Of a DNA stretch of 64,000 nucleotides, positions 1 through 64,000 are shown one piece after another; within the stretch, counting starts at the first letter, position 1; each line of letters opens with the position of its first letter. The stretch covers positions 43,998 to 107,997 of the forward strand of contig CAWHTP010000007.1 in assembly GCA_963832285.1 (NCBI GenBank). The letters run 5' to 3'. Source of the DNA: an uncultured Cytophagales bacterium. GTDB lineage: Bacteria; Bacteroidota; Bacteroidia; Cytophagales; Cyclobacteriaceae. The translations under genes and the position numbers were made by a program. The notes beneath the pieces are model-generated. The model was not told the origin of the DNA. It did not search any database and worked only from the letters and a program-made list of their open reading frames with translations.

Positions 1-412
1 CATTGCATCCTTTAGCTCTGTCCAATAAAATACCTACATAATACTCTTTCGGTTCGTTTTCACCCGGGTAATATACATCTTGGGCAATAAGAACTTTATT
101 AACTTTTTTACCTTCAGCACCTGTTTGGTGAGTTACTAAAGTACCACCCAAAATAGCCTCTGCTTTTGGTGCAACTTCATCCAAGCTCTTAGCCAAAACC
201 ACACCGTTCGATCCGGTTTCGTTAACCTTACCTTTTCCTCTACCACCGGCATGTATCTGTGCTTTTATCACATACCATTCCGTTCCTGTTTCCTTGTTTA
301 GCTTCTCAGCTGCAGCTTTAGCCTCAGCACCTGTAGCGGCAACAATTCCTTTCTGAATAGTTACTCCGTGCTTTTCAAGTATTTCTTTTGCTTGATATTC
401 GTGTATGTTCAT
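1..412 (-). CDS. sucC: succinate--CoA ligase (ADP-forming) beta subunit, N-terminal part; the rest is off the window
   Basis: Reverse-strand translation from the ATG at 412..410 reads [63 protein letters not shown]..., the typical SucC ATP-grasp N-terminus. It has no stop in the window, so it is missing from the ORF track. Confidence 0.85.
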
Positions 413-524
413 GCTTGGATAAATTTTTGCACGAATGTACGGCAATATTACTAAATAGTCAACCTGATTTGGGTTTCAATGCACTATTCGTTTTTCATAA
501 GCTGCACAAAGTGGATTTGATTAC

Positions 525-532
525 TATATTTG
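525..532 (+). promoter_or_regulatory. Bacteroidota-type -7 box TATATTTG (TAnnTTTG)
   Basis: Exact TAnnTTTG match ending 5 nt before the ATG at 537. No clear -33 TTTG at canonical spacing. Confidence 0.4.
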
Positions 533-536
533 CTTC

Positions 537-1202
537 ATGAGCATTTTGGTTGCAAAAAATATTGTAAAGCGTTACGATAATCTAACAGTTTTAAATGGTG
601 TTGATTTTCAGATTGATAGCGCACAAATAAAAGCTATTGTGGGCCCTAGCGGTGCAGGGAAAAGTACGCTCTTACATATTCTTGGCACTTTGGATGGTAG
701 CGATGAGGGCGATTTGCAGATTAATGAGCAATCGGTAAGCAGCCTAAATAAAAAAGCATTGGCGGCATTCAGAAATAAAAAAATAGGTTTTGTATTCCAA
801 TTTCATAACCTGCTACCGGAGTTTACCGCTGCGGAAAATATTGCCATCCCGGCTTATGTTGCAGGTAAAAAGCAAAGGGAGGTTGATAAAAAGGTAAATG
901 AGTTAATGAAATTATTAGCGATCGATTCACGAGCCAGTCATAAACCTGCACAACTCAGTGGGGGCGAGCAACAAAGAGTAGCTGTTGCGCGTGCGCTCAT
1001 TAATGCCCCGGGAATTATTTTTGCCGATGAACCGAGTGGTAACCTCGACTCTAAAAATGCTGAAGACCTACACCAACTTTTCTTAAGATTACGTGATGAG
1101 CTAGGCCAGGCATTTGTAATTGTAACCCATAATAAAGAGCTGGCGCAAATGGCCGATGAGCGTCATGAAATGCGCGATGGTAAATTAACGCATCAGCTTT
1201 AG
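537..1202 (+). CDS. ABC transporter ATP-binding protein, LolD/MacB-like
   Basis: Walker A GPSGAGKST, signature LSGGEQQRVAVARA and Walker B IIFADEPSGNLD. Its 221 aa length is typical of LolD-type ATPases. Confidence 0.85.
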   Translation: MSILVAKNIVKRYDNLTVLNGVDFQIDSAQIKAIVGPSGAGKSTLLHILGTLDGSDEGDLQINEQSVSSLNKKALAAFRNKKIGFVFQFHNLLPEFTAAENIAIPAYVAGKKQREVDKKVNELMKLLAIDSRASHKPAQLSGGEQQRVAVARALINAPGIIFADEPSGNLDSKNAEDLHQLFLRLRDELGQAFVIVTHNKELAQMADERHEMRDGKLTHQL

Positions 1203-1473
1203 CATTTTTGCGGAGAATAAGTTTTCTATAAGCCTAGTTTGAAGTGAGTTCGTATCCTTATTTCTAAACGCAAATGGTTTTCAATAAAAAAAATACTTAA
1301 TTGCTTAGGCTGAATCCTCATTTATATACCGGTCAATATTCAAGTAGATCCACAATGGGTTAGTAAATTTTCTTTCTTTTGGTCTGAATATTATCTACTC
1401 GAAAAAGCGCTCAACTATCGTAGTAAAATATTAAAAATAGGCCTTCAAAATCAAACCATGTAGAATAACAAAT

Positions 1474-2850
1474 CTACAATTCAAACTTAATACTTACTGT
1501 TACTGTATCCTGTTCCGGTGCATCGTTTCTATTAGCCGGCAACCATGCCGGCCCTTCTTTTATCAATCTGATAGCCTCAGCATCGCAGGCACTGCTTAAA
1601 CTTTTCAATACGGTGAAGTTGCTAAGTGAGCCATCCGTATTTACTACAAAACGTATCCGTACTTTGCCTTCTAAACGAGCTGCTTTGGCTGCATCAGGAT
1701 ATTGAAGCTGCTCGCTTACATATTTCTTAAAGGCACTTTTACCCTTCTCAGGTTTAGCAGCATTATAAGTGTCAGGTTTATTTTGGTCTTCGCCATAAGC
1801 AGTTACTACTACTTCCGAAAGTTGCCTTACATCCGAATTCAAGGCTATTTCAAGATTTTCTCTACTATTAATAGATACCTCTTCACTTTCCATTCCAATA
1901 AAACTTGCAATCAGAATATCATCATAACCAGCCTCAATTTCAAAAGTACCGTCAATGGCAGTAGTAACGCCTTGGTTTGTACTTTTAACCAGCACACTTA
2001 CACCCGGTAGTTCTTCTCCTGTTTCAGCATCAATTATTTTTCCGCTTATAAGCGTTGTAGATATGCTCTTTTTAGAGGCCATACTTCTTTCGCTAGCCTG
2101 TATGTTTGATCTTGCAACCGGCATTGAGGCAGGTGCAATTTCTGTCTTCTGCTCATATGCAATAATCGCCTCATCCTCTTTTATTTCCATCACTACATCC
2201 TCCAAATCAGTGGTGTTATCTTCTATTGCAGGTAAATCTGCTATAGCTATCCCTGCCGACTTATTTTTTAGTGGTTCATTAAATACTTCGTCCTTTTCAG
2301 GAATTCCCCTTTCTTCCGCATCAGCCAGTGTTTGCACAGGTATTTCAGTAATTAGCTTTTTATTGGCATTCAAGGTATTCTTTTTAGGTGTTGAGGCGTT
2401 TGAGCTTTCTTCTTCACCTGTAGTTTTGGCGGTAGGAGCCTCGGCTATTTCTGGTTTGTCTTCCGCTAACTGAATCATATCATCTGCTTGTAAACTAATG
2501 GGATTAATTTCCGGTCTGTTGCCCATAAAATAAACTAATAGAACCGCAGCCAATAACAGCAAAGCAAAACTAGCGGCATACGGCAAGGCTTTGCGCCATA
2601 GCGGAATTACTTTAGGCTGTTCATCGGTTTCAAATCGGTCTGCTAAACGCTGCTTTAAACCGGGTAAATCTTCCAGCGCAGCCGGGGTTGCCTCATAGCC
2701 CTCCATGGCTTCGGCCTCAAAAGTATTGTTGAGTAAGTATTTTTCTATCTTGTGCTGCATAGCCGGGCTAAGTTCATTAGCCAGATAAGCACGCATTTGT
2801 TCAGCGGTTAACTCCTTTAATGGTTCAATATGTTTATTATTTTTAGCCAC
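1474..2850 (-). CDS. anti-sigma factor-like membrane protein with CarboxypepD_reg-like and TonB C-terminal domains
   Basis: Its start overlaps the stop of the upstream ECF sigma gene. It has one TM segment (ALPYAASFALLLLAAVLLVYF) and an acidic linker. A GKIIDAETGEELPGVSVLVKSTNQGVTTAIDGTFEIE motif marks the CarboxypepD_reg domain. The C-terminus EGKVRIRFVVNTDGSLSNFTVLKS resembles TonB_C. Confidence 0.7.
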   Translation of the reverse strand: MAKNNKHIEPLKELTAEQMRAYLANELSPAMQHKIEKYLLNNTFEAEAMEGYEATPAALEDLPGLKQRLADRFETDEQPKVIPLWRKALPYAASFALLLLAAVLLVYFMGNRPEINPISLQADDMIQLAEDKPEIAEAPTAKTTGEEESSNASTPKKNTLNANKKLITEIPVQTLADAEERGIPEKDEVFNEPLKNKSAGIAIADLPAIEDNTTDLEDVVMEIKEDEAIIAYEQKTEIAPASMPVARSNIQASERSMASKKSISTTLISGKIIDAETGEELPGVSVLVKSTNQGVTTAIDGTFEIEAGYDDILIASFIGMESEEVSINSRENLEIALNSDVRQLSEVVVTAYGEDQNKPDTYNAAKPEKGKSAFKKYVSEQLQYPDAAKAARLEGKVRIRFVVNTDGSLSNFTVLKSLSSACDAEAIRLIKEGPAWLPANRNDAPEQDTVTVSIKFEL

Positions 2851-3419
2851 TAGTCACGTTTTTCCATGCATAATTTTAAGTTGCGCTTTCCATTTTGGAT
2901 GTAACTCTTAACTTTTTTAAGCTCAAAAGAGGTGAGCGCTTCAATTTCCTGATAACTTTTGCTATCCAAGTAAAACAGCGCGACACATTGTTTTTGTTCG
3001 ACTTTTAGCTTTTCTAAACAACTATTAAGTAGTTCAATCTGCTCCTCATCCACAGCGCCTTCCCCTTCATGATGCACATTCACTTCATTTTCCATAAAGT
3101 TTAGGTGGCTTTCTTCCAGTGGGACGCTACCACCGCTTTTCTGCTTTCTGAGCAGCATTAAGCAATAGTTTTTAGTAAGTACGTACAACCAGCTTTTAAA
3201 ATTAGCTATCTCAAATTTAGGGAGTTTCACTATAAGCTCCTCAAAAATAGCCATCACACCATCTTGTGCTTGCGCTCGGTCCTTTAAGTATTTTAAGCAA
3301 ACCCCGTACACCAAGGGCATATAAGGTTCATAAAGCAAACCTAATGTAGTTAAATCGCCATGCTCCCGGTAACTTTTAACTAGATCAGCATCTTTTGATA
3401 TATCTTTTGTGGTGCGCAC
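2850..3419 (-). CDS. RNA polymerase ECF-type sigma-70 factor
   Basis: 189 aa with region-2-like YEPYMPLVYGVCLKYL and region-4-like YQEIEALTSFELKKVKSYIQNGKRNLK. Apparent GTG start. Confidence 0.8.
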   Translation of the reverse strand: MRTTKDISKDADLVKSYREHGDLTTLGLLYEPYMPLVYGVCLKYLKDRAQAQDGVMAIFEELIVKLPKFEIANFKSWLYVLTKNYCLMLLRKQKSGGSVPLEESHLNFMENEVNVHHEGEGAVDEEQIELLNSCLEKLKVEQKQCVALFYLDSKSYQEIEALTSFELKKVKSYIQNGKRNLKLCMEKRD

Positions 3420-3650
3420 TTACAATTATATAATTTCGAAAATTACATTGAACAAAAGCTGATCATTTGATATTGATTTTCAAGTTGTTGCCTAGTAGGC
3501 AGTATGTATCAAAGTGGAAGTTAAAAGTATTTTTCATTGTGCACCAAGCGCATCGGCAAACAAATTTTTCAGAATATTTTCATTTTTTTTATGGAATCCT
3601 TTCAATCCTTGCATCCTCTAAGCAAAATGTTTCATTTAAAATTTAAGATT

Positions 3651-5526
3651 ATGAAAAAGTCAGCAGTATTTTATTTCGCTTTATTGTGCATGTTTTCCTT
3701 CCTCTCTTACGGAGAATACATGCCGCAAACAGTAACAGGAACAGTGACAGATACGCAAACAGGAGATGCACTTCCCGGGGTAAACGTTTTGATAAAAGGT
3801 ACTAAAACAGGCGTTACCACAAATATCGATGGTAAATATACCATCACCTTTGACAAACCAAATGCCGTTTTAGTCTTTACTTTCATCGGCATGCAAAAGC
3901 TGGAGGTAAAAGTTGTAGGTCAAAAGGTAATTGATGTGCAAATGGAAAATGACCAGCACCAACTTTCAGAGGTAGTGATAAGTGGTAAAGAGGGTAAAAT
4001 TACATCGCTCTTTAGTAAAAATCATAGCAGCCCGATGCATGAAATGGAGGCCGCAGATCAAAGCATGCTATATACAAGATCAATAGCCTACCCACAACCA
4101 AGCAATACAGAAGAATATGAAGGCTTACCGGAAAATACATTTATGGAAGCAGGCCAACATCCGCTTTCCACTTTCTCTATAGATGTAGATGCCGCTTCTT
4201 ATGCCAATATCCGTAGGTTCATTAATAATGGGCAAACACCGCCAAAAGCTGCGGTACGAATAGAGGAAATGATTAATTATTTCGATTACGATTATAAGCA
4301 GCCAAGCGGTAAGGATCCGTTTTCCATCAATAGTGAAGTATCGCAGGCACCTTGGAATAGCAAGCACCAACTTGTACACATTGGCTTGCAGGGTAAGGAT
4401 ATTCCTACGGATAATCTGCCGGCTTCCAATTTAGTATTTCTGATAGATGTTTCCGGCTCTATGTCAGCTCAAAATAAGCTGCCATTGCTAAAAACAGGCT
4501 TTAAAATGCTTGTTAATCAGTTAAGAGCGGAGGACAAGGTATCAATTGTTGTGTATGCGGGTGCAGCGGGTTGCGTGCTGCCAACCACTTCCGGCAACGA
4601 TAAAAATAAGATTATGGAAGCACTAACAAACCTACAGGCAGGTGGCTCTACTGCCGGAGGTGCCGGTATAAATTTAGCCTATAAAATGGCGAAAGATAAC
4701 TTTGTAGAGGGTGGGAATAATAGGATTATACTTGCCACCGATGGTGATTTTAATGTAGGAGCCAGCAGCAATGAAGCCATGGAAGATTTGATAGAGGACA
4801 AGCGAAAAGAGGGTGTTTTTCTCACTGTTTTAGGCTTTGGAATGGGTAATTACAAAGATAGTAAAATGGAAATATTAGCTGACAAAGGAAATGGAAACTA
4901 CGCATATATCGATAATATGCAGGAAGCTAAAAAAGTACTTGGTAAATGAATTTGGCGGTACACTATTTACCATTGCTAAAGATGTAAAAATACAGGTTGA
5001 ATTCAACCCTGCCAACGTAGCAGCCTACCGTTTAGTGGGGTATGAGAACCGGAAATTGCAGGCAGAAGATTTTAATAATGATAAGAAAGATGCCGGAGAA
5101 TTAGGTTCCGGACATACGGTAACCGCACTTTATGAGATCATCCCCGTTGGCGTTGATAGTTACTTTAAACCTATTGATGAGTTGAAATACCAGAAAGATA
5201 AACCGGCAGCCACCAAAGCCACTTATGGCGATGAACTACTTACAGTAAAGTTCCGATACAAAGCGCCAGATGCAGCCGTAAGCAAACTTATTGTTAAAAC
5301 GGTAGCTAACAAATCAGTCGCTTTGGAGCAATCATCCGACAATTTGAAATGGAGCGCAGCTGTGGCCACCTTTGGTATGCTACTCAAAAATTCCGATTAT
5401 TTGCATGATGCGGACTACAGAATGGTGCTCAAATTGGCAAAGGAAGCAAGAGGAGCTGATAGTAATGGTTACAGAATTGAGTTTATCAACTTAGTGGAAA
5501 CAAGCCAGCTAATGGCTAAAAACTGA
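3651..5526 (+). pseudogene. von Willebrand factor type A domain protein (YfbK-like, N-terminal CarboxypepD_reg domain), split by a frameshift near 4929..4943
   Basis: ORFs 3537..4949 and 4891..5526 are two halves of one vWA/DUF3520-type protein. The first ends ...YAYIDNMQEAKKVLGK*. The second continues LVNEFGGTLFTIAKDVKIQVEFNP in the +1 frame. The MIDAS-like motif is LIDVSGSMS. The likely true start is MKKSAVFYFALL at 3651. Confidence 0.75.
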
Positions 5527-5540
5527 GCATATACGGAGTA

Positions 5541-5597
5541 AATGAAACAAGCATCAGCAACCTTAATCAATTTTAGGTAGGCTGATGCTTGTTCATT
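5541..5597 (+). terminator. long inverted repeat downstream of the vWA gene (possible terminator)
   Basis: AATGAAACAAGCATCAGC ... GCTGATGCTTGTTCATT forms a stem of about 17 bp with one bulge and a loop of about 22 nt. There is no clear T-run after it. Confidence 0.4.
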
Positions 5598-5688
5598 ACA
5601 TAAATCAGCTAATCTTACCACATTCTCCTAACATATTATGCACGAACTTATTACCTTTAACCATCGTTTTAAGCTCAAAAATTAATCT

Positions 5689-6172
5689 ATGTACGTTCCC
5701 TTTGATCAATTGAACCAAAATGCTCGCGTTTGGGTGTATCAGGCAGAAAGAAAACTAACCGATCAAGAGGTCGATATCATTTATGAAGCAGGGAGCTAGT
5801 TTTGCTGCCGAGTGGACGGCCCATAGCAAAGCTTTGAAGTCTTCCATCACCGTGCAATTCAATCAGTTTATTATCCTCTCAGTAGATGAAACCGCTGCAC
5901 CTGCCACCGGTTGTTCTATTGATAAATCAGTACATTTTATAAAAGCTATGGAAAAGGAGTTGGAAGTTTCTTTACTAAATAAATCACAAGTGGCCTATAT
6001 GGAAGAAGGGGAGGTGAAGCTTGTTCCACTACCAAAGATTAAAGAGAAGGTTAATGCGGGAACTATTGCTGCGGAAAGCATTATATTTAATAACATGGTA
6101 ACCGATCTAAAGGGCTTAAAAAACCAATGGCAAGTACCTGCCGGTACAAGCTGGATGAGCCGATACTTCTAA
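5689..6172 (+). pseudogene. small conserved Bacteroidota hypothetical protein, apparently frameshifted near 5790..5799
   Basis: ATG 5689 opens a 36-codon frame (MYVPFDQLNQNARVWVYQAERKLTDQEVDIIYEAGS*) that stops at TAG 5797..5799. The ORF 5783..6172 (..ASFAAEWTAHSKALKSSITVQFNQFIILSVDE..GCSIDKSV..) continues in the next frame. Removing one base from GGGAGCT would join them. Confidence 0.5.
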
Positions 6173-6237
6173 TATATGTTTTCAATATTTTTTTCGTTTA
6201 AGTTTTATTGCCCTACTTTGATTACAATTTTGCACCT

Positions 6238-8286
6238 ATGAGGCTCAGGCTTATTTTTGTTTTGTTTACTACTTTCGTCCTCTCGGCTTGCTCTGTTTAT
6301 AATAAAGCAGAGAAGAAGTTTCAACAGGGAGAGTACGATGTTGCCATAGATTACTACAAAAAAGTAATTAAAGCTGATGGTGAAGAAAAGGCCAAAGCAC
6401 TGTATTATACTGCTGAAGCTTACCGGCTATCCAACAGACTTGAAATGGCTACACCTTTTTATAAAGCAGCCATTGATGCAGACGAAAGCAACCAGAATGC
6501 CTACTACTTTTATGCACGCGGTTTAAAAGCAAATTCAAATTATGAGGAGGCGCGCAGCATACTTGAACAAAATATAGCAAATATTGAAGATGGCGAACTG
6601 AAAGACTTAATGAGGGCTGAGCTAAACAACCTCGATAATATTAACCGGATATTGGAAGACAGTTCCCTCTATACAGTTAGCAATTTAAAAGCTGTTAACA
6701 CTAAAGCTGCTGAATATGCGCCATTTTATTACAACGGACATCTTTACTTCACATCCACCAGAAGCAACGATCGTGTTTATAAAGCCACGGGCGATGGATT
6801 TTCAGATATTTACAAAGTTAAAACGCAGGGTGCAAAAATTGATACCACCACTACGCAAATGCTTCCCTCAGTTATTAACTGGCCTAATGCTAATGAAGGC
6901 TCTGTAGCCATCACCTCCGATGGCCGCACCATGGTATTTGCAAAAGGCAATACAGGTAAGCGCAAAGGTGCCAACGATGTGAACTTATACATTACAAGGT
7001 ATAGAAATAAGAAATGGTCAGAGCCACAATTAATGGACATAAACGATCCTACTGCCTGGAACTCTACCCCTTCCTTCAGTTCCGATAACAGAACGCTGTA
7101 CTTTGCCTCTACTAGAGGAGGCGGCTTTGGAGGTACTGATATTTACTCAGCAACAGTAAATAGCAGAGGTCGCTGGGGAAATGTGCGTAATTTGGGGGAT
7201 AAAGTAAATACAGCAGAAGATGAAATGTTTCCCTCCACAAGTGAGGATGGTAAGCTGTATTTCAGCTCTAATGGGCATCCTGGTTTTGGTAAACTCGATT
7301 TATTTACTGCCGAAAGAAAAGGCGGACGCACGGTTATTTCTCATCTGGGAGCACCTATGAATTCCAATAAGGATGATTTTGCACTGTTTCTTTATGCGCC
7401 CGACAGAGGCTTTTTCTCCTCCGATAGAGATGGTGGTATCGGTAGAGATGATATTTATACCTTCAAAAATGAAGATCCTAATCTAAAAATTGTGAATTAC
7501 TACTTGGCAGGAACCACCACCACGCGCAACAACAATAACCAAGAAGTGATTCTGCCGGGTACGCAGGTAAAATTTTATTCTTCGGATAGTGTGTTAATAG
7601 GAGAAGTAGTAACCGGACAAGAGGGTAAATTTAGTTATAGAGTGAGTGAGGAGGAAGATTATTTTATAATAGCCGATAAAGCAGATTATTTCACTACCAG
7701 AAAATTATTTTCTACCAAAGGGAAAAGCCTGGATAGGAGTAAATTAACAGAGCTGGTTACTAATAAAACCTTTGAGGTATCCATTTTATTGGAAGAAATT
7801 GTGTTAGACAAAGCCTTCGAATTAGAAAATATCTATTACGATTTCGATTCAGCCAACATTAGAGCTGATGCGGCTGTAGAGCTAGATAAACTTGTAACCA
7901 TTTTGAACGATAATCCGCCCATTAAAATTGAGCTGAGCTCGCATACTGATAGCAGGGGAGAACCGAGCTACAATTTAGATTTATCTAAGAGAAGGGCTGA
8001 ATCTGCTGTGGCTTATATAATTAGCCAGGGTATTAGTGCCAACAGAATTAAGGCAAAAGGTTATGGTGAGAGCCGCTTGATTATTAAAGATGCCCAAACG
8101 GAGGAAGACCATGAAGTAAACCGTAGAACCGAGTTCAAAGTAACAGAATATGACAAAGAAATTGCGCGCCAAATCCGAGAGGCGGAGGATGCCCTTTTTA
8201 AAAGAAAGACTGTAGAAGTTGAAGTTATTGACGAACGAGAAGCACCTGTTAAAAAGGAAAAGGAAGATGAGTTCGATTTTAATTAA
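6238..8286 (+). CDS. OmpA-family lipoprotein with TPR, TolB-like beta-propeller repeats and a C-terminal OmpA domain
   Basis: Lipoprotein signal MRLRLIFVLFTTFVLSAC. Repeated FSSDxRTLYFAS / GGxDIY PD40-like motifs. The C-terminus NIYYDFDSANIR...HTDSRG...YNLDLSKRRAESA...NRRTEF is a classic OmpA_C. Confidence 0.85.
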   Translation: MRLRLIFVLFTTFVLSACSVYNKAEKKFQQGEYDVAIDYYKKVIKADGEEKAKALYYTAEAYRLSNRLEMATPFYKAAIDADESNQNAYYFYARGLKANSNYEEARSILEQNIANIEDGELKDLMRAELNNLDNINRILEDSSLYTVSNLKAVNTKAAEYAPFYYNGHLYFTSTRSNDRVYKATGDGFSDIYKVKTQGAKIDTTTTQMLPSVINWPNANEGSVAITSDGRTMVFAKGNTGKRKGANDVNLYITRYRNKKWSEPQLMDINDPTAWNSTPSFSSDNRTLYFASTRGGGFGGTDIYSATVNSRGRWGNVRNLGDKVNTAEDEMFPSTSEDGKLYFSSNGHPGFGKLDLFTAERKGGRTVISHLGAPMNSNKDDFALFLYAPDRGFFSSDRDGGIGRDDIYTFKNEDPNLKIVNYYLAGTTTTRNNNNQEVILPGTQVKFYSSDSVLIGEVVTGQEGKFSYRVSEEEDYFIIADKADYFTTRKLFSTKGKSLDRSKLTELVTNKTFEVSILLEEIVLDKAFELENIYYDFDSANIRADAAVELDKLVTILNDNPPIKIELSSHTDSRGEPSYNLDLSKRRAESAVAYIISQGISANRIKAKGYGESRLIIKDAQTEEDHEVNRRTEFKVTEYDKEIARQIREAEDALFKRKTVEVEVIDEREAPVKKEKEDEFDFN

Positions 8287-8325
8287 ACGAAAAGGAATTG
8301 CTATTTTAGCAATTCCTTTTCGTTT
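8285..8325. terminator. bidirectional intrinsic terminator between convergent genes
   Basis: Perfect 18-bp stem AAACGAAAAGGAATTGCT / AGCAATTCCTTTTCGTTT with a 5-nt loop. It lies between the + gene ending at 8286 and the - gene ending at 8344. Confidence 0.7.
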
Positions 8326-8343
8326 AATGGTATTCGTGCGTAT

Positions 8344-8964
8344 TTAAAATCCAATACTTAAGTAAATCTGAAGGACTGAATTCTTTCCTAAGGTGGCATC
8401 GCCTACTGAGGTATCCCATACCACATCATTCAAACCCAAATTATACCTGGCACCAACTGTAATTGCTTCAAAATCTAAGCCGGCATCAAAAGATACACCA
8501 TAATCAAATGAAGTAAAGTTATCCCTATCAAACTCTTCAACGCCATCTACATCTCCGTCATCATCAACAGACTTCAATTTAGCTGAAATTAATGTCGCCA
8601 AATAAGGACCGGCACCAATGTGAAAGTTTTCTACCGGATGAATATTGATTAACACAGGCAGTTCTACGTAATTGATAATGCCTCTGAACTCACCTTCACT
8701 TAAAAAATTATTATACTTAAAAGTTGAACCTTTCTGGCTAAATTCCAGACCCGGCTGTAAGCTTATAAAATCGTTGAGATAAGCGCGATAAAAAAGTCCG
8801 GCAGCAAAACCTACCTTTATATTTTCATCGTTTAATTCATCCCCACTATACCAATTCGATAAATTCAAGGCTCCTCGAATTCCTACTTGGTTTTCTTTAT
8901 CTTGAGAATAGCCGGTAAAAATAACTCCTAAAAATAATGCGATTAATAAAAATGTTTTTTTCAT
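8344..8964 (-). CDS. outer-membrane beta-barrel (porin-family) protein
   Basis: Signal peptide MKKTFLLIALFLGVIFTGYSQ, alternating beta-strand pattern and a terminal aromatic residue (..LSIGF). Confidence 0.7.
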   Translation of the reverse strand: MKKTFLLIALFLGVIFTGYSQDKENQVGIRGALNLSNWYSGDELNDENIKVGFAAGLFYRAYLNDFISLQPGLEFSQKGSTFKYNNFLSEGEFRGIINYVELPVLINIHPVENFHIGAGPYLATLISAKLKSVDDDGDVDGVEEFDRDNFTSFDYGVSFDAGLDFEAITVGARYNLGLNDVVWDTSVGDATLGKNSVLQIYLSIGF

Positions 8965-9338
8965 ATGATTAAAAAATTTAAGGTTAAAAAATGTATACTA
9001 TTATTAACTGTAATTTTGAATTTCGGTTACGATAAAGGCTTTAAATCTTTATAAAAAAAGTATTTATTCAAAGGCGTTATTCCAAATTTAAGTAAGGAAT
9101 TTGAGATAAAAGCACCAGAATGCTGTGGTACCTACCGGATGCTCTAGCTGTTTCCGGTATTAGTTATTTGTTAGATAAAATAAAGTGCTGCCGGGCTTTC
9201 AATCGCATTTATAAATTTGTCAATTAATAAGCAGGTGATTCGGCACACAAATATCATGTTGCAAGGTTTCCAATAGTATTATACGAAGATGCTCGTTTAT
9301 ATATCTTGCATGTACTTGGCTATTGGTATCACAACAAT

Positions 9339-9346
9339 TATATTTG
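9339..9346 (+). promoter_or_regulatory. -7 box TATATTTG
   Basis: Exact TAnnTTTG match 28 nt upstream of the ATG at 9374. Confidence 0.4.
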
Positions 9347-9373
9347 CTTGTTCAACAATACACATAATCCCTT

Positions 9374-10162
9374 ATGGCCGATTATAATAATTTGAAAGTA
9401 ACAAATGAACATGGTATTTTAACCATTACCATCAACAGACCTGACAAGCTCAATGCACTTAATATTGAAACTATTGAAGAGCTTAGAGTGGTTTTTCAGG
9501 AGCTTGTGTACGATGACGAAAATATTAAATCAGTAATATTAACAGGTGCTGGCGAAAAGGCTTTTGTTGCCGGAGCCGATATATCCGAAATAGCGGAGCT
9601 CAATGAAATGAATGGCCGAAAGTTTGCCGAAAACGGGCAGGAGGTCTTTAGCATGATTGAAAGATGCCATAAGCCTGTGATAGCAGCAGTAAATGGCTTT
9701 GCTTTGGGTGGCGGCTGCGAACTCGCCATGGCATGCCATTTCAGAATTGCCACACCAAATGCTAAATTTGGGCAACCCGAGGTCAATTTAGGTATTATTC
9801 CCGGTTATGGTGGCACGCAACGTTTACCGCAACTTATTGGTAAAGGAAAAGCCCTCGAGCTAATGATGACAGCCGACTTTATTGCGGCTGATGAGGCCAA
9901 AGCACTCGGACTGGTAAACCACATTGCCGATTCTCATGAGGCATTGCTGGAAATGGCGCTTGCTTTGTGTCAAAAAATAAATAGCAAGGCGCCTTTGGCC
10001 ATAGGTATGGTAATAGAAAGCGTTAACGCCTATTATACCAACGAGGAAAACGGATACCAAACGGAAGCCAATAGCTTTGCCTCTTGTTGTAAGTCGGAAG
10101 ATTTTAAGGAGGGTACAAAAGCATTTTTAGAAAAACGTTCTGCCGAATTTAAAGGTGAATAA
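9374..10162 (+). CDS. enoyl-CoA hydratase/isomerase (crotonase family)
   Basis: Crotonase motifs ILTGAGEKAFVAGADISE and AAVNGFALGGGCELAMACHFRIA. Confidence 0.9.
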   Translation: MADYNNLKVTNEHGILTITINRPDKLNALNIETIEELRVVFQELVYDDENIKSVILTGAGEKAFVAGADISEIAELNEMNGRKFAENGQEVFSMIERCHKPVIAAVNGFALGGGCELAMACHFRIATPNAKFGQPEVNLGIIPGYGGTQRLPQLIGKGKALELMMTADFIAADEAKALGLVNHIADSHEALLEMALALCQKINSKAPLAIGMVIESVNAYYTNEENGYQTEANSFASCCKSEDFKEGTKAFLEKRSAEFKGE

Positions 10163-10193
10163 ATCTTAATTGGCTAATAAAATAAGTAACATT

Positions 10194-10230
10194 GTGCTTC
10201 AGAGATTTTAATTCTGAAGCACTTTTTTTT
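10194..10230 (+). terminator. rho-independent terminator
   Basis: Perfect 10-bp stem GTGCTTCAGA / TCTGAAGCAC with a 9-nt loop, followed by T8. Confidence 0.8.
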
Positions 10231-11706
10231 ATGAACCCTCTAAAAAAATTAGCAAGCGAAGCAGGATTATACGGACTACCCAGCATAGTAGGTCGTTTGC
10301 TAAATTATTTACTTGTTCCGCTGCATACAGCAGTATTCTTTCCTGATCAATTTGGCGATATAACTGTACTCTACACTTATGTGGCATTTTTAAATATCAC
10401 CTATACCTTTGGTATGGAAACCGCTTTTTTCCGCTTTACTACTAAATCAAAATCAGCAAAGCATTATTACCATAGTTTTACGCTCGTATTGTTCATTGCT
10501 TCAATTTTAAGTGTTTTAATCTATTTCAATGCTGCTGCTATCAACTACTTTTTCAACCTCGATCCATCGGCTAACATTGTAAAATATTTAAGTGTAATCA
10601 TTTTTATCGATGCGATTGTAGCCATTCCTTTGGCTAAATTACGCCTGGAGGGTAAGGCTAAGAAATTTGCCTTCATCCGTATGTCAAGCATTGTACTCAC
10701 AGTAATTTTAAATTACACCTTTTTAAAAATTTTACCACTAATGGCTCAAGCCGGATGGCTCAAATGGCCTAGCACTTTTCCTATGGATATTGAATGGGTA
10801 TTTTTGGCTAACCTATTAGCTAATGCCGTAATGATTCCGCTACTTTTCAAAGAGTTTCGTAAGGTGAAGGTTAAATTTGAATTTGGTGCGGCTAAAAAAT
10901 TGTTCGCTTACAGTGCCCCAATCTTCTTAATGGGCATGGCAGGTATGCTGGTCGAAGGCTTTGATAAAACAGGTATTTTTGAGTATTTACTACCTGTAGG
11001 ATTTTACGAACAATATTCTGCCGATGAAGCCTTCGGAATTTACAGCGCAGCCTTTAAGCTGAGTATTTTTATGGCGCTGGCGGTGCAAGCTTTCCGCTAT
11101 GCAGGTGAACCATTCTTTTTTAGCCGGGCCAGCGATAAAAACTCTCCTCAACTTTTTGCCAAAGTGCTCTATTATTTTGTGTGGCTTTCTATAATAATTT
11201 GGGTTGGCGTAAGTTTAAATACCGATTTAATAGGTGCTATATTTATACAAGGCGGGTCCGGATATAAGGAAGCACTATTTCTTGTACCCATACTACTTTT
11301 AGGGAAATTATTTTTTGGCATCTATATCAACCTAAGTATTTGGTTTAAAATTACTGATAGAACCTATTACGGTATTTTTATAAGTCTTGTAGGTTCATTG
11401 GTTGTAATAGTTGGTAACATAGCTTTAATACCTGTTTTGGGCTATTTAGGATGTGCCATTGCCTCGCTTTTAGCTTATATTTCTATGGTAGTTTATTGTT
11501 ATTTCGCAGGGCAAAAACATTTTTTTATTCCTTATAAAGTATCAAAAATCTTGAGGAATATTACGATTGCCGCCATAACCATTGCCTTGTATTACCTGTT
11601 TAAGCCCGAGAACCTAATAATAAATTACTTGGTAGGAGCATTCGTTACCATCATATTTGCACTGTTAGTTTTTGTTTACGAGCGAAAGCGAATTTTTTCA
11701 GATTAA
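10231..11706 (+). CDS. polysaccharide/oligosaccharide flippase (MOP/Wzx-like) membrane protein
   Basis: Polytopic membrane protein. The start was trimmed to MNPLKKLASEAGLYGLPSIVGRLLNYLLVPLHT, which is typical of this family, because the longer ORF overlaps the terminator. Confidence 0.7.
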   Translation: MNPLKKLASEAGLYGLPSIVGRLLNYLLVPLHTAVFFPDQFGDITVLYTYVAFLNITYTFGMETAFFRFTTKSKSAKHYYHSFTLVLFIASILSVLIYFNAAAINYFFNLDPSANIVKYLSVIIFIDAIVAIPLAKLRLEGKAKKFAFIRMSSIVLTVILNYTFLKILPLMAQAGWLKWPSTFPMDIEWVFLANLLANAVMIPLLFKEFRKVKVKFEFGAAKKLFAYSAPIFLMGMAGMLVEGFDKTGIFEYLLPVGFYEQYSADEAFGIYSAAFKLSIFMALAVQAFRYAGEPFFFSRASDKNSPQLFAKVLYYFVWLSIIIWVGVSLNTDLIGAIFIQGGSGYKEALFLVPILLLGKLFFGIYINLSIWFKITDRTYYGIFISLVGSLVVIVGNIALIPVLGYLGCAIASLLAYISMVVYCYFAGQKHFFIPYKVSKILRNITIAAITIALYYLFKPENLIINYLVGAFVTIIFALLVFVYERKRIFSD

Positions 11707-11741
11707 TTATAAAATCATACTTTTGAATAAAATATAAATTA

Positions 11742-12176
11742 ATGCAAGTAAAAGTTATAAATAAATCAAAGCATGAATTGCCTGCTTACCAGACAGAAAG
11801 TGCTGCCGGTCTTGACTTGAGAGCAAATATTGATGAGCATATCACCCTTAAACCACTCCAGCGCGCTTTGGTACCTACAGGCTTGTTTATAGAGTTACCA
11901 CATGGTTTTGAGGCACAAATAAGACCCAGAAGCGGACTGGCGTTTAAACATGGCGTAACCGTGCTCAATAGTCCGGGAACCATTGATGCCGATTACCGCG
12001 GTGAAATTAAAATATTACTTGTTAATTTATCCGATGAGCCGTTTGTTATAGAAGATAGTGAGCGGGTAGCGCAAATGGTGGTAGCCAAACATGAGCAAAT
12101 TGATTGGCAGCAGGTGGAGGTGTTAGAGGAGTCCACACGTAGTGCAGGAGGCTTTGGTAGCACCGGAAAAGGCTAG
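11742..12176 (+). CDS. dut: dUTP diphosphatase
   Basis: 144 aa with [25 protein letters not shown] and GGFGSTG motifs. Confidence 0.95.
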
Positions 12177-12222
12177 GCAGCCACATCAAATTTATTTAAA
12201 ACCAAGACAAAAAAATTTTAAT

Positions 12223-13233
12223 ATGAATATTGTTATTCCAATGGCCGGTATGGGCAAAAGAATGCGCCCACATACACTAACTATCCCCAAACCACTTGTA
12301 CCAATTGCAGGTAAACCAATAGTGCACAGGCTTGTGGAAGACATTGCTAAAGTGTGCGCCAGCCAAGTGAATAAGGTAGGTTTTATTATAAAGGAGAGTT
12401 TTGGTAAAGAAATAGAAAGTAATCTGCTAGCAATTGCTGAGCAAATCGGTGCAGTAGGATCTATTCATTATCAGGAAGAAGCCCTGGGTACAGCCCACGC
12501 TATTATGTGTGCAAAAGATTTGCTGGAAGGTCATACAGTTGTGGCATTTGCCGATACGCTATTTAAGGCAGATTTTACGCTCGATACGGAACAAGAAGGT
12601 ATTATTTGGACGCAGGAAGTCGAAGATCCTTCGGCTTTTGGTGTAGTAAAAGTGGATGCGGATAATTTAATAACCGATTTCATCGAGAAACCTAAAGAGC
12701 CTGTTTCTAATTTAGCCATTATAGGCATTTACTATTTTAAAAAAGGAGAGCAACTAAAAAGTGAGTTGCAATACCTACTTGATAATGACATAAAGGATGC
12801 CGGAGGAGAGTATCAAATAACCGTGGCACTTGAAAATATGAAGCGCAAAGGTGTAAAGCTGAGACCGGGCACCGTTACCGAGTGGCTCGATTGCGGCAAC
12901 AAAGATGCAACAGTGTATACCAACCAGCGTTACTTAGAGTTTATAAAGGATAGTCCTTTGAGAGCAAAAACGGTTTCGTTAAATCAATCGGTAATTATTG
13001 AGCCGGTATATCTGGGTGAAAATGTAAAAATTACCAATTCAGTTATTGGGCCGCACGTGTCAGTAGGAGATAATACTTTAATTACAGATGCACGTATACA
13101 AAACACCATTATTCAAACAAATACGCAGATAAATAATGCCGTAATTACCAATAGCATGATAGGAAACTATGCAGTATACAATGGAATAGCTAAAGACCTC
13201 AGCATTGGGGACTTCAATAAGATAATAGGATAA
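12223..13233 (+). CDS. sugar-phosphate nucleotidyltransferase with C-terminal left-handed beta-helix repeats
   Basis: MNIVIPMAGMGKRMRPHTLTIPKPL is a G-x-G-x-R NTP-transferase motif. The C-terminus has hexapeptide-like repeats. The start was trimmed from 12142, which overlaps dut. Confidence 0.8.
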   Translation: MNIVIPMAGMGKRMRPHTLTIPKPLVPIAGKPIVHRLVEDIAKVCASQVNKVGFIIKESFGKEIESNLLAIAEQIGAVGSIHYQEEALGTAHAIMCAKDLLEGHTVVAFADTLFKADFTLDTEQEGIIWTQEVEDPSAFGVVKVDADNLITDFIEKPKEPVSNLAIIGIYYFKKGEQLKSELQYLLDNDIKDAGGEYQITVALENMKRKGVKLRPGTVTEWLDCGNKDATVYTNQRYLEFIKDSPLRAKTVSLNQSVIIEPVYLGENVKITNSVIGPHVSVGDNTLITDARIQNTIIQTNTQINNAVITNSMIGNYAVYNGIAKDLSIGDFNKIIG

Positions 13234-13239
13234 TTCTCG

Positions 13240-14985
13240 GTGAATAATCAATTTAAAATATACGCCCTTTGTAGTAGCCTGGCGCTCATTTTGCTCATTC
13301 CGCAACTTGGCGTAGCCCAACAAACCCTACCTGTGAGTGATGAGCCAGCTCCAACTGTGGAAGATACCCTTAGGATGGAACAAACTAATGTTGAGTTCCT
13401 AATTACTGAAGGCATGCATTTTTTAGCGATAGAAAATCAAGCCAAAGCACTTGATAGTTTTTTAAAGGCACATGAGCTCATGCCGGAAAATGCTGCGGTT
13501 AATAGTAAAGTGGCAGAAATTTATCTTAAAAATAAAGACCAAGATAATGCACTTTTTTACGCAGTAAAAGCGAATAGAACGGCTCCTGAAAATTATTTTT
13601 ATGCAGCATTATTAGCCAAAATAAAAACAGAGCAAGGCAACTTAAGCGGGGCTATAAAAACCTATGAGGCGTTGTACGATACTAATGAGGAATCGCCTGA
13701 CGATTACTTGTTGGAACTAGCCGCACTTTATATTTATAACGGCCAACCGGCCAAAGCATTAAAAACGTACGAACGCATTGAAAAACGTTTGGGCATTTTG
13801 GAGGAAGTGAGCATACAAAAACAGAAAATACTGCTCAAGCAAAATAAGTTGAAAGAAGCCATTGAGGAGGGCGACAAATTGGTAAAAGCTTACCCTTATG
13901 TTGGTGCTTATGCAGTTGACTTAGCCCAAATGATGATCTCTAATGACAAGCCGGAAGAAGCAAAAGAATATTTGACCAAATATCTTGATGAAAATAATAA
14001 CCAGCCTAAAGTACATCTTCAGCTGGCTCAAATATTGCTGCAAGAGCAAGACTTTGAACTAGCTGCTGTGCCTTTGAAGAATGCCTTCCGTTCCGAAGAA
14101 ATATCGCTTCAGGATAAACTCAATAATTTTGTACCATTAATGACGCAGTTGAAAGGTAACGAAAAACTAATAAAGGAATTAGGCAGTTTACTAATTAAGA
14201 TACATGGGCAGGATGCTAATGCTTTTGCTGCCAATGGTGATCTTTACTTCTCTTTAGATCAGAAAGATAGTGCGTTGCAATTTTATCGTAAAGCGGTGGA
14301 ATTCAACGCTTCTAATATGCAGCTTTGGCAGAATATTCTCAACCTGGAATTAGATAAGAAAAATTACCAGCAAGTAGCCAATTATGCAGAAGAGGCACTG
14401 ACTTATTTTCCCAATCAACCGGTATTGTACTTATTTGGAGGCACGGGCTATTTTCTGCTAAAAAACTACAACCAAGCCATAACTTTATGGAAACAGGGAA
14501 GAAGTATGGTTTTTGGCAATGATCAGCTTAAAAGTACGTTCTCAGCACAAATGGCTGATGCACTTCATGCCAATAAGCAATACAACGAAGCATTTGTGGC
14601 TTATGAAGAAGCTATCAAGTATAATCCAAACAACTATTTTGCCATCAATAATTATACGTATTACCTATCGTTAAAAAAGCTGAAGCTTGATAGGGCAGAA
14701 CAGTTAGGTAAACAAATGGTGGAGGCCAACCCCGATAATGCTACTTTTTTAGATACCTATGGTTGGGTTTTATTTCAATCAGAAAATTATGCTGAGGCCG
14801 GAAAATTTTTAAAGAAAGCTGCTGAAATTAATCCTTCCAGCACAATTGTTGAACATTACGGTGATGTATTGTTCAAAATAGGTAATAAAAAAGATGCCCT
14901 TTCTAATTGGCAAAGAGCCAAGGAATTGGGCAGTGACTCAGAAACTTTGGAGAAGAAAATTGAAGAACAGAAATATTATGAATAA
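13240..14985 (+). CDS. tetratricopeptide-repeat protein
   Basis: Signal-like N-terminus and many TPR-like A/Y/L periodic helices. Apparent GTG start. Confidence 0.7.
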   Translation: MNNQFKIYALCSSLALILLIPQLGVAQQTLPVSDEPAPTVEDTLRMEQTNVEFLITEGMHFLAIENQAKALDSFLKAHELMPENAAVNSKVAEIYLKNKDQDNALFYAVKANRTAPENYFYAALLAKIKTEQGNLSGAIKTYEALYDTNEESPDDYLLELAALYIYNGQPAKALKTYERIEKRLGILEEVSIQKQKILLKQNKLKEAIEEGDKLVKAYPYVGAYAVDLAQMMISNDKPEEAKEYLTKYLDENNNQPKVHLQLAQILLQEQDFELAAVPLKNAFRSEEISLQDKLNNFVPLMTQLKGNEKLIKELGSLLIKIHGQDANAFAANGDLYFSLDQKDSALQFYRKAVEFNASNMQLWQNILNLELDKKNYQQVANYAEEALTYFPNQPVLYLFGGTGYFLLKNYNQAITLWKQGRSMVFGNDQLKSTFSAQMADALHANKQYNEAFVAYEEAIKYNPNNYFAINNYTYYLSLKKLKLDRAEQLGKQMVEANPDNATFLDTYGWVLFQSENYAEAGKFLKKAAEINPSSTIVEHYGDVLFKIGNKKDALSNWQRAKELGSDSETLEKKIEEQKYYE

Positions 14986-15721
14986 ATACTCTTGGGCTGT
15001 TATAGTCTCTTTATTCTTATTGTCAGCATGTGCAAAAAAGAATATTCCGGTTTCAACCATTAAGAAGGAATACGGGCTGGAAAATTTTGATTTTGAGTAC
15101 TTGCAGGCAAAATCAAAAATTAAGTTCGATTCTGAAGAGCGCTCATTAAGCTCATCGGCTACTATCCGCATGAAAAAAGATTCTATTATATGGATTTCAT
15201 TAACCCCTGTTTTTGGGTTGGAGGCAGCAAGAGGGCTTATTACCAGAGATGAGATCGTTTTTATAGATAGGGTAAACAAGAAGGTATATCGATATAACTA
15301 CGAAACGCTAAGCGAAATGATTAATTTTGAGGTGAGTTTTGACATGATCCAATCTACCTTATTGGGTAATCAGGTATTTACATTTTTACCAAATGATAAA
15401 TTTTCGAAAAACGTTAAAGAACTAAAAGTAGATCAAACCAGACAAAGGTTTAAGGTGATAACTACTGCCAATAGATTAACCCGTAAAGTAACCAACATAA
15501 AAGTGAATGAGATTGAGGCAGGTAATGAAATGCTCATCACCTTTGGCAGCTTTAATACTGTACAAGGGCAGGCACTACCATACGAAGCAAGTGTTTTAAT
15601 TATGAGCACTTTGGACGATAAAACAGAAAAGACCAGAGTGGATATTAGCCATACAAAAGTGGAAACCGGTAATGAAAAAATTTCTTTCCCGTTTAGTGTG
15701 CCTTCAAAATATGAGAACTAA
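14978..15721 (+). CDS. DUF4292/LolB-like outer-membrane lipoprotein
   Basis: Lipoprotein signal MNKYSWAVIVSLFLLSAC. Its ATG overlaps the upstream stop, and the TPR - DUF4292 - M23 peptidase order is conserved. Confidence 0.65.
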   Translation: MNKYSWAVIVSLFLLSACAKKNIPVSTIKKEYGLENFDFEYLQAKSKIKFDSEERSLSSSATIRMKKDSIIWISLTPVFGLEAARGLITRDEIVFIDRVNKKVYRYNYETLSEMINFEVSFDMIQSTLLGNQVFTFLPNDKFSKNVKELKVDQTRQRFKVITTANRLTRKVTNIKVNEIEAGNEMLITFGSFNTVQGQALPYEASVLIMSTLDDKTEKTRVDISHTKVETGNEKISFPFSVPSKYEN

Positions 15722-16916
15722 ATTCTCCATATTCTTTTTGGTAATTTGTTGTTTGGTGCAGCATACAGCGCTTTATGCCCAAAAGACCAGAGATCAACTC
15801 GAGAAAGAGAAGAAAGAAAATCTGCAACAGATTGAGGAGGCCGAAAAAATACTCAACCAGACTACTTCCAAAAAGAAGGCTACTATTGGCCAATTAAATG
15901 CACTTAACTTCAAAATTGAGGTGCAGCAATCGCTCACCGGATCTATTTCTGAAGAAATTAACCTGTTAAATGGCAAGATAAACGAAATTGGAGGTATTGT
16001 TAGCGCTATGCAGCAAGATGTAAGCGAAATGAAAAAGGAATACGCCAACATGCTATATGCAGCACAGAAAAGTGGTCAGTCTTTGAGCAAATTGTCTTAT
16101 GTTTTTGCGGCATCTTCATTTTATCAAATGCTAATGAGAATGCAGTATATGCAATATTACGCGCAGGTTAGGCGCAACCAGGCTGAGCAAATTGAGGTGA
16201 TGAAAAACCTGCTTATAAGCGAGCAGGCTGAAGCTGAAAAAATACGTATAGAGAAAAGTACCCTGCTTCAAGAACAAATATTTAGAGTGAAGGAATTAGA
16301 TTTGTTGAAAGCAGAGCAAAATGTGCTGGTCGCTCAGCTAAGCCAAAGGGAGAAAGAAGTGAAAGGCGAGATTGGCAACAAAAGAAAAGCTGTTGAAAAC
16401 TTAGAAAAAGTAATAGCGGCACTAATTAAGAAGGAGATTGAAAAAAGCTCAGCGGGCAAGTCATCCACTAAATTTGCTCTTACTCCGGAAGCCAAAGAAC
16501 TTTCAAATTCCTTTGCGGGAAATAAAAGTAAGCTCTATTGGCCTGTAGGAGCAGGCTTTATTTCCCAGAAATTTGGTACCCACCCGCATGCTGTTTACAA
16601 AAATATTACGGTAAATAACGATGGTATAGATATACAAACCAATGAAAATGAGCAGGTAAGAGCAGTTTACAGCGGGGAGGTAAAGTATGTAGCCTTTGTA
16701 CCATCTATGAATAATGTAGTAATGGTGCAGCACGGAGAGTACTTTACGGTTTATGCCAAGCTTAAGGATGTAAAAGTGAAAAAAGGTGATGTTTTGGCAG
16801 CCAAGCAAATTGTGGGTACTGTCTACACCGACAAAGATGGTACATCGGAAATTCAGTTCCAGGTTTGGAAAAACAATCAGAAACTCAACCCCGAAAGCTG
16901 GATATTTAAAAAGTAG
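15711..16916 (+). CDS. murein hydrolase activator / M23 peptidase family protein (EnvC-like)
   Basis: Long coiled-coil N-terminal region and a C-terminal LytM-like GIDI...V.AVYSGEV...G..VMVQHGEYFTVYA motif. Confidence 0.8.
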   Translation: MRTKFSIFFLVICCLVQHTALYAQKTRDQLEKEKKENLQQIEEAEKILNQTTSKKKATIGQLNALNFKIEVQQSLTGSISEEINLLNGKINEIGGIVSAMQQDVSEMKKEYANMLYAAQKSGQSLSKLSYVFAASSFYQMLMRMQYMQYYAQVRRNQAEQIEVMKNLLISEQAEAEKIRIEKSTLLQEQIFRVKELDLLKAEQNVLVAQLSQREKEVKGEIGNKRKAVENLEKVIAALIKKEIEKSSAGKSSTKFALTPEAKELSNSFAGNKSKLYWPVGAGFISQKFGTHPHAVYKNITVNNDGIDIQTNENEQVRAVYSGEVKYVAFVPSMNNVVMVQHGEYFTVYAKLKDVKVKKGDVLAAKQIVGTVYTDKDGTSEIQFQVWKNNQKLNPESWIFKK

Positions 16917-17027
16917 CAGGAACTTATTTCAATTTTATTAACTTTCAAAGGGCATACTCTTTTTACAGTAGCAATTGGTTAGGACTGATTTAATTAATTA
17001 ACTTTACACAAATTTAAAGCTAAAGCA

Positions 17028-17237
17028 ATGAACACAGTATTTGCATTTTTAGGTGGTTTAGGTGGTTGGGAAATTATGCTGATCGTTTTGGTAATTTTAA
17101 TATTCTTTGGCGCAAAAAGAATACCGGAGTTAGCAAGAGGGTTGGGTAAAGGCATAAGAGAGTTTAAAGACGCCACCAACGAAATTAAAGACGAGATTGA
17201 GGATAACGATAAAAAGTTAAAGTCAGACGATAAATAA
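17028..17237 (+). CDS. tatA: twin-arginine translocase TatA/E family subunit
   Basis: GGWEIMLIVLVILIFFGAKRIPELARGLGKGIREFK is the canonical TatA hinge and amphipathic helix. Confidence 0.9.
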   Translation: MNTVFAFLGGLGGWEIMLIVLVILIFFGAKRIPELARGLGKGIREFKDATNEIKDEIEDNDKKLKSDDK

Positions 17238-17244
17238 CTTCGCC

Positions 17245-18675
17245 TTGAAGGAATATCAAAGCCTTGCAAAATTTCAGGATGCCCTGAAGCAGAAAAAGAC
17301 TGACCTAAAAACTACGATATCACATTATTTATCGGCTATCGAAGCTCAAAAGCATTTAAATGTGTTTTTGGAAGTTTATGCGGAAGAGGCACTCCAAAGG
17401 GCAGAAGATCTTCAATCTAAGTTGGATACTCATGAGCCGCTGGGTAAGCTTTTTGGTTTGGTAATAGGTATTAAAGATGTGCTTGTTTATAAAGACCATC
17501 AATCCACAGCCGGAAGTAATATTTTGAATGGTTTTGAATCACAGTTTACGGCCACAGCAGTAGAGCGGTTATTGGCCGAGGACGCCATAATTATTGGCCG
17601 TCAAAATTGTGATGAATTTGCCATGGGTTCCACAAACGAAAATTCGGCTTATGGGCCAACGCTTAACGCGGCAGATAATAGCAAGGTACCGGGTGGTTCA
17701 TCAGGTGCTTCAGCAGTATCGGTGCAGGCAGGTTTGTGCATGGCGGCTTTGGGTACCGATACAGGCGGCTCCGTACGCCAACCGGCAGCGTTTTGCGGTG
17801 TTGTAGGTCTTAAGCCTACTTATAGTAGAATTTCCCGTTATGGGCTAATCGCCTATGCTTCCTCTTTCGATTGTATTGGAATTTTCACTAAAAATATTGA
17901 AGATAATGCTGCAATTCTTTCCGTTATAGCCGGAGAAGATACCTATGATAGCACTGTTTCTTCCGAAAGTGTTCCTGATTATGTCAAGCAACTGCAGTTT
18001 GAGGGCACGGCAAAAGTAGCTTATATAAAAGAAACAATTGAAAACGAGGCGTTGCAGCCTGAAATTAAGGAAGCGTTACTTAAAAAGATAGCTTTTCTAA
18101 AAGCAGATGGTCATGAAGTGGAGGAAGTTCCTTTTCCACATTTGGATTATTTGTTGCCCACCTATTACATCCTCACCACTGCTGAAGCCAGCTCCAACTT
18201 GTCGAGATTTGATGGAGTACGTCATGGCTACAGGGCACCGGAAGCGCATAATTTGGAAAGTATGTACAAGCTCAGCAGGTCGCAAGGCTTTGGTAATGAA
18301 GTAAAACGTAGAATTATGCTGGGAACTTTCGTGCTAAGTGCCAGTTATTTTGATGCGTATTATACCAAAGCGCAAAAAGTGAGAAGGATTATAAGAGATG
18401 AAACCAGAGAAATTTTAAGTAAATACGATTTTATTATATTGCCAACAACGCCAACAACCGCGCTTCCATTGAACTCACAAACCGATAATCCGGCCGAAAT
18501 GTACTTAGCTGATGTATTTACTGTGCAGGCTAACGTTACAGGCATACCTGCAATATCTATTCCTGCTGGCGTTGATAAGGCAAATATGCCAATTGGCATA
18601 CAGTTGATGGCTGATGTTTTTAAAGAACAGCAGTTATATGCATTCTCAAACTACTTAATGAAGGCGGAAGCGTAA
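17245..18675 (+). CDS. gatA: Asp-tRNA(Asn)/Glu-tRNA(Gln) amidotransferase subunit A
   Basis: Amidase signature GGSSGASAVSVQAGLCMAALGTDTGGSVRQPAAFCGVVGLKPTYSRISRYG. Apparent TTG start. Confidence 0.9.
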   Translation: MKEYQSLAKFQDALKQKKTDLKTTISHYLSAIEAQKHLNVFLEVYAEEALQRAEDLQSKLDTHEPLGKLFGLVIGIKDVLVYKDHQSTAGSNILNGFESQFTATAVERLLAEDAIIIGRQNCDEFAMGSTNENSAYGPTLNAADNSKVPGGSSGASAVSVQAGLCMAALGTDTGGSVRQPAAFCGVVGLKPTYSRISRYGLIAYASSFDCIGIFTKNIEDNAAILSVIAGEDTYDSTVSSESVPDYVKQLQFEGTAKVAYIKETIENEALQPEIKEALLKKIAFLKADGHEVEEVPFPHLDYLLPTYYILTTAEASSNLSRFDGVRHGYRAPEAHNLESMYKLSRSQGFGNEVKRRIMLGTFVLSASYFDAYYTKAQKVRRIIRDETREILSKYDFIILPTTPTTALPLNSQTDNPAEMYLADVFTVQANVTGIPAISIPAGVDKANMPIGIQLMADVFKEQQLYAFSNYLMKAEA

Positions 18676-20037
18676 ATGAAAAACTTATTTAACCATATGG
18701 CAATATTTGCCTTCTTATGCCTGTTCAGCATAAATTTGAATGCACAACAGGAAATTATTGAAGCCTATGAATACATTCCCGATGTAATTGAGGATTCAGT
18801 TGTGGCCAGGTTAAATAAGCTTGAAAATGAAGTGCCGCTTACTTACAACAGCAAGGTGCTCGGCTTCATTAATTATTTTATGATAAGGAATAGGGAATAT
18901 ACCAAAGGAGTAGCAGCACTCCAGACAAGGTATTTCCCCATTATAGAAAAATACTTAGCAGAATATGGTTTGCCCGATGAGTTAAAGTATCTGGCCATTG
19001 TGGAATCGGGCCTCAACCCGCTGGCACAATCAAGAGCAGGGGCTGTAGGTTTATGGCAGTTTATGCCGTTAACCGGCCGATTGGATTACGATCTTTATGA
19101 AAACTGGTACAACGATGATAAAATGGATTTCGAAAAATCAACGATCGCTGCCTGTCGCTACCTATCTTTTCTTTACAACTACTTCGATAATAATTGGCAT
19201 TTGGCATTGGCAGCCTATAACTCCGGGCCCGGTAACGTAAGAAAGGCCATTAGAAGGAGCGGCTATAAAAAATCTTTCTGGGAAATATATCCTCATTTAT
19301 TTAGAGAAACCCGCTCTTACGTGCCTCAATTTATAGCACTCACCTATGCCATGAATTATATGGAAGAACACAATATGTTTATTTCCGATAAGGAATATTT
19401 ACCTGCCTATGACACACTTCATGTATCCCAATTCCTCAATTTAGAGTTATTTGCCGAGCACTCAGGCATTTGTTACCCTAACTTACTAATGCTAAACCCT
19501 GGTTTGAAAAAAGGAGCGTTATCAGCTCAAAGTAAAAACTATCCTTTGCGAATACCGAAAATGCACAAAGCGCTTTTGGCTGAAACAAGGATACAAGTTT
19601 TAGCAGCAGCAGAACAAGGAGGGGAGCATTGGAATATGCTGGCGAGAAACGAAGCCGGAAGCACCTATGGTAGACAAAAATTAAATTATACAGTTAAATC
19701 CGGTGATGTGCTGGGGAAGATTGCTAACACCTATAAAGTAGGAATTAACGATATAAAAAACTGGAACAACTTAAACTCTAATACCATCAGAGTAGGTCAA
19801 AAGATAAGTATCTGGGTTGCTGATGACTTCTATGACGATGTGAATAAGTCTATTGAAGCTTATACAGCAACATCAAAGACTTATAAAGCTGAGGACGGAG
19901 TGTACAAAGTACAACCCGGTGATACGCTATGGGATATTTCCAGAAAATTTGAAGGATTAACTGTTGAGAAGTTAAAAAAACTTAATAATTTGGATGATAG
20001 TGCCATAAAACCCGGCCAGAAACTCAAAGTGAGCTAG
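18676..20037 (+). CDS. lytic transglycosylase (SLT domain) with two C-terminal LysM domains
   Basis: SLT motifs LAIVESGLNPLAQSRAGAVGLWQFMP and AAYNSGPGNV. LysM repeats YTVKSGDVLGKIA and YKVQPGDTLWDIS. Confidence 0.85.
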   Translation: MKNLFNHMAIFAFLCLFSINLNAQQEIIEAYEYIPDVIEDSVVARLNKLENEVPLTYNSKVLGFINYFMIRNREYTKGVAALQTRYFPIIEKYLAEYGLPDELKYLAIVESGLNPLAQSRAGAVGLWQFMPLTGRLDYDLYENWYNDDKMDFEKSTIAACRYLSFLYNYFDNNWHLALAAYNSGPGNVRKAIRRSGYKKSFWEIYPHLFRETRSYVPQFIALTYAMNYMEEHNMFISDKEYLPAYDTLHVSQFLNLELFAEHSGICYPNLLMLNPGLKKGALSAQSKNYPLRIPKMHKALLAETRIQVLAAAEQGGEHWNMLARNEAGSTYGRQKLNYTVKSGDVLGKIANTYKVGINDIKNWNNLNSNTIRVGQKISIWVADDFYDDVNKSIEAYTATSKTYKAEDGVYKVQPGDTLWDISRKFEGLTVEKLKKLNNLDDSAIKPGQKLKVS

Positions 20038-20224
20038 CCGCACAAGTTTAAATTTGTTAAGAAATAGTTTAGAGCCATATTTCGTGCGGCATAAATGGCC
20101 AAATGAGTATATTTACATAGTATCGCGGCAATTAATAAATTATTTGCTTCGCCTCTGGCGGAGTGAGCTATTAAACCGCAGCAGAACTAAGCGACATTAC
20201 AACTCAATTATTAAAATCCTTGAT

Positions 20225-21322
20225 ATGACACCCAAAGACTTCCTTCTCAATACGTTCTACGCATTTTCCATGCTAATACTATTTATATCCTGCGGTGAGC
20301 AGGAAAATAGCGGGAAGACTTCATCAATAAACATGCAAAAGGCCAGAGGTGAGAATGGCGAAATTATATTGGTAATTACCCCGGATCATTGGCAAGGCGC
20401 CATAGGCGAAAAAATTAGAGCAATTTTCAATGCACCCATTCAGGGAGTTCCGCAAGATGAGCCCAAATACAATATTAAAAAAGTAGCACCAAGCAAGCTT
20501 AATAGTGTACTAAAAGCCTCTAAGAACCTGCTATTTGTGGCATCTACTGATAGCCGAACTTCGGAAGGTAACTACATGAAGAAGTATTTTACCGATAATT
20601 CCATTCAGCAAATAGAGAAAAACCCAAAGCTTTTCTCCTTTAACCAGCAAGATGTTTACGCGAGCGGACAAGAAGTACTGTACCTGTTCGGCAGAAGCGA
20701 TGACGAACTGCTAGCGAGCCTAAACGAACATGAAAAACAAATTTCAGGCTTTTTTAATGCCAAAGAGCAAAAAAGACTACTGGCCGATTTAAAGAAAAGC
20801 GCTTCCAAAGGTATTATGAATTATATATCTGATTCCATGGGTATTGAAATGCTGGTGCCTTATGGCTACGACATCTCCACCAAATCAAAAGATTTTTTAT
20901 GGGTGCGTGCTCTTGATAACAAAGAAGAGTTTAATATCTGGATAGCCAAAATGCCTTATAACAGCGAAGATATATTTGACCCGGCTAACCTAAAAATAAT
21001 CAGAAATAATTTAGGTAAGCGCTACATCAAAGATGCAGACAACGACTCCATTTATATTACTACGCAAAATGAAATACCCTTATCAATCGATACTGTCAAT
21101 TTAAATGGTAACTATGCGCTGCAAGCTAGGGGTATGTGGAAGTATTCCAACAATAGTAGAGGAGGTTCTTTCATCAGTTATTTATTGGCCGATGAAAATA
21201 CGGGTGAAGCTTACTATATTGAAGGGTATATTGATAACCCGGGTGAAACCAAACGCGAGCCACTAAGAATATTGGAAACTGTATTAGGCACAGCAGATAT
21301 ACCGGATGCCATAAATGACTAA
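20225..21322 (+). CDS. DUF4837-like lipoprotein
   Basis: Lipoprotein signal ...MLILFISCGEQ. The start was trimmed from 20054. The family assignment is from memory only. Confidence 0.55.
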   Translation: MTPKDFLLNTFYAFSMLILFISCGEQENSGKTSSINMQKARGENGEIILVITPDHWQGAIGEKIRAIFNAPIQGVPQDEPKYNIKKVAPSKLNSVLKASKNLLFVASTDSRTSEGNYMKKYFTDNSIQQIEKNPKLFSFNQQDVYASGQEVLYLFGRSDDELLASLNEHEKQISGFFNAKEQKRLLADLKKSASKGIMNYISDSMGIEMLVPYGYDISTKSKDFLWVRALDNKEEFNIWIAKMPYNSEDIFDPANLKIIRNNLGKRYIKDADNDSIYITTQNEIPLSIDTVNLNGNYALQARGMWKYSNNSRGGSFISYLLADENTGEAYYIEGYIDNPGETKREPLRILETVLGTADIPDAIND

Positions 21323-21366
21323 TACCTGCTTCAGGTATAAACCTATTAAAATTTTGATTTGAACTT

Positions 21367-23649
21367 ATGTCTAAAAAGATTAGAAGAATAGATGCATTAA
21401 ATTACCACATGCAGGGTGTACCCGGAAAAATTGAAGTGGTACCTACAAAATTATTAAGCTCTCAATACGACCTTGCTTTGGCCTATTCTCCCGGAGTGGC
21501 AGAACCTTGTAAAGAGATTGAAAAAGATAAAGAAAACAGCTATAAATATACCGCCAAAGGCAATTTGGTGGGCGTAATCACCAACGGAACAGCTGTGTTA
21601 GGGTTAGGCGATATTGGTCCGGAGGCCTCTAAGCCGGTAATGGAAGGTAAGGGCGTTTTATTCAAAAAATTTGCAGGAATTGATGTTTTTGATATTGAAA
21701 TAGAAGAGAGAGACCCTAAGAAGCTGATAGAAATCATTAAATCTCTTGAGCCTACTTTTGGAGGTATAAACCTGGAAGACATCAAAGCACCTGAGTGCTT
21801 TGAGGTTGAGCAGGAGCTAAAAAAGCAGATGAACATTCCTGTAATGCATGACGACCAGCACGGAACAGCCATCATATCCAGTGCGGCATTGCTCAACGCG
21901 TTGGAAATTACCGGAAAGAAGATTGAGACGATAAAATTGGTGGTAAGCGGTGCCGGGGCATCTGCTATTTCATGCACCAAATTGTACCATTCGCTGGGGC
22001 TTAAAAAAGCAAACATTTATATGTTCGATCGTTCCGGACTTATTTCAAAAGATAGAAAAGACCTGGATGAAAATAGAGCAATTTTCGCTCAAAAATCCAG
22101 TAAAGGTATAAATGATATTATAGATGCCATGAAAGGTGCCGATGTTTTTTTGGGCCTCTCAGCAGGAAATGTTATAGGGCAAGAGCACATAAAAGTTATG
22201 GCTGATAAGCCTATCGTTTTTGCTTTGGCAAATCCCGATCCGGAAATTCCTTATGACCTGGCCATGGCAGCCAGAAAAGACATTATTATGGCAACGGGCA
22301 GGTCAGACCATCCTAATCAGGTAAATAATGTACTCGGCTTCCCCTACATATTTAGAGGTGCGTTAGATGTACGAGCCACTGCTATAAACGAGGAAATGAA
22401 AATGGCGGCAGTTTATGCTATTGCTGATTTAGCGAAACAGCCTGTTCCGGAACTCGTAAATAAAGCTTACGATGACCAGCGCATTGTTTTTGGCGAAGAA
22501 TACCTGATCCCTAAGCCGCTCGACCCAAGGTTAATAACAACCATTTCACCTGCTGTGGCTAAAGCTGCCATTGAATCGGGTGTGGCCAAGACAAAAATTA
22601 CTGACTGGGTCCAATATGAGGTGGACCTTCAAAAAAGAATTGGTGTTGATCATAAATTGATGAGCAGAATTCTTGCGAAGGCCAAAAAAGACCCGAAACG
22701 TGTTGTTTTTGCGGAGGCAGACAATGTTAAAATACTAAAAGCAGCTCAAACAGTTATTGATGAAGGCATAGCCATCCCAATTTTATTAGGTAACAAAGCA
22801 AGAATTGAGAAACTGATTAAAGAGAATCAACTGGATATTCAAGATTGTGAAATTATAGATACGTTTACTGAAGATATTAGGCGTGAAGAATTTGGTAGCC
22901 TATATTACGAAAAGAGAAAGAGAAAAGGGGTAACGCAATATGATGCCGTGAAATTGATGCGCGATAGAAATTACTATGGCAGCATGATGGTTGAAGTAGG
23001 CGATGCGGATGCTATGATCTCCGGCCTTACAAAAGATTACCCAAAAACGGTAAAGCCGGCTTTGGAAATTATTGGCCCTGAGCCCGGTAAAAGAGTAGCC
23101 GGTATGTATATTCTTTTTACTACCAAAGGTACTTTTATCTTTTCAGATACAACAGTGAACACAAATCCGAGTGTTGAGCAATTAGTGGACATTATCGGTC
23201 TAACAGCGCGCGGAGCCAAGTTCTTCGGGCTGGAACCACGCATGGCCATGTTGTCATATTCCAATTTTGGCTCTAGTAAAGGGCAGGTGCCTATTAAGGT
23301 AGCCAAAGCTACCGAATTAGCTAAAGAACGTTGGCCCGGCTTAATTATAGATGGCGACATTCAAGCTAACATAGCCGTTAATAAAGAACTATTGCAAGAA
23401 ACGTATCCTTTTAGTGAATTAGCAGAGAAAGGAGCCAATACTTTTATTTTCCCAAATCTTGAATCGGGCAATATTGCCTACAAGCTATTAATGGAAATTG
23501 GTAATGCGGAAGCCATAGGTCCTATTTTATTAGGCATGGACAAGCCGGTTCACATATTGCAATTAGGTAGCTCAGTAAGGGAAATTATTAATATGGTCTC
23601 CATTGCGGTGGTAGATGCACAAATAAAGAATAATGAAATTAGCCTATGA
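21367..23649 (+). CDS. maeB: NADP-dependent malic enzyme (malic enzyme plus phosphotransacetylase-like domain)
   Basis: 760 aa. N-terminus LALAYSPGVAEPC...GTAVLGLGDIGP...HDDQHGTA, and a C-terminal PTA-like domain. Confidence 0.9.
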   Translation: MSKKIRRIDALNYHMQGVPGKIEVVPTKLLSSQYDLALAYSPGVAEPCKEIEKDKENSYKYTAKGNLVGVITNGTAVLGLGDIGPEASKPVMEGKGVLFKKFAGIDVFDIEIEERDPKKLIEIIKSLEPTFGGINLEDIKAPECFEVEQELKKQMNIPVMHDDQHGTAIISSAALLNALEITGKKIETIKLVVSGAGASAISCTKLYHSLGLKKANIYMFDRSGLISKDRKDLDENRAIFAQKSSKGINDIIDAMKGADVFLGLSAGNVIGQEHIKVMADKPIVFALANPDPEIPYDLAMAARKDIIMATGRSDHPNQVNNVLGFPYIFRGALDVRATAINEEMKMAAVYAIADLAKQPVPELVNKAYDDQRIVFGEEYLIPKPLDPRLITTISPAVAKAAIESGVAKTKITDWVQYEVDLQKRIGVDHKLMSRILAKAKKDPKRVVFAEADNVKILKAAQTVIDEGIAIPILLGNKARIEKLIKENQLDIQDCEIIDTFTEDIRREEFGSLYYEKRKRKGVTQYDAVKLMRDRNYYGSMMVEVGDADAMISGLTKDYPKTVKPALEIIGPEPGKRVAGMYILFTTKGTFIFSDTTVNTNPSVEQLVDIIGLTARGAKFFGLEPRMAMLSYSNFGSSKGQVPIKVAKATELAKERWPGLIIDGDIQANIAVNKELLQETYPFSELAEKGANTFIFPNLESGNIAYKLLMEIGNAEAIGPILLGMDKPVHILQLGSSVREIINMVSIAVVDAQIKNNEISL

Positions 23650-24239
23650 TAGCCTACTTAAAAGGAGAAATTCAGACGCTTGAGGCTACATATTTAGTCA
23701 TTGATGTAAACGGATTGGGTTATCATGTGAATATACCACTTTCTGCTTTTGATGCCTTTAAAGGGCAAAAAACTGCAATGGTTTTAACGCATCTTCATAT
23801 CAAGGAAGATGCGCACACTTTATACGGTTTTCAGTCAGCGCTTGAAAAGGCTGTTTTTTTGGACTTAATAGGTATTTCCGGCATTGGCCCATCTACCGCT
23901 TTAGGCATGCTTTCCGCTATGGATCCTAACGAAATTAAGCGTGCTATTGTGGCGGAAAATGTAAAGCAGATACAATCGATAAAAGGCATTGGAGCCAAAA
24001 CTGCTCAGCGGGTAATTTTAGAGCTGAAGGATAAATTTAAAAAAGACGAATTAATAGGCGATTCAGTAGTATCTTCAGGTAACTCAAACAATAGCCTCAA
24101 GAAAGAAGCGTTATCTGCTTTAATTAATCTGGGCTTTGCCAAGAACTCCGCAGAAAAAGTAGTTGATAAGATTTTGCAAAAGGGAAGCGAAAATTTATCT
24201 TTGGAGGAGTTGATCAAACAAGCCCTAAAGTCAGCCTAA
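23646..24239 (+). CDS. ruvA: Holliday junction branch migration protein RuvA
   Basis: MIAYLKGEI...GLGYHVNIPLS, helix-hairpin-helix GIGPSTAL / GIGAKTAQRV. Its ATG overlaps the maeB stop. Confidence 0.9.
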   Translation: MIAYLKGEIQTLEATYLVIDVNGLGYHVNIPLSAFDAFKGQKTAMVLTHLHIKEDAHTLYGFQSALEKAVFLDLIGISGIGPSTALGMLSAMDPNEIKRAIVAENVKQIQSIKGIGAKTAQRVILELKDKFKKDELIGDSVVSSGNSNNSLKKEALSALINLGFAKNSAEKVVDKILQKGSENLSLEELIKQALKSA

Positions 24240-24252
24240 ACAACCAGTTAAT

Positions 24253-27200
24253 TTGCAGTTTAAAAGGACTAATCTTCTTTTATTTTTATTTACCGTTTTT
24301 TTCTTTTTGAGTAACGCAGCGCTCTACGGGAAAAATAACGCATACAATTTATTTTTGTTTCAGGAAGTAGCCCAAAAACAGGATACCGTCCCTAAAGATA
24401 GCACTGTAGCCGATTCGGTAAAAAATTATAAAGCCACCAAACGCCCTACATTTCAGGCACAGGATAGGTATGGCGATCCCTTTTCATCAACCCTGAGCAG
24501 AAGTCCTTTGCTGTTAGGTGATCCTGCCGGGCTCAGCCTGGATGTAGAAATAGATACCGGCCTCAACTACACCATTTATGAAAAAATTGGCGATATCAAT
24601 TATCGCCCCACCAGCTCCATGTCCTTTGAAGAGTTTTCGCGCTATCAAGACGATAAAATTCTGAGTGACTATTGGAGGGAGCGTTCTTTGGGCCTCGATG
24701 GTGAAAGTGCCGTAAGTGGCAGGTCGCTCATACCACCGCTATATGTCAGCCCGGCATTCGATCGTTTGTTCGGAGGCAGTTTCGTAGAAATTATTCCCAA
24801 TGGCTTTGTAACCCTCGATTTTGGCGGACGCTTTACCAGAAACAAAGACCCGAATCTGCCTGTAAGAGCGCAACGCTACGCAACATTTGATTTTGAGCCA
24901 CAAATTAATATGAATGCCGTGGGTAAAGTGGGCGAAAAGCTGGCGGTCACCGCTAACTTTGCCAACAACAACTCATTCGACTTTCAAAACGATTTAAAAG
25001 TTGAGTACACCGGCTATGAAGAGGAAATAATCAAGAAAATAGAAATAGGGAATGTGAGCATGCCGGTTAATAACTCACTCATAACAGGTGCGCAAAACCT
25101 GTTTGGCATTAAAACGCAATTACAATTTGGTGATTTATTTGTAACCAGTGTTGCCTCAACCCAACGGGGCACGGCTGAAACAATAACCGTATCAGGCGGG
25201 GAGGGACAACGGCAGGAGTTTGAAGTGCGCTCCTCGGATTATGATGAAAACAGACACTTTTTTTTAGGCCATTTCTTTCGTGATAATTATGAACGGTGGC
25301 TAAAAGGCTTGCCTCAATTAAATTCAGGAGTTAATGTGACACGAGTGGAAGTTTTCATCATCAACAGAACGCAGAGCACCAATACCCAACGTAGAATTGC
25401 AGCGTTTATGGATTTAGGAGAAACCAATCCTGAAAATGTTAATAAGGATGAATTTTTAATAGCGGGCCAGCAGGGGAACAGGCCAACAGATAATGAGGCC
25501 AACAGTTTGTGGTCAAGTTTACAAGCTTTCCCTAAAGGTTACGATGCTTTTGTGAATGCTATTGCTTCCATTAATCCTATGCTCACCCGAACGGTAGATT
25601 ACGAAGCGGTAAACGTTTCTAGAAAATTGGAAACTACGGAATTCACATTTAACCAGCGTTTAGGATATATAAGTTTACAGAGGCAGCTGCAGAATGATGA
25701 AATGCTGGCCGTTTCATATGAATTTTCATTTAATGGCGAGCGCCATGTAGTGGGTGAATTGTCGGAGACTTACGGGGTACGGCCGGACGACCAAGTGGCT
25801 ATTTTAAAACTACTACGGCCTTCAAAGGTAAATATTGACGTGCCTACCTGGGATTTAATGATGAAAAACATTTACAATCTGCCGGGCAACCAAATAACCC
25901 AAGAGGGTTTCCAGCTCAGAATAATTTACCGTGATGACAGAACCGGACAGGATAACCCCAGCCTGCACGAAAGCTCCTTAAGAGATGTTCCCTTGTTGAG
26001 ATTATTTAACTTAGATAGCTTAAATCAAAACAATGACCCGCAGCCGGATGGTAACTTCGATTACATTCCGGAAGCCACCATTGATGAGAATAATGGTCGC
26101 ATCATCTTTCCGGTTTTAGAGCCTTTTGGCACAAATTTGAGCGAGCTATTTTTACCGGAAGAGGAATCGTTCAGAGGAAAGTATGTCTTTAATACCTTAT
26201 ACGAATCTACCAAAAACGATGCGCAGCAGCTTACCTCTAAAGATAAATTTTTTATAAAAGGGCAGTACGCCAGTGGTTCCTCTACTGAAATAGCCTTGCC
26301 CGGCATTAACATATCACCCGAATCGGTAGTGGTAAGCTCAGGCGGCACACAGCTCACGCCAAATATTGATTACCGCGTAGACCCTAATTTAGGTAGGGTA
26401 ACCATATTAAATCAGGGTATTCTCAATTCAGGAAGAGATATTACCATCAGCTTTGAGCGAGAAGACCTCTTCAATTTTCAATCGAAAACGCTCATTGGTA
26501 CTCGTTTTGATTATATTATTAGTGATAAAATTAACTTTGGCGCTACCGTGCTAAGGCATACGCAGCGTCCATTGGGTGTTTCAAGGTATTCCATTGGCTC
26601 GGAACCTACCAACAATACCAAGTGGGGCCTGGATGTAAATTATAGTAGCGAAGTGCCTTTTTTGACAAAAGCGGTTGACTTTATTCCTTTTATTGATACA
26701 AAAGCACCTTCATCGGTTACTTTTAGAGGAGAATTTGCACAGATGATTCCCGGCACCTCCAATCAGGTTAATGGCGAAGGAGCTTCCTATATAGATGATT
26801 TTGAACAGTCGGTAACGCTCAATAATTTAGGCTCTGATGTAATGAGCTGGAACATTGCCGCAGTACCCGAAACCAACGATAACCGCTATAAAGGAACGGG
26901 GCAATATGCTGCTAACCTCAAAAGAGCCAAGCTGGCATGGTACCAAATTGAGCAGATAATTTATCAGAATAATGGGCCTAACGTGCCTGAATTAACGGAG
27001 GCCTCGCTGGAAAATCACTACTCCAGGTTTATTCCCGGTGATGAAATTTTCAAAAATAGAGACCGAAACATAGGGATATTCAGTACACCAACATTTGACA
27101 TGGCTTACTATCCGGAAGAAAGAGGCATGTATAATTATACCACCGACTTAACCACTGATGGAAAGCTGAAGAACCCGCGTGATAGTTGGGCAGGTGTTAC

Positions 27201-30200
27201 GCGCGCTATCACTTCGGAGGTAGATTTTGACAAAAGTAATATCGAGTACATTGAATTTTGGCTGTTAGATCCTTTTATTGAAACCCCCCGAGGGATAATT
27301 GATGATGGTTCGCAAGCTCCGGCCACAAATACTACCGGAGGTAAGCTTATTTTCCATCTGGGTAGTGTTTCCGAGGATGTGTTGCCCGATAATCAACTGT
27401 CATACGAAAACGGACTTCCAGAGGTTTATGAGGATGAAGTAGATATAGCCAATACGGAGTATGCTCGTGTATCTACCGATGCACCTATAAATGAAGCATT
27501 TTCAAATGAGCCCGGTGCCAGGGCCAATCAAGATGTGGGTTTGGATGGGGTAAGAAACGATTTGGAGGCGGCCTTCTTTCAGGATTTTGTGAGTGGAATT
27601 AATAGCAATGCGGCTATTTCTGCACAGGCCAAGGAGACCATACTCAGCGATCCATCAGCCGATAATTTCCAGTACTTTTTGAGTGATGCTTTTGATGCGC
27701 GGCAGGCTACCATATTAGAGCGGTATAAAAATTTCAATAATTATGAAGGAAATACGCCAATTGCTCAAATCAACCAGACTTTTAATCCATCTGGATCAAG
27801 ATTGCCTGATAGTGAGGATTTGAACAATGACAGGACAGTTGCCGTGCTGGAGGAGTACTACGAATATGAGTTGAATTTAACAAAGGATGCATTAAGCGTG
27901 GCTAATAATCCGCTTATTGTTGATGAAGCAACTGCAGCGGAAGAAGGAGTGAAATGGTATCTTTTCAGAATACCCATCAGAGAACCTACCGCCTCATTTG
28001 GAGGTATTAATGGATATAAATCTATCCGTTACATACGAACTGTCTTAACTGATTTCCAACAGCCGGCTGTGCTCCGCATGGCCGACTTTCGGTTGGTAGG
28101 CTCACAATGGCGCGAATATCAAGGCTCTTTGGCACGGGGTGGCATCTCTGAAACACCGGAAAATAAGGATGCCAACCTAACAGTTTCGGTTGTGAGCATA
28201 GAAGCTAACTCTGAAAGTGGCGAGGGCAAAGTGCCTTATGTACTTCCACCGGGCATACAGCGCGATCAGGATATATCTGCCGCTGCCAATCAGGTAAGGC
28301 AAAATGAGCAATCAATACAGCTCTGTGTAGATGACTTTGAGGATGACGAGGCGGTGGCAGCCTTCAAAAATGTGAACTTAGATTTAGTGAATTACGGTAG
28401 GCTCAAAATGTTTTTACATGCCCAAAGTCCAAATGCCACGGACGATGAAGTGGTGGCTTTTGTAAGAATGGGAACTGATTTTGACGATAATTATTACGAA
28501 ATAGAGCTACCACTGAAAATTACTCCTTACCAATCGATAGATCCTACCGTTATTTGGCCTGAAGAAAATGAGATAAGCGTGGCCTTTGATCAGCTGTATC
28601 AGCTAAAATCCAGAAGAAATCGCACGTTGGGAACCAATAATGTGCTATTGCCTTATTCAGAACAATTTGGTAAGTACACGCTAACTGTAAGAGGTCGACC
28701 GGATATGAGCTCGCTCCAAACCATAATGATTGGCCTGCGGAATCCACGTGGAGGAGGTTCAGTGCCTAAAAACATTTGTATGTGGGCTAATGAAATGCGC
28801 GTTACTGATTTTGACCAAACCTCGGGCTGGGCTGCCAACGCCACCTTAAACACGCAACTGGCTGATTTTGCCAATATTACCACAAGCACGCGTTATACTT
28901 CTGTCGGGTTTGGAGGCATTGAGCAGAATATTTCCGAGCGCACGCGTGAGCGATCAACCGGCTTTGATGTCTCGGCTAATTTTAGTTTGGGTAAATTTTT
29001 CAAAGAGGAGAGTGGCATAAAAATACCCATGTATTTAGGTTATCAGACTTTTACTGCGGTACCATTCTTCGATCCTACCGACCCGGACATACCGCTAACA
29101 GCTGCACTTCAAGGTATTGAAGATCCTGAAGAGCGAGAAAATTACAGACAGATTGTTATTGAGCAAGAAAGCAGGCGCAGCATCAACTTCACTAATGTAA
29201 GGAAAGAGCGCAAGCAAACCGAGAAACTTGCCTTACCTATAGCTATTTCAAACTTTGACTTTACCTATGCTTATAGTGAAATGCTGCGAAGTAATCTGCA
29301 GACAGCCTCATTTGAGAATAGGAATTATAAGGGTGCTATAGGGTATAATTACACCTTCCCTAACGGAAGTATTGCCCCTTTCGAAACATCTGAAAAATTA
29401 ACATCTCCTTATTTCAAGATTATTAAAGATGCCAACTTTAACCCGGTGCCGGCTAGTTTTGGTTTCAGGGTAGATTTGGACAGAAGCTTTGTAAAAACAC
29501 AATTTCGCAACGATCAATTAACAACCGCAGGTATTGAACCGCAGTTTGAGAAAAGCTTTACCATGGTGCGCGCTTATAACCTAAACTGGAATCTTACTCA
29601 AAACCTAAACTTGAATTATTCTGCCAGGGCATTTGCCATTATTGATGAGCCTGCCGGGGAAATTAATACAGCGGTCGAAAATGATTCAATTTTGAACAAT
29701 TTGAGTAATTTGGGACGAATGAAATCCTTTGATCAGAGCGTGGTTACAGGCTTTTCTGTCCCTTTTAGTAAAATACCATTTACTGATTGGATAACGACCG
29801 ACCTGCGTTATAAAGTTGATTTCAATTGGACCTCCGGCTCATTAGGCCAGATAGATAGCCTTGGGCATGTGATACAAAATAGCGCAGAATATGGGGTTAA
29901 TACAGGGCTTAACATGAATAAGCTGTACAATAAGGTGAAGGTATTGAATCAGATAAACAACCCGCCACGGCTAAGAGCCGGTGAGCAGGATACCACCTTC
30001 CAAAATCCGGGTGGGCAGCTGGCAAAAGGCTTTCTCAAATTGCTCATGTCGCTGAAAAATGTGACCGGCTCTTACTCGGTAAGGGGAGGAACGCTGCTGC
30101 CGGGTTACCGTTACAGGCCTTTTCTGTTTGGTTTGGATTCCTCCTTTAACGCACCCGGACTGCCATTTGTCTTTGGCGATCAGAATGCCAACATTAGAGA

Positions 30201-31395
30201 TAGGGCTGCCGGTAATGACTGGCTCACGAAATCGGAATCACAGAATGCTTTTTTTAGTCAATCTACCGTAGAAACCATCAACCTAAAAGCCATACTAGAG
30301 CCGGCTAAAGACTTAAACGTACAGCTGGATTTCAACAGAGTAGTGAATGATAACTATCAGGAGAATTTTAGATTTGATGAGGATACCGGAGAGTTCCGAA
30401 ACCTGACCCCTTCAAGAAGTGGAAATTACGTGTTGAGCTACAGCCTTATAAATACGGCCTTTATAAAAAGTACTGAAAAGGATGCCCCACTTTTTGAGCA
30501 ATTCAGGGAAAATAGGGAGATAATACAACAGAGATTGGAGCAGTTTAATACCAACGATGAGCAGGGAGCGGAATACTTGTTAAACCAGCAAGATGTTCTC
30601 ATACCGGCCTTTCTTGCGGCCTATCGGGGTAAGAGTGCAGGCGATGTGGATTTGAACCCGTTCCCTCAAATACCGCTGCCCAATTGGCGAGTTGATTATA
30701 AAGGTTTGAGTAATGTGAAAGCCATTAAAAAGATTTTTCCTTCGGTAACCTTAAGCCATGCTTACGTATCTACCTTCAACATAAATAATTACGTAAACAA
30801 CACCACCTACGATGATCAGGGATTAATTAATCTCAATAACAATATTAGTGATTACCCGCTACCTTTTGAGTCATCGGATAGTGGCAATTACTTACCTATT
30901 TACAACATTGGGCAAGTGCTGATATCAGAAAAATTCTCACCACTTATTGGCGTTAACTTAAGAACAAAAGGCAGACTCACGGCTAAGGTGGAGTACAGGA
31001 AAGAAAGAAATTTAGCATTGAGTACCTCTACTTCCCAACTAACCGACCAGCGCAGCAATGATTTTGTATTGGACGTGGGCTTTACCGATCCTAGCTTCAA
31101 ACTCCCATTTAAGGTAAAAGGCAGGGTAGTTTCGCTAAAAAATGACCTGACCATGCAGCTTAGTGTAACGTTAAGAAATACAGAAACCATTCAAAGATCT
31201 ATTGGCGATGGGCAGAGCGATACGGTAGATGGAAACCTCAATTTTCAGCTGCGTCCTACGGTGAACTATACAGTAAATGAACAGCTTAATATCAATCTGT
31301 ACTTCCAAAGAAATTTTAACGAGCCCAAATTAACCAACTCTTTCCCTACCACAAATACAGCATTTGGGGTGCAAATACGTTTTGGGTTGCAATAA
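24253..31395 (+). CDS. sprA: cell-surface/gliding protein SprA (T9SS translocon)
   Basis: 2380-aa giant beta-barrel-type protein with an N-terminal signal. The ruvA-sprA-gcvH order is typical of Bacteroidota. Apparent TTG start. Confidence 0.85.
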   Translation: MQFKRTNLLLFLFTVFFFLSNAALYGKNNAYNLFLFQEVAQKQDTVPKDSTVADSVKNYKATKRPTFQAQDRYGDPFSSTLSRSPLLLGDPAGLSLDVEIDTGLNYTIYEKIGDINYRPTSSMSFEEFSRYQDDKILSDYWRERSLGLDGESAVSGRSLIPPLYVSPAFDRLFGGSFVEIIPNGFVTLDFGGRFTRNKDPNLPVRAQRYATFDFEPQINMNAVGKVGEKLAVTANFANNNSFDFQNDLKVEYTGYEEEIIKKIEIGNVSMPVNNSLITGAQNLFGIKTQLQFGDLFVTSVASTQRGTAETITVSGGEGQRQEFEVRSSDYDENRHFFLGHFFRDNYERWLKGLPQLNSGVNVTRVEVFIINRTQSTNTQRRIAAFMDLGETNPENVNKDEFLIAGQQGNRPTDNEANSLWSSLQAFPKGYDAFVNAIASINPMLTRTVDYEAVNVSRKLETTEFTFNQRLGYISLQRQLQNDEMLAVSYEFSFNGERHVVGELSETYGVRPDDQVAILKLLRPSKVNIDVPTWDLMMKNIYNLPGNQITQEGFQLRIIYRDDRTGQDNPSLHESSLRDVPLLRLFNLDSLNQNNDPQPDGNFDYIPEATIDENNGRIIFPVLEPFGTNLSELFLPEEESFRGKYVFNTLYESTKNDAQQLTSKDKFFIKGQYASGSSTEIALPGINISPESVVVSSGGTQLTPNIDYRVDPNLGRVTILNQGILNSGRDITISFEREDLFNFQSKTLIGTRFDYIISDKINFGATVLRHTQRPLGVSRYSIGSEPTNNTKWGLDVNYSSEVPFLTKAVDFIPFIDTKAPSSVTFRGEFAQMIPGTSNQVNGEGASYIDDFEQSVTLNNLGSDVMSWNIAAVPETNDNRYKGTGQYAANLKRAKLAWYQIEQIIYQNNGPNVPELTEASLENHYSRFIPGDEIFKNRDRNIGIFSTPTFDMAYYPEERGMYNYTTDLTTDGKLKNPRDSWAGVTRAITSEVDFDKSNIEYIEFWLLDPFIETPRGIIDDGSQAPATNTTGGKLIFHLGSVSEDVLPDNQLSYENGLPEVYEDEVDIANTEYARVSTDAPINEAFSNEPGARANQDVGLDGVRNDLEAAFFQDFVSGINSNAAISAQAKETILSDPSADNFQYFLSDAFDARQATILERYKNFNNYEGNTPIAQINQTFNPSGSRLPDSEDLNNDRTVAVLEEYYEYELNLTKDALSVANNPLIVDEATAAEEGVKWYLFRIPIREPTASFGGINGYKSIRYIRTVLTDFQQPAVLRMADFRLVGSQWREYQGSLARGGISETPENKDANLTVSVVSIEANSESGEGKVPYVLPPGIQRDQDISAAANQVRQNEQSIQLCVDDFEDDEAVAAFKNVNLDLVNYGRLKMFLHAQSPNATDDEVVAFVRMGTDFDDNYYEIELPLKITPYQSIDPTVIWPEENEISVAFDQLYQLKSRRNRTLGTNNVLLPYSEQFGKYTLTVRGRPDMSSLQTIMIGLRNPRGGGSVPKNICMWANEMRVTDFDQTSGWAANATLNTQLADFANITTSTRYTSVGFGGIEQNISERTRERSTGFDVSANFSLGKFFKEESGIKIPMYLGYQTFTAVPFFDPTDPDIPLTAALQGIEDPEERENYRQIVIEQESRRSINFTNVRKERKQTEKLALPIAISNFDFTYAYSEMLRSNLQTASFENRNYKGAIGYNYTFPNGSIAPFETSEKLTSPYFKIIKDANFNPVPASFGFRVDLDRSFVKTQFRNDQLTTAGIEPQFEKSFTMVRAYNLNWNLTQNLNLNYSARAFAIIDEPAGEINTAVENDSILNNLSNLGRMKSFDQSVVTGFSVPFSKIPFTDWITTDLRYKVDFNWTSGSLGQIDSLGHVIQNSAEYGVNTGLNMNKLYNKVKVLNQINNPPRLRAGEQDTTFQNPGGQLAKGFLKLLMSLKNVTGSYSVRGGTLLPGYRYRPFLFGLDSSFNAPGLPFVFGDQNANIRDRAAGNDWLTKSESQNAFFSQSTVETINLKAILEPAKDLNVQLDFNRVVNDNYQENFRFDEDTGEFRNLTPSRSGNYVLSYSLINTAFIKSTEKDAPLFEQFRENREIIQQRLEQFNTNDEQGAEYLLNQQDVLIPAFLAAYRGKSAGDVDLNPFPQIPLPNWRVDYKGLSNVKAIKKIFPSVTLSHAYVSTFNINNYVNNTTYDDQGLINLNNNISDYPLPFESSDSGNYLPIYNIGQVLISEKFSPLIGVNLRTKGRLTAKVEYRKERNLALSTSTSQLTDQRSNDFVLDVGFTDPSFKLPFKVKGRVVSLKNDLTMQLSVTLRNTETIQRSIGDGQSDTVDGNLNFQLRPTVNYTVNEQLNINLYFQRNFNEPKLTNSFPTTNTAFGVQIRFGLQ

Positions 31396-31481
31396 TATTT
31401 TTCCTTATCAAAAAAGCAATGTATTTTTGGCAACCTGCTAGCAGGAAACTTTAATCAATTATAAATTATTAATAGGTAGTT

Positions 31482-31862
31482 ATGAATATTCCTGGCGATT
31501 TAAAATATACAAAAGACCACGAGTGGATTAAACAGGACGGAGATATCCTCGTTGTTGGTATTACAGATTTTGCGCAACGTGAGTTGGGTGATATTGTATA
31601 CGTGGAGGTAGAAACTGTTGATGAGACCATTGAAGAGGGTGAGGTTTTTGGTACTGTGGAGGCGGTTAAAACTGTATCGGACCTATTTATGCCGGTAAGT
31701 GGCACTGTGATTGAACTTAATGAGGCGTTGGAGAGTGAGCCTGAGGTAGTTAATAATGACCCCTACGAAAAAGGCTGGATGATAAAAATTAAAACTGAGG
31801 ATATGTCTGCTTTTGACGCACTGCTTTCAGCAGATGCTTATAAAGAGCTTATCGGAGAGTAA
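31482..31862 (+). CDS. gcvH: glycine cleavage system protein H
   Basis: YTKDHEWI and the lipoyl-lysine motif VEAVKTVSD. Confidence 0.95.
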
Positions 31863-32233
31863 TGTTTCTCAGGTACAACCTGTTTGCAATAATTTGGTTA
31901 ATCATCATTATTTTATTGGGTCTAACGCCCGGTAAGTCTATGCCATTAACCGACCTTTGGGAGTTACTTAGTTTTGATAAGGCGGCTCATTTTGGGGTGT
32001 TTGCTATCTTAAGTTTTTTACTCATTATAGGCTTTTCCAAACAATATACTTATCTTTTCTATCGTTTTCATGCGGTAAAGGCATCTATTATAATCAGCCT
32101 TAGCATTGGGTTAATTATTGAGCTTTGTCAGGCTTTTATTCCTGGCCGAGGTCTCGAGATTTGGGATATGACGGCCAACACAGTAGGAGCCTTATCAGGG
32201 ATGGGGATTTTTTATTTGATATATAAAGTTTAA
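31862..32233 (+). CDS. VanZ family membrane protein
   Basis: 123 aa with four TM segments and the FDKAAHFGVF motif. Confidence 0.7.
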   Translation: MFLRYNLFAIIWLIIIILLGLTPGKSMPLTDLWELLSFDKAAHFGVFAILSFLLIIGFSKQYTYLFYRFHAVKASIIISLSIGLIIELCQAFIPGRGLEIWDMTANTVGALSGMGIFYLIYKV

Positions 32234-32314
32234 CAAATTAGTATAGTTAAGTTACATTTGAATTGGAATTTATTTCCAGATGTGATAGTTTTACTAATAT
32301 AAACATTGTGATTT

Positions 32315-32989
32315 ATGGAACTAAAGAAAAATCCGAAAGCGGATGTAAATAAACAATCAACCTTATTTTTAAATATCGGGTTGGTTATTTCATTGGGCTT
32401 AACTTTTGCTGCTTTTGAGTACAAGAGTTATGATGATGGACCTGCAATGGACTTAGGTCAGGTGGAAGATAACATGGAGGAAATAATGGAGATTCCGCCA
32501 ACGGAGCAGCCGCCACCACCACCGCCAAAGGTGCAGCTTCCTGAAATAGTGGAGATTCCTGATGAGGAAGAGATAGAAGAGGAAATTGATATTGACCTTG
32601 ATTTGGACATGTCTGAAGATACTGAGATAGCAAATATCATTTTTGACGATGATCCGGGTGAAGAAGAAGTTGATCAGATTTTTACCATTGTTGAGCAACA
32701 AGCAGAGCCTAAAGGAGGTATTCAGGCCTTTTACGATTTTGTGCAGAAGAACCTGGAGTATCCCAGACAAGCTTCCAGAATGGGCATTGAGGGTGTAGTT
32801 TATGTGCAGTTCGTAATAGAGAAAGATGGCTCTTTAACAGATGTAAAAGCCGTTAAGGGTATTGGTGGAGGTACTGATGAAGAAGCGGTTAGGGTTGTAA
32901 AATCAGCACCACAATGGAACCCCGGAAAGCAAAGAGGTAGAGCGGTACGTTCGCAGCGTGTAATTCCTATCAGATTTACGCTCAATTAG
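32315..32989 (+). CDS. energy transducer TonB
   Basis: N-terminal TM, a Pro/Glu-rich spacer (EQPPPPPPKVQLPEIVEIPDEEE) and a C-terminal domain GIEGVVYVQFVIEKDGSLTDVKAV... Confidence 0.85.
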   Translation: MELKKNPKADVNKQSTLFLNIGLVISLGLTFAAFEYKSYDDGPAMDLGQVEDNMEEIMEIPPTEQPPPPPPKVQLPEIVEIPDEEEIEEEIDIDLDLDMSEDTEIANIIFDDDPGEEEVDQIFTIVEQQAEPKGGIQAFYDFVQKNLEYPRQASRMGIEGVVYVQFVIEKDGSLTDVKAVKGIGGGTDEEAVRVVKSAPQWNPGKQRGRAVRSQRVIPIRFTLN

Positions 32990-33010
32990 AATAGCTTTAG
33001 ATTGATATTG

Positions 33011-33044
33011 AAGGCGTTTATGTATAACATAAACGCCTTTTTTT
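33011..33044 (+). terminator. rho-independent terminator of tonB
   Basis: 12-bp stem AAGGCGTTTATG / CATAAACGCCTT with a 5-nt loop, followed by a T-run. Confidence 0.8.
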
Positions 33045-33078
33045 ATGGATAATATCTTAGTGTTACCCTGTTTGAATT

Positions 33079-33216
33079 GCTAAGAGTAGCAATAAGGTCG
33101 GTACGTTGAAAACGTCAGACCTGCTTGGTGATTGTAAAGCAAATCGTTTTGTTAATGGTGCCTTGAGCAAACACCATGTCTGACCTCTACTAGGTACCGA
33201 CATTAGGCAGGTTGAG
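33079..33216 (+). ncRNA. candidate structured ncRNA, unit 1 (unknown family)
   Basis: Nested inverted repeats. P0 is GCTA-AGAG-TAGC. P1 pairs GTCGGTAC (33097..33104) with GTACCGAC (33194..33201). P2 is the hairpin ACGTT-GAA-AACGT. P3 pairs GTCAGAC (33114..33120) with GTCTGAC (33178..33184). Two further hairpins are GATT-N8-AATC and ATGGTG-N11-CACCAT. The strand is inferred only from promoter-like boxes in the spacers. Confidence 0.4.
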
Positions 33217-33285
33217 CAAGCCGTGGCCACGAAATCTTGAGTTGCTAACTTCCTATTATTAGTAAAATTGTAATTGATATAGATC

Positions 33286-33423
33286 GCTACTTATAGCAAT
33301 AAGGTCGGTACGTTGAAAACGTCAGACCTGCTTTGTGATTGTTAAGCAAATCGTTTTGTTAATGGTACCTTGAGCAAACACCATGTCTGCCCTCTACGAG
33401 GTACCGACATTAGGCAGGTTGAG
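33286..33423 (+). ncRNA. candidate structured ncRNA, unit 2
   Basis: Same architecture as unit 1. It is preceded by GTTG-N18-TAAAATTG (the -7-like box is at 33263..33270). The P0 loop changes to CTTA while the stem is retained. Confidence 0.4.
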
Positions 33424-33492
33424 CAAGCCGTGGATACGAAATTTTGAGTTGCCATCTTCCTATTATTAGTAAAATTGTAATTGATATAGATT

Positions 33493-33630
33493 GCTATTTA
33501 TAGCAATAAGGTCGGCACGTTGGAAACGTCAGACCTGCTTGGTGATTATACAGCGAATCGTTTTGTTAATGGTACCTTGAGCAAACACCATGTCTGACCT
33601 CTACGAGGTACCGACATTAGGCAGGTTGAG
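33493..33630 (+). ncRNA. candidate structured ncRNA, unit 3
   Basis: Same architecture. It is preceded by TAAAATTG at 33470..33477. The P0 loop is TTTA and the GATT/AATC hairpin loop changes to ATACAGCG while the stems are retained. Confidence 0.4.
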
Positions 33631-33688
33631 GTAATCAAAACAATCCAGGATATATCTTCCCATTTGATTACTTGATTAAATAAGTAAC

Positions 33689-33707
33689 CCGATAAAATTG
33701 TTATCGG
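33689..33707 (-). terminator. possible terminator of the DUF1343 gene
   Basis: CCGATAA / TTATCGG stem with a 5-nt loop, 24 nt downstream of the stop on the minus strand. The following tract is only moderately T-rich. Confidence 0.35.
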
Positions 33708-33730
33708 AAAACGCACCAATAGCATGCTAC

Positions 33731-34921
33731 TTAGTCTTTGTACAATAAATATTGCTTTCGCATGGCTTTGTATGCTGCTAAATCAGCTTGCCAGCTTAGT
33801 TTAATATCTTCTTCAGAAAAACCTGATTCAATTTGTTTTCTCAATGTCTCATTACCGGCTAGTTTGGTAAAAAATGTATTGAAAAATGCCGGCTTATCAG
33901 GAAATGTATTGTAGAAGTCAATGAGGTAAGTAAGATTAAAACCTTCCTGATATGGTTTGCTATCGAAGAAAATGCCGTAGCAGGTCTCATTTTCGAGCGG
34001 AGGATACTTCGCCCCCTCTGTACTAACCGGCAGAAAACTCTGCCTATAATGATCTTCCAATGCAGGATGTCCTATTTGTTGGAAAGGCTTGTCCGTTCCT
34101 CTGCCTACACTTATAACCGTTCCTTCAAAAAGACACAATGACGGATAGAGTGCAATACTTAAGTCGTTCGGCAAGTTGGGCGAGGGCTTTATAGGCAGAC
34201 TGTATTTCATCTGATGATTATAGTTTTTGACAGGAATTACAGTTAAATCGCAGCTCTGACTATTCTCCAACCATCCCTCTCTATTAATCATTTGGGCAAG
34301 CTCGCCTACTGTTAAACCGTGCAATAGGGGTATTTGGTGCATCCCCACAAATGATTGGTACTGTAGGTCCAAAACAGGCCCTTCCACATACATGCCATTT
34401 GGGTTTGGCCTATCAAGTACAATAAAGCTTTTATTATTTTCAGCACAAGCTTCCATCACATAGTGCATGGTGCTTATGTATGTATAAAACCGGACGCCTA
34501 CATCTTGTATGTCAAAAACAACGAGGTCAATATCAGCCAGCATTTCAGTTGAAGGTTTTTTATTTTTTCCATAAAGAGATAGAATGGGTAAGCCACTTTT
34601 TTCGTCAATACCATTTTTAATGATGGCCCCGGCATCGGCCTTTCCTCTAAAGCCATGCTCAGGTGCAAATACTTTTTTAATCGTAACGCCTAATGCTAAA
34701 AGACTATCAACTAAGTGTGTAGTGCCAATGGTTGATGTCTGGTTTACTACCAGTGCCACATTTTTGTTTTCAAGCAGGGGTAAGTAAGCTTCCGTTTGCT
34801 CAGCAGCCAAGATAATATTTTCTACTTTTTGTGAAATGCAGCTGCTATGTATTAATAAAAAAAATAGCACAGTAAGCATCAGTTCTTTACTAATGATATT
34901 GTAATTTGCCAATTGTATCAT
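33731..34921 (-). CDS. DUF1343 domain protein (NamZ-like exo-beta-N-acetylmuramidase family)
   Basis: VALVVNQTS...VFAPEHGFRG..., DLVVFDIQDVGVRFYTYISTM and VLDRPNP motifs. The start was trimmed to MIQLANY... at 34921. Confidence 0.75.
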   Translation of the reverse strand: MIQLANYNIISKELMLTVLFFLLIHSSCISQKVENIILAAEQTEAYLPLLENKNVALVVNQTSTIGTTHLVDSLLALGVTIKKVFAPEHGFRGKADAGAIIKNGIDEKSGLPILSLYGKNKKPSTEMLADIDLVVFDIQDVGVRFYTYISTMHYVMEACAENNKSFIVLDRPNPNGMYVEGPVLDLQYQSFVGMHQIPLLHGLTVGELAQMINREGWLENSQSCDLTVIPVKNYNHQMKYSLPIKPSPNLPNDLSIALYPSLCLFEGTVISVGRGTDKPFQQIGHPALEDHYRQSFLPVSTEGAKYPPLENETCYGIFFDSKPYQEGFNLTYLIDFYNTFPDKPAFFNTFFTKLAGNETLRKQIESGFSEEDIKLSWQADLAAYKAMRKQYLLYKD

Positions 34922-34943
34922 AAAGTAAAAATAGCAGTTATTC

Positions 34944-36161
34944 TTGAATTTACCTGATTTTATAGCCAAACGAACCATAAATGCAAAGGGTGGAGCGTTT
35001 TCCGGAAGCATTTATAGAATTGCCGTAAGCAGCGTGGCTATTGGCTTGGCTGTCATGCTTGTGTCTATCCTAATATTGGGTGGCTTCCGTCAGGAAATTG
35101 CCAATAAAATTTATGGTTTTACCGGCCACTTGCAAGTATCCAAATATACCTTGACAAACTCATTTGAAACTTCCCCCACCACCACGGATAGCGACTTTTA
35201 TCACAATTGGCACGAGCTGGATTACCTACAAAACGTACATGTTTTTGCTTATAAGGCGGGTTTGCTTAAAGCGAAAGAGGCCGTAGAAGGTGTTATTATT
35301 AAAGGTGTAGGGCTCGATTTTGATACCCTTAGCTTTAATCAAAACCTGATAAAAGGCAGATTCCCTATATTAGATACTGAAACCTATTCAACAGAGGTAG
35401 TGATTAGCCAGAAGCTAGCCAATCTTTTGCAAATTAGGCTTCGTGACAAAGTGCTAATGTATTTTGTGCAAAACCCACCACGTTACAGGCAATTGACGGT
35501 TACAGGAATATTCCAAACCGGATTGGAGGAATTTGATGAGCGGATTATTATAGGGGACATTAAAATGATACAGCGACTCAATGATTGGGACGATGACCAG
35601 GTAGGGGGCTATGAGGTTTTTTTGAAACCCGGAGCAAATCATGAGGAGGCTGAACTAGCAGTTTTTGATAAGGTAAATACAGACCAGTTTGTGAATAGTA
35701 CTAAAGAACGTTATAGCCAATATTTCGAGTGGCTGGACTTGTTGAATCAAAATGTGAGGGTTTTTTTGGCACTCATTCTTTTTGTGGCTTGCTTTAACAT
35801 GGCCGCGGTGCTTTTTATACTAATTATGGAGCGCACTAATATGATTGGTCTGCTGAAAGCTGTAGGTGCCGACAACGGCTTAATCAGAAAAATATTCTAT
35901 TACAGTGGTTTAAGGTTAACATTGCGGGGTATTATTTATGGCAATGCACTGGCACTAGGCCTGGCCTTTGTGCAGTATCACTTCAAAATAATTCCGCTCG
36001 ATGCGGAGAACTACTATATGAGCTTTGTTCCAATTCTCTGGGATTTTAAAGCCATATTGATAATTAACTTCTCGGTATTTATTTTAATTGGATTGGCCTT
36101 AACCCTGCCTACTTTTTTAGTAACCGGAATGAAACCAATTAAAGCTATTAAATTCGATTAG
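34944..36161 (+). CDS. ABC transporter permease, LolC/E (FtsX-like) family
   Basis: N-terminus (M)NLPDFIAKR... with an apparent TTG start, a large periplasmic MacB-like loop and a C-terminal FtsX region with 3 TM segments. Confidence 0.8.
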   Translation: MNLPDFIAKRTINAKGGAFSGSIYRIAVSSVAIGLAVMLVSILILGGFRQEIANKIYGFTGHLQVSKYTLTNSFETSPTTTDSDFYHNWHELDYLQNVHVFAYKAGLLKAKEAVEGVIIKGVGLDFDTLSFNQNLIKGRFPILDTETYSTEVVISQKLANLLQIRLRDKVLMYFVQNPPRYRQLTVTGIFQTGLEEFDERIIIGDIKMIQRLNDWDDDQVGGYEVFLKPGANHEEAELAVFDKVNTDQFVNSTKERYSQYFEWLDLLNQNVRVFLALILFVACFNMAAVLFILIMERTNMIGLLKAVGADNGLIRKIFYYSGLRLTLRGIIYGNALALGLAFVQYHFKIIPLDAENYYMSFVPILWDFKAILIINFSVFILIGLALTLPTFLVTGMKPIKAIKFD

Positions 36162-36910
36162 TCTTTATGAACAATGGTTGAAGCAGCCTGAGCCGTGGGA
36201 AATATCAAAACATCAGCTAAGTTTACATGCGCTGGCCTGGTGGCCATATAAAGAATTAGATCTGCAATGTCTTCAGCCTGTAGGGCTTCAAATTTTTTGT
36301 ATACTTGCTTTGACCTTGATTCATCTCCTTTAAAGCGTACTAGTGAAAACTCGGTTTCTACCAGTCCCGGTGCTACTTGCGACACTTTGATGTTGTGCTT
36401 ATTCAAGTCCAAACGCATAGAGCTGTTAATGGCATCTACCGCATGTTTGGAGGCGCAGTACACATTGCCATTAGGGTAGGTTTCTCGGCCGGCCACAGAT
36501 CCAATGTTAATAATGTGCCCGTGTTGCTGCGTAATCATTCGTTTTACAATGGGTTGACTAACATAGAGTAGGCCCTTTACGTTAATATCAATCATGGCAT
36601 TCCAGTCGTCCATATTAGCATCTTCAAATGATGCCAGTCCATGGGCGTTGCCAGCATTGTTAATGAGTAAATCAATCTGCTCAAATGCCGGTGGTAGTGA
36701 AGAGATGGCCTCACTTGTTGCCTGCTGATTGCTTACATCGAAGCAAAGGGTATGTATAGTAGTATGTGGCTCTAATGCTGCCTTGAGTTCATCCAGTCTT
36801 TCTTGCCTACGTCCTGTAGCAATTATATTAAATCCGTTTTTACCTAATAGCGTAGCCGTTGCTCTGCCAATGCCTGAGGTAGCGCCTGTTATAAATGCTG
36901 TTTTTTTCAT
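36158..36910 (-). CDS. SDR-family NAD(P)-dependent oxidoreductase (YdfG-like)
   Basis: TGATSGIG cofactor motif, NNAG, and catalytic YCASKHAV (YxxxK). Confidence 0.85.
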   Translation of the reverse strand: MKKTAFITGATSGIGRATATLLGKNGFNIIATGRRQERLDELKAALEPHTTIHTLCFDVSNQQATSEAISSLPPAFEQIDLLINNAGNAHGLASFEDANMDDWNAMIDINVKGLLYVSQPIVKRMITQQHGHIINIGSVAGRETYPNGNVYCASKHAVDAINSSMRLDLNKHNIKVSQVAPGLVETEFSLVRFKGDESRSKQVYKKFEALQAEDIADLILYMATRPAHVNLADVLIFPTAQAASTIVHKD

Positions 36911-36921
36911 ATAAAAATAGT

Positions 36922-37770
36922 TTATTTTTCTGCAGTGGTAAACCTGTCTTTACCTTGCATGTCTTTTATGAGTTTTACGTTTTTAAAATTTAATCTGGTC
37001 AAAAGTTGTAACACCTCATTTCCGAAACGCTCATTAATTTCGAAGTACAACACGCCACTCTCCACTAAATATTCTGCTGCTTTTTTGGCAATGATCTCGT
37101 AAAAAATGAGCGGCTTTTCGTCTTGAACAAATAATGCCATTGCAGGATCAAAATTTAGCACCTTATCATCCATACTTGCACGCTCTGCATGGGTAACATA
37201 GGGCGGATTGCTAATAATGAGCTGCGCATCTTGTAAGTAAGCGCTTTCTGATGAAAGTATATCAGACTCGATAAAATTTACATCGGCATTATTCAAAAGC
37301 GCATTACGTTTTGCTGTAGCCAATGCAGCCGTACTTACATCAATACCAATTACTTGATTATTAGGCATTTCTTTTTTGAGTGTAATCGGGATAATACCCG
37401 AACCGGTTCCTATATCAACTATTTTAGAATCTTCTAAATGTTTATTGCTTTGCAGTATCAAGTCTACCAGCTCTTCGGTCTCCTGCCTGGGAATCAGCAC
37501 GTTTTTATTCACCAGAAACTTACGCCCATAAAATTCTACATGCCCAATTACATGCTGTACCGGCTCCTTCTTTAATAGCCGTTGCAAGTAGGTATTTAAG
37601 GTTGATTCATGCGCTGCATAATCGGTTATAAACTTATCAATCAGTAAGTCAGTTCTGGAAACTGTAAATAGATCATCTAATATTAAATAGGTAATGCTCT
37701 CTGCTTCAGCAGCATTTTCTATTTTGCTTAATTTTACCCTGATGCTATTAAAAAGTTGCTTTGAACGCAT
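36922..37770 (-). CDS. prmC: peptide chain release factor N5-glutamine methyltransferase
   Basis: VLIPRQETE, the SAM-binding motif DIGTGSG, and the catalytic motif NPPY (IISNPPYV). Confidence 0.9.
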   Translation of the reverse strand: MRSKQLFNSIRVKLSKIENAAEAESITYLILDDLFTVSRTDLLIDKFITDYAAHESTLNTYLQRLLKKEPVQHVIGHVEFYGRKFLVNKNVLIPRQETEELVDLILQSNKHLEDSKIVDIGTGSGIIPITLKKEMPNNQVIGIDVSTAALATAKRNALLNNADVNFIESDILSSESAYLQDAQLIISNPPYVTHAERASMDDKVLNFDPAMALFVQDEKPLIFYEIIAKKAAEYLVESGVLYFEINERFGNEVLQLLTRLNFKNVKLIKDMQGKDRFTTAEK

Positions 37771-37894
37771 TACTTAAAATTACAATTTTAAACAAATTTT
37801 TAGCGCCAGCTTCTGCATAAATTTTCGGCACTTCTGCTAGTGTTTTCAAAGTTTACTTTTACGAGTTTGTTTATTGACTACAAGTAAAATTAAT

Positions 37895-37902
37895 TAATTT
37901 TG
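37895..37902 (+). promoter_or_regulatory. -7 box TAATTTTG with an upstream TTG at 37874..37876
   Basis: TAnnTTTG match 6 nt before the ribD ATG, with a TTG 18 nt upstream of the box. Confidence 0.45.
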
Positions 37903-37907
37903 CCGTC

Positions 37908-38943
37908 ATGCATTCAGCTGATGAAAAATTTATGTTTCGTGCTATTGAGCTTGCCAAATTAGGAAGACCAACATGCAGCCCGAACCCCATGGTAGGCTGT
38001 GTTATTGTGCGGCAAAACCAAATCATAGGAGAGGGGTGGCACAAAAAAGCGGGTGAGCCACATGCCGAGGTTAATGCCATTAATGCGGTTGAGAATCCTA
38101 ATGAGCTATCTGAAGCTACTGCCTATGTTACATTGGAGCCATGTGCCCATGTTGGCAAAACTCCGCCTTGTGCCGATTTACTTATACAAAAGGGATTAAA
38201 AAAAGTGGTAATAGGTTGTACAGATCCTAACCCGCTTGTGGCAAGCAAAGGGATTAAGAAATTAGAAGATGCCGGTATAGAGGTAGTGGTTGGCTTTTTA
38301 AAAGCGGAGTGTGTTTCGCTTAATGAAATCTTTTTTCATTCCATACAACACCACAGACCTTATGTGGTGTTAAAATGGGCACAAACTGCAGATAATTTTG
38401 TGGCGCGGACAAACTACGACTCAAAGTGGATAAGCAATGAGCAGTCGCGGCAGTTGGTTCACAAATGGCGGAGTGAGCTTGATGCCATTTTAGTGGGCAA
38501 AAATACGGTCTTATATGATAACCCTTCCTTAACCACTCGAGAGTGGGCAGGTAAAAATCCGCTAAGGGTAGTTATTGATCATAAACTCGCGCTAGATTCA
38601 TCGTTCAAATTATTTGATTGTTCCACAACAACTTTGATTTATAACGAGCTGAAATCGGAAAGGCAGAAGGGCTTAGAATATATAAAAATTACCGGTGCTC
38701 ATTTTTTGGAAAATTTATTAGACAAGTTTACACAATAGAAATATACGCTCGTTGTTAGTGGAGGGCGGTACGCATACGTTGCAGCAGTTTATTGACAGCG
38801 GCTTTTGGAATGAAGCCCGGATTTTTACCGCTCAAAATACATTTGAGGGAGGGATTGCTGCCCCTGAACTTAGCAACAAAACACTCGTTGCAAACCATAC
38901 TGTTGGCAGCGACCAATTGACAATCTATAAAAAAATAGCATAA
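37908..38943 (+). pseudogene. ribD: bifunctional riboflavin biosynthesis deaminase/reductase RibD, split by an apparent 1-nt insertion at T-run 38727..38729
   Basis: Deaminase motif HAEVNA...EPCAHVGKTPPC. ORF 1 ends ..LLDKFTQ*. The next frame reads LHNRNIRSLLVEGGTHTLQQFIDSGFWNEARIF, the expected RibD reductase C-terminus. Deleting one T restores ..LLDKLHNRNIRSLLVEGG... Confidence 0.85.
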
Positions 38944-38944
38944 C

Positions 38945-39427
38945 ATGTCCGAGAGTTTAGTACTGGATAAAAACGAGTCGAAAGAAGTAATTTATATATC
39001 GCTGCTACCTCAAATAAAAGCACTCACTGCGGGTGAGTCTGATGTTATTGCAAACTTGGCTAACATTAGCGCAGCTTTGCAAGAAGCCTTTGACTTTTTT
39101 TGGGTGGGCTTTTATTTGGTGAAGGGTGAACAGCTTGTACTAGGTCCTTTTCAAGGACCAATTGCCTGTACCAGAATTGTAAAGGGTAAAGGTGTTTGCG
39201 GCACAGTTTGGGCGAACGGAGAAAGTATTATAGTTCCTGATGTTGATGCCTTTCCCGGCCATATTGCTTGTAGCTCAGCTTCAAAATCAGAAATAGTTGT
39301 GCCGGCATTTAAGAATGGCCAGGTTGCGTTGGTGCTGGATGTTGATAGCGATGTGCTTGATAATTTTAATGAAATAGATCAGCAATACCTCGAAGAGTTG
39401 ATGGCGCACGTAGCTACTTTTCTTTAA
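38945..39427 (+). CDS. GAF domain protein (YebR/MsrC-like free methionine-R-sulfoxide reductase family)
   Basis: 160-aa single GAF domain with WVGFYL, GPFQG and KGKGVCG motifs. Confidence 0.75.
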   Translation: MSESLVLDKNESKEVIYISLLPQIKALTAGESDVIANLANISAALQEAFDFFWVGFYLVKGEQLVLGPFQGPIACTRIVKGKGVCGTVWANGESIIVPDVDAFPGHIACSSASKSEIVVPAFKNGQVALVLDVDSDVLDNFNEIDQQYLEELMAHVATFL

Positions 39428-39550
39428 TTTTTTTTTGTAACCGCTGCGTTAGTTTTTACAAAAAAGAGTATATCAATCCTCACTATTCTACAACATATCA
39501 AAATATTTTATAAATTGATTTTTATAATCAAAACCACCTAAAAGTAGTAC

Positions 39551-40888
39551 ATGGCAACAGCTAAAAAAGTAAAAAAGGTATTCGTTCTTGATACCTCAGT
39601 AATAATATTCTCACACGATTCCGTTTTAAATTTTGCCGAACACGATGTAGCCATCCCCATAACAGTTTTGGAGGAGTTAGATCAGTTTAAAAAGGGAAAT
39701 GACACCAAAAATTTTGAAGCCCGAGAGTTCATTAGATTTATAGATAAGTTAGCAAAAGGTCAATCGCTTAGCGATTGGATACCATTAAATGGTAAGACTA
39801 AAGGAAAGGTGAAAGTATTGATGCCAAGTCTTTCTCCAATAGATACGGATGCTATTTTTCTCGAGGATATTCCAGACCATAAAATTTTGGGTAGCGCGCT
39901 GCAGCTGCAAAAGGAACTGAAGGATAGGCCTGTTATTTTAGTAACTAAGGATATTAATTTGCGCCTTAAAGCTAAGAGCTGTGGCTTGAATGCGGAGGAC
40001 TACCAAACCGGTAAAATAAAAGATGTATCGGATCTTCACTCGGGAAAAAAGCAGCTAGAAAACGTTACTGCCGAAACGGTTGATGAGCTTTACGACAACT
40101 ACCATTGCAGCGCCAAAAAAGTACTCGGCAAGCAAAAACCTGTGAACAACACTTTTTACATCATTAAAAGTGATAAAAACTCAGCTTTGGGTTTCTATAA
40201 TGCCATAACCAAGCAGGTGGATAAAGTGGAAAAGAAGCCTGTATATGGTGTGAAACCAAAAAATGCGGAACAGGCTTTTGCCATCCATGCTTTGCTTAAC
40301 CCCGATATAAAGTTAATTACTATACAAGGTGTTGCCGGAACGGGTAAAACCTTATTAGCCTTGGCTTCAGCGCTGGAACAGCGCAAAGAATTCAAACAGA
40401 TTTATTTAGCCAGGCCAATTGTGCCACTTTCCAACAAAGACATTGGCTTTTTGCCAGGCGATATTAAAAGCAAGTTAAATCCTTACATGGAACCCTTGTG
40501 GGATAACCTGAAGTTCATTCAACATCAGTTTCAAGAGCATGAGCGCGAATTTCTTAACATAACGGATATGGTTAATAAGGAGAAGTTGATGATTCAGCCT
40601 TTGGCGTACATAAGAGGCAGGAGTCTGTCCAACATTTATTTCATAGTTGATGAGGCGCAAAATTTAACCCCGCATGAGGTAAAAACCATTATTACCAGAG
40701 CCGGAGAAAATACTAAAATTATTTTTACAGGTGATGTAAACCAGATTGATACGCCTTATTTGGATTCGCAATCGAACGGACTCTCTTATTTGATTGACAA
40801 AGTGAAAGGGCACGAATTATATGCGCACATTACACTCGAAAAAGGGGAGCGGTCTGAATTGGCTAACTTGGCAAATGACGTTTTATAA
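39551..40888 (+). CDS. PhoH-family ATPase with N-terminal PIN domain (YlaK-like)
   Basis: The PIN-like N-terminus is FVLDTSVII. The Walker A motif is GVAGTGKT and the Walker B-like motif is YFIVDEAQN. Confidence 0.85.
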   Translation: MATAKKVKKVFVLDTSVIIFSHDSVLNFAEHDVAIPITVLEELDQFKKGNDTKNFEAREFIRFIDKLAKGQSLSDWIPLNGKTKGKVKVLMPSLSPIDTDAIFLEDIPDHKILGSALQLQKELKDRPVILVTKDINLRLKAKSCGLNAEDYQTGKIKDVSDLHSGKKQLENVTAETVDELYDNYHCSAKKVLGKQKPVNNTFYIIKSDKNSALGFYNAITKQVDKVEKKPVYGVKPKNAEQAFAIHALLNPDIKLITIQGVAGTGKTLLALASALEQRKEFKQIYLARPIVPLSNKDIGFLPGDIKSKLNPYMEPLWDNLKFIQHQFQEHEREFLNITDMVNKEKLMIQPLAYIRGRSLSNIYFIVDEAQNLTPHEVKTIITRAGENTKIIFTGDVNQIDTPYLDSQSNGLSYLIDKVKGHELYAHITLEKGERSELANLANDVL

Positions 40889-40949
40889 GTTTGCCTCGAG
40901 GCCGATTTCAGCGTCTAGTAAAATTGATCAATTAAACTTATAATACCAA

Positions 40950-42074
40950 TTAATTGCTCAGACTATAGCTTAATTTTGATCGTTCAATTTTATCCCTTTT
41001 AAGGCTATAGTAAACATCAAGTTTGCGGCTAAATGTATCAAGTTCTTGAGATACCAATTGTATATATTTACTGTACTCTTTAAAATCTTCGTCATTAGCA
41101 TCGGCAGATGCAATTAAATCAGACAGACCGACCAAGCTGGCAACAGGTCTTCGAAGTACATGCGATATATCAAAAGCAACCTGTTCCATCGCCTCTTCGT
41201 ACTCCTTTTGGGGCGTTATATCCTGAAAAGTACCGTACCAAACCACATCGTTATTTTCCATCTTTTCAGGTTTGGCTTTCCCTAAATGCCAGCTTGTATA
41301 GTGCTCATGAACCACTCGATATTCTATGACCCAATCGGTAAGATTATCGAAAGAATTTTTGATACTCTTAGTAAGGGTAGGCAAATCCTCGGGGTGTATA
41401 TGATTAAATGCCAATTCCGGATTTTTTCTAAGTATTTCTGGACTTAAGTCCGGGTGAAGTTCAGAAATTCCTTTGCTAACAAATTCCCAATCCATTTCAC
41501 CCTGTTCGGTCATTCTGAACTGATAGATAACGCAAGGTGCTAAATCTGTTAATTTTTTAATATTATCAATATTGGTTTCAATGTTTTTCTTTTGTTCCAG
41601 CAGCAGTTTCCTTGTGTTGAGATAATTTATAGCCTTTGCAGATAATATTCTCAAAATTTCAATCTGTTGTTTGGTTATTTTTCTGGGCTTGTTATCAATA
41701 ACGCAAAGAGTTCCTAAAACATGGCCTTCCGGAGTAACCAAAGGTGCCCCAGCATAAAACCTTATATTAGGATCACCCTTGACCAAAGCGCTATCCTTAA
41801 ACCTATCATCTTTAAAGGAGTCGCCTACTATTAAAATTTCTTCAGGAGTATTTAGCGCATGCTGGCAGAACGAATCTTTTCTATTTGTTTCGTTAATCGT
41901 AAGTCCGTTTTTTGCCTTAAACCATTGTCTTTCGGAATCAATAAAAGTGATTAACGATATGGGTGTGTTACATGCCAATGAGGCTATTCTCGCCAGGTCG
42001 TCAAGTTCTTTTTCGGGTGGTGTATCAAGAATTTGGTAGTCAAACAAATTCTGTAATCTGTCAAGTTCATTCAT
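40950..42074 (-). CDS. GAF-PAS sensor protein ending in a histidine-kinase-like H-box helix, with no ATPase domain
   Basis: N-terminal GAF (FCQHAL...FYAGAPL...G.LCVID), a central PAS-like region, and the H-box-like FDISHVLRRPVASLVGL. The protein ends about 60 aa later, with no N/G1/G2 boxes. Confidence 0.65.
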   Translation of the reverse strand: MNELDRLQNLFDYQILDTPPEKELDDLARIASLACNTPISLITFIDSERQWFKAKNGLTINETNRKDSFCQHALNTPEEILIVGDSFKDDRFKDSALVKGDPNIRFYAGAPLVTPEGHVLGTLCVIDNKPRKITKQQIEILRILSAKAINYLNTRKLLLEQKKNIETNIDNIKKLTDLAPCVIYQFRMTEQGEMDWEFVSKGISELHPDLSPEILRKNPELAFNHIHPEDLPTLTKSIKNSFDNLTDWVIEYRVVHEHYTSWHLGKAKPEKMENNDVVWYGTFQDITPQKEYEEAMEQVAFDISHVLRRPVASLVGLSDLIASADANDEDFKEYSKYIQLVSQELDTFSRKLDVYYSLKRDKIERSKLSYSLSN

Positions 42075-42745
42075 ACGTTAAAAAAATGGTCGATAGTTTC
42101 ATTTGCTAAAAGATAATAGGCACGCTTAGAATCTTTAAAAGCTAAAATTAACAATTTTGAATTTCGATTAATCTTTTCTTTACGTTTTTTCGATAAACGC
42201 AGCGCTTTACTAGATATAGGGGTACTAAGAAGTTTTAGATAAGTATATTTTGGTGCATAAGACGCCTCAATAGTTAGGGCTTGCTGAAAAAGTCTCAGGT
42301 GGCTCTTATACAATCGGGAAAATGAAGGAATATTCTTACCGTGCCTAGCCGACCAGGCAGGTACTTCGAACCTGCCTGACTCAGTCAGGTTAAAGCGCGG
42401 GAGGTACCTGTCAGCGTCTGTCTGAGATGAAGTGCCTGTGACTAAGTCTAAAAAAATTAAAATAGTAAATTTTTTAGTGCATATAATACTAGCTTTTATC
42501 GTAAAAAAGCATGCACCAACTTAAAAAACTCCAGCAGTAGAAAATGACTTAGTCCTAAGAGTAAGTGTGCTTTTCGAAAGATTGACTGTTTTTCAGCATG
42601 CCTTGGGTATAAACATGCATCTTTACTTTGACTGTTCGTACCTGACGTCAGTCTGTCCTTCTAAGCAAGTTGCAAATGAAATACTGTAGTACTTTAATAG
42701 CGTAAACTACTCGAATTTATCCGAGCATCATCATTTTTACATCGT

Positions 42746-43780
42746 TTATTCATTGGCTTTTCTGATCATAAAGTCAACAAAGGTTTCTCCACTAGCATCT
42801 TCATAATCTCCGTAGTAAGCCACATTGGGGATACCCAACTTGTCCGCATAAGACTTTAGTGTGCGTACATGATACGCATGGTGATTGGCCACATTTGATT
42901 GCGTAGGCTTTACGAGGGGTGTCTGCGGATTGGAGGCCCAAAACTCAGGATCATCAGAACTCATTTTAGCCAACATATCCACTTTGCTTCTATAGGTTGT
43001 GATGCTGTCAGTATAAAACTCATCGAAATCATTAATACCGTAGAAAGATTTGAAACGTGGTTTCATATCAGGATCTTCTTTAAAATATTGTTTCCACGTA
43101 AAATTATATTCTTTAAAAATATCTGTTTCATAGCGTAATAAATCATATGATGCTTGGGTAGCCTTTACCGCTAATGCTTTTACTCTGGTTGATTCACGCA
43201 ATACCGGATCATTGCTTAATGGTTTGGCCATGTCATCTGAAAATGCCAGCCATTGGGCAGTACCGGCTCCTGCCGAGCTGCCTGCGAGTATGATGTTGTT
43301 TTTATCAATGTTTAGTGTCGTACTGATTGACCTAATATATTGAAGACATCGTTTGCTGTCGTTTAATGATTTCCATACACCTTCTTGGTCACCCTTAAAA
43401 GCCAGCAGCCTGTAATTAATGGTGGCGAAGGCAATCTTATTTGCTAATAAAGTTCGTATTTCAGCGGGGAAATCCCAGCTGCCGGTCCACATTACCTCAT
43501 AAGGATTCTCTTTTTGGCCACCTAAAAAGCCGCCTCCATGAATGTAAATAACTAATGGTGTAGGTGTTTCCGAGGCAGGTAGAAAGATGTCAAATACATT
43601 TCTCTCTCCGCTGTCGTAATTGATGTCCGGAGCAAAAGAGGCTTCTATCCCTTCCAAATCTATGGGAGAGTCACTCAAAGTGAGCGTTGGCTGCGGAATT
43701 TCTTGACCGCTCAGTTCCGAACCATCTTTACAAGATTGAAGCAGTAGTAAGGCGATAAAAAGTGTTGTTATCTTATGCAT
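42746..43780 (-). CDS. alpha/beta-hydrolase lipoprotein (carboxylesterase/lipase type)
   Basis: The lipoprotein signal is LLLLQSC. The oxyanion motif is IHGGGF and the nucleophile elbow is GSSAG. Confidence 0.8.
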   Translation of the reverse strand: MHKITTLFIALLLLQSCKDGSELSGQEIPQPTLTLSDSPIDLEGIEASFAPDINYDSGERNVFDIFLPASETPTPLVIYIHGGGFLGGQKENPYEVMWTGSWDFPAEIRTLLANKIAFATINYRLLAFKGDQEGVWKSLNDSKRCLQYIRSISTTLNIDKNNIILAGSSAGAGTAQWLAFSDDMAKPLSNDPVLRESTRVKALAVKATQASYDLLRYETDIFKEYNFTWKQYFKEDPDMKPRFKSFYGINDFDEFYTDSITTYRSKVDMLAKMSSDDPEFWASNPQTPLVKPTQSNVANHHAYHVRTLKSYADKLGIPNVAYYGDYEDASGETFVDFMIRKANE

Positions 43781-43903
43781 AACGATGGTGTTTTAGTTCA
43801 TTGGACGCTTAAAACATGAAAAAGTTTAATATGTGTTGAAAGTTTTTTTTATTTAGGATGCGATATCGTTTAGATAAGTCCAAGGCACTACGAAAATTTC
43901 TGG

Positions 43904-44012
43904 AATGACTCACTTCATTATTTACCACGTCATTCTCCGAATTCCACAAGGAATTCTAGGAGAATCTGTTGGTTTACAATGGCTACGAACATTAGTGAGA
44001 TTCCGACAAAAA
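43904..44012. repeat. REP/MITE-like intergenic repeat, direct copy A
   Basis: An element of about 109 bp, AATGACTCACTTCATTATTTACCACGTCATTCTCCGAATTCC..GAATTCTAGGAGAATCTGTT.., that repeats at 44188. Confidence 0.8.
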
Positions 44013-44062
44013 GACCTCGCTTATGCAGCCGTTGTTTATGGACTGAAGTACTTTACTGCATT

Positions 44063-44118
44063 AGATTCCCCTAGAATTTCCTCCGCGCATCTGCCCACGC
44101 CAAATTCGGAGAATGACG
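44063..44118. repeat. inverted partial copy of the same repeat core
   Basis: AGATTCCCCTAGAATTT...CAAATTCGGAGAATGACG is the reverse complement of the CGTCATTCTCCGAATT...GAATTCTAGGAGAATCT core, with a longer central insert. Confidence 0.7.
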
Positions 44119-44187
44119 AGCTTTGGTTGTTAATTTTCGAGGAATTTTCTTAGAATTGCCAATTCGCACAGCTACACCAATGGATTG

Positions 44188-44296
44188 AATGACTCACTTC
44201 ATTATTTACCACGTCATTCTCCGAATTCCCCAAAGAATTCTAGGAGAATCTGTTCATTTGGAACAGCTACGCATTTCAATAGAGATTCCGCATAAA
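44188..44296. repeat. REP/MITE-like intergenic repeat, direct copy B
   Basis: Near-identical over its first ~75 nt to copy A, 284 bp upstream, and more diverged at the 3' end. Confidence 0.8.
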
Positions 44297-44301
44297 AACG
44301 C

Positions 44302-44685
44302 TTAAGCTGAAACAAGTGAAGTATCCAATTCTTTAAGTTGCTTAATAATTAACGATTTTAGCTGGCTAAGGCTCAGCTTATTCATGGTGTCAGCATCTAT
44401 CCAGACCGAGATTTTATCCTCTTGCTTTATAAAAACAGCCGGGAGCTTTTCATCTATATTGTACTGCTGCTCCCATTCATCTTTGTGCAAGAAGGTGAGC
44501 GGCAGGTTGAGTGTTTTTTTAAACGCTGCCCATTCTTCTTTAATTGAAAATGTTCCGTAGGTGATTGCGCAGAGGCTGCATGGATAGGTGGAAGGCGAGA
44601 ATATTTTATGTGCCATATCCAAATAAGCATTCCACTTACCGGAATCGGCATTGTAAACAAAAATTAGTTTAGGAGAATTTTTCAT
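44302..44685 (-). CDS. hypothetical small protein with a CxxC motif (thioredoxin-fold-like?)
   Basis: 127 aa, LIFVYNADSG..., with CSLCAITYG. I recognise it as a recurring conserved hypothetical family but cannot name it. Confidence 0.55.
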   Translation of the reverse strand: MKNSPKLIFVYNADSGKWNAYLDMAHKIFSPSTYPCSLCAITYGTFSIKEEWAAFKKTLNLPLTFLHKDEWEQQYNIDEKLPAVFIKQEDKISVWIDADTMNKLSLSQLKSLIIKQLKELDTSLVSA

Positions 44686-44799
44686 AGGTATAAGTATAAA
44701 CGTAGACCATTCGGATTTGGTAACCTTACAGATGTTGCAACCAGGATGGTCGTTGCAGGAAAAGCTGAGTTTTTAGCGAACGGCTTTCTGTACTTATCT

Positions 44800-45069
44800 T
44801 TAATAATGAAATTTACATTGAATTATTATACACAACTGATCTTCACCTTCCTCTCCTGAAACACGATAAACAAGGCGATGTTCCTTTGTAATTCTTCTAG
44901 ACCAGTAGCCCTTAAGCTCATGTTTAAGAGGTTCTGGTTTACCAAGCCCACCAAAGGGCGATTCGTTGATAGAAGCAAGAAGCAGATCAATTTTTTTTAA
45001 TATGCTAACATCCTTTTGCTGCCAAAATTCGTACTGTTTGCGAGCCGTTTTACTGAATGCAAATTTCAA
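44800..45069 (-). CDS. yoeB: Txe/YoeB-family toxin (mRNA interferase)
   Basis: 89 aa with LKGYWSRRITKEHRLVYRV, the YoeB signature. It sits immediately downstream of the antitoxin, with abutting coordinates. Confidence 0.85.
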   Translation of the reverse strand: MKFAFSKTARKQYEFWQQKDVSILKKIDLLLASINESPFGGLGKPEPLKHELKGYWSRRITKEHRLVYRVSGEEGEDQLCIIIQCKFHY

Positions 45070-45339
45070 TTATTCTGTGAAAACCCCTTTTTTCAGATCA
45101 AAAGGATGGGTTTCCATCAATTCAGCCTCCTGTATTGATTTTCTTATTTCTTTTCTATTTGCTTCTGTAGAAAGTAGATGAGCTGTTTCTACTAAACTAT
45201 TGTACGCTGCATAAGACAAAATCACCAATGCATCATTTTCCTTTTTTCGGGAAACAACAATCGGATGCTTGGATTTAGAGGCGCTATCAAAATACTTCTT
45301 AATATTTTTTCTGAAGAGCGTTGGGGTTATGTGTTTCAT
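45070..45339 (-). CDS. yefM: Phd/YefM-family antitoxin
   Basis: 89 aa with a YefM-like N-terminus (..FRKNIKKYFDSA..PIVVSRK..ALVILSYAAYNSLVETAHLL). Its stop abuts the yoeB start. Confidence 0.8.
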   Translation of the reverse strand: MKHITPTLFRKNIKKYFDSASKSKHPIVVSRKKENDALVILSYAAYNSLVETAHLLSTEANRKEIRKSIQEAELMETHPFDLKKGVFTE

Positions 45340-45376
45340 AGTCGAAGATACTCATAAATTTTAAATTTTTAAAAGC

Positions 45377-45413
45377 TATCACCTGTCAGATTTTTGAAAC
45401 CTGACGGGTGATA
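45377..45413 (-). terminator. rho-independent terminator after susD (end of the long minus-strand transcription unit)
   Basis: 13-bp stem TATCACCTGTCAG / CTGACGGGTGATA (one G-U pair) with an 11-nt loop. On the minus strand it is followed by GCTTTTAAAAATTT. Confidence 0.6.
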
Positions 45414-45433
45414 AAACATATCAAACAAAACAA

Positions 45434-46885
45434 TCAATCTTTTTCCCACCAGCCTTTGCTGTTGATGTTATCGCCTCCAATTCTTGCAGCTGCTTCCTCA
45501 TAATTAGCTGCATTAGTGGCCTGCTCCGATTCCGGGTAGAAGTAACGTACCGGATATCTACCATCGTTCACAGCATCGGGTCCTGCTACTATTGTCGGTA
45601 TGCCGGTTCTTCTGATGTTGAACCAAGCCTCGTGGCCTATGTTAATTAAACTCAACCATTTCTGAGTCATTATTTTGGTGATATTATCCGATCCATCTAG
45701 GGCAACGGCCGTTCTTGTGAAGTAATCTGCCGGCACGGTAACGCCATAATACTCGAAGCTCGCAGCAATACCATTTTCATAATAAGTCTGTGCATTTCCG
45801 CTGATGTAACCTCGTTCTGCGGCTTCGGCTAAGGCAAATTGTACCTCGGCATATTGCATAAACTGTGCATCCACACCATCGGGAACATCTCTGAAGATTG
45901 AACCGAAAAGAGAAAGCTTGGGGATAGAGAGCGTTGTATCCTGTGCAATGGTTTCTCTACTCTGTCCATTTCTTACTCCTCTGTACTCTACTGAATCTGT
46001 GCCGATGCTTCGTTGGGTAGGCTTGTAATACACACCAATTCTTGGATCATCCAAAAGTGTTAGCACTGAATCTACGGTGAAAGTCATTACATGCTCATCG
46101 TTAGCGCCTGACGAGGCCAGAAAGAACGGAAATTGGTTAGGAGCGGTGGACAGAAAAGGCAAAACGGCATTATCGGAATTAGCTTGCATAAGCTTTCCGC
46201 TATTAGCCAGTTGCTCCAATTCTGAAAAATCTGTAAGGCGCTTGCTTATCCTCAAAAGGTATCTTAATCGCAATGAATTGGCAAATTTTACCCATTTTGA
46301 TAGGTCGTTTCCAAACATTACGTCACCCCGAATAGGAGCATCGGTACTTTCCAATGTGGTAGCCGCAGCCTTCAGAACAGCAAGAATACCTGTTTCAGGA
46401 TCGGTGTAAATACTTTCCTGCGTATCGTATTTGGGCGTTACAATTCCCTCCTCTAAAGAAATAGCTTCGCTGTATGGCACATCATTCCACATATCGGTAA
46501 GTTGAGAGGAGATGAAAGCCCTCAGTATATCGCCAACGGCTATGTACGCTTCATTAGACGCTTCAGCTTCTTTCATCGATTTGATATCCTGAAGGTTGCT
46601 AAAAAGGTTGTTCCAGTAGGTACCGTTAGAACCGATGATATATCTGTCGAAATCGCCAAAGTCGATGGCTGCAGCAAAATGTGCGAAGTAGTTTGATTGA
46701 TCAAAACCTTGCGTATAGGTATTCCGCTGTATCAGTTCGGTAATTACGTTGGTTAGCAGAAACTCCGGCTCTACTGTTTCCGAAGAATTTTTGTTTTTAT
46801 TGATCTCTTCGAAGTCATCTGTGCAGGAGAAGGTAAATACCATCATTGCCGTTAATAACAGAAAGTATTTTTTAGTATTTTTCAT
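45434..46885 (-). CDS. SusD/RagB-family nutrient-binding outer-membrane lipoprotein
   Basis: Lipoprotein signal ..MMVFTFSC. It lies directly downstream of a SusC-like gene, and the C-terminus ..KGWWEKD is typical. Confidence 0.85.
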   Translation of the reverse strand: MKNTKKYFLLLTAMMVFTFSCTDDFEEINKNKNSSETVEPEFLLTNVITELIQRNTYTQGFDQSNYFAHFAAAIDFGDFDRYIIGSNGTYWNNLFSNLQDIKSMKEAEASNEAYIAVGDILRAFISSQLTDMWNDVPYSEAISLEEGIVTPKYDTQESIYTDPETGILAVLKAAATTLESTDAPIRGDVMFGNDLSKWVKFANSLRLRYLLRISKRLTDFSELEQLANSGKLMQANSDNAVLPFLSTAPNQFPFFLASSGANDEHVMTFTVDSVLTLLDDPRIGVYYKPTQRSIGTDSVEYRGVRNGQSRETIAQDTTLSIPKLSLFGSIFRDVPDGVDAQFMQYAEVQFALAEAAERGYISGNAQTYYENGIAASFEYYGVTVPADYFTRTAVALDGSDNITKIMTQKWLSLINIGHEAWFNIRRTGIPTIVAGPDAVNDGRYPVRYFYPESEQATNAANYEEAAARIGGDNINSKGWWEKD

Positions 46886-46896
46886 TTCTTGCGTTT

Positions 46897-49800
46897 TTAA
46901 AATTGGGTTTTTATGCTGAAGCCGAAACTTCGTGTTGAGGGATAAGACATATCATCCACCCCATACACTATATTTGTACCCTGCGAGGCATTTAATTCAG
47001 GGTCCACATGTGGGTTTTCAGTAAATAGCAACAAATTACTGCCCACAAAACCTATTTTAACATTCTGAAAACCAATGCGTTCACAAATAGCTTTATTTAG
47101 GTTGTAGTAAAGGCTAAGCTGTCGTAACTTCAGATAAGAGGCATCATACAAAGCACTTGCCTCGTTTCCTCTGGCGAAGAAGCGGTTATAATAAGTGCTA
47201 GCAGGGATGTTGGTGGTATTTTCCACATATTGTGGTGTTTCAGCCGTCCCTACATTCACTAACCCGTCACCCACTATGCCCTCTTGCCGGCCAACTAGGG
47301 TTTCCTTCAGTACACCTGAAGTATGGCCAAGCGCCTTGGTTCGTGAAACAAATACTCCACCTTGCCGCCAATCGAACAGGACGCTTGCGCTCACATTTTT
47401 GTAAGAAAAACTATTAGTTAAACCAAGGGAGAAGTCAGGGTTGTAATTGCCCAGCAACCTCAATGTGGGATCAAGAACTGGCAACCCGTTGGCATCGTAC
47501 AAGGTTCTGCCATCAACTTCCACAAAGCCTGAACCATACATATCACCCACACGGCCACCTTCTTTGGCTATGTAAAAAACGGAGTTACTGCCACCACTAC
47601 CGCCAAAAACATCCGCGGTTCCGGTAACAAATTGATCTACGCCCTCGGGCAATTCTACGACTTTGCTTCTAAAAGACGAAAAATTAACCGATGCACTCCA
47701 CGTAAAATCGGTAGTTTTTAATATCGCACCACCAATTAATACTTCAATACCTCGCGTTTGCACCTGCCCCCCATTTTCCAATTTAGCGCTAAAGCCTGTA
47801 GTGGCAGAAATTGGTCTGCTGATAATTTGATCTACACTGGTATTCTGATAAACAGTAAAATCAGCGTTCAACCGATTATTGAAGAAGGAAATCTCAGTTC
47901 CGGCTTCATAAGAATTTAGCCTTTCAGGTTTTAAATTAGCATTTTTAAGCGAACTCTGATTGGTTACCTTTAAACTGCTGCCATAGTTTTGGTTAAAAAG
48001 AAATGTGTTCCTAAGTTGGTATGGATCGGTGTCGTTACCTGCGCTTGCCGCACTTAACCTAACCTTAAAAAAGGAGATGTTATCCGGTAAATCCAAGCTG
48101 TTGGATAGTACATAGCTTAAACCTGCAGAATAATAGGCAAAGGAGTTTTGCTCCAATGGTAATGTGCTGCTCCAATCGTTTCGTAGAGAAATATCCAGAT
48201 AAATGGCACTTCTATAGTCTAGTGTTCCTGTTCCGTATACACTATTAATTCTTTTTTCGAAGGTCTGGTTATCGCCAATCACATCATTAGAATTTGCAAA
48301 ACTGTAGATGTTGGGCAAAATCAATCCTGAGGCTGCTGTGTACTTGTAGGAGGTACGTTGATCAAATCTGTTGGCTCCGGCAGAAACAGAATATTTAAAA
48401 TCACTGTTAAAGCTGTTTTTATAGGTAAGCAGGACATCCGTATTTTGTTCGTAGAAGGTAACCACATCTTCCCGGTAGCCACCCAAAGGGTTTCTATTGG
48501 TACTTAGTGCTCTTCGAAATGCTCTGTTGTCATTATAGGTATCGAGCCCCGTTCTTAGGCTTATCTGCAGATTTTGATTTAAGCTATAATTGGCTGATAT
48601 ATTGCCTAAAACACGGTTTTTATTGAAACTATTCGTATTCTCGAAAAGTGTAAGGTACGGATTGGTGATCCATACATAATTGTAATCAAAATGCTGTCTG
48701 CCCACTTGGCCTTCCTGCCAGTAATCCTTGAGCCGGGCAATATCTACTTGACGTGGTGTCCAATTAAAGCCGTAATTCACATTTTCATAACCGTAGCCTA
48801 AGTTTGGTCTGTTTCGGCTTCTTACGTTAATGTAGTTGATGTACGAGTTTACACTCAGTTTACTTGTTAGTTGCTGGTCAAGGCTGATAGCTAGTCCATC
48901 ACGATTGAGGTCTGTATTTGGGGTTACACCCTCGTTGCGAAAGTTGCTATACGCTAATCTTATACTTCCATTGTCTCCGGTAGAATTTACAGCTACATTA
49001 TGCTGAGAGGTAATTCCTGTTTCAAAAAAGTTTCGCACATTATCAGGCCGGGAAATCCATGGGGTAGCGGTAATATTGGTTAAAGTACCATCGGCTCTTG
49101 TTCGCGCCAGCACATCGCCCGCGCGCACCGGATTACCAAAAATATCTGTAGAGGGGCTGTCGAATTGTTGAATCAATGTTCCCTGATCTAGCCTAGGGCC
49201 AAAGCTGGCAATGCCGGCACCACCATCGTTCAGGCCTCCACCGGCACCATCCACAAATGAAAACTGCTCATTTCCTCCTGCTCCATATTCGTTTTGGTAG
49301 TCCGGGCTAGTGAGTAAAGTTTCAAAAGTAAGGAGGCTGCTGGTGGTTACCCCTAGGCCTGGTTGTCTTTTTCCTCGTTTGGTGGTAATAAGTACAACTC
49401 CGTTAGCAGCTCTTGAACCATATAAAGCTGCAGAACCCGCTCCTTTTAAAATGGAGATTGAGGCTATATTTTCAGGGTCAATGTCTGCTCCGCCATTACC
49501 GTAATCTACTTCTTGAAATGAACCGTTGTTCACTAAATCACTTGTAATTTGTTCATTACTAATAGGCACGCCATCCACCACAAAAAGGGGCTGGTTGGTA
49601 CCACCCAATGAATTTTCCCCTCTTATAATTATTCGAGAGGATGAACCAACACCGGAAGAGCCATTGGTTATTTGTACCCCTGCTACCTGACCGGCCAGGC
49701 TGTTCACTAAGTTGGTCATGGGCACCTCCGTTAGTTGCTTGCTGTCCAGTTTGGTAATTGAGGCTGCCAGTGATTGCTTCTCCCGCTCAATCCCCAGGGC

Positions 49801-50121
49801 GGTTACCACTACTTCATTGAGTTGGTCGAGCTTTGGTTGTAGCTGAATGTCAATAACGGACCGGGTGCCTACTGCCACCTCTTTTGTTTCCATTCCAATA
49901 AAGGAGATAATTAGCGTTACCTCATTTGAATTAATGTTGAGTTTGAACTCGCCTTCATTGTTGGTTGTAGTTCCTCTGGAGGCGGTGCCTTTTAGCTGTA
50001 TGTTTACGCCAGGCAAGGCCTCACTAGTTTTTGCATCAGTGATTTTACCACTTATGGTACGTTCTTGTGCATAGGCACTTAGTAGCAATAGCTGTAGTAT
50101 TGCTAATAAAAATATTCTCAT
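46897..50121 (-). CDS. SusC/RagA-family TonB-dependent outer-membrane transporter
   Basis: Signal MRIFLLAILQLLLLSAYAQ, a CarboxypepD_reg domain (ISGKITDAKTSEALPGVNIQLKGT), the plug motif ISILKGAGSAALYGSRAANGVVLITTK and a terminal ..SIKTQF. The start was trimmed to 50121. Confidence 0.9.
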   Translation of the reverse strand: MRIFLLAILQLLLLSAYAQERTISGKITDAKTSEALPGVNIQLKGTASRGTTTNNEGEFKLNINSNEVTLIISFIGMETKEVAVGTRSVIDIQLQPKLDQLNEVVVTALGIEREKQSLAASITKLDSKQLTEVPMTNLVNSLAGQVAGVQITNGSSGVGSSSRIIIRGENSLGGTNQPLFVVDGVPISNEQITSDLVNNGSFQEVDYGNGGADIDPENIASISILKGAGSAALYGSRAANGVVLITTKRGKRQPGLGVTTSSLLTFETLLTSPDYQNEYGAGGNEQFSFVDGAGGGLNDGGAGIASFGPRLDQGTLIQQFDSPSTDIFGNPVRAGDVLARTRADGTLTNITATPWISRPDNVRNFFETGITSQHNVAVNSTGDNGSIRLAYSNFRNEGVTPNTDLNRDGLAISLDQQLTSKLSVNSYINYINVRSRNRPNLGYGYENVNYGFNWTPRQVDIARLKDYWQEGQVGRQHFDYNYVWITNPYLTLFENTNSFNKNRVLGNISANYSLNQNLQISLRTGLDTYNDNRAFRRALSTNRNPLGGYREDVVTFYEQNTDVLLTYKNSFNSDFKYSVSAGANRFDQRTSYKYTAASGLILPNIYSFANSNDVIGDNQTFEKRINSVYGTGTLDYRSAIYLDISLRNDWSSTLPLEQNSFAYYSAGLSYVLSNSLDLPDNISFFKVRLSAASAGNDTDPYQLRNTFLFNQNYGSSLKVTNQSSLKNANLKPERLNSYEAGTEISFFNNRLNADFTVYQNTSVDQIISRPISATTGFSAKLENGGQVQTRGIEVLIGGAILKTTDFTWSASVNFSSFRSKVVELPEGVDQFVTGTADVFGGSGGSNSVFYIAKEGGRVGDMYGSGFVEVDGRTLYDANGLPVLDPTLRLLGNYNPDFSLGLTNSFSYKNVSASVLFDWRQGGVFVSRTKALGHTSGVLKETLVGRQEGIVGDGLVNVGTAETPQYVENTTNIPASTYYNRFFARGNEASALYDASYLKLRQLSLYYNLNKAICERIGFQNVKIGFVGSNLLLFTENPHVDPELNASQGTNIVYGVDDMSYPSTRSFGFSIKTQF

Positions 50122-50188
50122 TTTAAGTAATTTAATGGATTGAAGCGTCAGGTTTTTCCATTGTGGCGGACGCAATTATTTAATCATT

Positions 50189-50866
50189 TTATGAAGAACT
50201 ATTCGGGCAAGGTGGGCCTCTTAAATAATGCAGAGGAGCGAAAATATCGCTCACCAAAATCCTTAGAAAAGGTTTAGTAATTTTAGTATCGTTGGCAAAC
50301 AGCCTTTGATAGAATTGCGCTAAAGCGCTAAATGGATTTTTGGCAGCAAAGCGCTGTAACGAATTGATCGAATCCAGATCATTAAGTATCGGTAGTTTAT
50401 AAATTTCACTATGCTGTTTGTCAAAGTATTGCCGGAGTGATTTACACAGGTAGTTTTTCTTCCAAGGCAGCTGCTTAAAAGTGACTAGATCAAACTGCGA
50501 CCGGTTCAATGCTAATAGGTAAATTCCGCCATCTGCAGCTGGACCGCAAACCACTTGTTTTCCTGATAATTTTTCAACTGCCTGCTCTATTAACTGACTG
50601 GATAGATCAGGGCAATCATTGCCTATTGAAACTATGTTATCATACCCCAAGTCAAAAGTAGCTTGTAAAGCATTTCCATATTTCTCACCAAAAGAATTGC
50701 CGGCCTGCTTCTGCTCGTTAATCCAGATGAGATCAAGCTTTATAGTTTTTGCAAGCAATCTGGTTTCGTCAGTCAGTTGCTCAAATAGTAGCTCATTGGC
50801 TCTTTGTCTATTTCTAATAATTTTCTTCTTGCTTGCCTCCGTTTGGGGCGACAAGGAAAATACCAT
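50189..50866 (-). CDS. DUF2064-family (TIGR04282-like, GT-A/nucleotidyl-transferase fold) protein, paralog 2
   Basis: LMVFSLSP.., QKQAGNSFGEKYGNALQATF, SIGNDCPDL, GPAADGGIYLLAL and QLPW motifs. The start was trimmed to M65 (50866) so that it no longer overlaps the radical SAM gene. Confidence 0.7.
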   Translation of the reverse strand: MVFSLSPQTEASKKKIIRNRQRANELLFEQLTDETRLLAKTIKLDLIWINEQKQAGNSFGEKYGNALQATFDLGYDNIVSIGNDCPDLSSQLIEQAVEKLSGKQVVCGPAADGGIYLLALNRSQFDLVTFKQLPWKKNYLCKSLRQYFDKQHSEIYKLPILNDLDSINSLQRFAAKNPFSALAQFYQRLFANDTKITKPFLRILVSDIFAPLHYLRGPPCPNSSS

Positions 50867-50888
50867 GAGGGCAGTATTTGAACCTTTC

Positions 50889-51845
50889 TTAATTGGCACT
50901 TTCAGATTGTATGATTGGCCTCTGTTTTTGAATATCGTAGTGCTTGGTGAAAAACTCATCGCACCAAAGGCATACATTATTGAGTTCTTTGGCTCTTTTA
51001 AGTCCTTCGGCTGCGGAGATTCCAAGGCTTTCACCCATTCCGTAAGCATCACCTTCATTGAGCTTGCGCATCACTTCATGTTTTGACATGCGTTGTAGCA
51101 CATCCTCCACTTTATCCACTCTGGCATCTCCCATGGCTTTTACCGTGCATGGGCAGCAAGGATTTATGGCCCAAAGCTGTATGGAAATTTCTTGTGTTAT
51201 ATCCGCCTCTTCATTCCCTAAAAAACCGATGGCTCCGGAAGGAATTGAGCAAAAGTTATGCGTGCCGTCTTTTTTCCAGATGTCGTGCTCCATGGCTCTG
51301 CCGCGTGCCCAGTTTCCACCGAGCCACATATCTTCTGTTGCACCAAAAAAGCCAAAAGTGAGTTCTTTTCTGGAGTTATTTTGTAATTCAGATTGTGTTA
51401 AAGCCGGCTGTCCTTCAATATATTTTATCCCGTGGGAGGTAAATAATTCCGATAAAGCATCTTTGCGTTCACCTTGTTTTTTATGGTATCGGTCAATGCT
51501 GGCAATAGAAAAACGGTCAACTCCCTTTGCTTTTAAGGTTTCCAGAATGTCTGCCGTTAATAAGTCGCCATTAAATTGAAGTGCTACATATAGTTTATTG
51601 CCATATTTTTCTTTCAGCCTGTCCAGGATCTTATAAAGCAGCTGCTTTTCGGCTAATGGTTCGCCACCGCTAAGCGTTATACGCTCCATGCCTGCCGGAA
51701 GGTTCTCAATTATGGCCATGCAATCGGCTTCGGACATGCGCTTTCCCTTAGGGCCGCTGTTGTTGTAGCAGTGGATGCACTGGTCGTTGCAGAGTTGGGT
51801 AAATACCCAGTAGATACGATCTATTTTGGAAAAATCATTCTTCAT
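50889..51845 (-). CDS. radical SAM protein with a C-terminal Cys-rich region (subfamily unknown)
   Basis: CX3CX2C cluster CNDQCIHC followed by ..GP.., the SAM-binding motif LSGGEPL, and C-terminal cysteines in NPCCPC and CLWC. Confidence 0.8.
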   Translation of the reverse strand: MKNDFSKIDRIYWVFTQLCNDQCIHCYNNSGPKGKRMSEADCMAIIENLPAGMERITLSGGEPLAEKQLLYKILDRLKEKYGNKLYVALQFNGDLLTADILETLKAKGVDRFSIASIDRYHKKQGERKDALSELFTSHGIKYIEGQPALTQSELQNNSRKELTFGFFGATEDMWLGGNWARGRAMEHDIWKKDGTHNFCSIPSGAIGFLGNEEADITQEISIQLWAINPCCPCTVKAMGDARVDKVEDVLQRMSKHEVMRKLNEGDAYGMGESLGISAAEGLKRAKELNNVCLWCDEFFTKHYDIQKQRPIIQSESAN

Positions 51846-51894
51846 GGTTGGTACTTTTAGCGTTACATGTACGGTTTTGCATTAGTAGATAGAT

Positions 51895-52884
51895 TTAACT
51901 AAGTAATATTTTTTGAGATGTTTCCATGAGTACCAGGCGTTCGGCAAGAGTGAGCGTGAGTGGCAATTGCGCTAGGCCCATAAGCCTTCTCAGTATCTCA
52001 ATGGCTTGGAATTTCCCCATCAAGTCCTCATCCATTGGTACACTTTCTTGATAGGTTTTGATAGCCTTGATCATGAATGAATCCGGCTGCTGCGCCATCT
52101 TAAGATGTGCAGCCATTATGCCTAACTCAAACTCCGGGATGCCAAAGAAGCAAAACTCCGGATCAATTACTTTTATGCCATCAGTGGTTTTAAGCCAGCT
52201 GCCGGGAAAAAAATCGCCATGCAGCAACTTTTCTCCGTCAGACAAATACAGCTCGCCCATCTCCTTCACTTTTTTCTTCAAAGCTTCATCTTTGCGTAAA
52301 TCAGCTGCGGCTTGTTGCAGTCCCGGCATTACATCATCCAGGTTCATGCCGTTATTATTCAGATATGGAAAATGAAAGATATGCTCATGGTTTAATTGCC
52401 GCATTTTCCTGTTATAAATGGGCTCATCGGTGGAGGCTATGGAAAATGCGCTATGCAAATCACATAAATAATCCACTAGTTCCATTAGATCATCTTCTTC
52501 CATATTATCTCCCCGCTGGTAAATATGCGTAAAGTCCGTACCTTCTCCCAAGTCTTCCATCAGCATAATATTGTTGGCGGAATCGAGGCCAATAATTTGT
52601 GGCATCCTCGCTTGTATGCGCTCTTTTTTGCCGATCATGTTGTAGAACTCAGCTTCAGTATTTACCCGCTCTGCCGGGGCAGCTACTTGAGGATATTTTT
52701 CTACATATTCTCGGCTTTGTTTAATAATGAACGTGCTGCCGTCAGATACTTTGCACCTTAGCGTGAAATTCATATTGCCTTCTCCCGGTACTTCGGTAGC
52801 TTGTACCTTTTGATCCTCCTTGAGCCAATTTTTATCCTGTAGGTAGGCGTTAATGGCTGCTAAATCTTTGCTAATTTTTATCAT
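51895..52884 (-). CDS. MtnK-like (5-methylthioribose kinase / APH-fold) sugar kinase
   Basis: The motifs GEGNMNFTLRC and FIIKQSREYV..YPQVAAPAERVNTEAEF resemble MtnK. The catalytic HGDFFPGSW resembles the MtnK HGDLHTGS motif more than the APH HGDxxxxN motif. Confidence 0.65.
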   Translation of the reverse strand: MIKISKDLAAINAYLQDKNWLKEDQKVQATEVPGEGNMNFTLRCKVSDGSTFIIKQSREYVEKYPQVAAPAERVNTEAEFYNMIGKKERIQARMPQIIGLDSANNIMLMEDLGEGTDFTHIYQRGDNMEEDDLMELVDYLCDLHSAFSIASTDEPIYNRKMRQLNHEHIFHFPYLNNNGMNLDDVMPGLQQAAADLRKDEALKKKVKEMGELYLSDGEKLLHGDFFPGSWLKTTDGIKVIDPEFCFFGIPEFELGIMAAHLKMAQQPDSFMIKAIKTYQESVPMDEDLMGKFQAIEILRRLMGLAQLPLTLTLAERLVLMETSQKILLS

Positions 52885-52887
52885 AAT

Positions 52888-54564
52888 TTAGTTTTTTGTA
52901 AGGCTTTTGATGAGTTTTTCGTGGTAATCCGGCACCACATCGTAGCAGTACTTAATTTGGTAGCTTCCTTGCTTATCACACAGCAAATAGTTTTTGAATT
53001 GTGTGCTGTTATTGTCCTTTACAGTATCGTTTTGGTGTATTTCCATTCTCGCTGTTAACCGCTCACTAACAATATCCTCAGGAGCAATTAGGTAATGGCT
53101 TGCAAGCACATCAAACGGATTGAAGCCGTTAGCACCTTGTGCCAGCCATTGCTCTAACCATGGTTTGGAATGATCGGACAGCCATTGGTTGCCAGTGGTG
53201 CTGTCATTGAGCCGTTGCAGATCATCTTTGGTAATCCATACTTTGCTGCTTATTTCAAAAGGGCAGAGTGTTACCGGTACCTCAGCTTCAAATAAAATTT
53301 GAAAGGCTGCATTATCCAAGTCAAAATTTAGGTCAGCGGCATGATTGCCCTGCTTACCGATGGCAAAGTAATCGGTCGGCTTTCTCCTGCCCGCTACCAA
53401 GACCACTTCTTCAATTTGCTTGGCTAATTCAGGATGTTTCAAAAGCAGTATGCCCACATTTGTGGCCGGGCCAATAGCTAATATGCGTAGCTTGGTTTCT
53501 TTCAGCTTGGCAGCCAATGCCTCTGTAGCCTCATTGTGGTTAACGGCCGCTAAATCAATCGCTTGCCCAGCTCCTTTAAAAACGGGAATATCATAGGGGG
53601 CAAAGTCAGCGCACATCTTTTTGCCAATTTCAAAGGCATTATCAATAGAAGTATTTCCAAATACTGCGCTTATTCCGTGTATTTTAATGCTTTCAGCTTT
53701 AAAGAGCTGCAAAACGGCAAAGCCATCGTCCACATCGCAGTAGCCCGGTTTATGCGTTCTTTTTTTGCCTACGGCCAAGTCTGTATCTATCCAAATATTT
53801 TGTGTTGGTGCTTTCATATCAATTCGTTTTGCTTGGTAGCAGGTTTTTGCAAGCTTTGCCAGAAAGGTCAATTCATTTTGTACGCCAGTAAGTGGGTCAT
53901 TAATAAATGCTTCTTTCGATTCATATATTTTAAGTTTTCCTTTGTTCATGTAGCCAATTTCATCGCCCATTAAAATGGCTTCCTTTAAATCGTGGGTTAC
54001 AAAAACTGATGTTATTTGATACTGGAGGGCTATGTCTTTAAATAACTGTTGCATTCTGTGCCTTGTGGTAGTATCCAAGCTGCCAAATGGTTCATCGAGC
54101 AGCAGCAGGCTGGGATTAGTTATAATTGCCCTTCCAAATGATACACGCTGGCGTTGCCCACCTGACAACTGATCGGGCATTTTTTCTCCTTGCTTATCCA
54201 GTTCAAGGGCAGCAATCATATCATTCACTTTAGCTACCACCTCCAACTTAGGTACTTTTTTTAGACGCAAGCCAAAGGCAATGTTTTCAAAGATATTTAG
54301 GTGTGGAAACAGCAGATCTTCCTGATAAAGGTACACGATATTCCGTTTTTCTGGGGCCTTGTTTTGTATATCTTCTCCTTTAAGCCTTATATGTCCAATA
54401 TCTGGCAATATTAATCCGCTAATAATTTTGAGCATAGTAGTTTTACCGCATCCGGATTTACCCAATATACTTAGCGTTCTATTCTCGGTGAGCGAAAAGT
54501 TCAGCGCCTTCACCACCGCTTCGTCATAAAATGACTTGGTTATATTTTCAACTTCTAAAAACAT
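52888..54564 (-). CDS. ABC transporter ATP-binding protein fused to an inosine/uridine-preferring nucleoside hydrolase domain
   Basis: Residues 1-215 are the ATPase: Walker A GKSGCGKTT, signature LSGGQRQRV and Walker B LLLLDEP. From M250 (53817) on, IWIDTDLAVG...CDVDDGFAVL, ILAIGPATN and a nucleoside-hydrolase-like remainder follow. It is one uninterrupted frame. Confidence 0.8.
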   Translation of the reverse strand: MFLEVENITKSFYDEAVVKALNFSLTENRTLSILGKSGCGKTTMLKIISGLILPDIGHIRLKGEDIQNKAPEKRNIVYLYQEDLLFPHLNIFENIAFGLRLKKVPKLEVVAKVNDMIAALELDKQGEKMPDQLSGGQRQRVSFGRAIITNPSLLLLDEPFGSLDTTTRHRMQQLFKDIALQYQITSVFVTHDLKEAILMGDEIGYMNKGKLKIYESKEAFINDPLTGVQNELTFLAKLAKTCYQAKRIDMKAPTQNIWIDTDLAVGKKRTHKPGYCDVDDGFAVLQLFKAESIKIHGISAVFGNTSIDNAFEIGKKMCADFAPYDIPVFKGAGQAIDLAAVNHNEATEALAAKLKETKLRILAIGPATNVGILLLKHPELAKQIEEVVLVAGRRKPTDYFAIGKQGNHAADLNFDLDNAAFQILFEAEVPVTLCPFEISSKVWITKDDLQRLNDSTTGNQWLSDHSKPWLEQWLAQGANGFNPFDVLASHYLIAPEDIVSERLTARMEIHQNDTVKDNNSTQFKNYLLCDKQGSYQIKYCYDVVPDYHEKLIKSLTKN

Positions 54565-54637
54565 TCAATCAGTAAATTTACGCCTCAATTCATTACTTTG
54601 AACAAGGCAGTTTGCCGTACAGTGCAACAAGTGGTAC

Positions 54638-55411
54638 TTACGGATTCCAAGTAAATACATATTTTTTGTTGATGTACAGAAGCAGCACGGGAGGAAAAAT
54701 GAGCAGACAACAGCTGAGTGCCCCATAGAAAAAGTTGGCTTCTTTAATAAATAAAAACACCTTAATAGTCATAGTTTGCACCTTACCCACTCCAATAATT
54801 GAGGTAAGTCCGTATTCAAACCATGAAATAAGAAAAGTTTGGAAAAAACAAATGAGAATAAGCCCTTTAGCCAATGGAAAAAGTACTTTGATGTATCGTT
54901 GGAGGGTGTTGCCGCCTAAAGTGGTGGTAAGGGATTCATAATTTTTTACACGCTCGCCCCAAAAACTGCTGAAGAATATAACCGCATACGGAAAAGCGAT
55001 AATAAATTGCGCTAATATAACTCCGCTGGTTTTACCAAAAAGGCCGACTTTTATAAAAAAATAGCTTAGGCAGGCAGCAAACACCACTGGTGATAAGATG
55101 TATGGAAAATAAGTGAGTAGTGATAAAGTGTTTTTCTGCGGATGATAGGCCACAACCTTGCTAATAAGAAAGCCTGCTGCGGTAGCGGAAAGACCCACCG
55201 AAAGCGCAATAAAAAGAGAAAGAAAAAAACTGGAAAGCACTCCTGCTTCGCTGGTAAAAATTATTTTCCAGTTTTGTAAACCAAATTGGCGGGGTAAAAG
55301 GGCGGGGTACTGCCAGTCGGATGCCATGGAAAGTAACAGCAGGTAGGCAAACGGAAAGCATACCAAAACCACGATGGCCGATAATATGAAGGGTTTTATA
55401 CTAAGCCTCAT
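54638..55411 (-). CDS. ABC transporter permease (YnjC-like half)
   Basis: A six-TM-type binding-protein-dependent permease. Its start overlaps the upstream permease stop by 11 nt. Confidence 0.8.
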   Translation of the reverse strand: MRLSIKPFILSAIVVLVCFPFAYLLLLSMASDWQYPALLPRQFGLQNWKIIFTSEAGVLSSFFLSLFIALSVGLSATAAGFLISKVVAYHPQKNTLSLLTYFPYILSPVVFAACLSYFFIKVGLFGKTSGVILAQFIIAFPYAVIFFSSFWGERVKNYESLTTTLGGNTLQRYIKVLFPLAKGLILICFFQTFLISWFEYGLTSIIGVGKVQTMTIKVFLFIKEANFFYGALSCCLLIFPPVLLLYINKKYVFTWNP

Positions 55412-56255
55412 AGGTGTTGCTTTTACGTTTATAAAAAAGAAACACTGCGGCTATGGAAACCACCAGTGTATAAATAGAAGCCACCACATATCCCTCGGAA
55501 ATTTTTGTAAGATCAAATTGCTTTAACTCCCGAACCACCAATACAGACAGCATTTGCGGGGATTCGCGACCTAAAATAAGCGGCACCTCATACGAGCCTA
55601 GCAGGAATATAAAATAAAGCGCAATGAGTTTCCAACTCTTACGCAGCAAAATCGGAATACTTACCTTTTGCAAGGCCTGTCTGCTGCTGGCACCTAATGT
55701 TGTGGCAAGTACAGCCATTTCATCCACCCGCTCATTTTTATAAATATTGAGAAATAGCAATAGAAAAAATGGCAGCACCAGTGAAATAAAAGTGACTATA
55801 ATGCCAATGGCCAGCGGATCATTCACCAAGCCGGGAAATTCTTGAATACCGGAGATAAAACCCAGCTGATAAGCCAGCCTAGAGAAAAAGCCTGATTTGG
55901 TAAAAAGCTGCAAGGTGAAGAAGGCCGATACTATTCCCGGAACTGCCAGTGGCAGGTAGATGGCGAAGGACAAAAAGCCTTCGTTTAAGTTTCTTTTATA
56001 GCTTATTGCCAGCCAAAGCGCGGTGCCAACGGATAGAGCTACCGCTACTAAGGCTACCAAAGCACTAAAAGCGAATGACTTGATAAATGCTCCATTGTAT
56101 AAAATTTCCTTCCAGAATTGTAGGGTAAAGCCATCATTTACAATGCCTACCAGCCCGAAGCTATAGAGCAGTGCATAGCCTAAAGCCAGAGCAAAAGGCA
56201 GTACACCTATTACAACGAAAAAACCAAGGCCTATATAATGTTGCTTATTTTTCAA
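55401..56255 (-). CDS. ABC transporter permease (YnjC-like half)
   Basis: Polytopic permease. Its start overlaps the binding-protein gene stop by 11 nt. Confidence 0.8.
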   Translation of the reverse strand: MKNKQHYIGLGFFVVIGVLPFALALGYALLYSFGLVGIVNDGFTLQFWKEILYNGAFIKSFAFSALVALVAVALSVGTALWLAISYKRNLNEGFLSFAIYLPLAVPGIVSAFFTLQLFTKSGFFSRLAYQLGFISGIQEFPGLVNDPLAIGIIVTFISLVLPFFLLLFLNIYKNERVDEMAVLATTLGASSRQALQKVSIPILLRKSWKLIALYFIFLLGSYEVPLILGRESPQMLSVLVVRELKQFDLTKISEGYVVASIYTLVVSIAAVFLFYKRKSNTYEA

Positions 56256-57465
56256 TTACAAAAGTTCTAAAATCTTCAAAAAGCCTGATCATATATTCAG
56301 GAGCCGGCTCTTGTATGGCGTAAGGAGCCAAATCATTTAATGTAGGGCCATATTTTCTATCTACTATGGCCTTAAATTTAGTTTGCCATTCTTCAGGTAA
56401 TTTATCTATTGCCAACACAGTATTAGCGTTCATTCCTTCAGGATTGGCCTTTTTGTATTGTGCTTCAGGAGAAATAAGAAAGTTTATTACCTGCATAGCG
56501 CCTGCCTTTTGCTTGGCATTATCCAGTATACCCAAGTAATTGCTATTCATTACCGTTCCGTTTTTCCAAGCATAACCGCGGGTAGTTTTAGGATATAATC
56601 CCTGCTCCACTTTCTCTTCTATACCTCCCTCGCTAAAGCCGAAAGTGATATTCAACTCACCACTGGCAAATAATTGATCCATTTTGGAATGTTCTTTCGG
56701 AAATGTAGCGCCCTGCTTCCAGAAATATTTCTTATTGCTGTTGAGGTATTTCCACAATTGGGCTGAAAGCTCCTTATATTTTTCCTCATTAAATGCACCA
56801 TTCAGTCCACCAGGGCTACCACTTAATTCAGCCAAAAAACTTTTAAGTAGCGACATGCCTGAAAAATCATTGGAGATGGTGAAAGTACCGGGATAATTTT
56901 GCACATACTTTTCCAGCTCTGCCAGATTTTTGGGAGGTTGACTAACTCTGGCACTGTCATACACTAGGGCAAATTGGCTAATTCCCCAAGGGCACTCCAT
57001 GTTATTTATCGGTTGCTGAAAGTCTATGGAGATAGCAGGGTCAATAAAATCTATGAATGTTGCATGGGGCAGCTTTTGTACAAATGGTCCCCATAAGCCA
57101 CTAATTTTTTTAAGCTGGAAAAAGGTTTCACCATTGATCCACACCACATCAATTTGCCCTTCCATCACTCCGGCTTCCTTTTCGCCCATAACAAGCTGCA
57201 CTATTTCCGGGCCCTGGCCACTGCTAATCTTTAGGTTAATGTTGAACTGCTTTTTCAGCTCGGGTACTACATAGTTGTTCATGTAGTTATTGATGACTGA
57301 GCTGCCTTGCCACATCATAAAATTAACTGTGGTACCGTTTGCAGCCTTGGCTATTTCAGGCCAGCTGGCATCTTTCCAGTTTTTAGTCTCTTTTTTTGAG
57401 GTACAAGATAAGAGCAAAAAGCTTGTAGTAAGCGCAACTATGCACTTTACAATAAATGAATACAT
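56245..57465 (-). CDS. ABC transporter substrate-binding lipoprotein, YnjB-like
   Basis: Lipoprotein signal FLLLSC. The motifs VNFMMWQGS..INNYMNNYV, DVVWINGETFFQLKK..LWGPF and CPWGISQFALVYDSARV..PPK resemble E. coli YnjB as I recall it. Confidence 0.7.
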   Translation of the reverse strand: MYSFIVKCIVALTTSFLLLSCTSKKETKNWKDASWPEIAKAANGTTVNFMMWQGSSVINNYMNNYVVPELKKQFNINLKISSGQGPEIVQLVMGEKEAGVMEGQIDVVWINGETFFQLKKISGLWGPFVQKLPHATFIDFIDPAISIDFQQPINNMECPWGISQFALVYDSARVSQPPKNLAELEKYVQNYPGTFTISNDFSGMSLLKSFLAELSGSPGGLNGAFNEEKYKELSAQLWKYLNSNKKYFWKQGATFPKEHSKMDQLFASGELNITFGFSEGGIEEKVEQGLYPKTTRGYAWKNGTVMNSNYLGILDNAKQKAGAMQVINFLISPEAQYKKANPEGMNANTVLAIDKLPEEWQTKFKAIVDRKYGPTLNDLAPYAIQEPAPEYMIRLFEDFRTFVIEK

Positions 57466-57504
57466 AAATTGATTTTGGTTTATTAGATTTACTAAGTGAA
57501 GAAC

Positions 57505-58203
57505 TTAGTAAATAGGGGGAGCCCTTAAACCAACGAAGCGGACTGCTGCAATAGATATGAAGTGCCTTACTCTGGCACGAGTTTTAAGTATAAAATTATG
57601 AAGTAACTGATTGAGGAGCCTCGAAAAGCTATTGATACCATCCGCAAGATGTTGTGAGCGAAGAAACAGCACGATATCGCATCGCGTATTCACATCTCTT
57701 TTTTTGTCGAGTACAAGCGGCTGATTATTTTTGTTGAAGTGCCCTAATAATTCATTATACAGTTTGTTTGATTGCCACGGTAGCTGCTCAAAGCTTTGCT
57801 TATTAAAATGTGCTTGGTGAACACCAATAAGGTAGGCACCTCCTCTTAAATTAGGGCCAATTACTGACTTATTATCCTGTAGTTTTGTAAAAACTTCATT
57901 CCAGCTTATGGATTGCCAATCGAAAAAATCGTTGCCTAAAGCAACTACAGATTTGTAGCCTTTACGGTAAAGCGCCTCAAAAGCGTTAGCTAATTTTTCG
58001 CCAAATGAGTTGCCTTGCTGCCGGTGTTCATCAAAAATATAAATAGGCTTATTAAGTTTCTTGAGAAACGAGGCAGAGGAATTAATAAGCAACTGCGCTA
58101 AGTCATAATCTTTTTCGGCATTGCCGGTCCAATTCTTGTGTTTGGATTCCAGCTTTGCCGATCGGCTAAAGAATAATATGGCTGTTTGCTCTTTTAAACT
58201 CAC
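57505..58203 (-). CDS. DUF2064-family (TIGR04282-like) protein, paralog 1
   Basis: AILFFSRS.., RQQGNSFGEKLANAFEALY, ALGNDF, GPNLRGGAYLIGV and QLPWQ motifs. Apparent GTG start. Confidence 0.7.
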   Translation of the reverse strand: MSLKEQTAILFFSRSAKLESKHKNWTGNAEKDYDLAQLLINSSASFLKKLNKPIYIFDEHRQQGNSFGEKLANAFEALYRKGYKSVVALGNDFFDWQSISWNEVFTKLQDNKSVIGPNLRGGAYLIGVHQAHFNKQSFEQLPWQSNKLYNELLGHFNKNNQPLVLDKKRDVNTRCDIVLFLRSQHLADGINSFSRLLNQLLHNFILKTRARVRHFISIAAVRFVGLRAPPIY

Positions 58204-58553
58204 AATTAAAGTTATAGCGTTGCTTTTTCCTTATTTATTATATGTACGATTTTACTACAAAGCCAGATTTATTCGACAGTGTAATTTTCATCTCTCAATA
58301 TAATTCGGAAAAGATACAAGGAAATAAAATAATTCTCAAATAATAGAGCGCACTTGAATTATGTTAAACAATTAGCAGTTTGTAGGTTATTAAGTATAAG
58401 CAACAGCAACTGCCAACAAACGAAATAAGATTCCAAGTACGCACTATTAATTAAGTTATTGATAAACAGTTTATTGTGAGATATATCAGCTCAAAAATTG
58501 ATAAATATTTATTGTAAATTGAACGTAAAATGCGAACTAACAGTAAATAACTT

Positions 58554-58561
58554 TATATTTG
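58554..58561 (+). promoter_or_regulatory. -7 box TATATTTG
   Basis: Exact TAnnTTTG match 23 nt before the ATG at 58584. Confidence 0.4.
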
Positions 58562-58583
58562 AAGCTTATTAAAAAAATACTAA

Positions 58584-59651
58584 ATGAAGTCAACAGAAAA
58601 TATTACTACAAATAATTTCTTCCCAACATTGAAGAAGCGAGTTGATGATTATTTCAAGTCTAACAACATTAACAAGTGGGGAAATAGCAAACTTTACACT
58701 AAGGCTACCATTTTATTGATAGCGTTTGCCTCGTTGTATACAGCCATAGTTTTTATTGCCATGCCAGCTTGGCTTTCTTTAGTACTTTGCGCCATTTTTG
58801 GCTTAAACTTAGCAGCAATTGGCTTCAATGTTATGCACGATGGCGCCCACGGAAGCTTCTCTAATAATAAGCATGTGAATTATATGATGGGCCTTACGCT
58901 TAACCTCATGGGTGGTGTAGTATTTATATGGAAAAATAAGCATAATAAAAATCACCACTCCTTTACTAATATTGAAGGTATGGACGATGACATTAATATT
59001 GGCCCTTTTATTAGGGTGAGTACGCACCAGAAGAAAAGATGGTACCATAAATACCAGCACATTTATGCGTATCCTTTGTATGCCACTTCTTATTCGTTCT
59101 GGGTTTTCTTTCAGGATTTTAAGAAATACTTTACCGGCAAAATAGCCGATACTGAATTGGCTAATATGAGTTTTAAGGAACACACAATTTTCTGGCTTAC
59201 CAAGGTAGGTTACATTGTTACTTTCTTTGCTCTACCCATTTTTATGAAAGGTTTGGTTGCCACCATTGTAGGTTATTTAATTGTTACAGCCATAACAGGC
59301 TATACCATAGGTGTGGTATTCCAATTAGCACATGTGGTAGAGGAAACTGATTTCCATGATGTGCCGGTTAAGGGTGAGCGTATTATACCTACTGAATGGG
59401 CTATCCATCAAATAAGAACCACAGCCAATTTTGGAACAAAGAATAAGGTGTTGAACTGGTACACTGGCGGATTGAATTTTCAGGTAGAGCACCATTTGTT
59501 TCCTAAAATAAGTCATGTGCATTACCCGGCCATTAATAAGTTAGTAAAAGAAACTTGCGAGCAGTTTAACGTAGCCTATCATGAATTCCCTTCTATGATA
59601 GCCGCCATGAAATCTCATACCAAGCATTTAAGGATGATAGGAATAGCATAA
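58584..59651 (+). CDS. membrane fatty-acid desaturase (front-end-like histidine boxes, no cytochrome b5 domain)
   Basis: The three histidine boxes are HDGAH, HNKNHH and QVEHHLFP. Several TM segments. Confidence 0.8.
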   Translation: MKSTENITTNNFFPTLKKRVDDYFKSNNINKWGNSKLYTKATILLIAFASLYTAIVFIAMPAWLSLVLCAIFGLNLAAIGFNVMHDGAHGSFSNNKHVNYMMGLTLNLMGGVVFIWKNKHNKNHHSFTNIEGMDDDINIGPFIRVSTHQKKRWYHKYQHIYAYPLYATSYSFWVFFQDFKKYFTGKIADTELANMSFKEHTIFWLTKVGYIVTFFALPIFMKGLVATIVGYLIVTAITGYTIGVVFQLAHVVEETDFHDVPVKGERIIPTEWAIHQIRTTANFGTKNKVLNWYTGGLNFQVEHHLFPKISHVHYPAINKLVKETCEQFNVAYHEFPSMIAAMKSHTKHLRMIGIA

Positions 59652-59697
59652 CAGCTGATTTTATTTGTGTGAATAGCTGCTTTATTCATACTAATTG

Positions 59698-59740
59698 AAA
59701 ATGGATTACTCGTAATTTTATAGAGTAATCCATTTTTTTA
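59698..59740. terminator. bidirectional intrinsic terminator
   Basis: 11-bp stem ATGGATTACTC / GAGTAATCCAT flanked by an A-run upstream and T7 downstream. It lies between convergent genes. Confidence 0.75.
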
Positions 59741-59809
59741 TGCTCAACTAACTGTAAGCATTAGCGCAATCTTGTGTATTGATTATACGGGTATTAAAGT
59801 GACCAAAAA

Positions 59810-60031
59810 TTAGTCAATTTTTTTATCGGTCTCTTGCTGTTTCTTTTTAGCTGCCTGTGCCTTCATGTTTCCGAATGCCCAGAGCAAAACACCCACCCAA
59901 AATACTATTTGATCGAGCGCAAGTATTTCTTTGAAATTGCTTTCGCTATAATAAAGATTAAGGATAATCATGATGGCTCCGACAGTGCCGACAATCATCC
60001 CTATTTTTTCGAGCAGGTTCAGGTTTTTCAT
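59810..60031 (-). CDS. small hypothetical membrane protein
   Basis: 73 aa with two hydrophobic helices and a Lys-rich tail. No recognisable family. Confidence 0.45.
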   Translation of the reverse strand: MKNLNLLEKIGMIVGTVGAIMIILNLYYSESNFKEILALDQIVFWVGVLLWAFGNMKAQAAKKKQQETDKKID

Positions 60032-60085
60032 GGACTAATTGCTTACTAGGGCTTTTTCGAAGTCTTAATGTTAATTGTATCTCCC

Positions 60086-60967
60086 TTAATCCACGTTTCG
60101 CTCTACGTACTTAATGATTTCTTTAGCAATATCCTTTTGAGTTGCATTTTCAATTCCTTCAAGGCCCGGTGATGAGTTTACTTCAAGTACTAATGGGCCG
60201 TTGGATGATTGTAGCATATCAACTCCTGCAACACCCAATCCCATGGCTTTGGTCGCTTTAATTGCTGTCAATTCTTCCTGATCGGATAATTCAATTACCG
60301 ATGCGCTTCCCCCTCTATGCAGATTGGACCTAAACTCACCTTCTTTCCCTTGTCTTTTCATTGCTCCAACAACTACGCCATCAACCACAAATGCTCTAAT
60401 ATCTGCACCACCGGCTTCCTTAATAAATTGCTGAGCAATTACTCTGGCATTAAGGCCATCAAATGCCTCCATTACCGAATTAGCAGCATTATTGGTTTCG
60501 GCCATTACAACACCTAAACCTTGAGTACCTTCTAACAATTTAATTATGAGTGGCGCCCCGCCAACACTTTTCACAACATGGTCGGCATGTTTTGAACTAT
60601 CGGCAAATGTAGTTTTAGGCAGCCCTACACCAGCTCTTGACAGTATTTGTAAACTTCTAAGTTTATCCCTTGATCTAACCAAAGCTTGCGATTCAACCGC
60701 AGAAAAAACTTTCATCATTTCAAATTGCCTAACTACAGCTGTCCCATAGAAAGTGACTGATGCTCCTATTCTGGGTATTACTGCATCAATACCTTCTAAA
60801 TGTTCACCGTTATAGAAGATTTTAGGGGCTTTTTTTTCTAATTCTATTATACACTTCAGATGATCAATTATCATCGCTTCGTGACCTCTTTTTTCGATTG
60901 CTTCTAAAAGTCGTTTAGTAGAATACAATTTAGGATTTCTTGACAGTACAGCTATTTTCATATTCAA
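60086..60967 (-). CDS. rimK: RimK-family alpha-L-glutamate ligase (ATP-grasp)
   Basis: [21 protein letters not shown].., [17 protein letters not shown] and [13 protein letters not shown] closely follow the RimK pattern. The start may be the third codon (60961). Confidence 0.9.
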
Positions 60968-61059
60968 TATTTAATGTAAGTTGTTTACAAGATAAGCATA
61001 TTTCTGTTATTCAGTTTTTCCTTTTTTAATGAAATGCGTTGTTCGTTAAGAAACAAACT

Positions 61060-61700
61060 TTACAAGTTAAAGATTAGACTTTGTAGTAAATTAGCTTCTA
61101 AGCTTGTTGCTTGTTCCTTATTGCATTGCTTTAATCCAAATAGTTTATAACAAATGAGCCAACTCCTCTTTTCACTTGTTTTTTTCATCTCATGATGTAT
61201 AAGCCAAAACGTGAATAAATTCATGCAAAGGAACGAGTAAAAATGCAATGGCTAATACATAAAAAGTACGTATAATACCTTCTCCAAATGGTAGTTCATA
61301 ATTTTTATGTACAATAAATAGCGGATAGTTTGGATATGTCAAATTCAAGTTTCTATATTTGAGCATCATATCGGAAGTATCCGATTTATACAGAAGAGGT
61401 AAGAGATCAGGCTCTATGATCCTCTGGCAACCGCCAAAAAATGCGCAACGCATAAGGAAAGGTGCCAATTCCTGCCCAATGAAGGGACATATAAAACGGC
61501 AATGCTATGAAAAATCAAATAAAACACATTCGCACAACACAGCAATCAGAAAACTCTTTTCTTGTTGTCTCAATTCCTTGTAATCCTACAGTTCGCATGG
61601 CCGGCACTATTGCTTGTTGCAACTGCTGTTGTTGATTTTCATTAAATCATTCTCCCACAAGGCTCACTTCAATGTAGAGAAGCGTTGAATAGCCAGTCAT
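61060..61700 (-). pseudogene. possible degraded membrane metallopeptidase-like gene (HExxH), broken across at least three frames
   Basis: The minus-strand pieces are FFIALPFYMSLHWAGIGTF.., then ..IIRTFYVLAIAFLLVPLHEFIHVLAYTS*, then ..WLICYKLFGLKQ.. They lie in different frames and are separated by stops. The family guess (DUF3267-like) is weak. Confidence 0.3.
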
Positions 61701-61811
61701 AATTTTTTGATTGTCTTCAGGAGAACATCACAACATAATCTACTCATACTTACGAAAACCCCTTCTTTAAAAAAAGAAGATTCCAATTACAGAAAAGCAT
61801 ATCTATATAAA

Positions 61812-62984
61812 ATGTCGCAACATTTCGAAACACAAGCCATAAGAACACAAGCCGCTAAAAGCGGTAACAGAGAGCATTCGGTGCCGCTTTATCTTACATC
61901 TTCCTTCACTTTTGAAAATGCTGAGCAAGCTAAAGCATTGTTTAACGATGAAGAGGAAGGGAACATTTATTCACGCTTTTCTAATCCTAACAGCTCAGAG
62001 TTGATTGACAAGATTGCCCTGCTGGAAGGCGTAGAAGATGGTATTGCAACTGCCACCGGCATGGCAGCCATGTTTGGAAGTATGGCTGCACTTTTACGGC
62101 AGGGGGATCATATTTTGGCAGCCCGTTCTTTATTTGGCTCCACGCATCAGCTACTAACGCAGATTTTTCCACGCTGGGGCATCACACATACTTATGCGGA
62201 TATTAGCAGGACGCATGAATGGGAAAGCTTGATTAAGCCGGAAACGAAAATGATTTTTGTGGAAACTCCTTCAAACCCAGGGTTAGAAATTATTGACCTA
62301 GAATGGCTAGGGAAGTTGGCAAAAGCGAATAACCTCATTTTAGTGGTTGATAATTGCTTTGCCACACCGTACCTGCAGCAACCCGCAAAATGGGGAGCGC
62401 ATATTGTTACACACAGTGCTACCAAATTTATTGATGGACAAGGAAGAGTTTTGGGCGGCTTGATTATGGGCAGCAAGGAGTTAATTAAAGAGGTACGCTT
62501 TTTTAGCCGACATACAGGACCTGCTATTTCGCCATTTAATGCATGGATGCTATCCAAAAGCCTCGAAACATTGGTAGTTCGTATGGACAGACACTGCGAA
62601 AGTGCATTAAAAATTGCTGAATACCTTGAAGGACATTCAGACCTGGAAAGCGTTAAATATCCATTCCTGAAATCTCATCCGCAGCATGATTTGGCCAAAA
62701 AGCAAATGAAATTGGGCGGTGGCATCCTCACATTTATTGTAAAAGGCGGGGCAGAGAGAGCTAGCAAGTTTATCAATCAGTTGAAGACTATTTCTATCAC
62801 CTCCAATTTGGGCGATACACGGTCAATCGTTACTCATCCGGCCACCACCACGCATAGTAAACTCAGTGCTGAGGAAAGAAAAAATGTAGGAATTGCTGAC
62901 GGATTGATCAGGTTATCTGTAGGGCTAGAGCATATAAACGATATTATTGAAGATGTAGAACAAGCTTTAAAAGCATCGGAATAA
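61812..62984 (+). CDS. PLP-dependent O-succinyl/O-acetylhomoserine sulfhydrylase (MetZ/MetY trans-sulfuration family)
   Basis: MSQHFETQAIRTQ..REHSVPLYLTSSFTF.., GNIYSRFSNPN, and the PLP-lysine motif HSATKFIDGQG. The start was trimmed from 61707. Confidence 0.85.
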   Translation: MSQHFETQAIRTQAAKSGNREHSVPLYLTSSFTFENAEQAKALFNDEEEGNIYSRFSNPNSSELIDKIALLEGVEDGIATATGMAAMFGSMAALLRQGDHILAARSLFGSTHQLLTQIFPRWGITHTYADISRTHEWESLIKPETKMIFVETPSNPGLEIIDLEWLGKLAKANNLILVVDNCFATPYLQQPAKWGAHIVTHSATKFIDGQGRVLGGLIMGSKELIKEVRFFSRHTGPAISPFNAWMLSKSLETLVVRMDRHCESALKIAEYLEGHSDLESVKYPFLKSHPQHDLAKKQMKLGGGILTFIVKGGAERASKFINQLKTISITSNLGDTRSIVTHPATTTHSKLSAEERKNVGIADGLIRLSVGLEHINDIIEDVEQALKASE

Positions 62985-63053
62985 ATGAGATTTTATATAA
63001 AAATAATGTGCAATTGTATGCTTTGTTGTAAGGCCCCACCGGACGCTGCCTGA
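62985..63053 (+). CDS. candidate Cys-rich leader peptide MRFYIKIMCNCMLCCKAPPDAA
   Basis: The ATG directly abuts the upstream TAA (TAAATG). Codons 9-15 are TGC AAT TGT ATG CTT TGT TGT. The stop is TGA 63051..63053, 23 nt before the terminator stem. An alternative start is ATG 63006. Confidence 0.4.
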   Translation: MRFYIKIMCNCMLCCKAPPDAA

Positions 63054-63075
63054 TATAACTATACCCCAACTATAG

Positions 63076-63118
63076 TGCCTCTTGCAGAATCCACCATTCC
63101 GTAAGAGGCATTTTTTTT
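63076..63118 (+). terminator. strong intrinsic terminator (possible attenuator) upstream of sulfite reductase
   Basis: 15-position stem TGCCTCTTGCAGAAT / ATTCCGTAAGAGGCA (one A-C mismatch, one G-U pair) with loop CCACC, followed by T8. Confidence 0.75.
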
Positions 63119-63146
63119 ACCTGAACAATTTATAAAGACTACTAAT

Positions 63147-64000
63147 ATGACACAATTAACAGAAGATTTAAAGATAAGCAAGGCAGCTCGCAAAGACATT
63201 GCAGAGTTGGAAAATAAGATAGCGCTTTTCAGAAATGGACAAATAGCCGAGGAGAAATTTAAAGCCTATAGGTTAACTCGCGGGGTATACGGGCAACGGC
63301 AACAAGGTGTGCAGATGTTCCGGTTAAAAATTCCGGCCGGTAGAATTACCACAGATCAACTACGAACAGTTGCGGCATTGTCGGAACAGTACGCCACCGG
63401 TAATTTGCACCTCACTACTAGGCAAAACATTCAATTGCACCACGTAAAACTGGATGATTCACCAGCCATTTGGGCTGCTTTGGAAGCATCGGGCTTAACC
63501 GCCAGAGAGGCTTGTGGAAATACCGTGCGGAATATTACTGCCAGCCACAAGGCTGGCATCGATCCGCATGAGCCCTTTGATGTAACCCCCTATTTGGATG
63601 CGGTGTTCCGTTTTTTCCTTCGAAATCCTATCTGCCAGGAAATGGGTAGGAAGATAAAAATTGCTTTTTCCTCCAGTGAGAAAGATACCGCTTTTGCTTT
63701 TATCCACGACTTCGGGTTTATCCCGATAGCAAGGAAAACCGACAAAGGGGAAGAAAAAGGCTTCCGTGTGTTGGTGGGTGGCGGCTTGGGAGCGCAAACT
63801 ATATTGGCTCAGGAATTTTTCGATTTTCTGCCTGAAGACAGATTAATCAACTTCCTCGAAGCAGCCTTACGGGTATTTGACAGATATGGGGAGCGTGAAA
63901 AACGCATGAAAGCACGCCTTAAATTCTTGATTAAGAATATTGGTTTAGAAGAATTTAGAAGGTTAGTGGAGGAAGAGGAAAAAGTACTGCATCATAAGCC
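63147..64000 (+). CDS. sulfite/nitrite reductase hemoprotein (ferredoxin-type), N-terminal part; continues off the window
   Basis: My own translation gives MTQLTEDL...FKAYRLTRGVYGQRQQGVQMFRLKIPAGRITTDQLRTVAALSEQYATGNLHLTTRQNIQLHHV...REACGNTVRNITAS.., with no stop to the window end. This is why it is absent from the ORF track. Confidence 0.85.
   Translation, partial: MTQLTEDLKISKAARKDIAELENKIALFRNGQIAEEKFKAYRLTRGVYGQRQQGVQMFRLKIPAGRITTDQLRTVAALSEQYATGNLHLTTRQNIQLHHVKLDDSPAIWAALEASGLTAREACGNTVRNITASHKAGIDPHEPFDVTPYLDAVFRFFLRNPICQEMGRKIKIAFSSSEKDTAFAFIHDFGFIPIARKTDKGEEKGFRVLVGGGLGAQTILAQEFFDFLPEDRLINFLEAALRVFDRYGEREKRMKARLKFLIKNIGLEEFRRLVEEEEKVLHHK

Follow-up and report, generated by a model that had tools for sequence, protein, structure and literature searches.

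The intergenic region between tonB and namZ contains the sole large tandem repeat that Tandem Repeats Finder detected in the window, by which we mean the whole 64-kb stretch of DNA that was analyzed. tonB, whose product has a Pfam TonB_C domain, is the upstream neighbor of this 207-bp array, and namZ (NamZ_N/NamZ_C) converges with it, its 3' end facing the array. The flanking genes that we scanned are housekeeping genes, without mobile-element or reverse-transcriptase neighbors. The region is laid out as follows, with no strand given for features that have none assigned.

32315..32989, plus strand: tonB
33010..33040, plus strand: strong intrinsic terminator of tonB, a 14-bp stem followed by a T run; left limit of the intergenic region
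33076..33630: whole array, core-spacer-core-spacer-core, from Tandem Repeats Finder, alignment, and blastn of unit 2 against the window
33079..33216: core 1, 138 nt, an imperfect palindrome or rod-like hairpin by alignment and folding; 2 unit-specific substitutions
33217..33285: spacer 1, 69 nt, AT-rich and unstructured by its folding z score; 6 differences from spacer 2
33286..33423: core 2; 3 unit-specific substitutions, including an uncompensated break in helix P3 at column 105
33424..33492: spacer 2, from the alignment
33493..33630: core 3; 5 unit-specific substitutions
33688..33708, minus strand: weak terminator-like hairpin of namZ (8-bp stem, 3 G-C pairs); right limit of the intergenic region
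33731..35011, minus strand: namZ

Positions 33076..33630 comprise 2.67 copies of a 207-bp unit at 94% identity with no indels. The Tandem Repeats Finder call itself was 33087..33630 (period 207, 2.6 copies, 94% matches, 0% indels, score 969), and comparison of the units (ungapped alignment rows 33079-33285, 33286-33492, and 33493-33699) extended the homology on the left edge to 33076. Repeat finder and alignment thus agree with the first-pass annotation, which had described three copies at an exact 207-bp period between convergent genes, after the tonB terminator. Unit 3 is homologous to the other units over its first 138 nt only, similarity ending at 33630, so the array has two spacers rather than three. 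The spacers are identical to each other at 63 of 69 positions, and neither flank of the array showed significant similarity to them; the value for the right flank (P of about 0.06) was inside the range of control intergenic DNA. The earlier statement that no ORF of at least 60 aa is present was also correct, the longest ORFs touching the array being 59 and 55 aa.

We considered whether the copy number could be an assembly artifact, in which a one- or two-copy locus, or a set of strain variants, would have been expanded to three. The contig is apparently metagenome-derived, ribD in the window is frameshifted (which may be an assembly indel), and the Logan contigs of ERR12040027 with identical tonB and SDR genes either stop at ~33030 or are too short. 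However, the break at ~33030 can be attributed to the 31-nt perfect terminator palindrome, and so weighs against an artifact. Moreover, each of the three copies carries private substitutions in a phase of exactly 207 bp, and tandem repeats are more commonly collapsed than expanded during assembly. We therefore regard an artifactual copy number as very improbable.

A search of 32950..33760 against Rfam 15, which the first-pass annotation had suggested, returned no family at the gathering score or at E<=10 other than chance matches scoring 11-27 bits; the top-scoring ones lie over the tonB terminator and not the cores. We thus rejected a known riboswitch, ribozyme, sRNA, or leader family, none of which gave a covariance-model match even at E<=10. 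Self-cleaving ribozyme repeats were likewise rejected, given no ribozyme family up to E=10 and no CUGAUGA box on either strand. A CRISPR array does not fit a 138-nt repeat and spacers that are homologous to each other (63/69), and a tRNA-like element was set aside, since the whole 64-kb window lacks both tRNA and tmRNA. A plasmid or phage origin was not indicated by blastn, which gave no match in plasmid and phage collections at a word size of 11.

Neither blastn of unit 2 nor a covariance model based on the three cores detected another copy in the 64-kb window, and the array was absent from about 100 kb of syntenic DNA of relatives (contigs found via NamZ homologues). A scan of GTDB species genomes and JGI metagenomes gave only chance matches of 18-24 nt; it used one exact 18-mer, GTACCGACATTAGGCAGG, which straddles the palindrome edge, so that copies of the inner palindrome only could escape it. 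Four internal words searched against IMG/VR viral contigs gave nothing, or matches that were unrelated outside the word. The sets searched therefore supplied no homologues for the covariation analysis that the first-pass annotation had also put forward. In the closest relatives (NamZ 72-73% identical), a MASE1 histidine-kinase gene occupies the exact position of the array, and more distant relatives carry pgi or hypothetical genes in this slot, indicating that the array site is a synteny break. The array is not a relic of the histidine-kinase gene, to which it showed no similarity by blastn or tblastx. Nor is it a decayed repetitive coding gene (207 bp would be 69 codons): stops occur in every frame, the best of which (minus strand, frame 1) has four, one of them common to units 2 and 3. 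The array peptide had no real homologue among 5.8 billion or 1.8 billion proteins, and an exact look-up of the 59-aa ORF returned nothing.

The first roughly 145 bp of the unit form an imperfect palindrome, and the rest is AT-rich linker. The palindrome consists of 12-bp outer arms (TAAgGTCGGTAC/GTACCGACaTTA) and 7-bp inner arms (GTCAGAC/GTCTGAC) separated by a symmetric 9x9 internal loop. Viewed as terminal inverted repeats, TAAgGTCGGTAC...GTACCGACaTTA match at 11 of 12 positions and enclose 113 nt with no ORF. Every helix listed in the first-pass annotation is present as complementarity, with 96% of pair cells being standard pairs, compared to 23-43% when the helix partners are slid out of register. 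The P0 stem, given there as GCTA-N4-TAGC, is present but was drawn too short: it is 7 bp long (ATTGCTA-N4-TAGCAAT) in units 1 and 3. Direct reading of the three P0 palindromes, which have no assigned strand, gives the following.

33076..33093: unit 1, ATTGCTA-AGAG-TAGCAAT
33283..33300: unit 2, ATCGCTA-CTTA-TAGCAAT
33490..33507: unit 3, ATTGCTA-TTTA-TAGCAAT

The P0 stem is kept, and unit 1 shares almost nothing of its 4-nt center (columns 5-8) with the other units. A retained stem with a replaced center hints at selection, either for a hairpin or for a palindromic binding site. In the latter case, the 18-bp palindromes ATTGCTA-N4-TAGCAAT (at 33076, 33283, and 33490), together with the other inverted repeats, might be operators for a dimeric protein, and the variable N4 center would be an uncontacted spacer. 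The conserved 7-bp half-sites, the freedom of the center to vary, the strand symmetry of the helices, and the position of the palindrome just downstream of a promoter-like motif are consistent with such a binding-site array. However, unit 2 has a broken half-site (ATCGCTA), the 113-nt nested palindrome is left unexplained, and there are no comparable sites elsewhere in the window. Neither flank offers a regulator or a regulated gene, because both neighboring genes end at the array. We consider protein binding at the DNA level quite improbable as the explanation. A DnaA-box cluster or oriC was also rejected: TTATCCACA-like boxes (<=1 mismatch) occur 16 times in the window compared to 17.4 expected, and only one match lies near the array.

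The consensus core contains five perfect inverted repeats of at least 6 bp versus 1.7 in dinucleotide shuffles (P=0.02), and their summed length is also in excess of that in the shuffles (P=0.008). It folds moderately better than shuffled sequence, with z scores of -3.4 on the plus strand and -2.8 on the minus strand. Taken singly, unit 1 has values of -2.8 (plus) and -4.2 (minus), units 2 and 3 range from -1.5 to -1.7, and spacer 1 gives +0.6 (plus) and +1.5 (minus); for the whole intergenic region, the minus strand gave -5.0 versus -3.6 for the plus strand. The helices of the consensus are all pure Watson-Crick and strand-symmetric which, together with the symmetric 9x9 loop, is what a DNA palindrome would give.

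Three alternative folds are about equally compatible with the data. The fold drawn in the first-pass annotation has energies of -26 to -30 kcal/mol versus minimum free energies (MFEs) of -37 to -41, and on the plus strand both RNAalifold and the MFE structures of units 2 and 3 pick a different fold. The plus-strand RNAalifold fold includes the following helix, which has four G-U pairs, occupies the same columns in units 2 and 3, and competes with P1 and P3.

33118..33213, plus strand: 13-bp alternative helix, arms 33118..33130 and 33201..33213 (RNAalifold columns 40-52 with 123-135)

A pairing of ACCTGC with GCAGGT had been pointed out as a possible pseudoknot; the pairing is there, overlapping P3 by 2 nt, but need not be a pseudoknot, as it is the core of the 13-bp helix. 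On the minus strand, all three units retain the P1/P3 rod in the RNAalifold consensus, with the ATGGTG hairpin growing to 9 bp via G-U pairs.

Divergence among the copies is star-like, with two private substitutions in core 1, three in core 2, and five in core 3, and there is no sign of homogenization. The three copies, with 14 variable columns, show no compensatory change, whichever of the three folds is considered. Two remarks on variation in the first-pass annotation stand: three stem breaks are uncompensated, and much of the variation lies in the loops of two hairpins. Its stems hold 3 of the 14 variable columns versus about 7 expected, and are thus somewhat depleted of variation, although the structure was drawn after the variation had been seen and the effect is gone if the four P0-loop columns are counted as one event. 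Of the 10 substitutions mapped onto the minus-strand consensus fold, 5 are in paired columns, matching chance expectation. Two of the three stem-breaking transitions, at columns 24 and 82, produce U-G or G-U wobbles on the minus strand and A-C mismatches on the plus strand; on the plus-strand RNAalifold fold, the substitutions at columns 63 and 82 exchange A-U and G-U pairs. Indications of strand thus point in opposite directions, since promoter-like motifs (see below) would favor the plus strand and these wobble-compatible transitions, seen only on the minus strand, would favor the other.

Were the minus strand functional, the units could be structured modules within a 3' extension of namZ or parts of an independent minus-strand RNA, serving as hairpins for stabilization or processing, or as sites of protein binding, and the transcript could end at the tonB terminator hairpin. 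The P1/P3 rod and the 9-bp ATGGTG hairpin retained by RNAalifold, the wobbles at columns 24 and 82, and the z scores of unit 1 (-4.2) and of the intergenic region (-5.0 versus -3.6) are in line with this proposal, and the weakness of the namZ terminator (8-bp stem, 3 G-C pairs) makes read-through conceivable. On the other hand, we found a single poor -7-like box on this strand, without a -33 element, and the two wobble-compatible transitions amount to a 1-in-4 chance accident. The consensus z score of -2.8 is no better than that of the plus strand, and neither covariation nor conservation in the relatives was observed. A functional minus strand appears improbable.

On the plus strand, both spacers carry the motif TTG-N18-TAAAATTG, a relaxed match to the Bacteroidota -33/-7 promoter.

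33242..33270, plus strand: promoter-like motif of spacer 1, relaxed match, with a predicted start near 33275
33449..33477, plus strand: promoter-like motif of spacer 2, relaxed match, with a predicted start near 33482

These predicted starts assume a -7 box at -12..-5 (PMC9723704). The -7 box of the spacer motif departs from TAnnTTTG, so that the match holds in the relaxed form only; the strict form marks real starts in the window, such as those of the SAM riboswitch and sprA. The spacer motifs end 13 nt before the P0 palindrome, and nothing similar was detected upstream of unit 1. The first-pass annotation had suggested that each unit could be its own transcript; a promoter-like motif, as a relaxed match, precedes cores 2 and 3 but not core 1. 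Our scan for intrinsic terminators found none in any unit on either strand, and only those of tonB and namZ outside the array.

The first-pass annotation had read the array as a candidate multi-copy structured ncRNA, and a tandem cluster of plus-strand sRNA genes is the main rival to the reading that we favor. Each spacer would supply a sigma-A-type Bacteroidota promoter, the RNA of ~140-200 nt would act in trans, folded as the P0/P1/P3 rod or in the alternative with the 13-bp helix, and unit 1 would be promoter-less or transcribed by read-through. This would account for the relaxed promoter motif in both spacers, the strict form of which marks real starts in the window; for structured cores (consensus z of -3.4, inverted repeats in excess) alternating with unstructured spacers; for variable positions concentrated in two hairpin loops; and for the A-U/G-U exchanges at columns 63 and 82. 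A site between convergent genes is also typical of sRNA genes. Against it, unit 1 lacks a promoter, the -7 box of the spacer motif deviates from TAnnTTTG, and no core is followed by an intrinsic terminator, so that plus-strand transcripts would run antisense into namZ. The two folds are mutually exclusive, with the MFE structure varying between units; there is no covariation, and no homologue at the syntenic site of the relatives or in the other sets searched. Complementarity to 40 gene starts in the window was no better than that of shuffled sequence. We consider an sRNA cluster possible, but rather unlikely.

Multicopy and tandem sRNAs are known: LhrC1-5 of Listeria are multicopy trans-acting sRNA genes (PMC4132741), and PrrF1/PrrF2 of Pseudomonas aeruginosa are tandem sRNAs from which read-through gives the longer PrrH (PMC2851614, PMC10597452). 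Our array resembles them in having near-identical units of ~100-200 nt, head to tail and intergenic, each possibly with its own promoter. However, LhrC and PrrF have their own Rho-independent terminators, whereas the array units have none, and they are conserved across strains and species, whereas the array is absent from the syntenic site of the relatives. They also have defined seed motifs, while we found no seed or target signal in the array, and they are known to be expressed; the first unit of the array has no promoter. General literature searches on tandem structured RNAs in Bacteroidota turned up nothing relevant.

A more specific version, which we consider doubtful, is that the cores are an undescribed, lineage-restricted family of structured sRNAs with their own Bacteroidota promoters, recently derived from a palindromic DNA element at a site where the relatives carry a sensor kinase. 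Such RNAs might switch folds; the P1/P3 rod might alternate with the 13-bp G-U-containing helix plus a GGTACC helix. If the cores are expressed RNAs, the array would be an sRNA locus of recent origin, multi-copy and confined to one species. To our knowledge, Bacteroidota have neither Hfq nor ProQ and few characterized sRNAs, and an expressed array could therefore show a palindromic DNA element turning into an RNA gene. The checks that we ran on a structured ncRNA yielded no positive evidence and none refuting it.

The explanation that we favor, though tentatively, is that an intergenic segment containing a palindrome was amplified in tandem, specifically in this lineage. At a rearrangement-prone junction downstream of namZ, a 207-bp segment would have been duplicated through replication slippage or unequal recombination, after which the three copies would have diverged independently (2, 3, and 5 private substitutions). 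The hairpin potential may go back to a palindromic element in the DNA (a MITE-, REP-, or ERIC-like sequence, or else a former hairpin); no dedicated RNA function would be required, and any transcript would be incidental. We infer both this mechanism and the neutrality of the array; the repeat with its boundaries, the palindrome, the lack of related sequences in the sets searched, and the lack of covariation are direct observations. Amplification is favored by the strand symmetry of the helices and the about equal folding of both strands (z of -3.4 and -2.8), by the three competing folds with three uncompensated stem breaks and no compensatory change, and by the star-like divergence, the lack of unit terminators, and a first unit without a promoter-like motif. 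The synteny break and the lack of an Rfam family or of a homologue in the searched sets argue in the same direction. The amplification reading is weakened by the folding of the core above shuffles and its excess of inverted repeats, by the kept P0 stem with a replaced center and the mild depletion of substitutions in the first-pass stems, and by the promoter-like motif, which precedes cores 2 and 3 at a plausible spacing. Dispersed copies, which a MITE or REP origin predicts, were not found, although the search for them was weak, and the persistence of 94%-identical 207-bp copies without deletion or indels could reflect selection.

ERIC, Correia/NEMIS, BOX, REP/BIME, and other MITEs are intergenic repeats that form imperfect palindromes. 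The array is like ERIC and MITE elements in having an imperfect palindrome of ~110-150 bp, bounded by terminal inverted repeats and predicted to fold into a rod-like hairpin, and in being intergenic beside terminators, strand-symmetric, and without covariation. In contrast, those families have tens to hundreds of dispersed copies per genome, and we saw no second locus in the 64-kb window or in the loci of the relatives; they also insert as single units or mosaics, unlike this 207-bp head-to-tail array with homologous linkers. TA dinucleotides flank the element on both sides (AGGTCGGTAC...GTACCGACAT), which as a target-site duplication carries no weight in AT-rich DNA. Type III antitoxin (ToxI) arrays have units of about 34-40 nt directly upstream of a toxin endoribonuclease gene. 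As in ToxI, the tandem repeats would be transcribed and processed to unit-length structured RNAs, but we rejected a type III toxin-antitoxin array because the unit is 207 bp and the neighbors, tonB and namZ, are convergent housekeeping genes that both end at the array.

Bacterial minisatellites or VNTRs, such as mycobacterial MIRU, typically have units of about 10-100 bp. The array shares with them a few head-to-tail intergenic copies, a strict period, and slight divergence, and differs in its longer, 207-bp unit with a large nested palindrome. If the array reflects DNA duplication only, nested stems in a few near-identical copies are no proof of RNA structure, and the locus would be a marker of the rearrangement-prone junction downstream of namZ. 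By analogy with VNTRs, its copy number is probably variable, and it may serve as a locus for strain typing.

The 741-bp gap between the converging tonB and namZ genes is mostly taken up by the only large tandem array in the window, placed by Tandem Repeats Finder at 33087..33630 (period 207, 2.6 copies, 94% matches, no indels, score 969). The first-pass annotation had described three 207-bp units beginning at 33079. The exact, indel-free period was borne out, but when the sequence was aligned without gaps in the 207-nt phase, units 1 and 2 proved homologous across all 207 nt and unit 3 over its first 138 nt only, with identity at background beyond. The array thus reads core (138)-spacer (69)-core-spacer-core, and homology, read from the sequence, starts leftward at 33076. 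The setting was as described: tonB and namZ coordinates and an ORF scan place the array between convergent genes, past the tonB terminator, with no ORF of at least 60 aa.

32315..32989, + strand: tonB (TonB_C)
33010..33040: strong tonB terminator
33708..33688: weak terminator-like hairpin of namZ
33731..35011, - strand: namZ (NamZ_N/NamZ_C)

Neither flank was significantly similar to the spacers (P ~0.06 or worse, inside the range of control intergenic DNA). Although the period equals 69 codons, stops occur in every frame (the best frame has four, one of them common to units 2 and 3), ruling out a decayed coding repeat, and peptide searches found no real homologue of the sole core-spanning ORF.

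All helices of the originally proposed fold (P0, P1, P2, P3, and the inner GATT/AATC and ATGGTG/CACCAT hairpins) were present, with standard pairs in 96% of pair cells across the three cores, compared to 23-43% when partners were slid by 1-3 columns. In essence, the core amounts to one long, imperfect palindrome.

Outer arms: TAAgGTCGGTAC/GTACCGACaTTA
Middle: symmetric 9x9 internal loop
Inner arms: GTCAGAC/GTCTGAC, with small hairpins within

Perfect inverted repeats of 6 bp or more number five in the majority-consensus core, compared to 1.7 in dinucleotide shuffles (P = 0.02), and its summed inverted-repeat length gave P = 0.008 against such shuffles. The consensus core gave fold z-scores of -3.4 (plus) and -2.8 (minus). 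Taken singly, the units were weaker, unit 1 scoring -2.8 on the plus strand and -4.2 on the minus strand and units 2 and 3 between -1.5 and -1.7; the spacer is unstructured (z above 0). The observation of a repeat with hairpin architecture is confirmed, and the evidence that the architecture of the core goes beyond chance is moderate.

The energy model prefers other folds, assigning the proposed one -26 to -30 kcal/mol as opposed to minimum free energies (MFEs) of -37 to -41. On the plus strand, another fold is chosen by the RNAalifold consensus and, in units 2 and 3, by the MFE. There ACCTGC/GCAGGT, previously suggested to form a pseudoknot, extends to a helix of 13 bp, four of them G-U, and is not necessarily a pseudoknot. 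In the same fold, the column 82 G-to-A change makes GGTACC, which pairs with AGGTACC. In the minus-strand consensus the P1/P3 rod persists, and G-U pairs make the ATGGTG hairpin longer. By this comparison, three folds over two strands fit about equally well.

Fourteen columns of the 138-nt cores vary, and divergence is star-like, with 2, 3, and 5 private changes in units 1, 2, and 3 (P0 loop left out). Among the three cores there was no two-sided pair change in any of the three folds, so that the covariation check yielded zero compensatory changes. Three substitutions do break the originally defined stems without compensation, as had been noted. T>C at column 24 and G/A at column 82 are transitions: the minus strand is left with U-G or G-U, the plus strand with A-C. 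This hints at the minus strand but has a one-in-four chance of being accidental; A>C at column 105 breaks P3 on both strands. Three of the 14 variable columns are paired in the original structure, where ~7 would be expected (binomial P ~0.03 by our own arithmetic), but the variation was visible when the structure was drawn, and counting the four P0-loop columns as one event gives P ~0.1. The minus-strand RNAalifold fold has 5 of 10 substitutions in paired columns, as many as chance would place there. One pattern is striking, that of the P0 hairpin, a 7-bp palindrome.

Unit 1: ATTGCTA-AGAG-TAGCAAT
Unit 2: ATCGCTA-CTTA-TAGCAAT
Unit 3: ATTGCTA-TTTA-TAGCAAT

Its arms are retained, yet unit 1 differs at three to four of the four central bases, where the background level of difference is 6%. 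Judged from sequence, an RNA hairpin and a palindromic site for protein binding would account for this equally well; we consider a DNA binding-site array very unlikely.

The Bacteroidota sigma-A -7 box is TAnnTTTG, at -12..-5 (PMC9723704). The strict motif TTG-N17-21-TAnnTTTG is informative in this genome, since 4 or 5 of its 12 occurrences in the window lie directly upstream of genes or a SAM riboswitch. The array region carries a relaxed form.

33242..33270 and 33449..33477, + strand: promoter-like TTG-N18-TAAAATTG in spacers 1 and 2
33672..33700, + strand: third TTG-N18-TAAAATTG match, just right of the array, within the namZ terminator hairpin

The suggested promoter motif is thus present in the two spacers, in relaxed form only; nothing comparable lies upstream of unit 1. 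The third match points antisense into namZ, and its likeness to the spacer motif is without statistical support. A terminator scan found no intrinsic terminator after the units on either strand. Plus-strand transcripts, if made, would run antisense into namZ. The original idea of a plus-strand tandem sRNA gene cluster is a serious rival, supported by folding above chance, the retained P0 stem with its changing loop, and the promoter-like motifs, but we rate it as unlikely. Complementarity to 40 gene starts in the window was no better than for shuffled sequence. The minus strand has just one -7-like box, a poor one, and its transcripts, if made, would have to stem from namZ read-through; a minus-strand structured RNA or namZ 3' extension appears quite unlikely.

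A search of the array region against Rfam 15 found no known RNA family, whether gathering scores or E<=10 served as the cutoff. Neither blastn nor a covariance model built from the cores found a copy beyond the array in the window or in ~100 kb from relatives, and blastn found no match in plasmid and phage collections. The 18-mer GTACCGACATTAGGCAGG had chance matches only in 185,579 GTDB species genomes and JGI metagenomes, a search blind to dispersed copies consisting of the inner palindrome only, as the word straddles the inner-palindrome end and its flank. Four internal words found nothing related in viral contigs.

The source organism, a member of the Cytophagales, lies near Marivirga and Fulvivirga, and no relative exceeds 73% identity to its NamZ. 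The closest relatives keep the gene order sprA-gcvH-vanZ-tonB> <namZ-ftsX-SDR-prmC and have, between namZ and tonB, a MASE1 (MASE1-HisKA-HATPase) sensor histidine-kinase gene that is missing from 32990..33730 of the window and bears no similarity to the array.

L004 (stretch from a relative), 6303..8051: sensor kinase gene
L007 (likewise), 6303..8021: sensor kinase gene
L016 (likewise), 7219..8937: sensor kinase gene

More distant relatives have pgi (stretch L018) or hypothetical genes (L019) after namZ. Across the family, synteny breaks on the 3' side of namZ; the array occupies this break and is therefore lineage-specific. No independent assembly crosses it: Logan contigs from the same organism are too short or go no further than the palindrome of the tonB terminator. 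A copy number produced by misassembly is nonetheless highly improbable in our estimation. One short-read Logan contig (L001, from ERR12040027) has an identical tonB and ends at ~33030, within the perfect 31-nt palindrome of the terminator (33010..33040), which probably reflects a break in the de Bruijn graph caused by the palindrome and is no evidence on the repeat.

We tentatively favor a young tandem amplification, specific to this lineage, of an intergenic segment that contains a palindrome; no RNA function would be required. We do so because every helix is Watson-Crick throughout and strand-symmetric, there are several competing folds and no covariation, the units have no terminator and unit 1 no promoter, and the array is absent from relatives. 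The array is similar in kind to the LhrC and PrrF multicopy sRNA loci (PMC4132741, PMC2851614), to ERIC- or MITE-like palindromes, and to bacterial minisatellites, but does not fully share their defining features; we regard it as a real orphan feature.

Several other identities were rejected. A CRISPR reading fails because the spacers are homologous to one another, and readings as a Type III antitoxin array, integron attC sites, or ribozyme satellites fail because the neighbors are wrong and the motifs absent. An oriC/DnaA-box region and a tRNA-like gene were likewise rejected, as was a mobile-element or reverse-transcriptase context, the scanned genes being housekeeping genes.

Elsewhere in the window, a strict promoter motif (61330..61361, +) precedes a SAM-I riboswitch (61383..61497, +; Rfam, 70 bits, above the gathering score), with a Cys/Met-metabolism PLP enzyme gene downstream (61707..62984, +). 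A frameshift near 38725..38765 interrupts ribD (37908..38937, +): the 344-aa RibD of a relative aligns with frame 3 over aa 1-287 and then with frame 1 over aa 273-343. Either the gene is a pseudogene or the assembly has an indel error here; a T6 run is nearby. The 1.65 kb at 43780..45434, between esterase-like and SusD-like genes, contains short ORFs only (<=127 aa). Two DUF2064 paralogues share one neighborhood (50189..51058 and 57505..58203, -); a radical-SAM gene adjoins one of them, and a cluster of ABC-transporter and nucleoside-hydrolase genes the other.

Follow-up and report, generated by a model that had tools for sequence, protein, structure and literature searches.

What compound is processed by an operon in which a radical SAM enzyme (rSAM) and two DUF2064 proteins are encoded together with a nucleoside hydrolase, an MtnK-like kinase, an ABC importer, and a SusC/SusD pair? 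Such a locus lies in the window, the 64,000-nt stretch of DNA from an uncultured Cytophagales bacterium analyzed here, and the first-pass annotation had proposed for it a pathway for a 5'-modified ribonucleoside. No description matching this system was found in the searchable literature.

Gene layout and predicted products

Ten minus-strand genes run in the same direction from position 58203 to position 45434, separated by small gaps or overlaps, and are predicted from this arrangement to form one operon. All of the previously listed ORFs were recovered at the same coordinates and on the minus strand, as were the motifs HGDFFPGSW, CNDQCIHC, NPCCPC, and CLWC. The strong hairpin reported after susD (45377..45413, minus strand) was also reproduced as a terminator-like element closing the unit, based on folding energy and shuffles (-20.3 kcal/mol; z = -5.9; 0 of 200 shuffles fold as well), and it is followed on its 3' side by the T-rich tail AGCUUUUAAAAAUUU. 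Within the operon, terminator-like sites occurred at chance level (16 found versus 15.6 expected).

The importer genes begin 39 nt downstream of DUF2064a with a substrate-binding lipoprotein (SBP; 56245..57465; 406 aa; LLLSC lipobox), followed by permease 1 (55401..56255; 284 aa) and permease 2 (54638..55411; 257 aa), each overlapping the preceding gene by 11 nt. The SBP matched the YnjB model NF008633/PRK11622 (357 bits; cut-off, 203) and is 31% identical to Escherichia coli YnjB over 355 aa. The nearest folds to its AF2 model (pLDDT 91) are generic cluster-D binding proteins (TM, 0.55 to 0.64), with FbpA, PhnS-like 4r6y, and PotD among the neighbors. Permease 1 gave weak matches to the CysT and ModB permease models, and permease 2 matched PF00528 (31 bits) and, weakly, ModB, PhnU, and PhnV. 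At the other end of the operon, the SusC/RagA-type TonB-dependent outer-membrane transporter (46897..50175; 1092 aa from TTG) matched TIGR04056 (607 bits; cut-off, 368) and also carries the SusC signature TIGR04057. The SusD-like outer-membrane lipoprotein (45434..46885; 483 aa; PF12771 [SusD-like_2], 306 bits) follows after 11 nt. With the TTG start, SusC lies 13 nt from DUF2064b; the 67 nt given earlier implies that a later SusC start was assumed. These matches show that the locus encodes a predicted transport chain from the outer membrane to the cytoplasm.

The ATPase of the importer is encoded 73 nt after permease 2 in a single ORF (52888..54564; 558 aa), in which an ABC_tran domain (114 bits; residues 1 to ~245), lacking the C-terminal regulatory domain, is fused in frame to an IU-family nucleoside hydrolase (IU_nuc_hydro, 115 bits; residues ~255 to 558). 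The hydrolase has the motif DTD-(13 aa)-DVDDG, and NPFDVLASHYL is strictly conserved across 30 homologues. The fusion described in the first-pass annotation is real in this ORF but is not conserved, as the two genes are separate in the sister locus L092 and in every other locus.

The kinase gene (51895..52884; 329 aa) starts 3 nt downstream. Its product was previously called MtnK-like, which is sustained by the match to TIGR01767 (MtnK; 114.5 bits; E, 5.9e-33), although the bit score is below the cut-off of 275; the APH match reached 37 bits. The PDB methylthioribose (MTR) kinases 2pyw (7e-13) and 2olc (1e-9) were also matched, the motifs GxGNxN, IIKQ, HGD, and IDPEF are conserved, and the catalytic motifs are kept in 32 homologues together with the E..RR..G.A stretch (E296..R299 R300..G303). 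The protein is thus predicted to be specifically MtnK related, a candidate (5-substituted) ribose 1-kinase, and not a generic APH protein. The MtnK family is known for 5-deoxy-5-substituted riboses, the products of SAM-derived nucleosides. In Balneola, a PNP_UDP_1 (MtnN-type) enzyme replaces the IU hydrolase beside the same kinase, in a locus with a plain TonB receptor. This nonorthologous displacement argues that nucleosidase and kinase are a genuine functional couple, as their earlier pairing had implied.

The rSAM gene (50889..51845; 318 aa) follows after 49 nt. PF04055 and PF13353 (Radical_SAM and Fer4_12) match only the N-terminal 115 residues, whereas the invariant cysteines extend further (C19/C23/C26 plus C42, C199, C230, C231, C292, and C295), and the motifs SIDRYHK, GGNWARGR, and NPCC are conserved. 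Whether the protein falls inside a well-characterized family had been raised previously; no NCBIfam equivalog was identified, the best match (45 bits) being on the core. The folds nearest to the AF2 model (pLDDT 86) are EpeE/YydG, BtrN, viperin, MoaA, and SpeY (TM, 0.39 to 0.57), that is, hydrogen-abstracting Twitch enzymes (epimerase, dehydrogenases, and viperin). The rSAM is predicted to represent a new, undescribed Twitch-like family. Assignment as an ArsS-like enzyme was rejected, since the profile-profile similarity covers only core residues 16 to 154. ArsS and the new rSAM are both present in two loci (L020 and L080) and are therefore not interchangeable.

The two GT-A-like DUF2064 proteins flank this set: DUF2064a (57505..58203; 232 aa; GTG start) and DUF2064b (50189..50899; 236 aa from GTG 50899 or 225 aa from ATG 50866), the latter overlapping the rSAM gene by 11 nt or, with the ATG start, lying 22 nt from it. 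The public gene call uses ATG 50866. The proteins are 28% identical and matched PF09837 with 57 and 72 bits, respectively; DUF2064b also matched PDB 3cgx (1.9e-16). Their TIGR04282 scores (72.6 and 91.8 bits) are under the curated cut-off of 134 bits, and the earlier assignment to that family was not upheld. A C-terminal extension ending in LRAPP/LRGPP is common to the cluster homologues and is not found in true TIGR04282 proteins, the N-terminal G-K-T-R-L-like motif of which is missing here. The two are predicted to form a separate, cluster-specific subfamily that is paralogous to TIGR04282 and has a CofC-like GT-A fold. They evolve fast (31 to 35% identity where that of the rSAM is 59 to 68%), and about ten Flavobacteriaceae loci showed no DUF2064 gene within 10 kb.

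Conservation and linkage to arsenosugar genes

Relatives of the rSAM gene were identified in 399 of 185,579 species genomes. Among the 84 loci examined, the YnjB-type importer (SBP, permeases, and ATPase) adjoins the rSAM gene in 74 to 75, across phyla (permease 1 in 74 and permease 2 in 75), and a DUF2064 gene is present in 53. The architecture of the window, type A, combines SusC/SusD with an IU-type nucleosidase and an MtnK-like kinase. Its gene order recurs, tightly spaced, in 29 loci of other genera across several families, placing the arrangement far above chance. In the 47 type B loci, SusC is replaced by a plain TonB receptor of ~1010 aa; SusD, nucleosidase, and kinase are absent, and the ATPase and rSAM genes overlap. 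Even the gene of a distant rSAM homologue (162 bits) has a TonB receptor gene on one side and a YnjBCD-like transporter on the other. TonB receptor, ABC importer, and rSAM make up the invariant core, to which DUF2064 is usually added. The earlier view of the genes as one conserved unit was borne out for this core and for the type A order, but nucleosidase and kinase, missing from type B, are accessory.

The rSAM is the most conserved cluster gene between the types (59% identity, compared to 49% for the SBP). SBP identity to the window is 61 to 70% in type A and 45 to 63% in type B loci; SusC and SusD are 59 to 72% and 56 to 72% identical, respectively, in 27 type A loci each. In Bacteroidota, SusC/SusD mostly accompany the nucleoside hydrolase and kinase. 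The closest relative, L092, has both DUF2064 paralogs and an rSAM 88% identical to that of the window.

The tie to arsenosugar biosynthesis, given as background in the first-pass annotation, was found in the genomes themselves: in at least seven loci, drawn from four phyla, bona fide arsenosugar genes directly adjoin the cluster. In L020, these genes immediately follow the rSAM gene in the same orientation and exceed their curated cut-offs (rhodanese, 169 versus 145 bits; TIGR04169, 190 versus 120; ArsS, 433 versus 300; AsSugarArsM, 569 versus 400). The cluster is abutted by ArsS in L080 (418 bits); by rhodanese, TIGR04282, and TIGR04283 in L078 (176, 218, and 217 bits); by a TIGR04283::TIGR04282 fusion in L052; and by TIGR04282 in L001 (199 bits). 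Rhodanese alone was found in L021, at threshold (174 versus 145 bits), and in L033, by phmmer only. In L043 and L074, an inserted ArsM-like methyltransferase gene separates the ATPase gene from the rSAM gene. This direct adjacency suggests that the operon probably handles an arsenic-like or 5'-modified ribose compound.

Candidate pathway and alternative explanations

We tentatively propose, as a possibility, that radical chemistry adenosylates an imported compound, which then loses adenine, receives a phosphate at C1, and is passed to DUF2064. A scarce compound X, which we guess to be a soft metalloid or chalcogen compound or an organoarsenical, would be pumped into the cytoplasm through a TonB-dependent gate (here SusC/SusD) and the YnjB-type ABC importer. 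The rSAM would attach the 5'-deoxyadenosyl moiety of SAM to X, its auxiliary cluster or CC pair binding X or taking an extra electron. The IU-type nucleosidase would then remove adenine, the kinase would phosphorylate C1 of the 5-substituted 5-deoxyribose, and DUF2064 would activate or transfer the phosphorylated sugar, the product entering the same downstream enzymes as in arsenosugar synthesis. In lineages without nucleosidase and kinase, housekeeping MtnN/MtnP-type enzymes may step in. The gene order nucleosidase-kinase-rSAM-DUF2064 is compatible with a single pathway; adenosylation rather than hydrogen abstraction, the order of steps, and the DUF2064 activity are all inferred. Several observations count against this proposal: the rSAM shares no more than the core with ArsS and has hydrogen-abstracting nearest folds; DUF2064 evolves fast, lacks the G-K-T-R-L-like motif, and went undetected near the rSAM gene in about ten Flavobacteriaceae loci; and arsenosugar linkage is limited to 7 to 10 of the 84 loci. 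It is hard to see what a cell would gain from actively importing an arsenical, and the conserved SusC/SusD pair (~60 to 65%) argues for a sizeable organic ligand and not a simple ion.

It is also conceivable, if rather unlikely, that the imported compound itself carries the ribose and that the operon salvages or catabolizes an exogenous 5'-modified nucleoside or riboside, e.g., an arsenosugar, 5'-deoxy-5'-dimethylarsinoyl-adenosine, methylthioadenosine, or a queuosine-like nucleoside. The nucleosidase would split it at the transporter, the kinase would recover the sugar, and the rSAM would act as a lyase on the base or sugar phosphate; type B loci would import an already deglycosylated form. 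Clostridioides difficile QueK/QueL (QueL, UniProt Q186P0) offers a parallel: the published indirect queuine route joins a transporter, the IU-family hydrolase QueK, and the radical SAM lyase QueL by the same logic and mirrors the contrast of type B with type A. The fusion of the window nucleosidase to the transporter ATPase agrees with salvage, but this fusion is not conserved. SusC/SusD mostly occur with the hydrolase and kinase in Bacteroidota, yet the Balneola combination indicates that the ribose-processing genes do not go with one type of receptor. The greater divergence of the SBP than of the rSAM between types would also fit salvage, the modeled Twitch fold would suit dehydrogenase or lyase chemistry, and neighboring arsenosugar genes could detoxify arsenic set free. 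However, an MtnK-type kinase is odd for plain ribose, none of the loci has a tgt or que gene nearby, no preQ1 or other riboswitch was found, and DUF2064 is left without a role.

We consider it unlikely that the rSAM performs ordinary hydrogen abstraction (as lyase, dehydrogenase, or epimerase) on an imported nonnucleoside nutrient, with nucleosidase and kinase disposing of 5'-deoxyadenosine. One SAM would be used per turnover, and 5-deoxyribose 1-phosphate would enter a DHAP-shunt-like route. The nearest folds are of this class and have an auxiliary cluster, the C199...C230/231...C292xxC295 pattern resembles that of BtrN, and an extra conserved cysteine could act as hydrogen donor, as in EpeE. 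MtnK paralogs that phosphorylate 5-deoxyribose are known (DrdK), and nucleosidase and kinase behave as disposal genes would, in that type B loci do without them and an MtnN-type enzyme can take over. Against this, no locus encodes an isomerase or aldolase that could carry out the later disposal steps, DUF2064 again has no role, and the repeated occurrence right beside ArsS, TIGR04282, and TIGR04283 genes is unexplained; to our knowledge, dedicated disposal genes are unusual in rSAM operons. That SusC/SusD, the importer, and unrelated enzymes are chance neighbors is highly improbable: DUF2064, nucleosidase, and kinase are each missing from part of the family, but the type A order and spacing, the core shared across phyla, the overlapping start and stop codons, and the single strong terminator all argue otherwise.

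The adenosylation proposal has a precedent in arsenosugar synthesis. ArsS converts DMAs(III) to 5'-deoxy-5'-dimethylarsinoyl-adenosine by adenosylation (PMC13598754). The base-removal and sugar-activation steps of that pathway are both missing. The proposed rSAM step would resemble that of ArsS acting on dimethylarsenite.

Operon structure and conservation

All ten co-directional minus-strand ORFs that the first-pass annotation had placed between 58203 and 45434 were recovered in the six-frame ORF list at those coordinates, each of their domain assignments was borne out by Pfam and NCBIfam, and all of the motifs quoted for them were found in the window proteins. The order is DUF2064a, a YnjB-type binding lipoprotein (SBP), two permeases, an ATPase fused to an IU-type nucleoside hydrolase (NH), an MtnK-like kinase, a radical SAM protein (rSAM; 50889 to 51845), DUF2064b, SusC, and SusD. 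Successive spacings from DUF2064a to the rSAM start are +39, -11, -11, +73, +3, and +49 nt, and the spacing between the rSAM gene and DUF2064b is either -11 nt with GTG at 50899 or +22 nt with ATG at 50866, the start in the public gene call. SusC, starting from TTG, follows DUF2064b after 13 nt. The hairpin reported after susD was found again (-20.3 kcal/mol; z = -5.9) and leads into a T-rich tract, and terminator-like sites within the operon do not outnumber those of shuffled sequence.

The flanks are unrelated to the operon: a divergent fatty-acid desaturase gene (58584 to 59651, plus strand) lies upstream, and a toxin-antitoxin pair of the YoeB and Phd/YefM families (44800 to 45339, minus strand) lies directly downstream of the terminator. 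Elsewhere the window has the usual content of a Bacteroidota chromosome, including SprA, a malic enzyme, and cell wall enzymes. The SprA homologue of type IX secretion/gliding (2380 aa; 24253 to 31395, plus strand) is consistent with such a chromosome, and the similarities of the desaturase and the SBP put the window near Marivirga. No arsenic genes, including those for ArsS and ArsM, were found in the window, and no riboswitch or leader was found upstream of the operon there or in seven related loci. The sole Rfam match in the window is a SAM riboswitch outside the operon (RF00162; 61383 to 61497, plus strand; 70 bits, E 2.6e-14), located in an ordinary arrangement upstream of a gene for a Cys/Met-metabolism PLP enzyme (PF01053, 446 bits; 61707 to 62984, plus strand).

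Relatives of the rSAM detectable in a large protein collection numbered 1205. The best 120 of these were 57% to 88% identical to the window protein and carried, where named, only generic names ("radical SAM protein," "organic radical activating enzyme," or "hypothetical protein"). When one genome per species was scanned, relatives were found in 399 of 185,579 species. The 80 best-matching loci belong mostly to Flavobacteriales, Cytophagales, Saprospiraceae, and Chitinophagales, with others in Ignavibacterium, Balneola, Salinibacteraceae, Acidobacteriota, and Armatimonadota. The window proteins were then compared with the six-frame ORFs of 84 loci (here given L numbers), each extending from 10 kb before to 10 kb after the rSAM gene, and the genes proved to be co-conserved. 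Besides the rSAM gene (84/84 loci), those for the SBP, permeases, and ATPase were present in 74 to 75 of the 84 loci, the DUF2064 gene in 53, the kinase and SusC genes in 31 each, and the nucleosidase and SusD genes in 29 each.

Two architectures were recognized. In type A (29 loci, the window included; rSAM identity of at least 62%), the order is [DUF2064]-SBP-permease-permease-ATPase-NH-kinase-rSAM-[DUF2064]-SusC-SusD, or SusC-SusD come first. In type B (47 loci; rSAM identity of 56% to 65%), the order is DUF2064-TonB receptor (~1010 aa, no SusD)-SBP-permease-permease-ATPase-rSAM, the ATPase and rSAM genes overlap, and the nucleosidase and kinase genes are absent. SusC/SusD are replaceable by a plain TonB receptor with the core unchanged. 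Of all components, the rSAM differs least between the architectures, with a median identity of 59% between type B loci and the window, followed by the ATPase (52%), SBP (49%), permeases (about 40%), and DUF2064 (31%). A very distant rSAM homologue (162 bits) in locus L088 is also flanked by a TonB receptor and a YnjBCD-like transporter, after an ECF sigma/anti-sigma pair; the full order there (3925 to 13603) is ECF sigma, anti-sigma, TonB receptor, rSAM, SBP, fused YnjC-like permease, ATPase, TauE/SafE-family exporter, and DUF2177, without DUF2064. Because of this layout and the comparison of types A and B, we take the rSAM, the YnjBCD-type importer, and the receptor as the invariant core, to which the nucleosidase and kinase are accessory as a pair. 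Clustering of all ORFs of the loci yielded no further universal neighbor gene, and the neighborhoods of the distant rSAM homologues in L087, L089, and L090 were uninformative.

Some neighbors have a narrower distribution. Eleven type B loci encode a pair of ~215-aa paralogs (motifs WEDRPVNNYWWV and TTLDPIVEHG) that neither Pfam nor NCBIfam recognizes and that were never seen apart; their genes follow the rSAM gene directly or separate it from the ATPase gene (L049, 10946 to 11587 and 11512 to 12231; L041, 6863 to 7498 and 7495 to 8148; also L039, L043, L046, L047, L050, L074, L075, L076, and L080). A fatty-acid desaturase adjoins the cluster in the window, in Marivirga, and in Balneola, where it is in the operon, and a fatty-acid or OlsE-like hydroxylase does so in Owenweeksia and Flavisolibacter. 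Membrane di-iron lipid enzymes of this kind are encoded in L019 (2177 to 3253), L022 (2346 to 3416), L041 (11099 to 12061), L001 (1336 to 2211), and L078 (17594 to 18343). They are not conserved overall, and a lipid link of the cluster is possible. Locus L085 (an Aequorivita MAG) carries tandem rSAM copies of 318 aa each after the kinase gene (9001 to 9957 and 10001 to 10957). In the type B locus L086 of Pontibacter sp. G13 (437 to 2336), genes for an EcKL/APH-type kinase and an inositol-monophosphatase-family protein stand directly upstream of DUF2064; this APH kinase is not homologous to the window kinase.

Protein families of the operon

The rSAM is not ArsS, the enzyme to which the first-pass annotation referred in its arsenosugar analogy. 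Only residues 1 to 120 match curated models, and these are generic (AhbD, NirJ, MoaA, and viperin; at most 45 bits). The ArsS model TIGR04167 (cutoff, 300) was not among the best 25 of 56 NCBIfam matches, the top one scoring 45 bits; true ArsS proteins encoded in Leeuwenhoekiella L020 and Armatimonadota L080 score 433 and 418 bits. The rSAM has no match to PF12345 (DUF3641), a domain present in the L020 ArsS (185 bits), and profile-profile alignment with ArsS (hhalign) covers core residues 16 to 154 only, with a probability of 80%. Cysteines C19, C23, and C26 of the CX3CX2C cluster are invariant, as are C42, C199, C230, C231, C292, and C295 and the basic/aromatic motifs SIDRYHK, GGNWARGR, and GDAR. 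Of these cysteines, C199, C230, C231, C292, and C295 are candidate ligands of a C-terminal auxiliary Fe-S cluster as in Twitch/SPASM enzymes. The nearest folds to the AF2 model (pLDDT 86) are those of Twitch-type enzymes, namely, the epimerase EpeE/YydG, the dehydrogenases BtrN and SpeY, viperin, and MoaA, with TM scores of only 0.39 to 0.57; the best of these are Twitch enzymes, at 0.45 to 0.57 only, and no SPASM model matched the C terminus. NCBIfam, Pfam, and PDB sequence and fold searches recovered nothing closer than the generic core or remote Twitch enzymes. The rSAM family is new.

Both DUF2064 proteins belong to the superfamily originally assigned (PF09837, 57 and 72 bits for DUF2064a and DUF2064b; cutoff, 25.8), and DUF2064b also matches PDB entry 3cgx in sequence (E 1.9e-16). 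They do not qualify as TIGR04282 members: they score 72.6 and 91.8 bits, below the cutoff of 134, over model positions 60 to 189 only. True TIGR04282 members near the cluster in other loci reach 199 to 218 bits, and the window proteins differ from them in the N-terminal motif and in an extra C-terminal extension ending LRGPP. DUF2064a and DUF2064b belong to a subfamily specific to the cluster.

The SBP matches NF008633/PRK11622 (cutoff, 203) with 357 bits, and its counterpart in type B locus L004 does so with 395 bits; the window protein is 31% identical to Escherichia coli YnjB. Its AF2 model is good, and the PDB neighbors are generic (binders of Fe3+, polyamines, phosphonates, sugar phosphates, and dinucleotides; TM 0.55 to 0.64), so the fold does not point to a ligand. 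SusC was identified by TIGR04056 (607 bits) and the TIGR04057 signature (56 bits), and the SusD-like gene (PF12771, 306 bits) adjoins it with a gap of 11 nt.

The kinase has an APH fold, and its sole strong specific match is TIGR01767 (MTR kinase; E 5.9e-33). The MtnK-like designation stands in the sense of kinship, since the score of 114.5 bits lies below the equivalog cutoff of 275, and the protein is about 70 residues shorter than MtnK. Its GEGNMN, IIKQS, HGD, IDPEF, and EILRRLMGLA motifs align with MtnK structures, the last of these not being significant alone, and the corresponding MtnK features (G-loop, Lys, HGD, DxE, and the E..RR..G.A stretch) are conserved in 32 homologues. The twin Arg presumably belongs to the MtnK catalytic/sugar-binding set. 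MtnK-type kinases act on riboses without a 5-OH, and such riboses derive from SAM-derived nucleosides.

The NH matches PF01156 (114.7 bits; cutoff, 34.2), and none of the RihA, RihB, and RihC equivalogs was matched at its cutoff. The N-terminal Asp-rich motif DTD...DVDDG, although conserved, is interrupted by a 13-residue insert, whereas the canonical cluster is contiguous, and the sequence NPFDVLASHYL is invariant. We take an aromatic-Asp pair in place of His-Asp to recall purine-specific hydrolases. As it lacks a signal peptide, the NH is predicted to be cytoplasmic. Its fusion to the ABC ATPase in one 558-aa ORF (52888 to 54564, minus strand) is unique to the window; the genes are separate in the sister locus L092 (rSAM 88% identical), where they lie 42 nt apart, and in all other loci. 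Either a stop codon was lost recently or the sequence is wrong at the junction (…LAKTCYQAKRIDMKAPTQ…). Balneola L041 is arranged as TonB receptor-SBP-permease-permease-ATPase-two ~215-aa proteins-PNP_UDP_1 (MtnN type)-MtnK-like kinase-rSAM. The PNP_UDP_1 gene is a non-orthologous replacement of the IU hydrolase, and this swap shows conservation at the level of the activity rather than of the protein family.

Arsenosugar gene linkage and possible functions

The connection to arsenosugar chemistry made in the first pass gained support from genes contiguous with the cluster in other genomes. In Leeuwenhoekiella L020, the operon runs on past the rSAM gene on the same strand, with gaps of less than 20 nt, into genes for a rhodanese (NF045521, 169 bits; cutoff, 145), an AhpD-like protein (TIGR04169, 190 bits; cutoff, 120), ArsS (TIGR04167, 433 bits), and an arsenosugar ArsM (NF038099, 569 bits; cutoff, 400). 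ArsS and AhpD-like genes are also found downstream of the rSAM gene in Armatimonadota L080. A rhodanese gene directly follows the rSAM gene in L078, L020, L021, and L033 and is the first gene of the operon in Owenweeksia L001; the three rhodaneses scanned are all NF045521 ("rhoda_near_glyco"; 169 to 176 bits), a model that, to judge from its name, marks rhodaneses near TIGR04282/TIGR04283 transferases. Such transferases occur in Flavisolibacter L078 (TIGR04282, 218 bits; TIGR04283, 217 bits), in Ignavibacterium L052 as a TIGR04283::TIGR04282 fusion just upstream of the cluster DUF2064, and in Owenweeksia L001, where TIGR04282 (199 bits) and a GT2 gene are divergent from the operon. In L043 and L074, the ATPase and rSAM genes are separated by genes for ArsM-like methyltransferases (177 to 186 bits, below the cutoff of 263) that lack one of the three catalytic cysteines, and in Fibrisoma a true ArsM gene and an Acr3-like gene are 7 kb from the cluster. 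In all, the cluster is joined to curated arsenosugar genes in at least seven loci from four phyla, and ArsM-type genes occur in three more. This linkage is far above chance position, as judged by the rarity of the families and not by a computed expectation. The first-pass interpretation is upheld in part: the conserved unit, the arsenosugar linkage, and the MtnK-like kinase stand; the rSAM is not ArsS-like, and the DUF2064 proteins fall short of TIGR04282.

Arsenosugars are the main algal arsenic species, and the arsenobetaine of marine food webs is presumed to come from them. To our knowledge, only ArsM and ArsS are established in their synthesis, and we know of no gene assigned to the later steps, namely, base (adenine) removal, sugar (ribose) activation, and glycoside formation, or to arsenosugar uptake or breakdown. 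In the ArsS reaction, addition of the 5'-deoxyadenosyl radical converts dimethylarsenite to 5'-deoxy-5'-dimethylarsinoyl-adenosine (PMC13598754). The predicted purine-type nucleosidase and MtnK-family kinase are what base removal and sugar activation would require, and the simplest reading is that their nucleoside arises in the cell from the operon's own rSAM.

We tentatively favor an adenosylated rSAM product. The rSAM would attach an imported compound to the SAM-derived 5'-deoxyadenosyl group, the nucleosidase would take off the adenine, and the MtnK-family kinase and DUF2064 would activate the 5-substituted ribose; in type B loci, a housekeeping MtnN or MtnP could take the place of the nucleosidase/kinase pair. 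Every operon gene is given a role in this scheme, and TIGR04282/TIGR04283, ArsS, and ArsM would cluster with the operon because the downstream steps are shared with them. The scheme is weakened by the coexistence of ArsS with the new rSAM and by DUF2064, which diverges fast and is at times absent. Its most specific form, which we regard as somewhat doubtful, is an uptake-coupled radical pathway of about 400 species (carriers in Bacteroidota, Ignavibacteriota, Balneolales, Acidobacteriota, and Armatimonadota) that would bring in a trace metalloid, chalcogen, or organoarsenical through a TonB gate and YnjBCD-type importer; the new rSAM would link it to the ribose of SAM, and the adduct would be converted by a dedicated nucleosidase, ribose-1-kinase, and DUF2064 to an activated 5-substituted ribose.

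The imported compound is a further weak point of the adenosylation scheme; the well-conserved SusC/SusD suggests an organic ligand. The Twitch-like fold is likewise a weakness of the scheme, being typical of hydrogen-abstracting enzymes. In a rival reading, which we consider unlikely, the riboside itself is imported and salvaged; its best precedent is QueK/QueL of Clostridioides difficile. Somewhat less likely still, in our estimate, is that the rSAM product is 5'-deoxyadenosine and that this is the nucleoside processed. Queuosine salvage, attractive in its logic and relevant only as part of the salvage reading, was rejected, as tgt/que genes are not a conserved neighbor in the 84 loci and no preQ1 riboswitch was found in the window operon or the seven related loci.

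The operon offers candidates for the steps of arsenosugar synthesis still missing after ArsS (a nucleosidase of the IU or MtnN type, the MtnK-like kinase, and DUF2064). If the uptake-coupled form of the scheme holds, it would fill in those steps and would show that 5-deoxy-5-X-riboside metabolism of heterotrophic bacteria has a second branch, either non-arsenic or fed by imported arsenicals. The locus also defines an rSAM family hard-wired to an importer and gives a first functional context for the YnjBCD transporter family, that of E. coli included. Cultured hosts exist (Marivirga, Owenweeksia, Leeuwenhoekiella, Zobellia, and Algoriphagus), making the hypothesis directly testable, and so widespread and tractable a system could open both the arsenosugar gaps and YnjBCD function to direct test.

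Comparison with known systems

No description of this system was found in the searchable literature, a body that leaves most subscription journals outside its scope, and none of the papers in it contains "DUF2064." Those naming TIGR04282, TIGR04167, DUF3641, COG4134, or ynjB concern other subjects, according to their titles and abstracts.

The E. coli ydjXYZ-ynjABCDE genes (L091; K-12, NC_000913.3, 1834000 to 1846000) are arranged on one strand as ydjX (DedA)-ydjY (4Fe-4S)-ydjZ (DedA)-ynjA-ynjB-ynjC-ynjD-ynjE. They share the homologous SBP with the window, and the families of AhpD-like YnjA and rhodanese YnjE recur after the rSAM gene in L020. As ynjBCD is flanked by ynjA and ynjE in E. coli, the association of transporter, AhpD-like protein, and rhodanese is old. 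However, the ynj operon has no rSAM, DUF2064, nucleosidase, kinase, or TonB receptor, and its permease is a single fused protein. PUL-type and rus loci resemble the window in co-transcribing a SusC/SusD pair with cytoplasmic enzymes, a nucleoside hydrolase and a sugar kinase among them, but the window has an ABC importer with SBP, an rSAM, and DUF2064 and no glycoside hydrolase. The kinase of rus loci is a PfkB ribokinase, which is absent from the window operon.

Radical 5'-deoxyadenosyl addition followed by a nucleosidase, the same logic as proposed here, is known from HpnH/HpnG (adenosylhopane) and MqnE/MqnB (futalosine); these systems, in contrast to the window, are not known to include a transporter or a C1 kinase, and their sequence kinship is limited to the rSAM core. 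The C. difficile queuine salvage cluster (QueT; QueK, Q186N9; QueL, Q186P0) likewise combines a transporter, an IU-family hydrolase, and an rSAM in one cluster, and both systems are found with and without the hydrolase step. The queuine cluster has an ECF transporter instead of TonB and ABC components and lacks a kinase and DUF2064.

MtnN/MtnK of methylthioadenosine salvage, together with the DrdK route, share with the window a nucleosidase followed by an MtnK-family kinase for 5-deoxy-5-substituted ribose; however, the window nucleosidase is of the IU family, the genes are inside a transporter-rSAM operon, and the isomerase, dehydratase, and aldolase that follow in salvage are absent after the window kinase. 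The arsenosugar set (ArsM, ArsS/TIGR04167, TIGR04169, TIGR04282, TIGR04283, and NF045521) shares the combination of an rSAM with a DUF2064/GT-A-like protein, and its expected adenine removal and ribose activation match the window nucleosidase and MtnK-like kinase, but its rSAM is of another family and it lacks the TonB-dependent and ABC import route of the window. The window locus works as if a Bacteroidota uptake locus had been merged with the opening steps of methylthioadenosine salvage and with the arsenosugar pathway, and we class the system as radical-SAM-based 5-deoxy-5-X-riboside metabolism with its own import route.

Follow-up and report, generated by a model that had tools for sequence, protein, structure and literature searches.

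A conserved poly-cysteine leader ORF and terminator before the sulfite reductase gene of Marivirga: a probable cysteine-sensing transcription attenuator

We propose that the spacer between metZ and the sulfite reductase gene sir, in a 64,000-nucleotide stretch of bacterial DNA (the window), carries a ribosome-mediated leader-peptide transcription attenuator which would sense charged tRNA-Cys and gate transcription from metZ into sir-cobA, and we put the probability of this reading at roughly 0.8. The element displays every feature of leader-peptide transcription attenuators that can be recognised in a sequence, namely a short ORF enriched in the relevant codons, an intrinsic terminator, an antiterminator whose formation depends in silico on the position of the ribosome, and pathway genes downstream. 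The first-pass annotation of this DNA had already suggested a cysteine-sensing leader at this site, and the conservation of the ORF and terminator, the predicted ribosome-dependent antiterminator, the lack of a promoter box for sir and the recurrence of the design in other lineages now favour that suggestion.

All features described below lie on the + strand. The upstream gene, metZ (61812-62984, probable start MSQHFETQ), encodes an O-succinylhomoserine sulfhydrylase (NCBIfam NF006003, 525.5 bits against a cutoff of 522), and the downstream gene, sir (63147-64000, cut by the end of the window), encodes an assimilatory sulfite reductase of the nitrite/sulfite reductase family whose product has 708 amino acids in relatives, where cobA/cysG is the next gene downstream. 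Elsewhere, genes for PAPS reductase and siroheme synthase are found in the same clusters. Since sir and cobA make sulfide and siroheme for cysteine synthesis, the regulatory logic of a cysteine-responsive switch at this position fits. A scan with the MetZ protein, using one genome per species, grouped the window with Marivirga (Cytophagales), and the window together with 8 other Marivirga genomes, in which metZ is 89-93% identical, constitutes the comparison set of 9 genomes employed here.

The leader ORF, which we call sORF2 (62985-63053), has 22 codons and starts with an ATG placed directly after the metZ stop codon (TAAATG), and the peptide read from the sequence is MRFYIKIMCNCMLCCKAPPDAA. 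Its Cys codons are numbers 9, 11, 14 and 15, starting at 63009, 63015, 63024 and 63027, so that four of them fall within seven codons (63009-63029, the proposed stall sites at low cysteine), while Met occupies codons 1, 8 and 12. The stop codon TGA (63051-63053) is followed after 23 nt by the stem of an intrinsic terminator. In the six-frame translation of the entire 64-kb window there are 8 clusters with at least 4 Cys in 7 codons, which corresponds to a chance of approximately 0.01 per 160-nt spacer, and 2 of these 8 clusters belong to the same metZ-sir operon, one in sORF2 and the other in a second short ORF, sORF1, at the operon head. These values agree with the first-pass annotation, which had described a 22-codon ORF after the sulfhydrylase TAAATG with four Cys codons in seven and three Met codons, and had estimated the chance of such a cluster to be on the order of 1e-2.

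The terminator comprises a stem at 63076-63110 (10 bp, a 1x1 mismatch, 4 bp and a 5-nt loop) and a run of eight T at 63111-63118. Written out, the stem (63076/77 to 63109/10) reads TGCCTCTTGC-a-GAAT ccacc ATTC-c-GTAAGAGGCA, with 14 pairs plus the 1x1 mismatch and a calculated dG of -16 to -19 kcal/mol, and the sir ATG at 63147 follows the T-run at a distance of 28 nt. The stem of 15 positions followed by eight T, 23 nt after the stop codon and shortly before sir, that had been proposed from the letters alone is thus borne out. A separate scan for hairpins followed by T-runs also detected it. A strict-stem promoter and terminator scan reported no + strand terminator at this site because the 1x1 mismatch breaks its stem rule, which is a limit of that scan and not evidence of absence.

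The first-pass annotation had proposed aligning the region with its counterparts in relatives, where absence of the mini-ORF would speak against a leader. The alignment shows the Cys run and the terminator kept in all 9 Marivirga genomes: each has a 22-codon ORF with 3-5 Cys codons in the metZ-sir spacer, and in 8 of them the metZ stop and the ATG are adjacent or overlapping (TAAATG or TAATG), the exception being L077, where the ATG lies 15 nt past that stop. Chance cannot explain an ORF and a terminator that are both maintained in the 8 other genomes. The arms of the terminator stem are unchanged except for a G-U to G-C replacement, the loop is variable, and the distance from the T-run to the sir ATG ranges from 17 to 29 nt. 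The Bacteroidota -7 promoter consensus is TAnnTTTG, and all 9 genomes lack such a box from the last 150 nt of metZ up to the sir ATG. With so short a gap and no promoter box, sir must be transcribed through the hairpin.

The substitutions within sORF2 are also informative. In codons 13-22 the variable columns at codon positions 1, 2 and 3 number 2, 0 and 7, respectively, a pattern indicating translated sequence rather than an RNA motif, as far as an alignment of 9 genomes can tell, and the tail CCKAPPDAA is the same across all of them but for one Asp-to-His change. The N-terminal half varies freely, with 6, 9 and 5 variable columns at the three positions of codons 1-12. The conservation of CCKAPPDAA at the amino-acid level is not explained by a simple attenuator model, and we speculate that Pro-Pro-Asp in the tail slows the ribosome over the strand that forms the antiterminator.

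The first-pass annotation had found no convincing antiterminator by eye, and in this respect it is overturned by the alternative RNA folds for which it had called. We folded with ViennaRNA the transcript as it would exist before the 3' arm of the terminator is made, with a Cys codon occupying the A site of a stalled ribosome and the first free nucleotide set at the A site + 13, a footprint assumption borrowed from other bacteria. In the minimum-free-energy structure, which has the geometry of a classical trp-type attenuator, the partner of the terminator 5' arm is formed by codons 19-22 together with the stop codon: the antiterminator 5' strand (63041-63053), which spans from the last nucleotide of codon 19 to the stop codon, forms GGA 63041-63043/TCC 63090-63092, CTGC 63046-63049/GCAG 63084-63087 and GA 63052-63053/TC 63080-63081. 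The result is a single extended hairpin carrying at its tip the helix ACTATA/TATAGT, which we call P2 (63058-63063/63071-63076, within 63058-63076). The antiterminator has a dG of -15.3, compared with a mean of -6.7 (sd 2.0) for dinucleotide shuffles of the upstream part, none of 1000 being as stable; for L004 the value is -18.6, again with 0/1000 shuffles as stable. When the nucleotides covered by a ribosome at the stop codon are masked out in silico, the antiterminator is lost (dG -0.9) and the terminator arm becomes free, while for a stall at any of the sORF2 Cys codons it remains intact.

P2 itself had been seen before, as a weak hairpin and the only candidate competitor of the terminator. 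It is present where it was described and abuts the terminator, but it overlaps the latter by at most 1-2 nt and so cannot compete alone; its part in the predicted fold is that of an inner helix nucleating the larger antiterminator. We also considered that the terminator 5' arm might pair with the Cys-Cys-Lys-Ala codons (TGTTGYAAGGC), but rejected this since, judged by eye, two bulges are needed and the segment would be covered by a ribosome stalled at these very codons. At equilibrium, P2 plus the terminator (-20.7) is favoured over the antiterminator (-15.3), which means that the proposed switch has to operate kinetically, and the antiterminator engages only part of the terminator 5' arm. It also forms in silico without any ribosome, because no trp-like 1:2 element is present, which means that an untranslated leader would read through. 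Across Marivirga, P2 is kept with changes that preserve pairing (A-U to G-U and, in a flanking pair, U-G to C-G), and the antiterminator shows two wobble-compatible changes (L003 and L077) and two single disruptions of GGA/TCC (L006 and L007). No double compensatory change was found in the antiterminator among the 9 genomes, in which the metZ-sir region is ~90% identical, and covariation is therefore uninformative there.

From these structures we infer the following sequence of events, in which translation of sORF2, stalling, termination and the response to cysteine are all predicted steps. Ribosomes that finish metZ would re-initiate at the abutting ATG of sORF2. With ample cysteine, the ribosome would reach the stop codon and cover approximately 63036-63065, including the antiterminator 5' strand and the 5' arm of P2, so that the terminator (63076-63110 plus the eight T) could form and transcription would end before sir. 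With scarce cysteine, the ribosome would stall with one of the Cys codons (63009-63029) in its A site, leaving the RNA free from about position 63040, and GGA/TCC, CTGC/GCAG and GA/TC would fold around P2 before the terminator 3' arm is made. The antiterminator would then tie up 9 nt across the terminator 5' arm and apical region, RNA polymerase would read through, and more sulfite reduction would follow.

Beyond Marivirga, we examined 19 sir loci, consisting of L016, which came up among the MetZ loci, and 18 others obtained by a metagenome scan with a sir alignment (at least 10 loci) and, for eight further contexts, by a protein search and by looking up the contigs that carry sir homologues. 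A poly-Cys mini-ORF, with a G+C-rich hairpin and a T-run after it, immediately precedes sir in 13 of the 19 (L016, L081, L090, L082-84, L086, L089, L092, L093, L094, L097, from a Cyclobacteriaceae MAG, and L098, from a Sphingobacteriaceae MAG), and is missing in the other six (L085, L087, L088, L091, L095 from Lutibacter and L096 from Mucilaginibacter). The element follows metZ in L016, L081, L090, L086 and L097 and stands alone, without metZ upstream, in L082-84, L089, L092-94 and L098, indicating that it belongs to sir and not to metZ. The leader peptides of the different lineages are unrelated, the Cys run (4-11 Cys per ORF) being their sole common feature, as illustrated by CCKLKNYARIL, CCCPGENYIRKL, CMCQTNYLCP, CCICT, CCCMKQISGSEERF and CCCCG. 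In L016, an unrelated Bacteroidota MAG, the order is a SAM riboswitch, a poly-Cys ORF, a ferredoxin gene, metZ, a second poly-Cys ORF (MRTAIYIGPICCICMCCKLKNYARIL), the terminator and sir. In L098 the leader ATG lies 9 nt after a TATATTTG box, the candidate promoter motif also found at the head of the Marivirga operon, and its leader ORF may be near-leaderless.

In most of the positive loci, a strand located in the final codons or just past the stop pairs with the terminator 5' arm. Examples are ATCCGCA/TGCGGAT in L081, TCCCGGG/CCCGGGA in L082, GGTCCGC/GCGGACC in L097, which also has a hairpin similar to P2 (CTATAC/GTATAG), and a match of 13 nt in L089, and in these four a ribosome at the stop codon would mask the strand. 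Shuffled sequences as stable as the observed one were rare in L097 and L093 (0/500 each), L089 (6/500), L082 (11/500), L094 (21/500), L081 (14/1000) and L086 (25/1000); the same test was weak in L016 (109/1000) and unsupportive in L098 (146/500) and L092 (364/500 and 192/500). Judged from the sequences, this recurrence in independent lineages is the strongest evidence for an attenuator.

We weighed four other explanations against this reading. The first retains an attenuator but changes its signal, which would not be (or not only) tRNA-Cys charging: the APPD tail would act as a nascent-peptide or elongation pause responding to translation speed, to EF-P or to a small molecule sensed in the ribosomal tunnel, as in TnaC. 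Proline-proline motifs of the APPD type are translated in an EF-P-dependent manner. The amino-acid conservation of the tail agrees with such a role, as does the PP motif that the Cyclobacteriaceae leader also has (CCKGDTGPPGFTIL). In E. coli, termination at intrinsic terminators is known to change when polyproline pauses occur upstream of them (PMC5021804). However, most other lineages have no PP motif and always have the Cys run, and a ribosome pausing at PPD would keep the antiterminator strand covered, which is better accommodated as a timing role within the cysteine model. We therefore regard an alternative signal as improbable, though it is the reading that fares best among the four.

The same conserved tail could be taken as evidence that sORF2 encodes a functional small Cys-rich peptide, for instance one that binds metal or sulfur or acts in redox chemistry and is produced alongside MetZ, and that the partial terminator is unrelated to it; a pure codon sensor has no need for CCKAPPDAA to be kept in Marivirga with a 2/0/7 distribution of changes. 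Against this stand the lineages beyond Marivirga, which have the Cys run alone in common, the unconstrained N-terminal half (6/9/5), the constant association of the ORF with a terminator and sir, and the recurring geometry of stop codon and antiterminator. Taken together, they leave a functional peptide with a slim chance.

It is very unlikely that the UGU/UGC-rich stretch is an RNA motif for a protein or a small RNA in an ORF that is never translated: poly-Cys codons inevitably give RNA rich in U and G, and with no Shine-Dalgarno sites in Bacteroidota a start site is not confirmable from sequence, but the Cys codons keep period 3 among the other codons that separate them, TGT is freely replaced by TGC and vice versa, every lineage has an in-frame ATG and an in-frame stop whose distance from the terminator is fixed, and the third-position substitutions indicate translation. 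We likewise dismiss as highly implausible a plain metZ terminator beside a chance Cys-rich ORF, with a separate promoter or unregulated leak-through serving sir, for although the hairpin is strong and looks like an ordinary terminator and the chance of finding 4 Cys within 7 codons in such a spacer is ~0.01, this account does not fit with exactly 22 codons bearing a Cys run in 9 genomes with third-position variation, a distance of 17-29 nt between T-run and sir ATG without a promoter box, poly-Cys ORFs and terminators before sir also where metZ is not upstream, and an alternative fold far from the shuffle expectation.

Our preferred reading, a cysteine-sensing attenuator before sir, is set in an operon whose 5' end bears further candidate control elements. 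A candidate -7 box, TATATTTG (61354-61361), lies 22 nt upstream of a SAM-I riboswitch aptamer (61383-61497) that matches Rfam RF00162 over its full length with 70 bits (gathering score 44.4). As TAnnTTTG occurs 0.77 times per kb on the + strand of the window, the argument for the promoter rests on position and conservation, a TA(TA/TC)TTTG box (TATATTTG or TATCTTTG) being found at the equivalent position ahead of the riboswitch in 9/9 Marivirga genomes. The SAM aptamer was also detected in L001, L004, L077, L016, L082 and L086. The Rfam scan of 61300-63250, run at the gathering threshold and at E<=10, returned this aptamer and two chance-level matches elsewhere, and none for the leader element.

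The second poly-Cys ORF, sORF1 (61507-61635), starts 9 nt past the aptamer, has 42 codons and ends with IACCNCCC before its stop. In all 9 Marivirga genomes it has 42-43 codons and a poly-Cys run at the stop (IACCNCCC, LCCCICCC or ICCCSNCCC), and its N-terminal sequence is divergent and shows no codon-position bias, the frame nonetheless staying open. Comparable ORFs are found behind the SAM aptamer of L016, L082 and L086, where they end in ...CCCPCCC, ...CCCCCCK and ...CCCCCCC, respectively. The scan for hairpins with T-runs found no canonical terminator after sORF1, with weak and inconsistent hairpins in Marivirga and one plausible hairpin after the sORF1-like ORF of L082. RNAalifold had suggested pairing between sORF1 and the metZ start for four genomes; sequestration of the metZ start by the poly-Cys tract, as in the mycobacterial type, was nevertheless rejected because the duplex energies do not stand out from those of random 40-nt windows in these loci, of which a fraction of 0.29-0.85 did at least as well. 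It is possible that sORF1 acts through a Rho-dependent, tna-like mechanism or through translation-dependent protection of the leader.

Combining these elements, one may tentatively imagine a three-layer RNA sensor of sulfur status, an extension that we consider possible but doubtful. Here, the SAM-I riboswitches of Cytophagales, which are without Shine-Dalgarno sites, would gate translation of a leader ORF whose AUG stands at a fixed 8-10 nt after helix P1, the C-terminal poly-Cys run would supply a second input in Marivirga and several other lineages, and CCKAPPDAA would serve as a programmed pause over the antiterminator strand.

What makes this element stand out is cysteine as the proposed signal, its occurrence in Bacteroidota and its site inside an operon that also has a SAM riboswitch and a second poly-Cys ORF. 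To our knowledge, the regulation of sulfate assimilation and cysteine synthesis in Bacteroidota is poorly known, and the element offers a concrete, testable switch for sulfite reductase whose design recurs, judging by MAG labels, in at least Cytophagales and Sphingobacteriales. If our reading is right, classical ribosome-mediated attenuation works in a phylum where initiation is not led by Shine-Dalgarno sequences, and a single operon would be under two-signal control, with SAM controlling metZ from the 5' end and cysteine controlling sir-cobA from mid-operon. For annotation, it flags poly-Cys ORFs of 20-45 codons, which gene callers overlook or label as hypothetical.

Finally, we compared the element with known systems. 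Full-text literature searches turned up neither a cysteine leader described in Bacteroidota or ahead of sulfite reductase nor any RNA-level cysteine sensor in the phylum, in line with the first-pass annotation, which knew of no Cys leader described there. A formal parallel is provided by the classical leaders of enterobacterial amino-acid operons (trpL, hisL, leuL, thrL, pheL and ivbL), with which the element shares a short ORF rich in codons for the end-product amino acid, a terminating ribosome that would mask the antiterminator strand at the stop codon, mutually exclusive antiterminator and terminator hairpins, a U-run and biosynthetic genes downstream. It differs from them in that cysteine would be sensed, in its occurrence in Bacteroidota with no Shine-Dalgarno sequence, and in its location, since those leaders occupy the 5' end of their operons whereas sORF2 is intra-operonic, its start abutting the stop of the upstream enzyme gene. 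A trp-like 1:2 anti-antiterminator was not seen in the Marivirga version.

The polycysteine leaderless short ORFs of mycobacteria are cysteine-responsive by experiment (Canestrari et al. 2020, Mol Microbiol 114:93; bioRxiv 10.1101/834739), and control at the locus studied is translational, with a stalled ribosome opening a duplex that hides the ribosome-binding site and no intrinsic terminator (10.1101/834739). Both systems have runs of Cys codons in a tiny ORF before cysteine or sulfur genes, several loci under one signal and relief of repression by ribosomes stalled at low cysteine, the last two as proposed here. Nevertheless, the element lacks the defining features of this translational class: the mycobacterial ORFs are leaderless, whereas sORF2 begins right behind the metZ stop, with ~1.6 kb of transcript ahead of its ATG, and the mycobacterial output is unmasking of a ribosome-binding site, whereas here a canonical terminator and an antiterminator precede sir.

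Two further groups of candidate cysteine leaders have been predicted. The uORFC-8-2 motif upstream of cysS in Rhodobacterales is a predicted attenuator with tandem Cys codons and a U-run terminator (Brewer et al. 2021, PMC8632094). It resembles our element in the predicted ribosome-mediated mechanism, the tandem Cys codons and the terminal U-run terminator, and differs in having only two Cys codons, a cysteinyl-tRNA synthetase as target, an alphaproteobacterial host, a 5' leader location and a single sequence-conserved motif, which has no sequence in common with the elements described here, themselves without an Rfam match. The candidate Cys leaders before cys/cbs operons of Actinobacteria have no terminators, and Rho dependence has been proposed for them (Seliverstov et al. 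2005, PMC1262725). Their Cys-codon runs near the stop codon make them closest to sORF1, with its poly-Cys run at the stop and no canonical terminator, whereas sORF2 is followed by a canonical terminator.

A last parallel concerns the operon head. The Salmonella mgtA leader combines a Mg2+ riboswitch with mgtL, a proline-rich ORF, and thus joins a metabolite riboswitch and an amino-acid-sensing short ORF in one leader, as the SAM-I aptamer and sORF1 appear to do here. The ligands and amino acids are different in the two cases, and the Marivirga operon would have, in addition, a second, intercistronic attenuator between metZ and sir.

Between the SAM-I aptamer and the O-succinylhomoserine sulfhydrylase gene metZ, the operon carries a conserved second poly-Cys ORF (sORF1, window 61507-61635, + strand), which is 42-43 codons long and has its Cys run placed directly at the stop codon. 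Counterparts were found in the 8 other Marivirga genomes (L001-L007 and L077, about 3196-3357) and in the non-Marivirga loci L016 (2761-2879), L082 (about 2665-2755) and L086 (about 1427-1525). Across the window and the compared loci only 2-10 nt separate the SAM-I aptamer from the sORF1 start, and the frame is open in every case, although the peptide is otherwise unconstrained. A scan for hairpins followed by T-runs found no canonical terminator 3' of sORF1 in the Marivirga loci. Directly 3' of the aptamer, the window also contains a two-codon mini-ORF, ATG CTA TGA (61502-61510), which runs across the start of sORF1 in a different frame; it is absent from the other Marivirga genomes, where the sequence is ACGGTAAAACAATG.

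Closer to metZ, about 33 nt upstream of its ATG, there is a small hairpin (CTTCTT/AAGAAG, window 61762-61779, + strand) that is not followed by a T-run. Hairpins with differing sequences occupy equivalent positions in all 9 Marivirga genomes, and the comparison showed some pairs altered on both sides. In the L016 MAG, a gene for a ferredoxin-like protein of 116 aa with 4Fe-4S-type Cys motifs (2970-3320) is inserted between the SAM riboswitch with sORF1 and metZ.

In the 22-codon Cys-rich leader ORF that precedes the sulfite reductase gene sir, codons 16-22 (window 63030-63050) encode a KAPPDAA tail whose amino acids are kept across Marivirga, with variation falling almost only at third codon positions (GCC/GCT, CCA/CCT, CCG/CCT, GAC/GAT and GCC/GCA/GCG). 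The tail includes a Pro-Pro-Asp motif, the PP motif of which is also present in the Cyclobacteriaceae version of the leader (L097), and the tail may serve as a programmed pause.

Outside Marivirga, the sir leader is closely preceded by a gene for an Rrf2-family regulator in a Mucilaginibacter MAG (L096, 833-1267), where the leader ORF has a single Cys and is accompanied by a terminator, and in a Sphingobacteriaceae MAG (L098, 839-1291). Since the ATG of the L098 poly-Cys ORF is located only 9 nt downstream of a TATATTTG box, the sir-leader transcript of this locus may be nearly leaderless. In L091-L094, all on long contigs, sir has been called as two or three separate genes (377 + 343 aa in one case), probably because long-read assembly introduced frameshift errors. 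The leader ORF of L092 looks frameshifted as well, which may explain why this locus lacks the antiterminator signal.

Finally, we compared 7 metZ loci from Cyclobacteriaceae in which a SAM-I aptamer is present without a poly-Cys ORF. An ATG stands exactly 8 nt past the aptamer end in six of them (L015, L038, L010, L041, L023 and L008) and is missing in L014. The ORFs it opens are non-conserved and span 33-135 codons, and half of them (3/6) terminate overlapping the metZ ATG. This arrangement suggests that the SAM-I riboswitches of these loci gate translation of a leader ORF to which the gene that follows is coupled. Such gating would offer a possible expression platform in a phylum that lacks Shine-Dalgarno sites.
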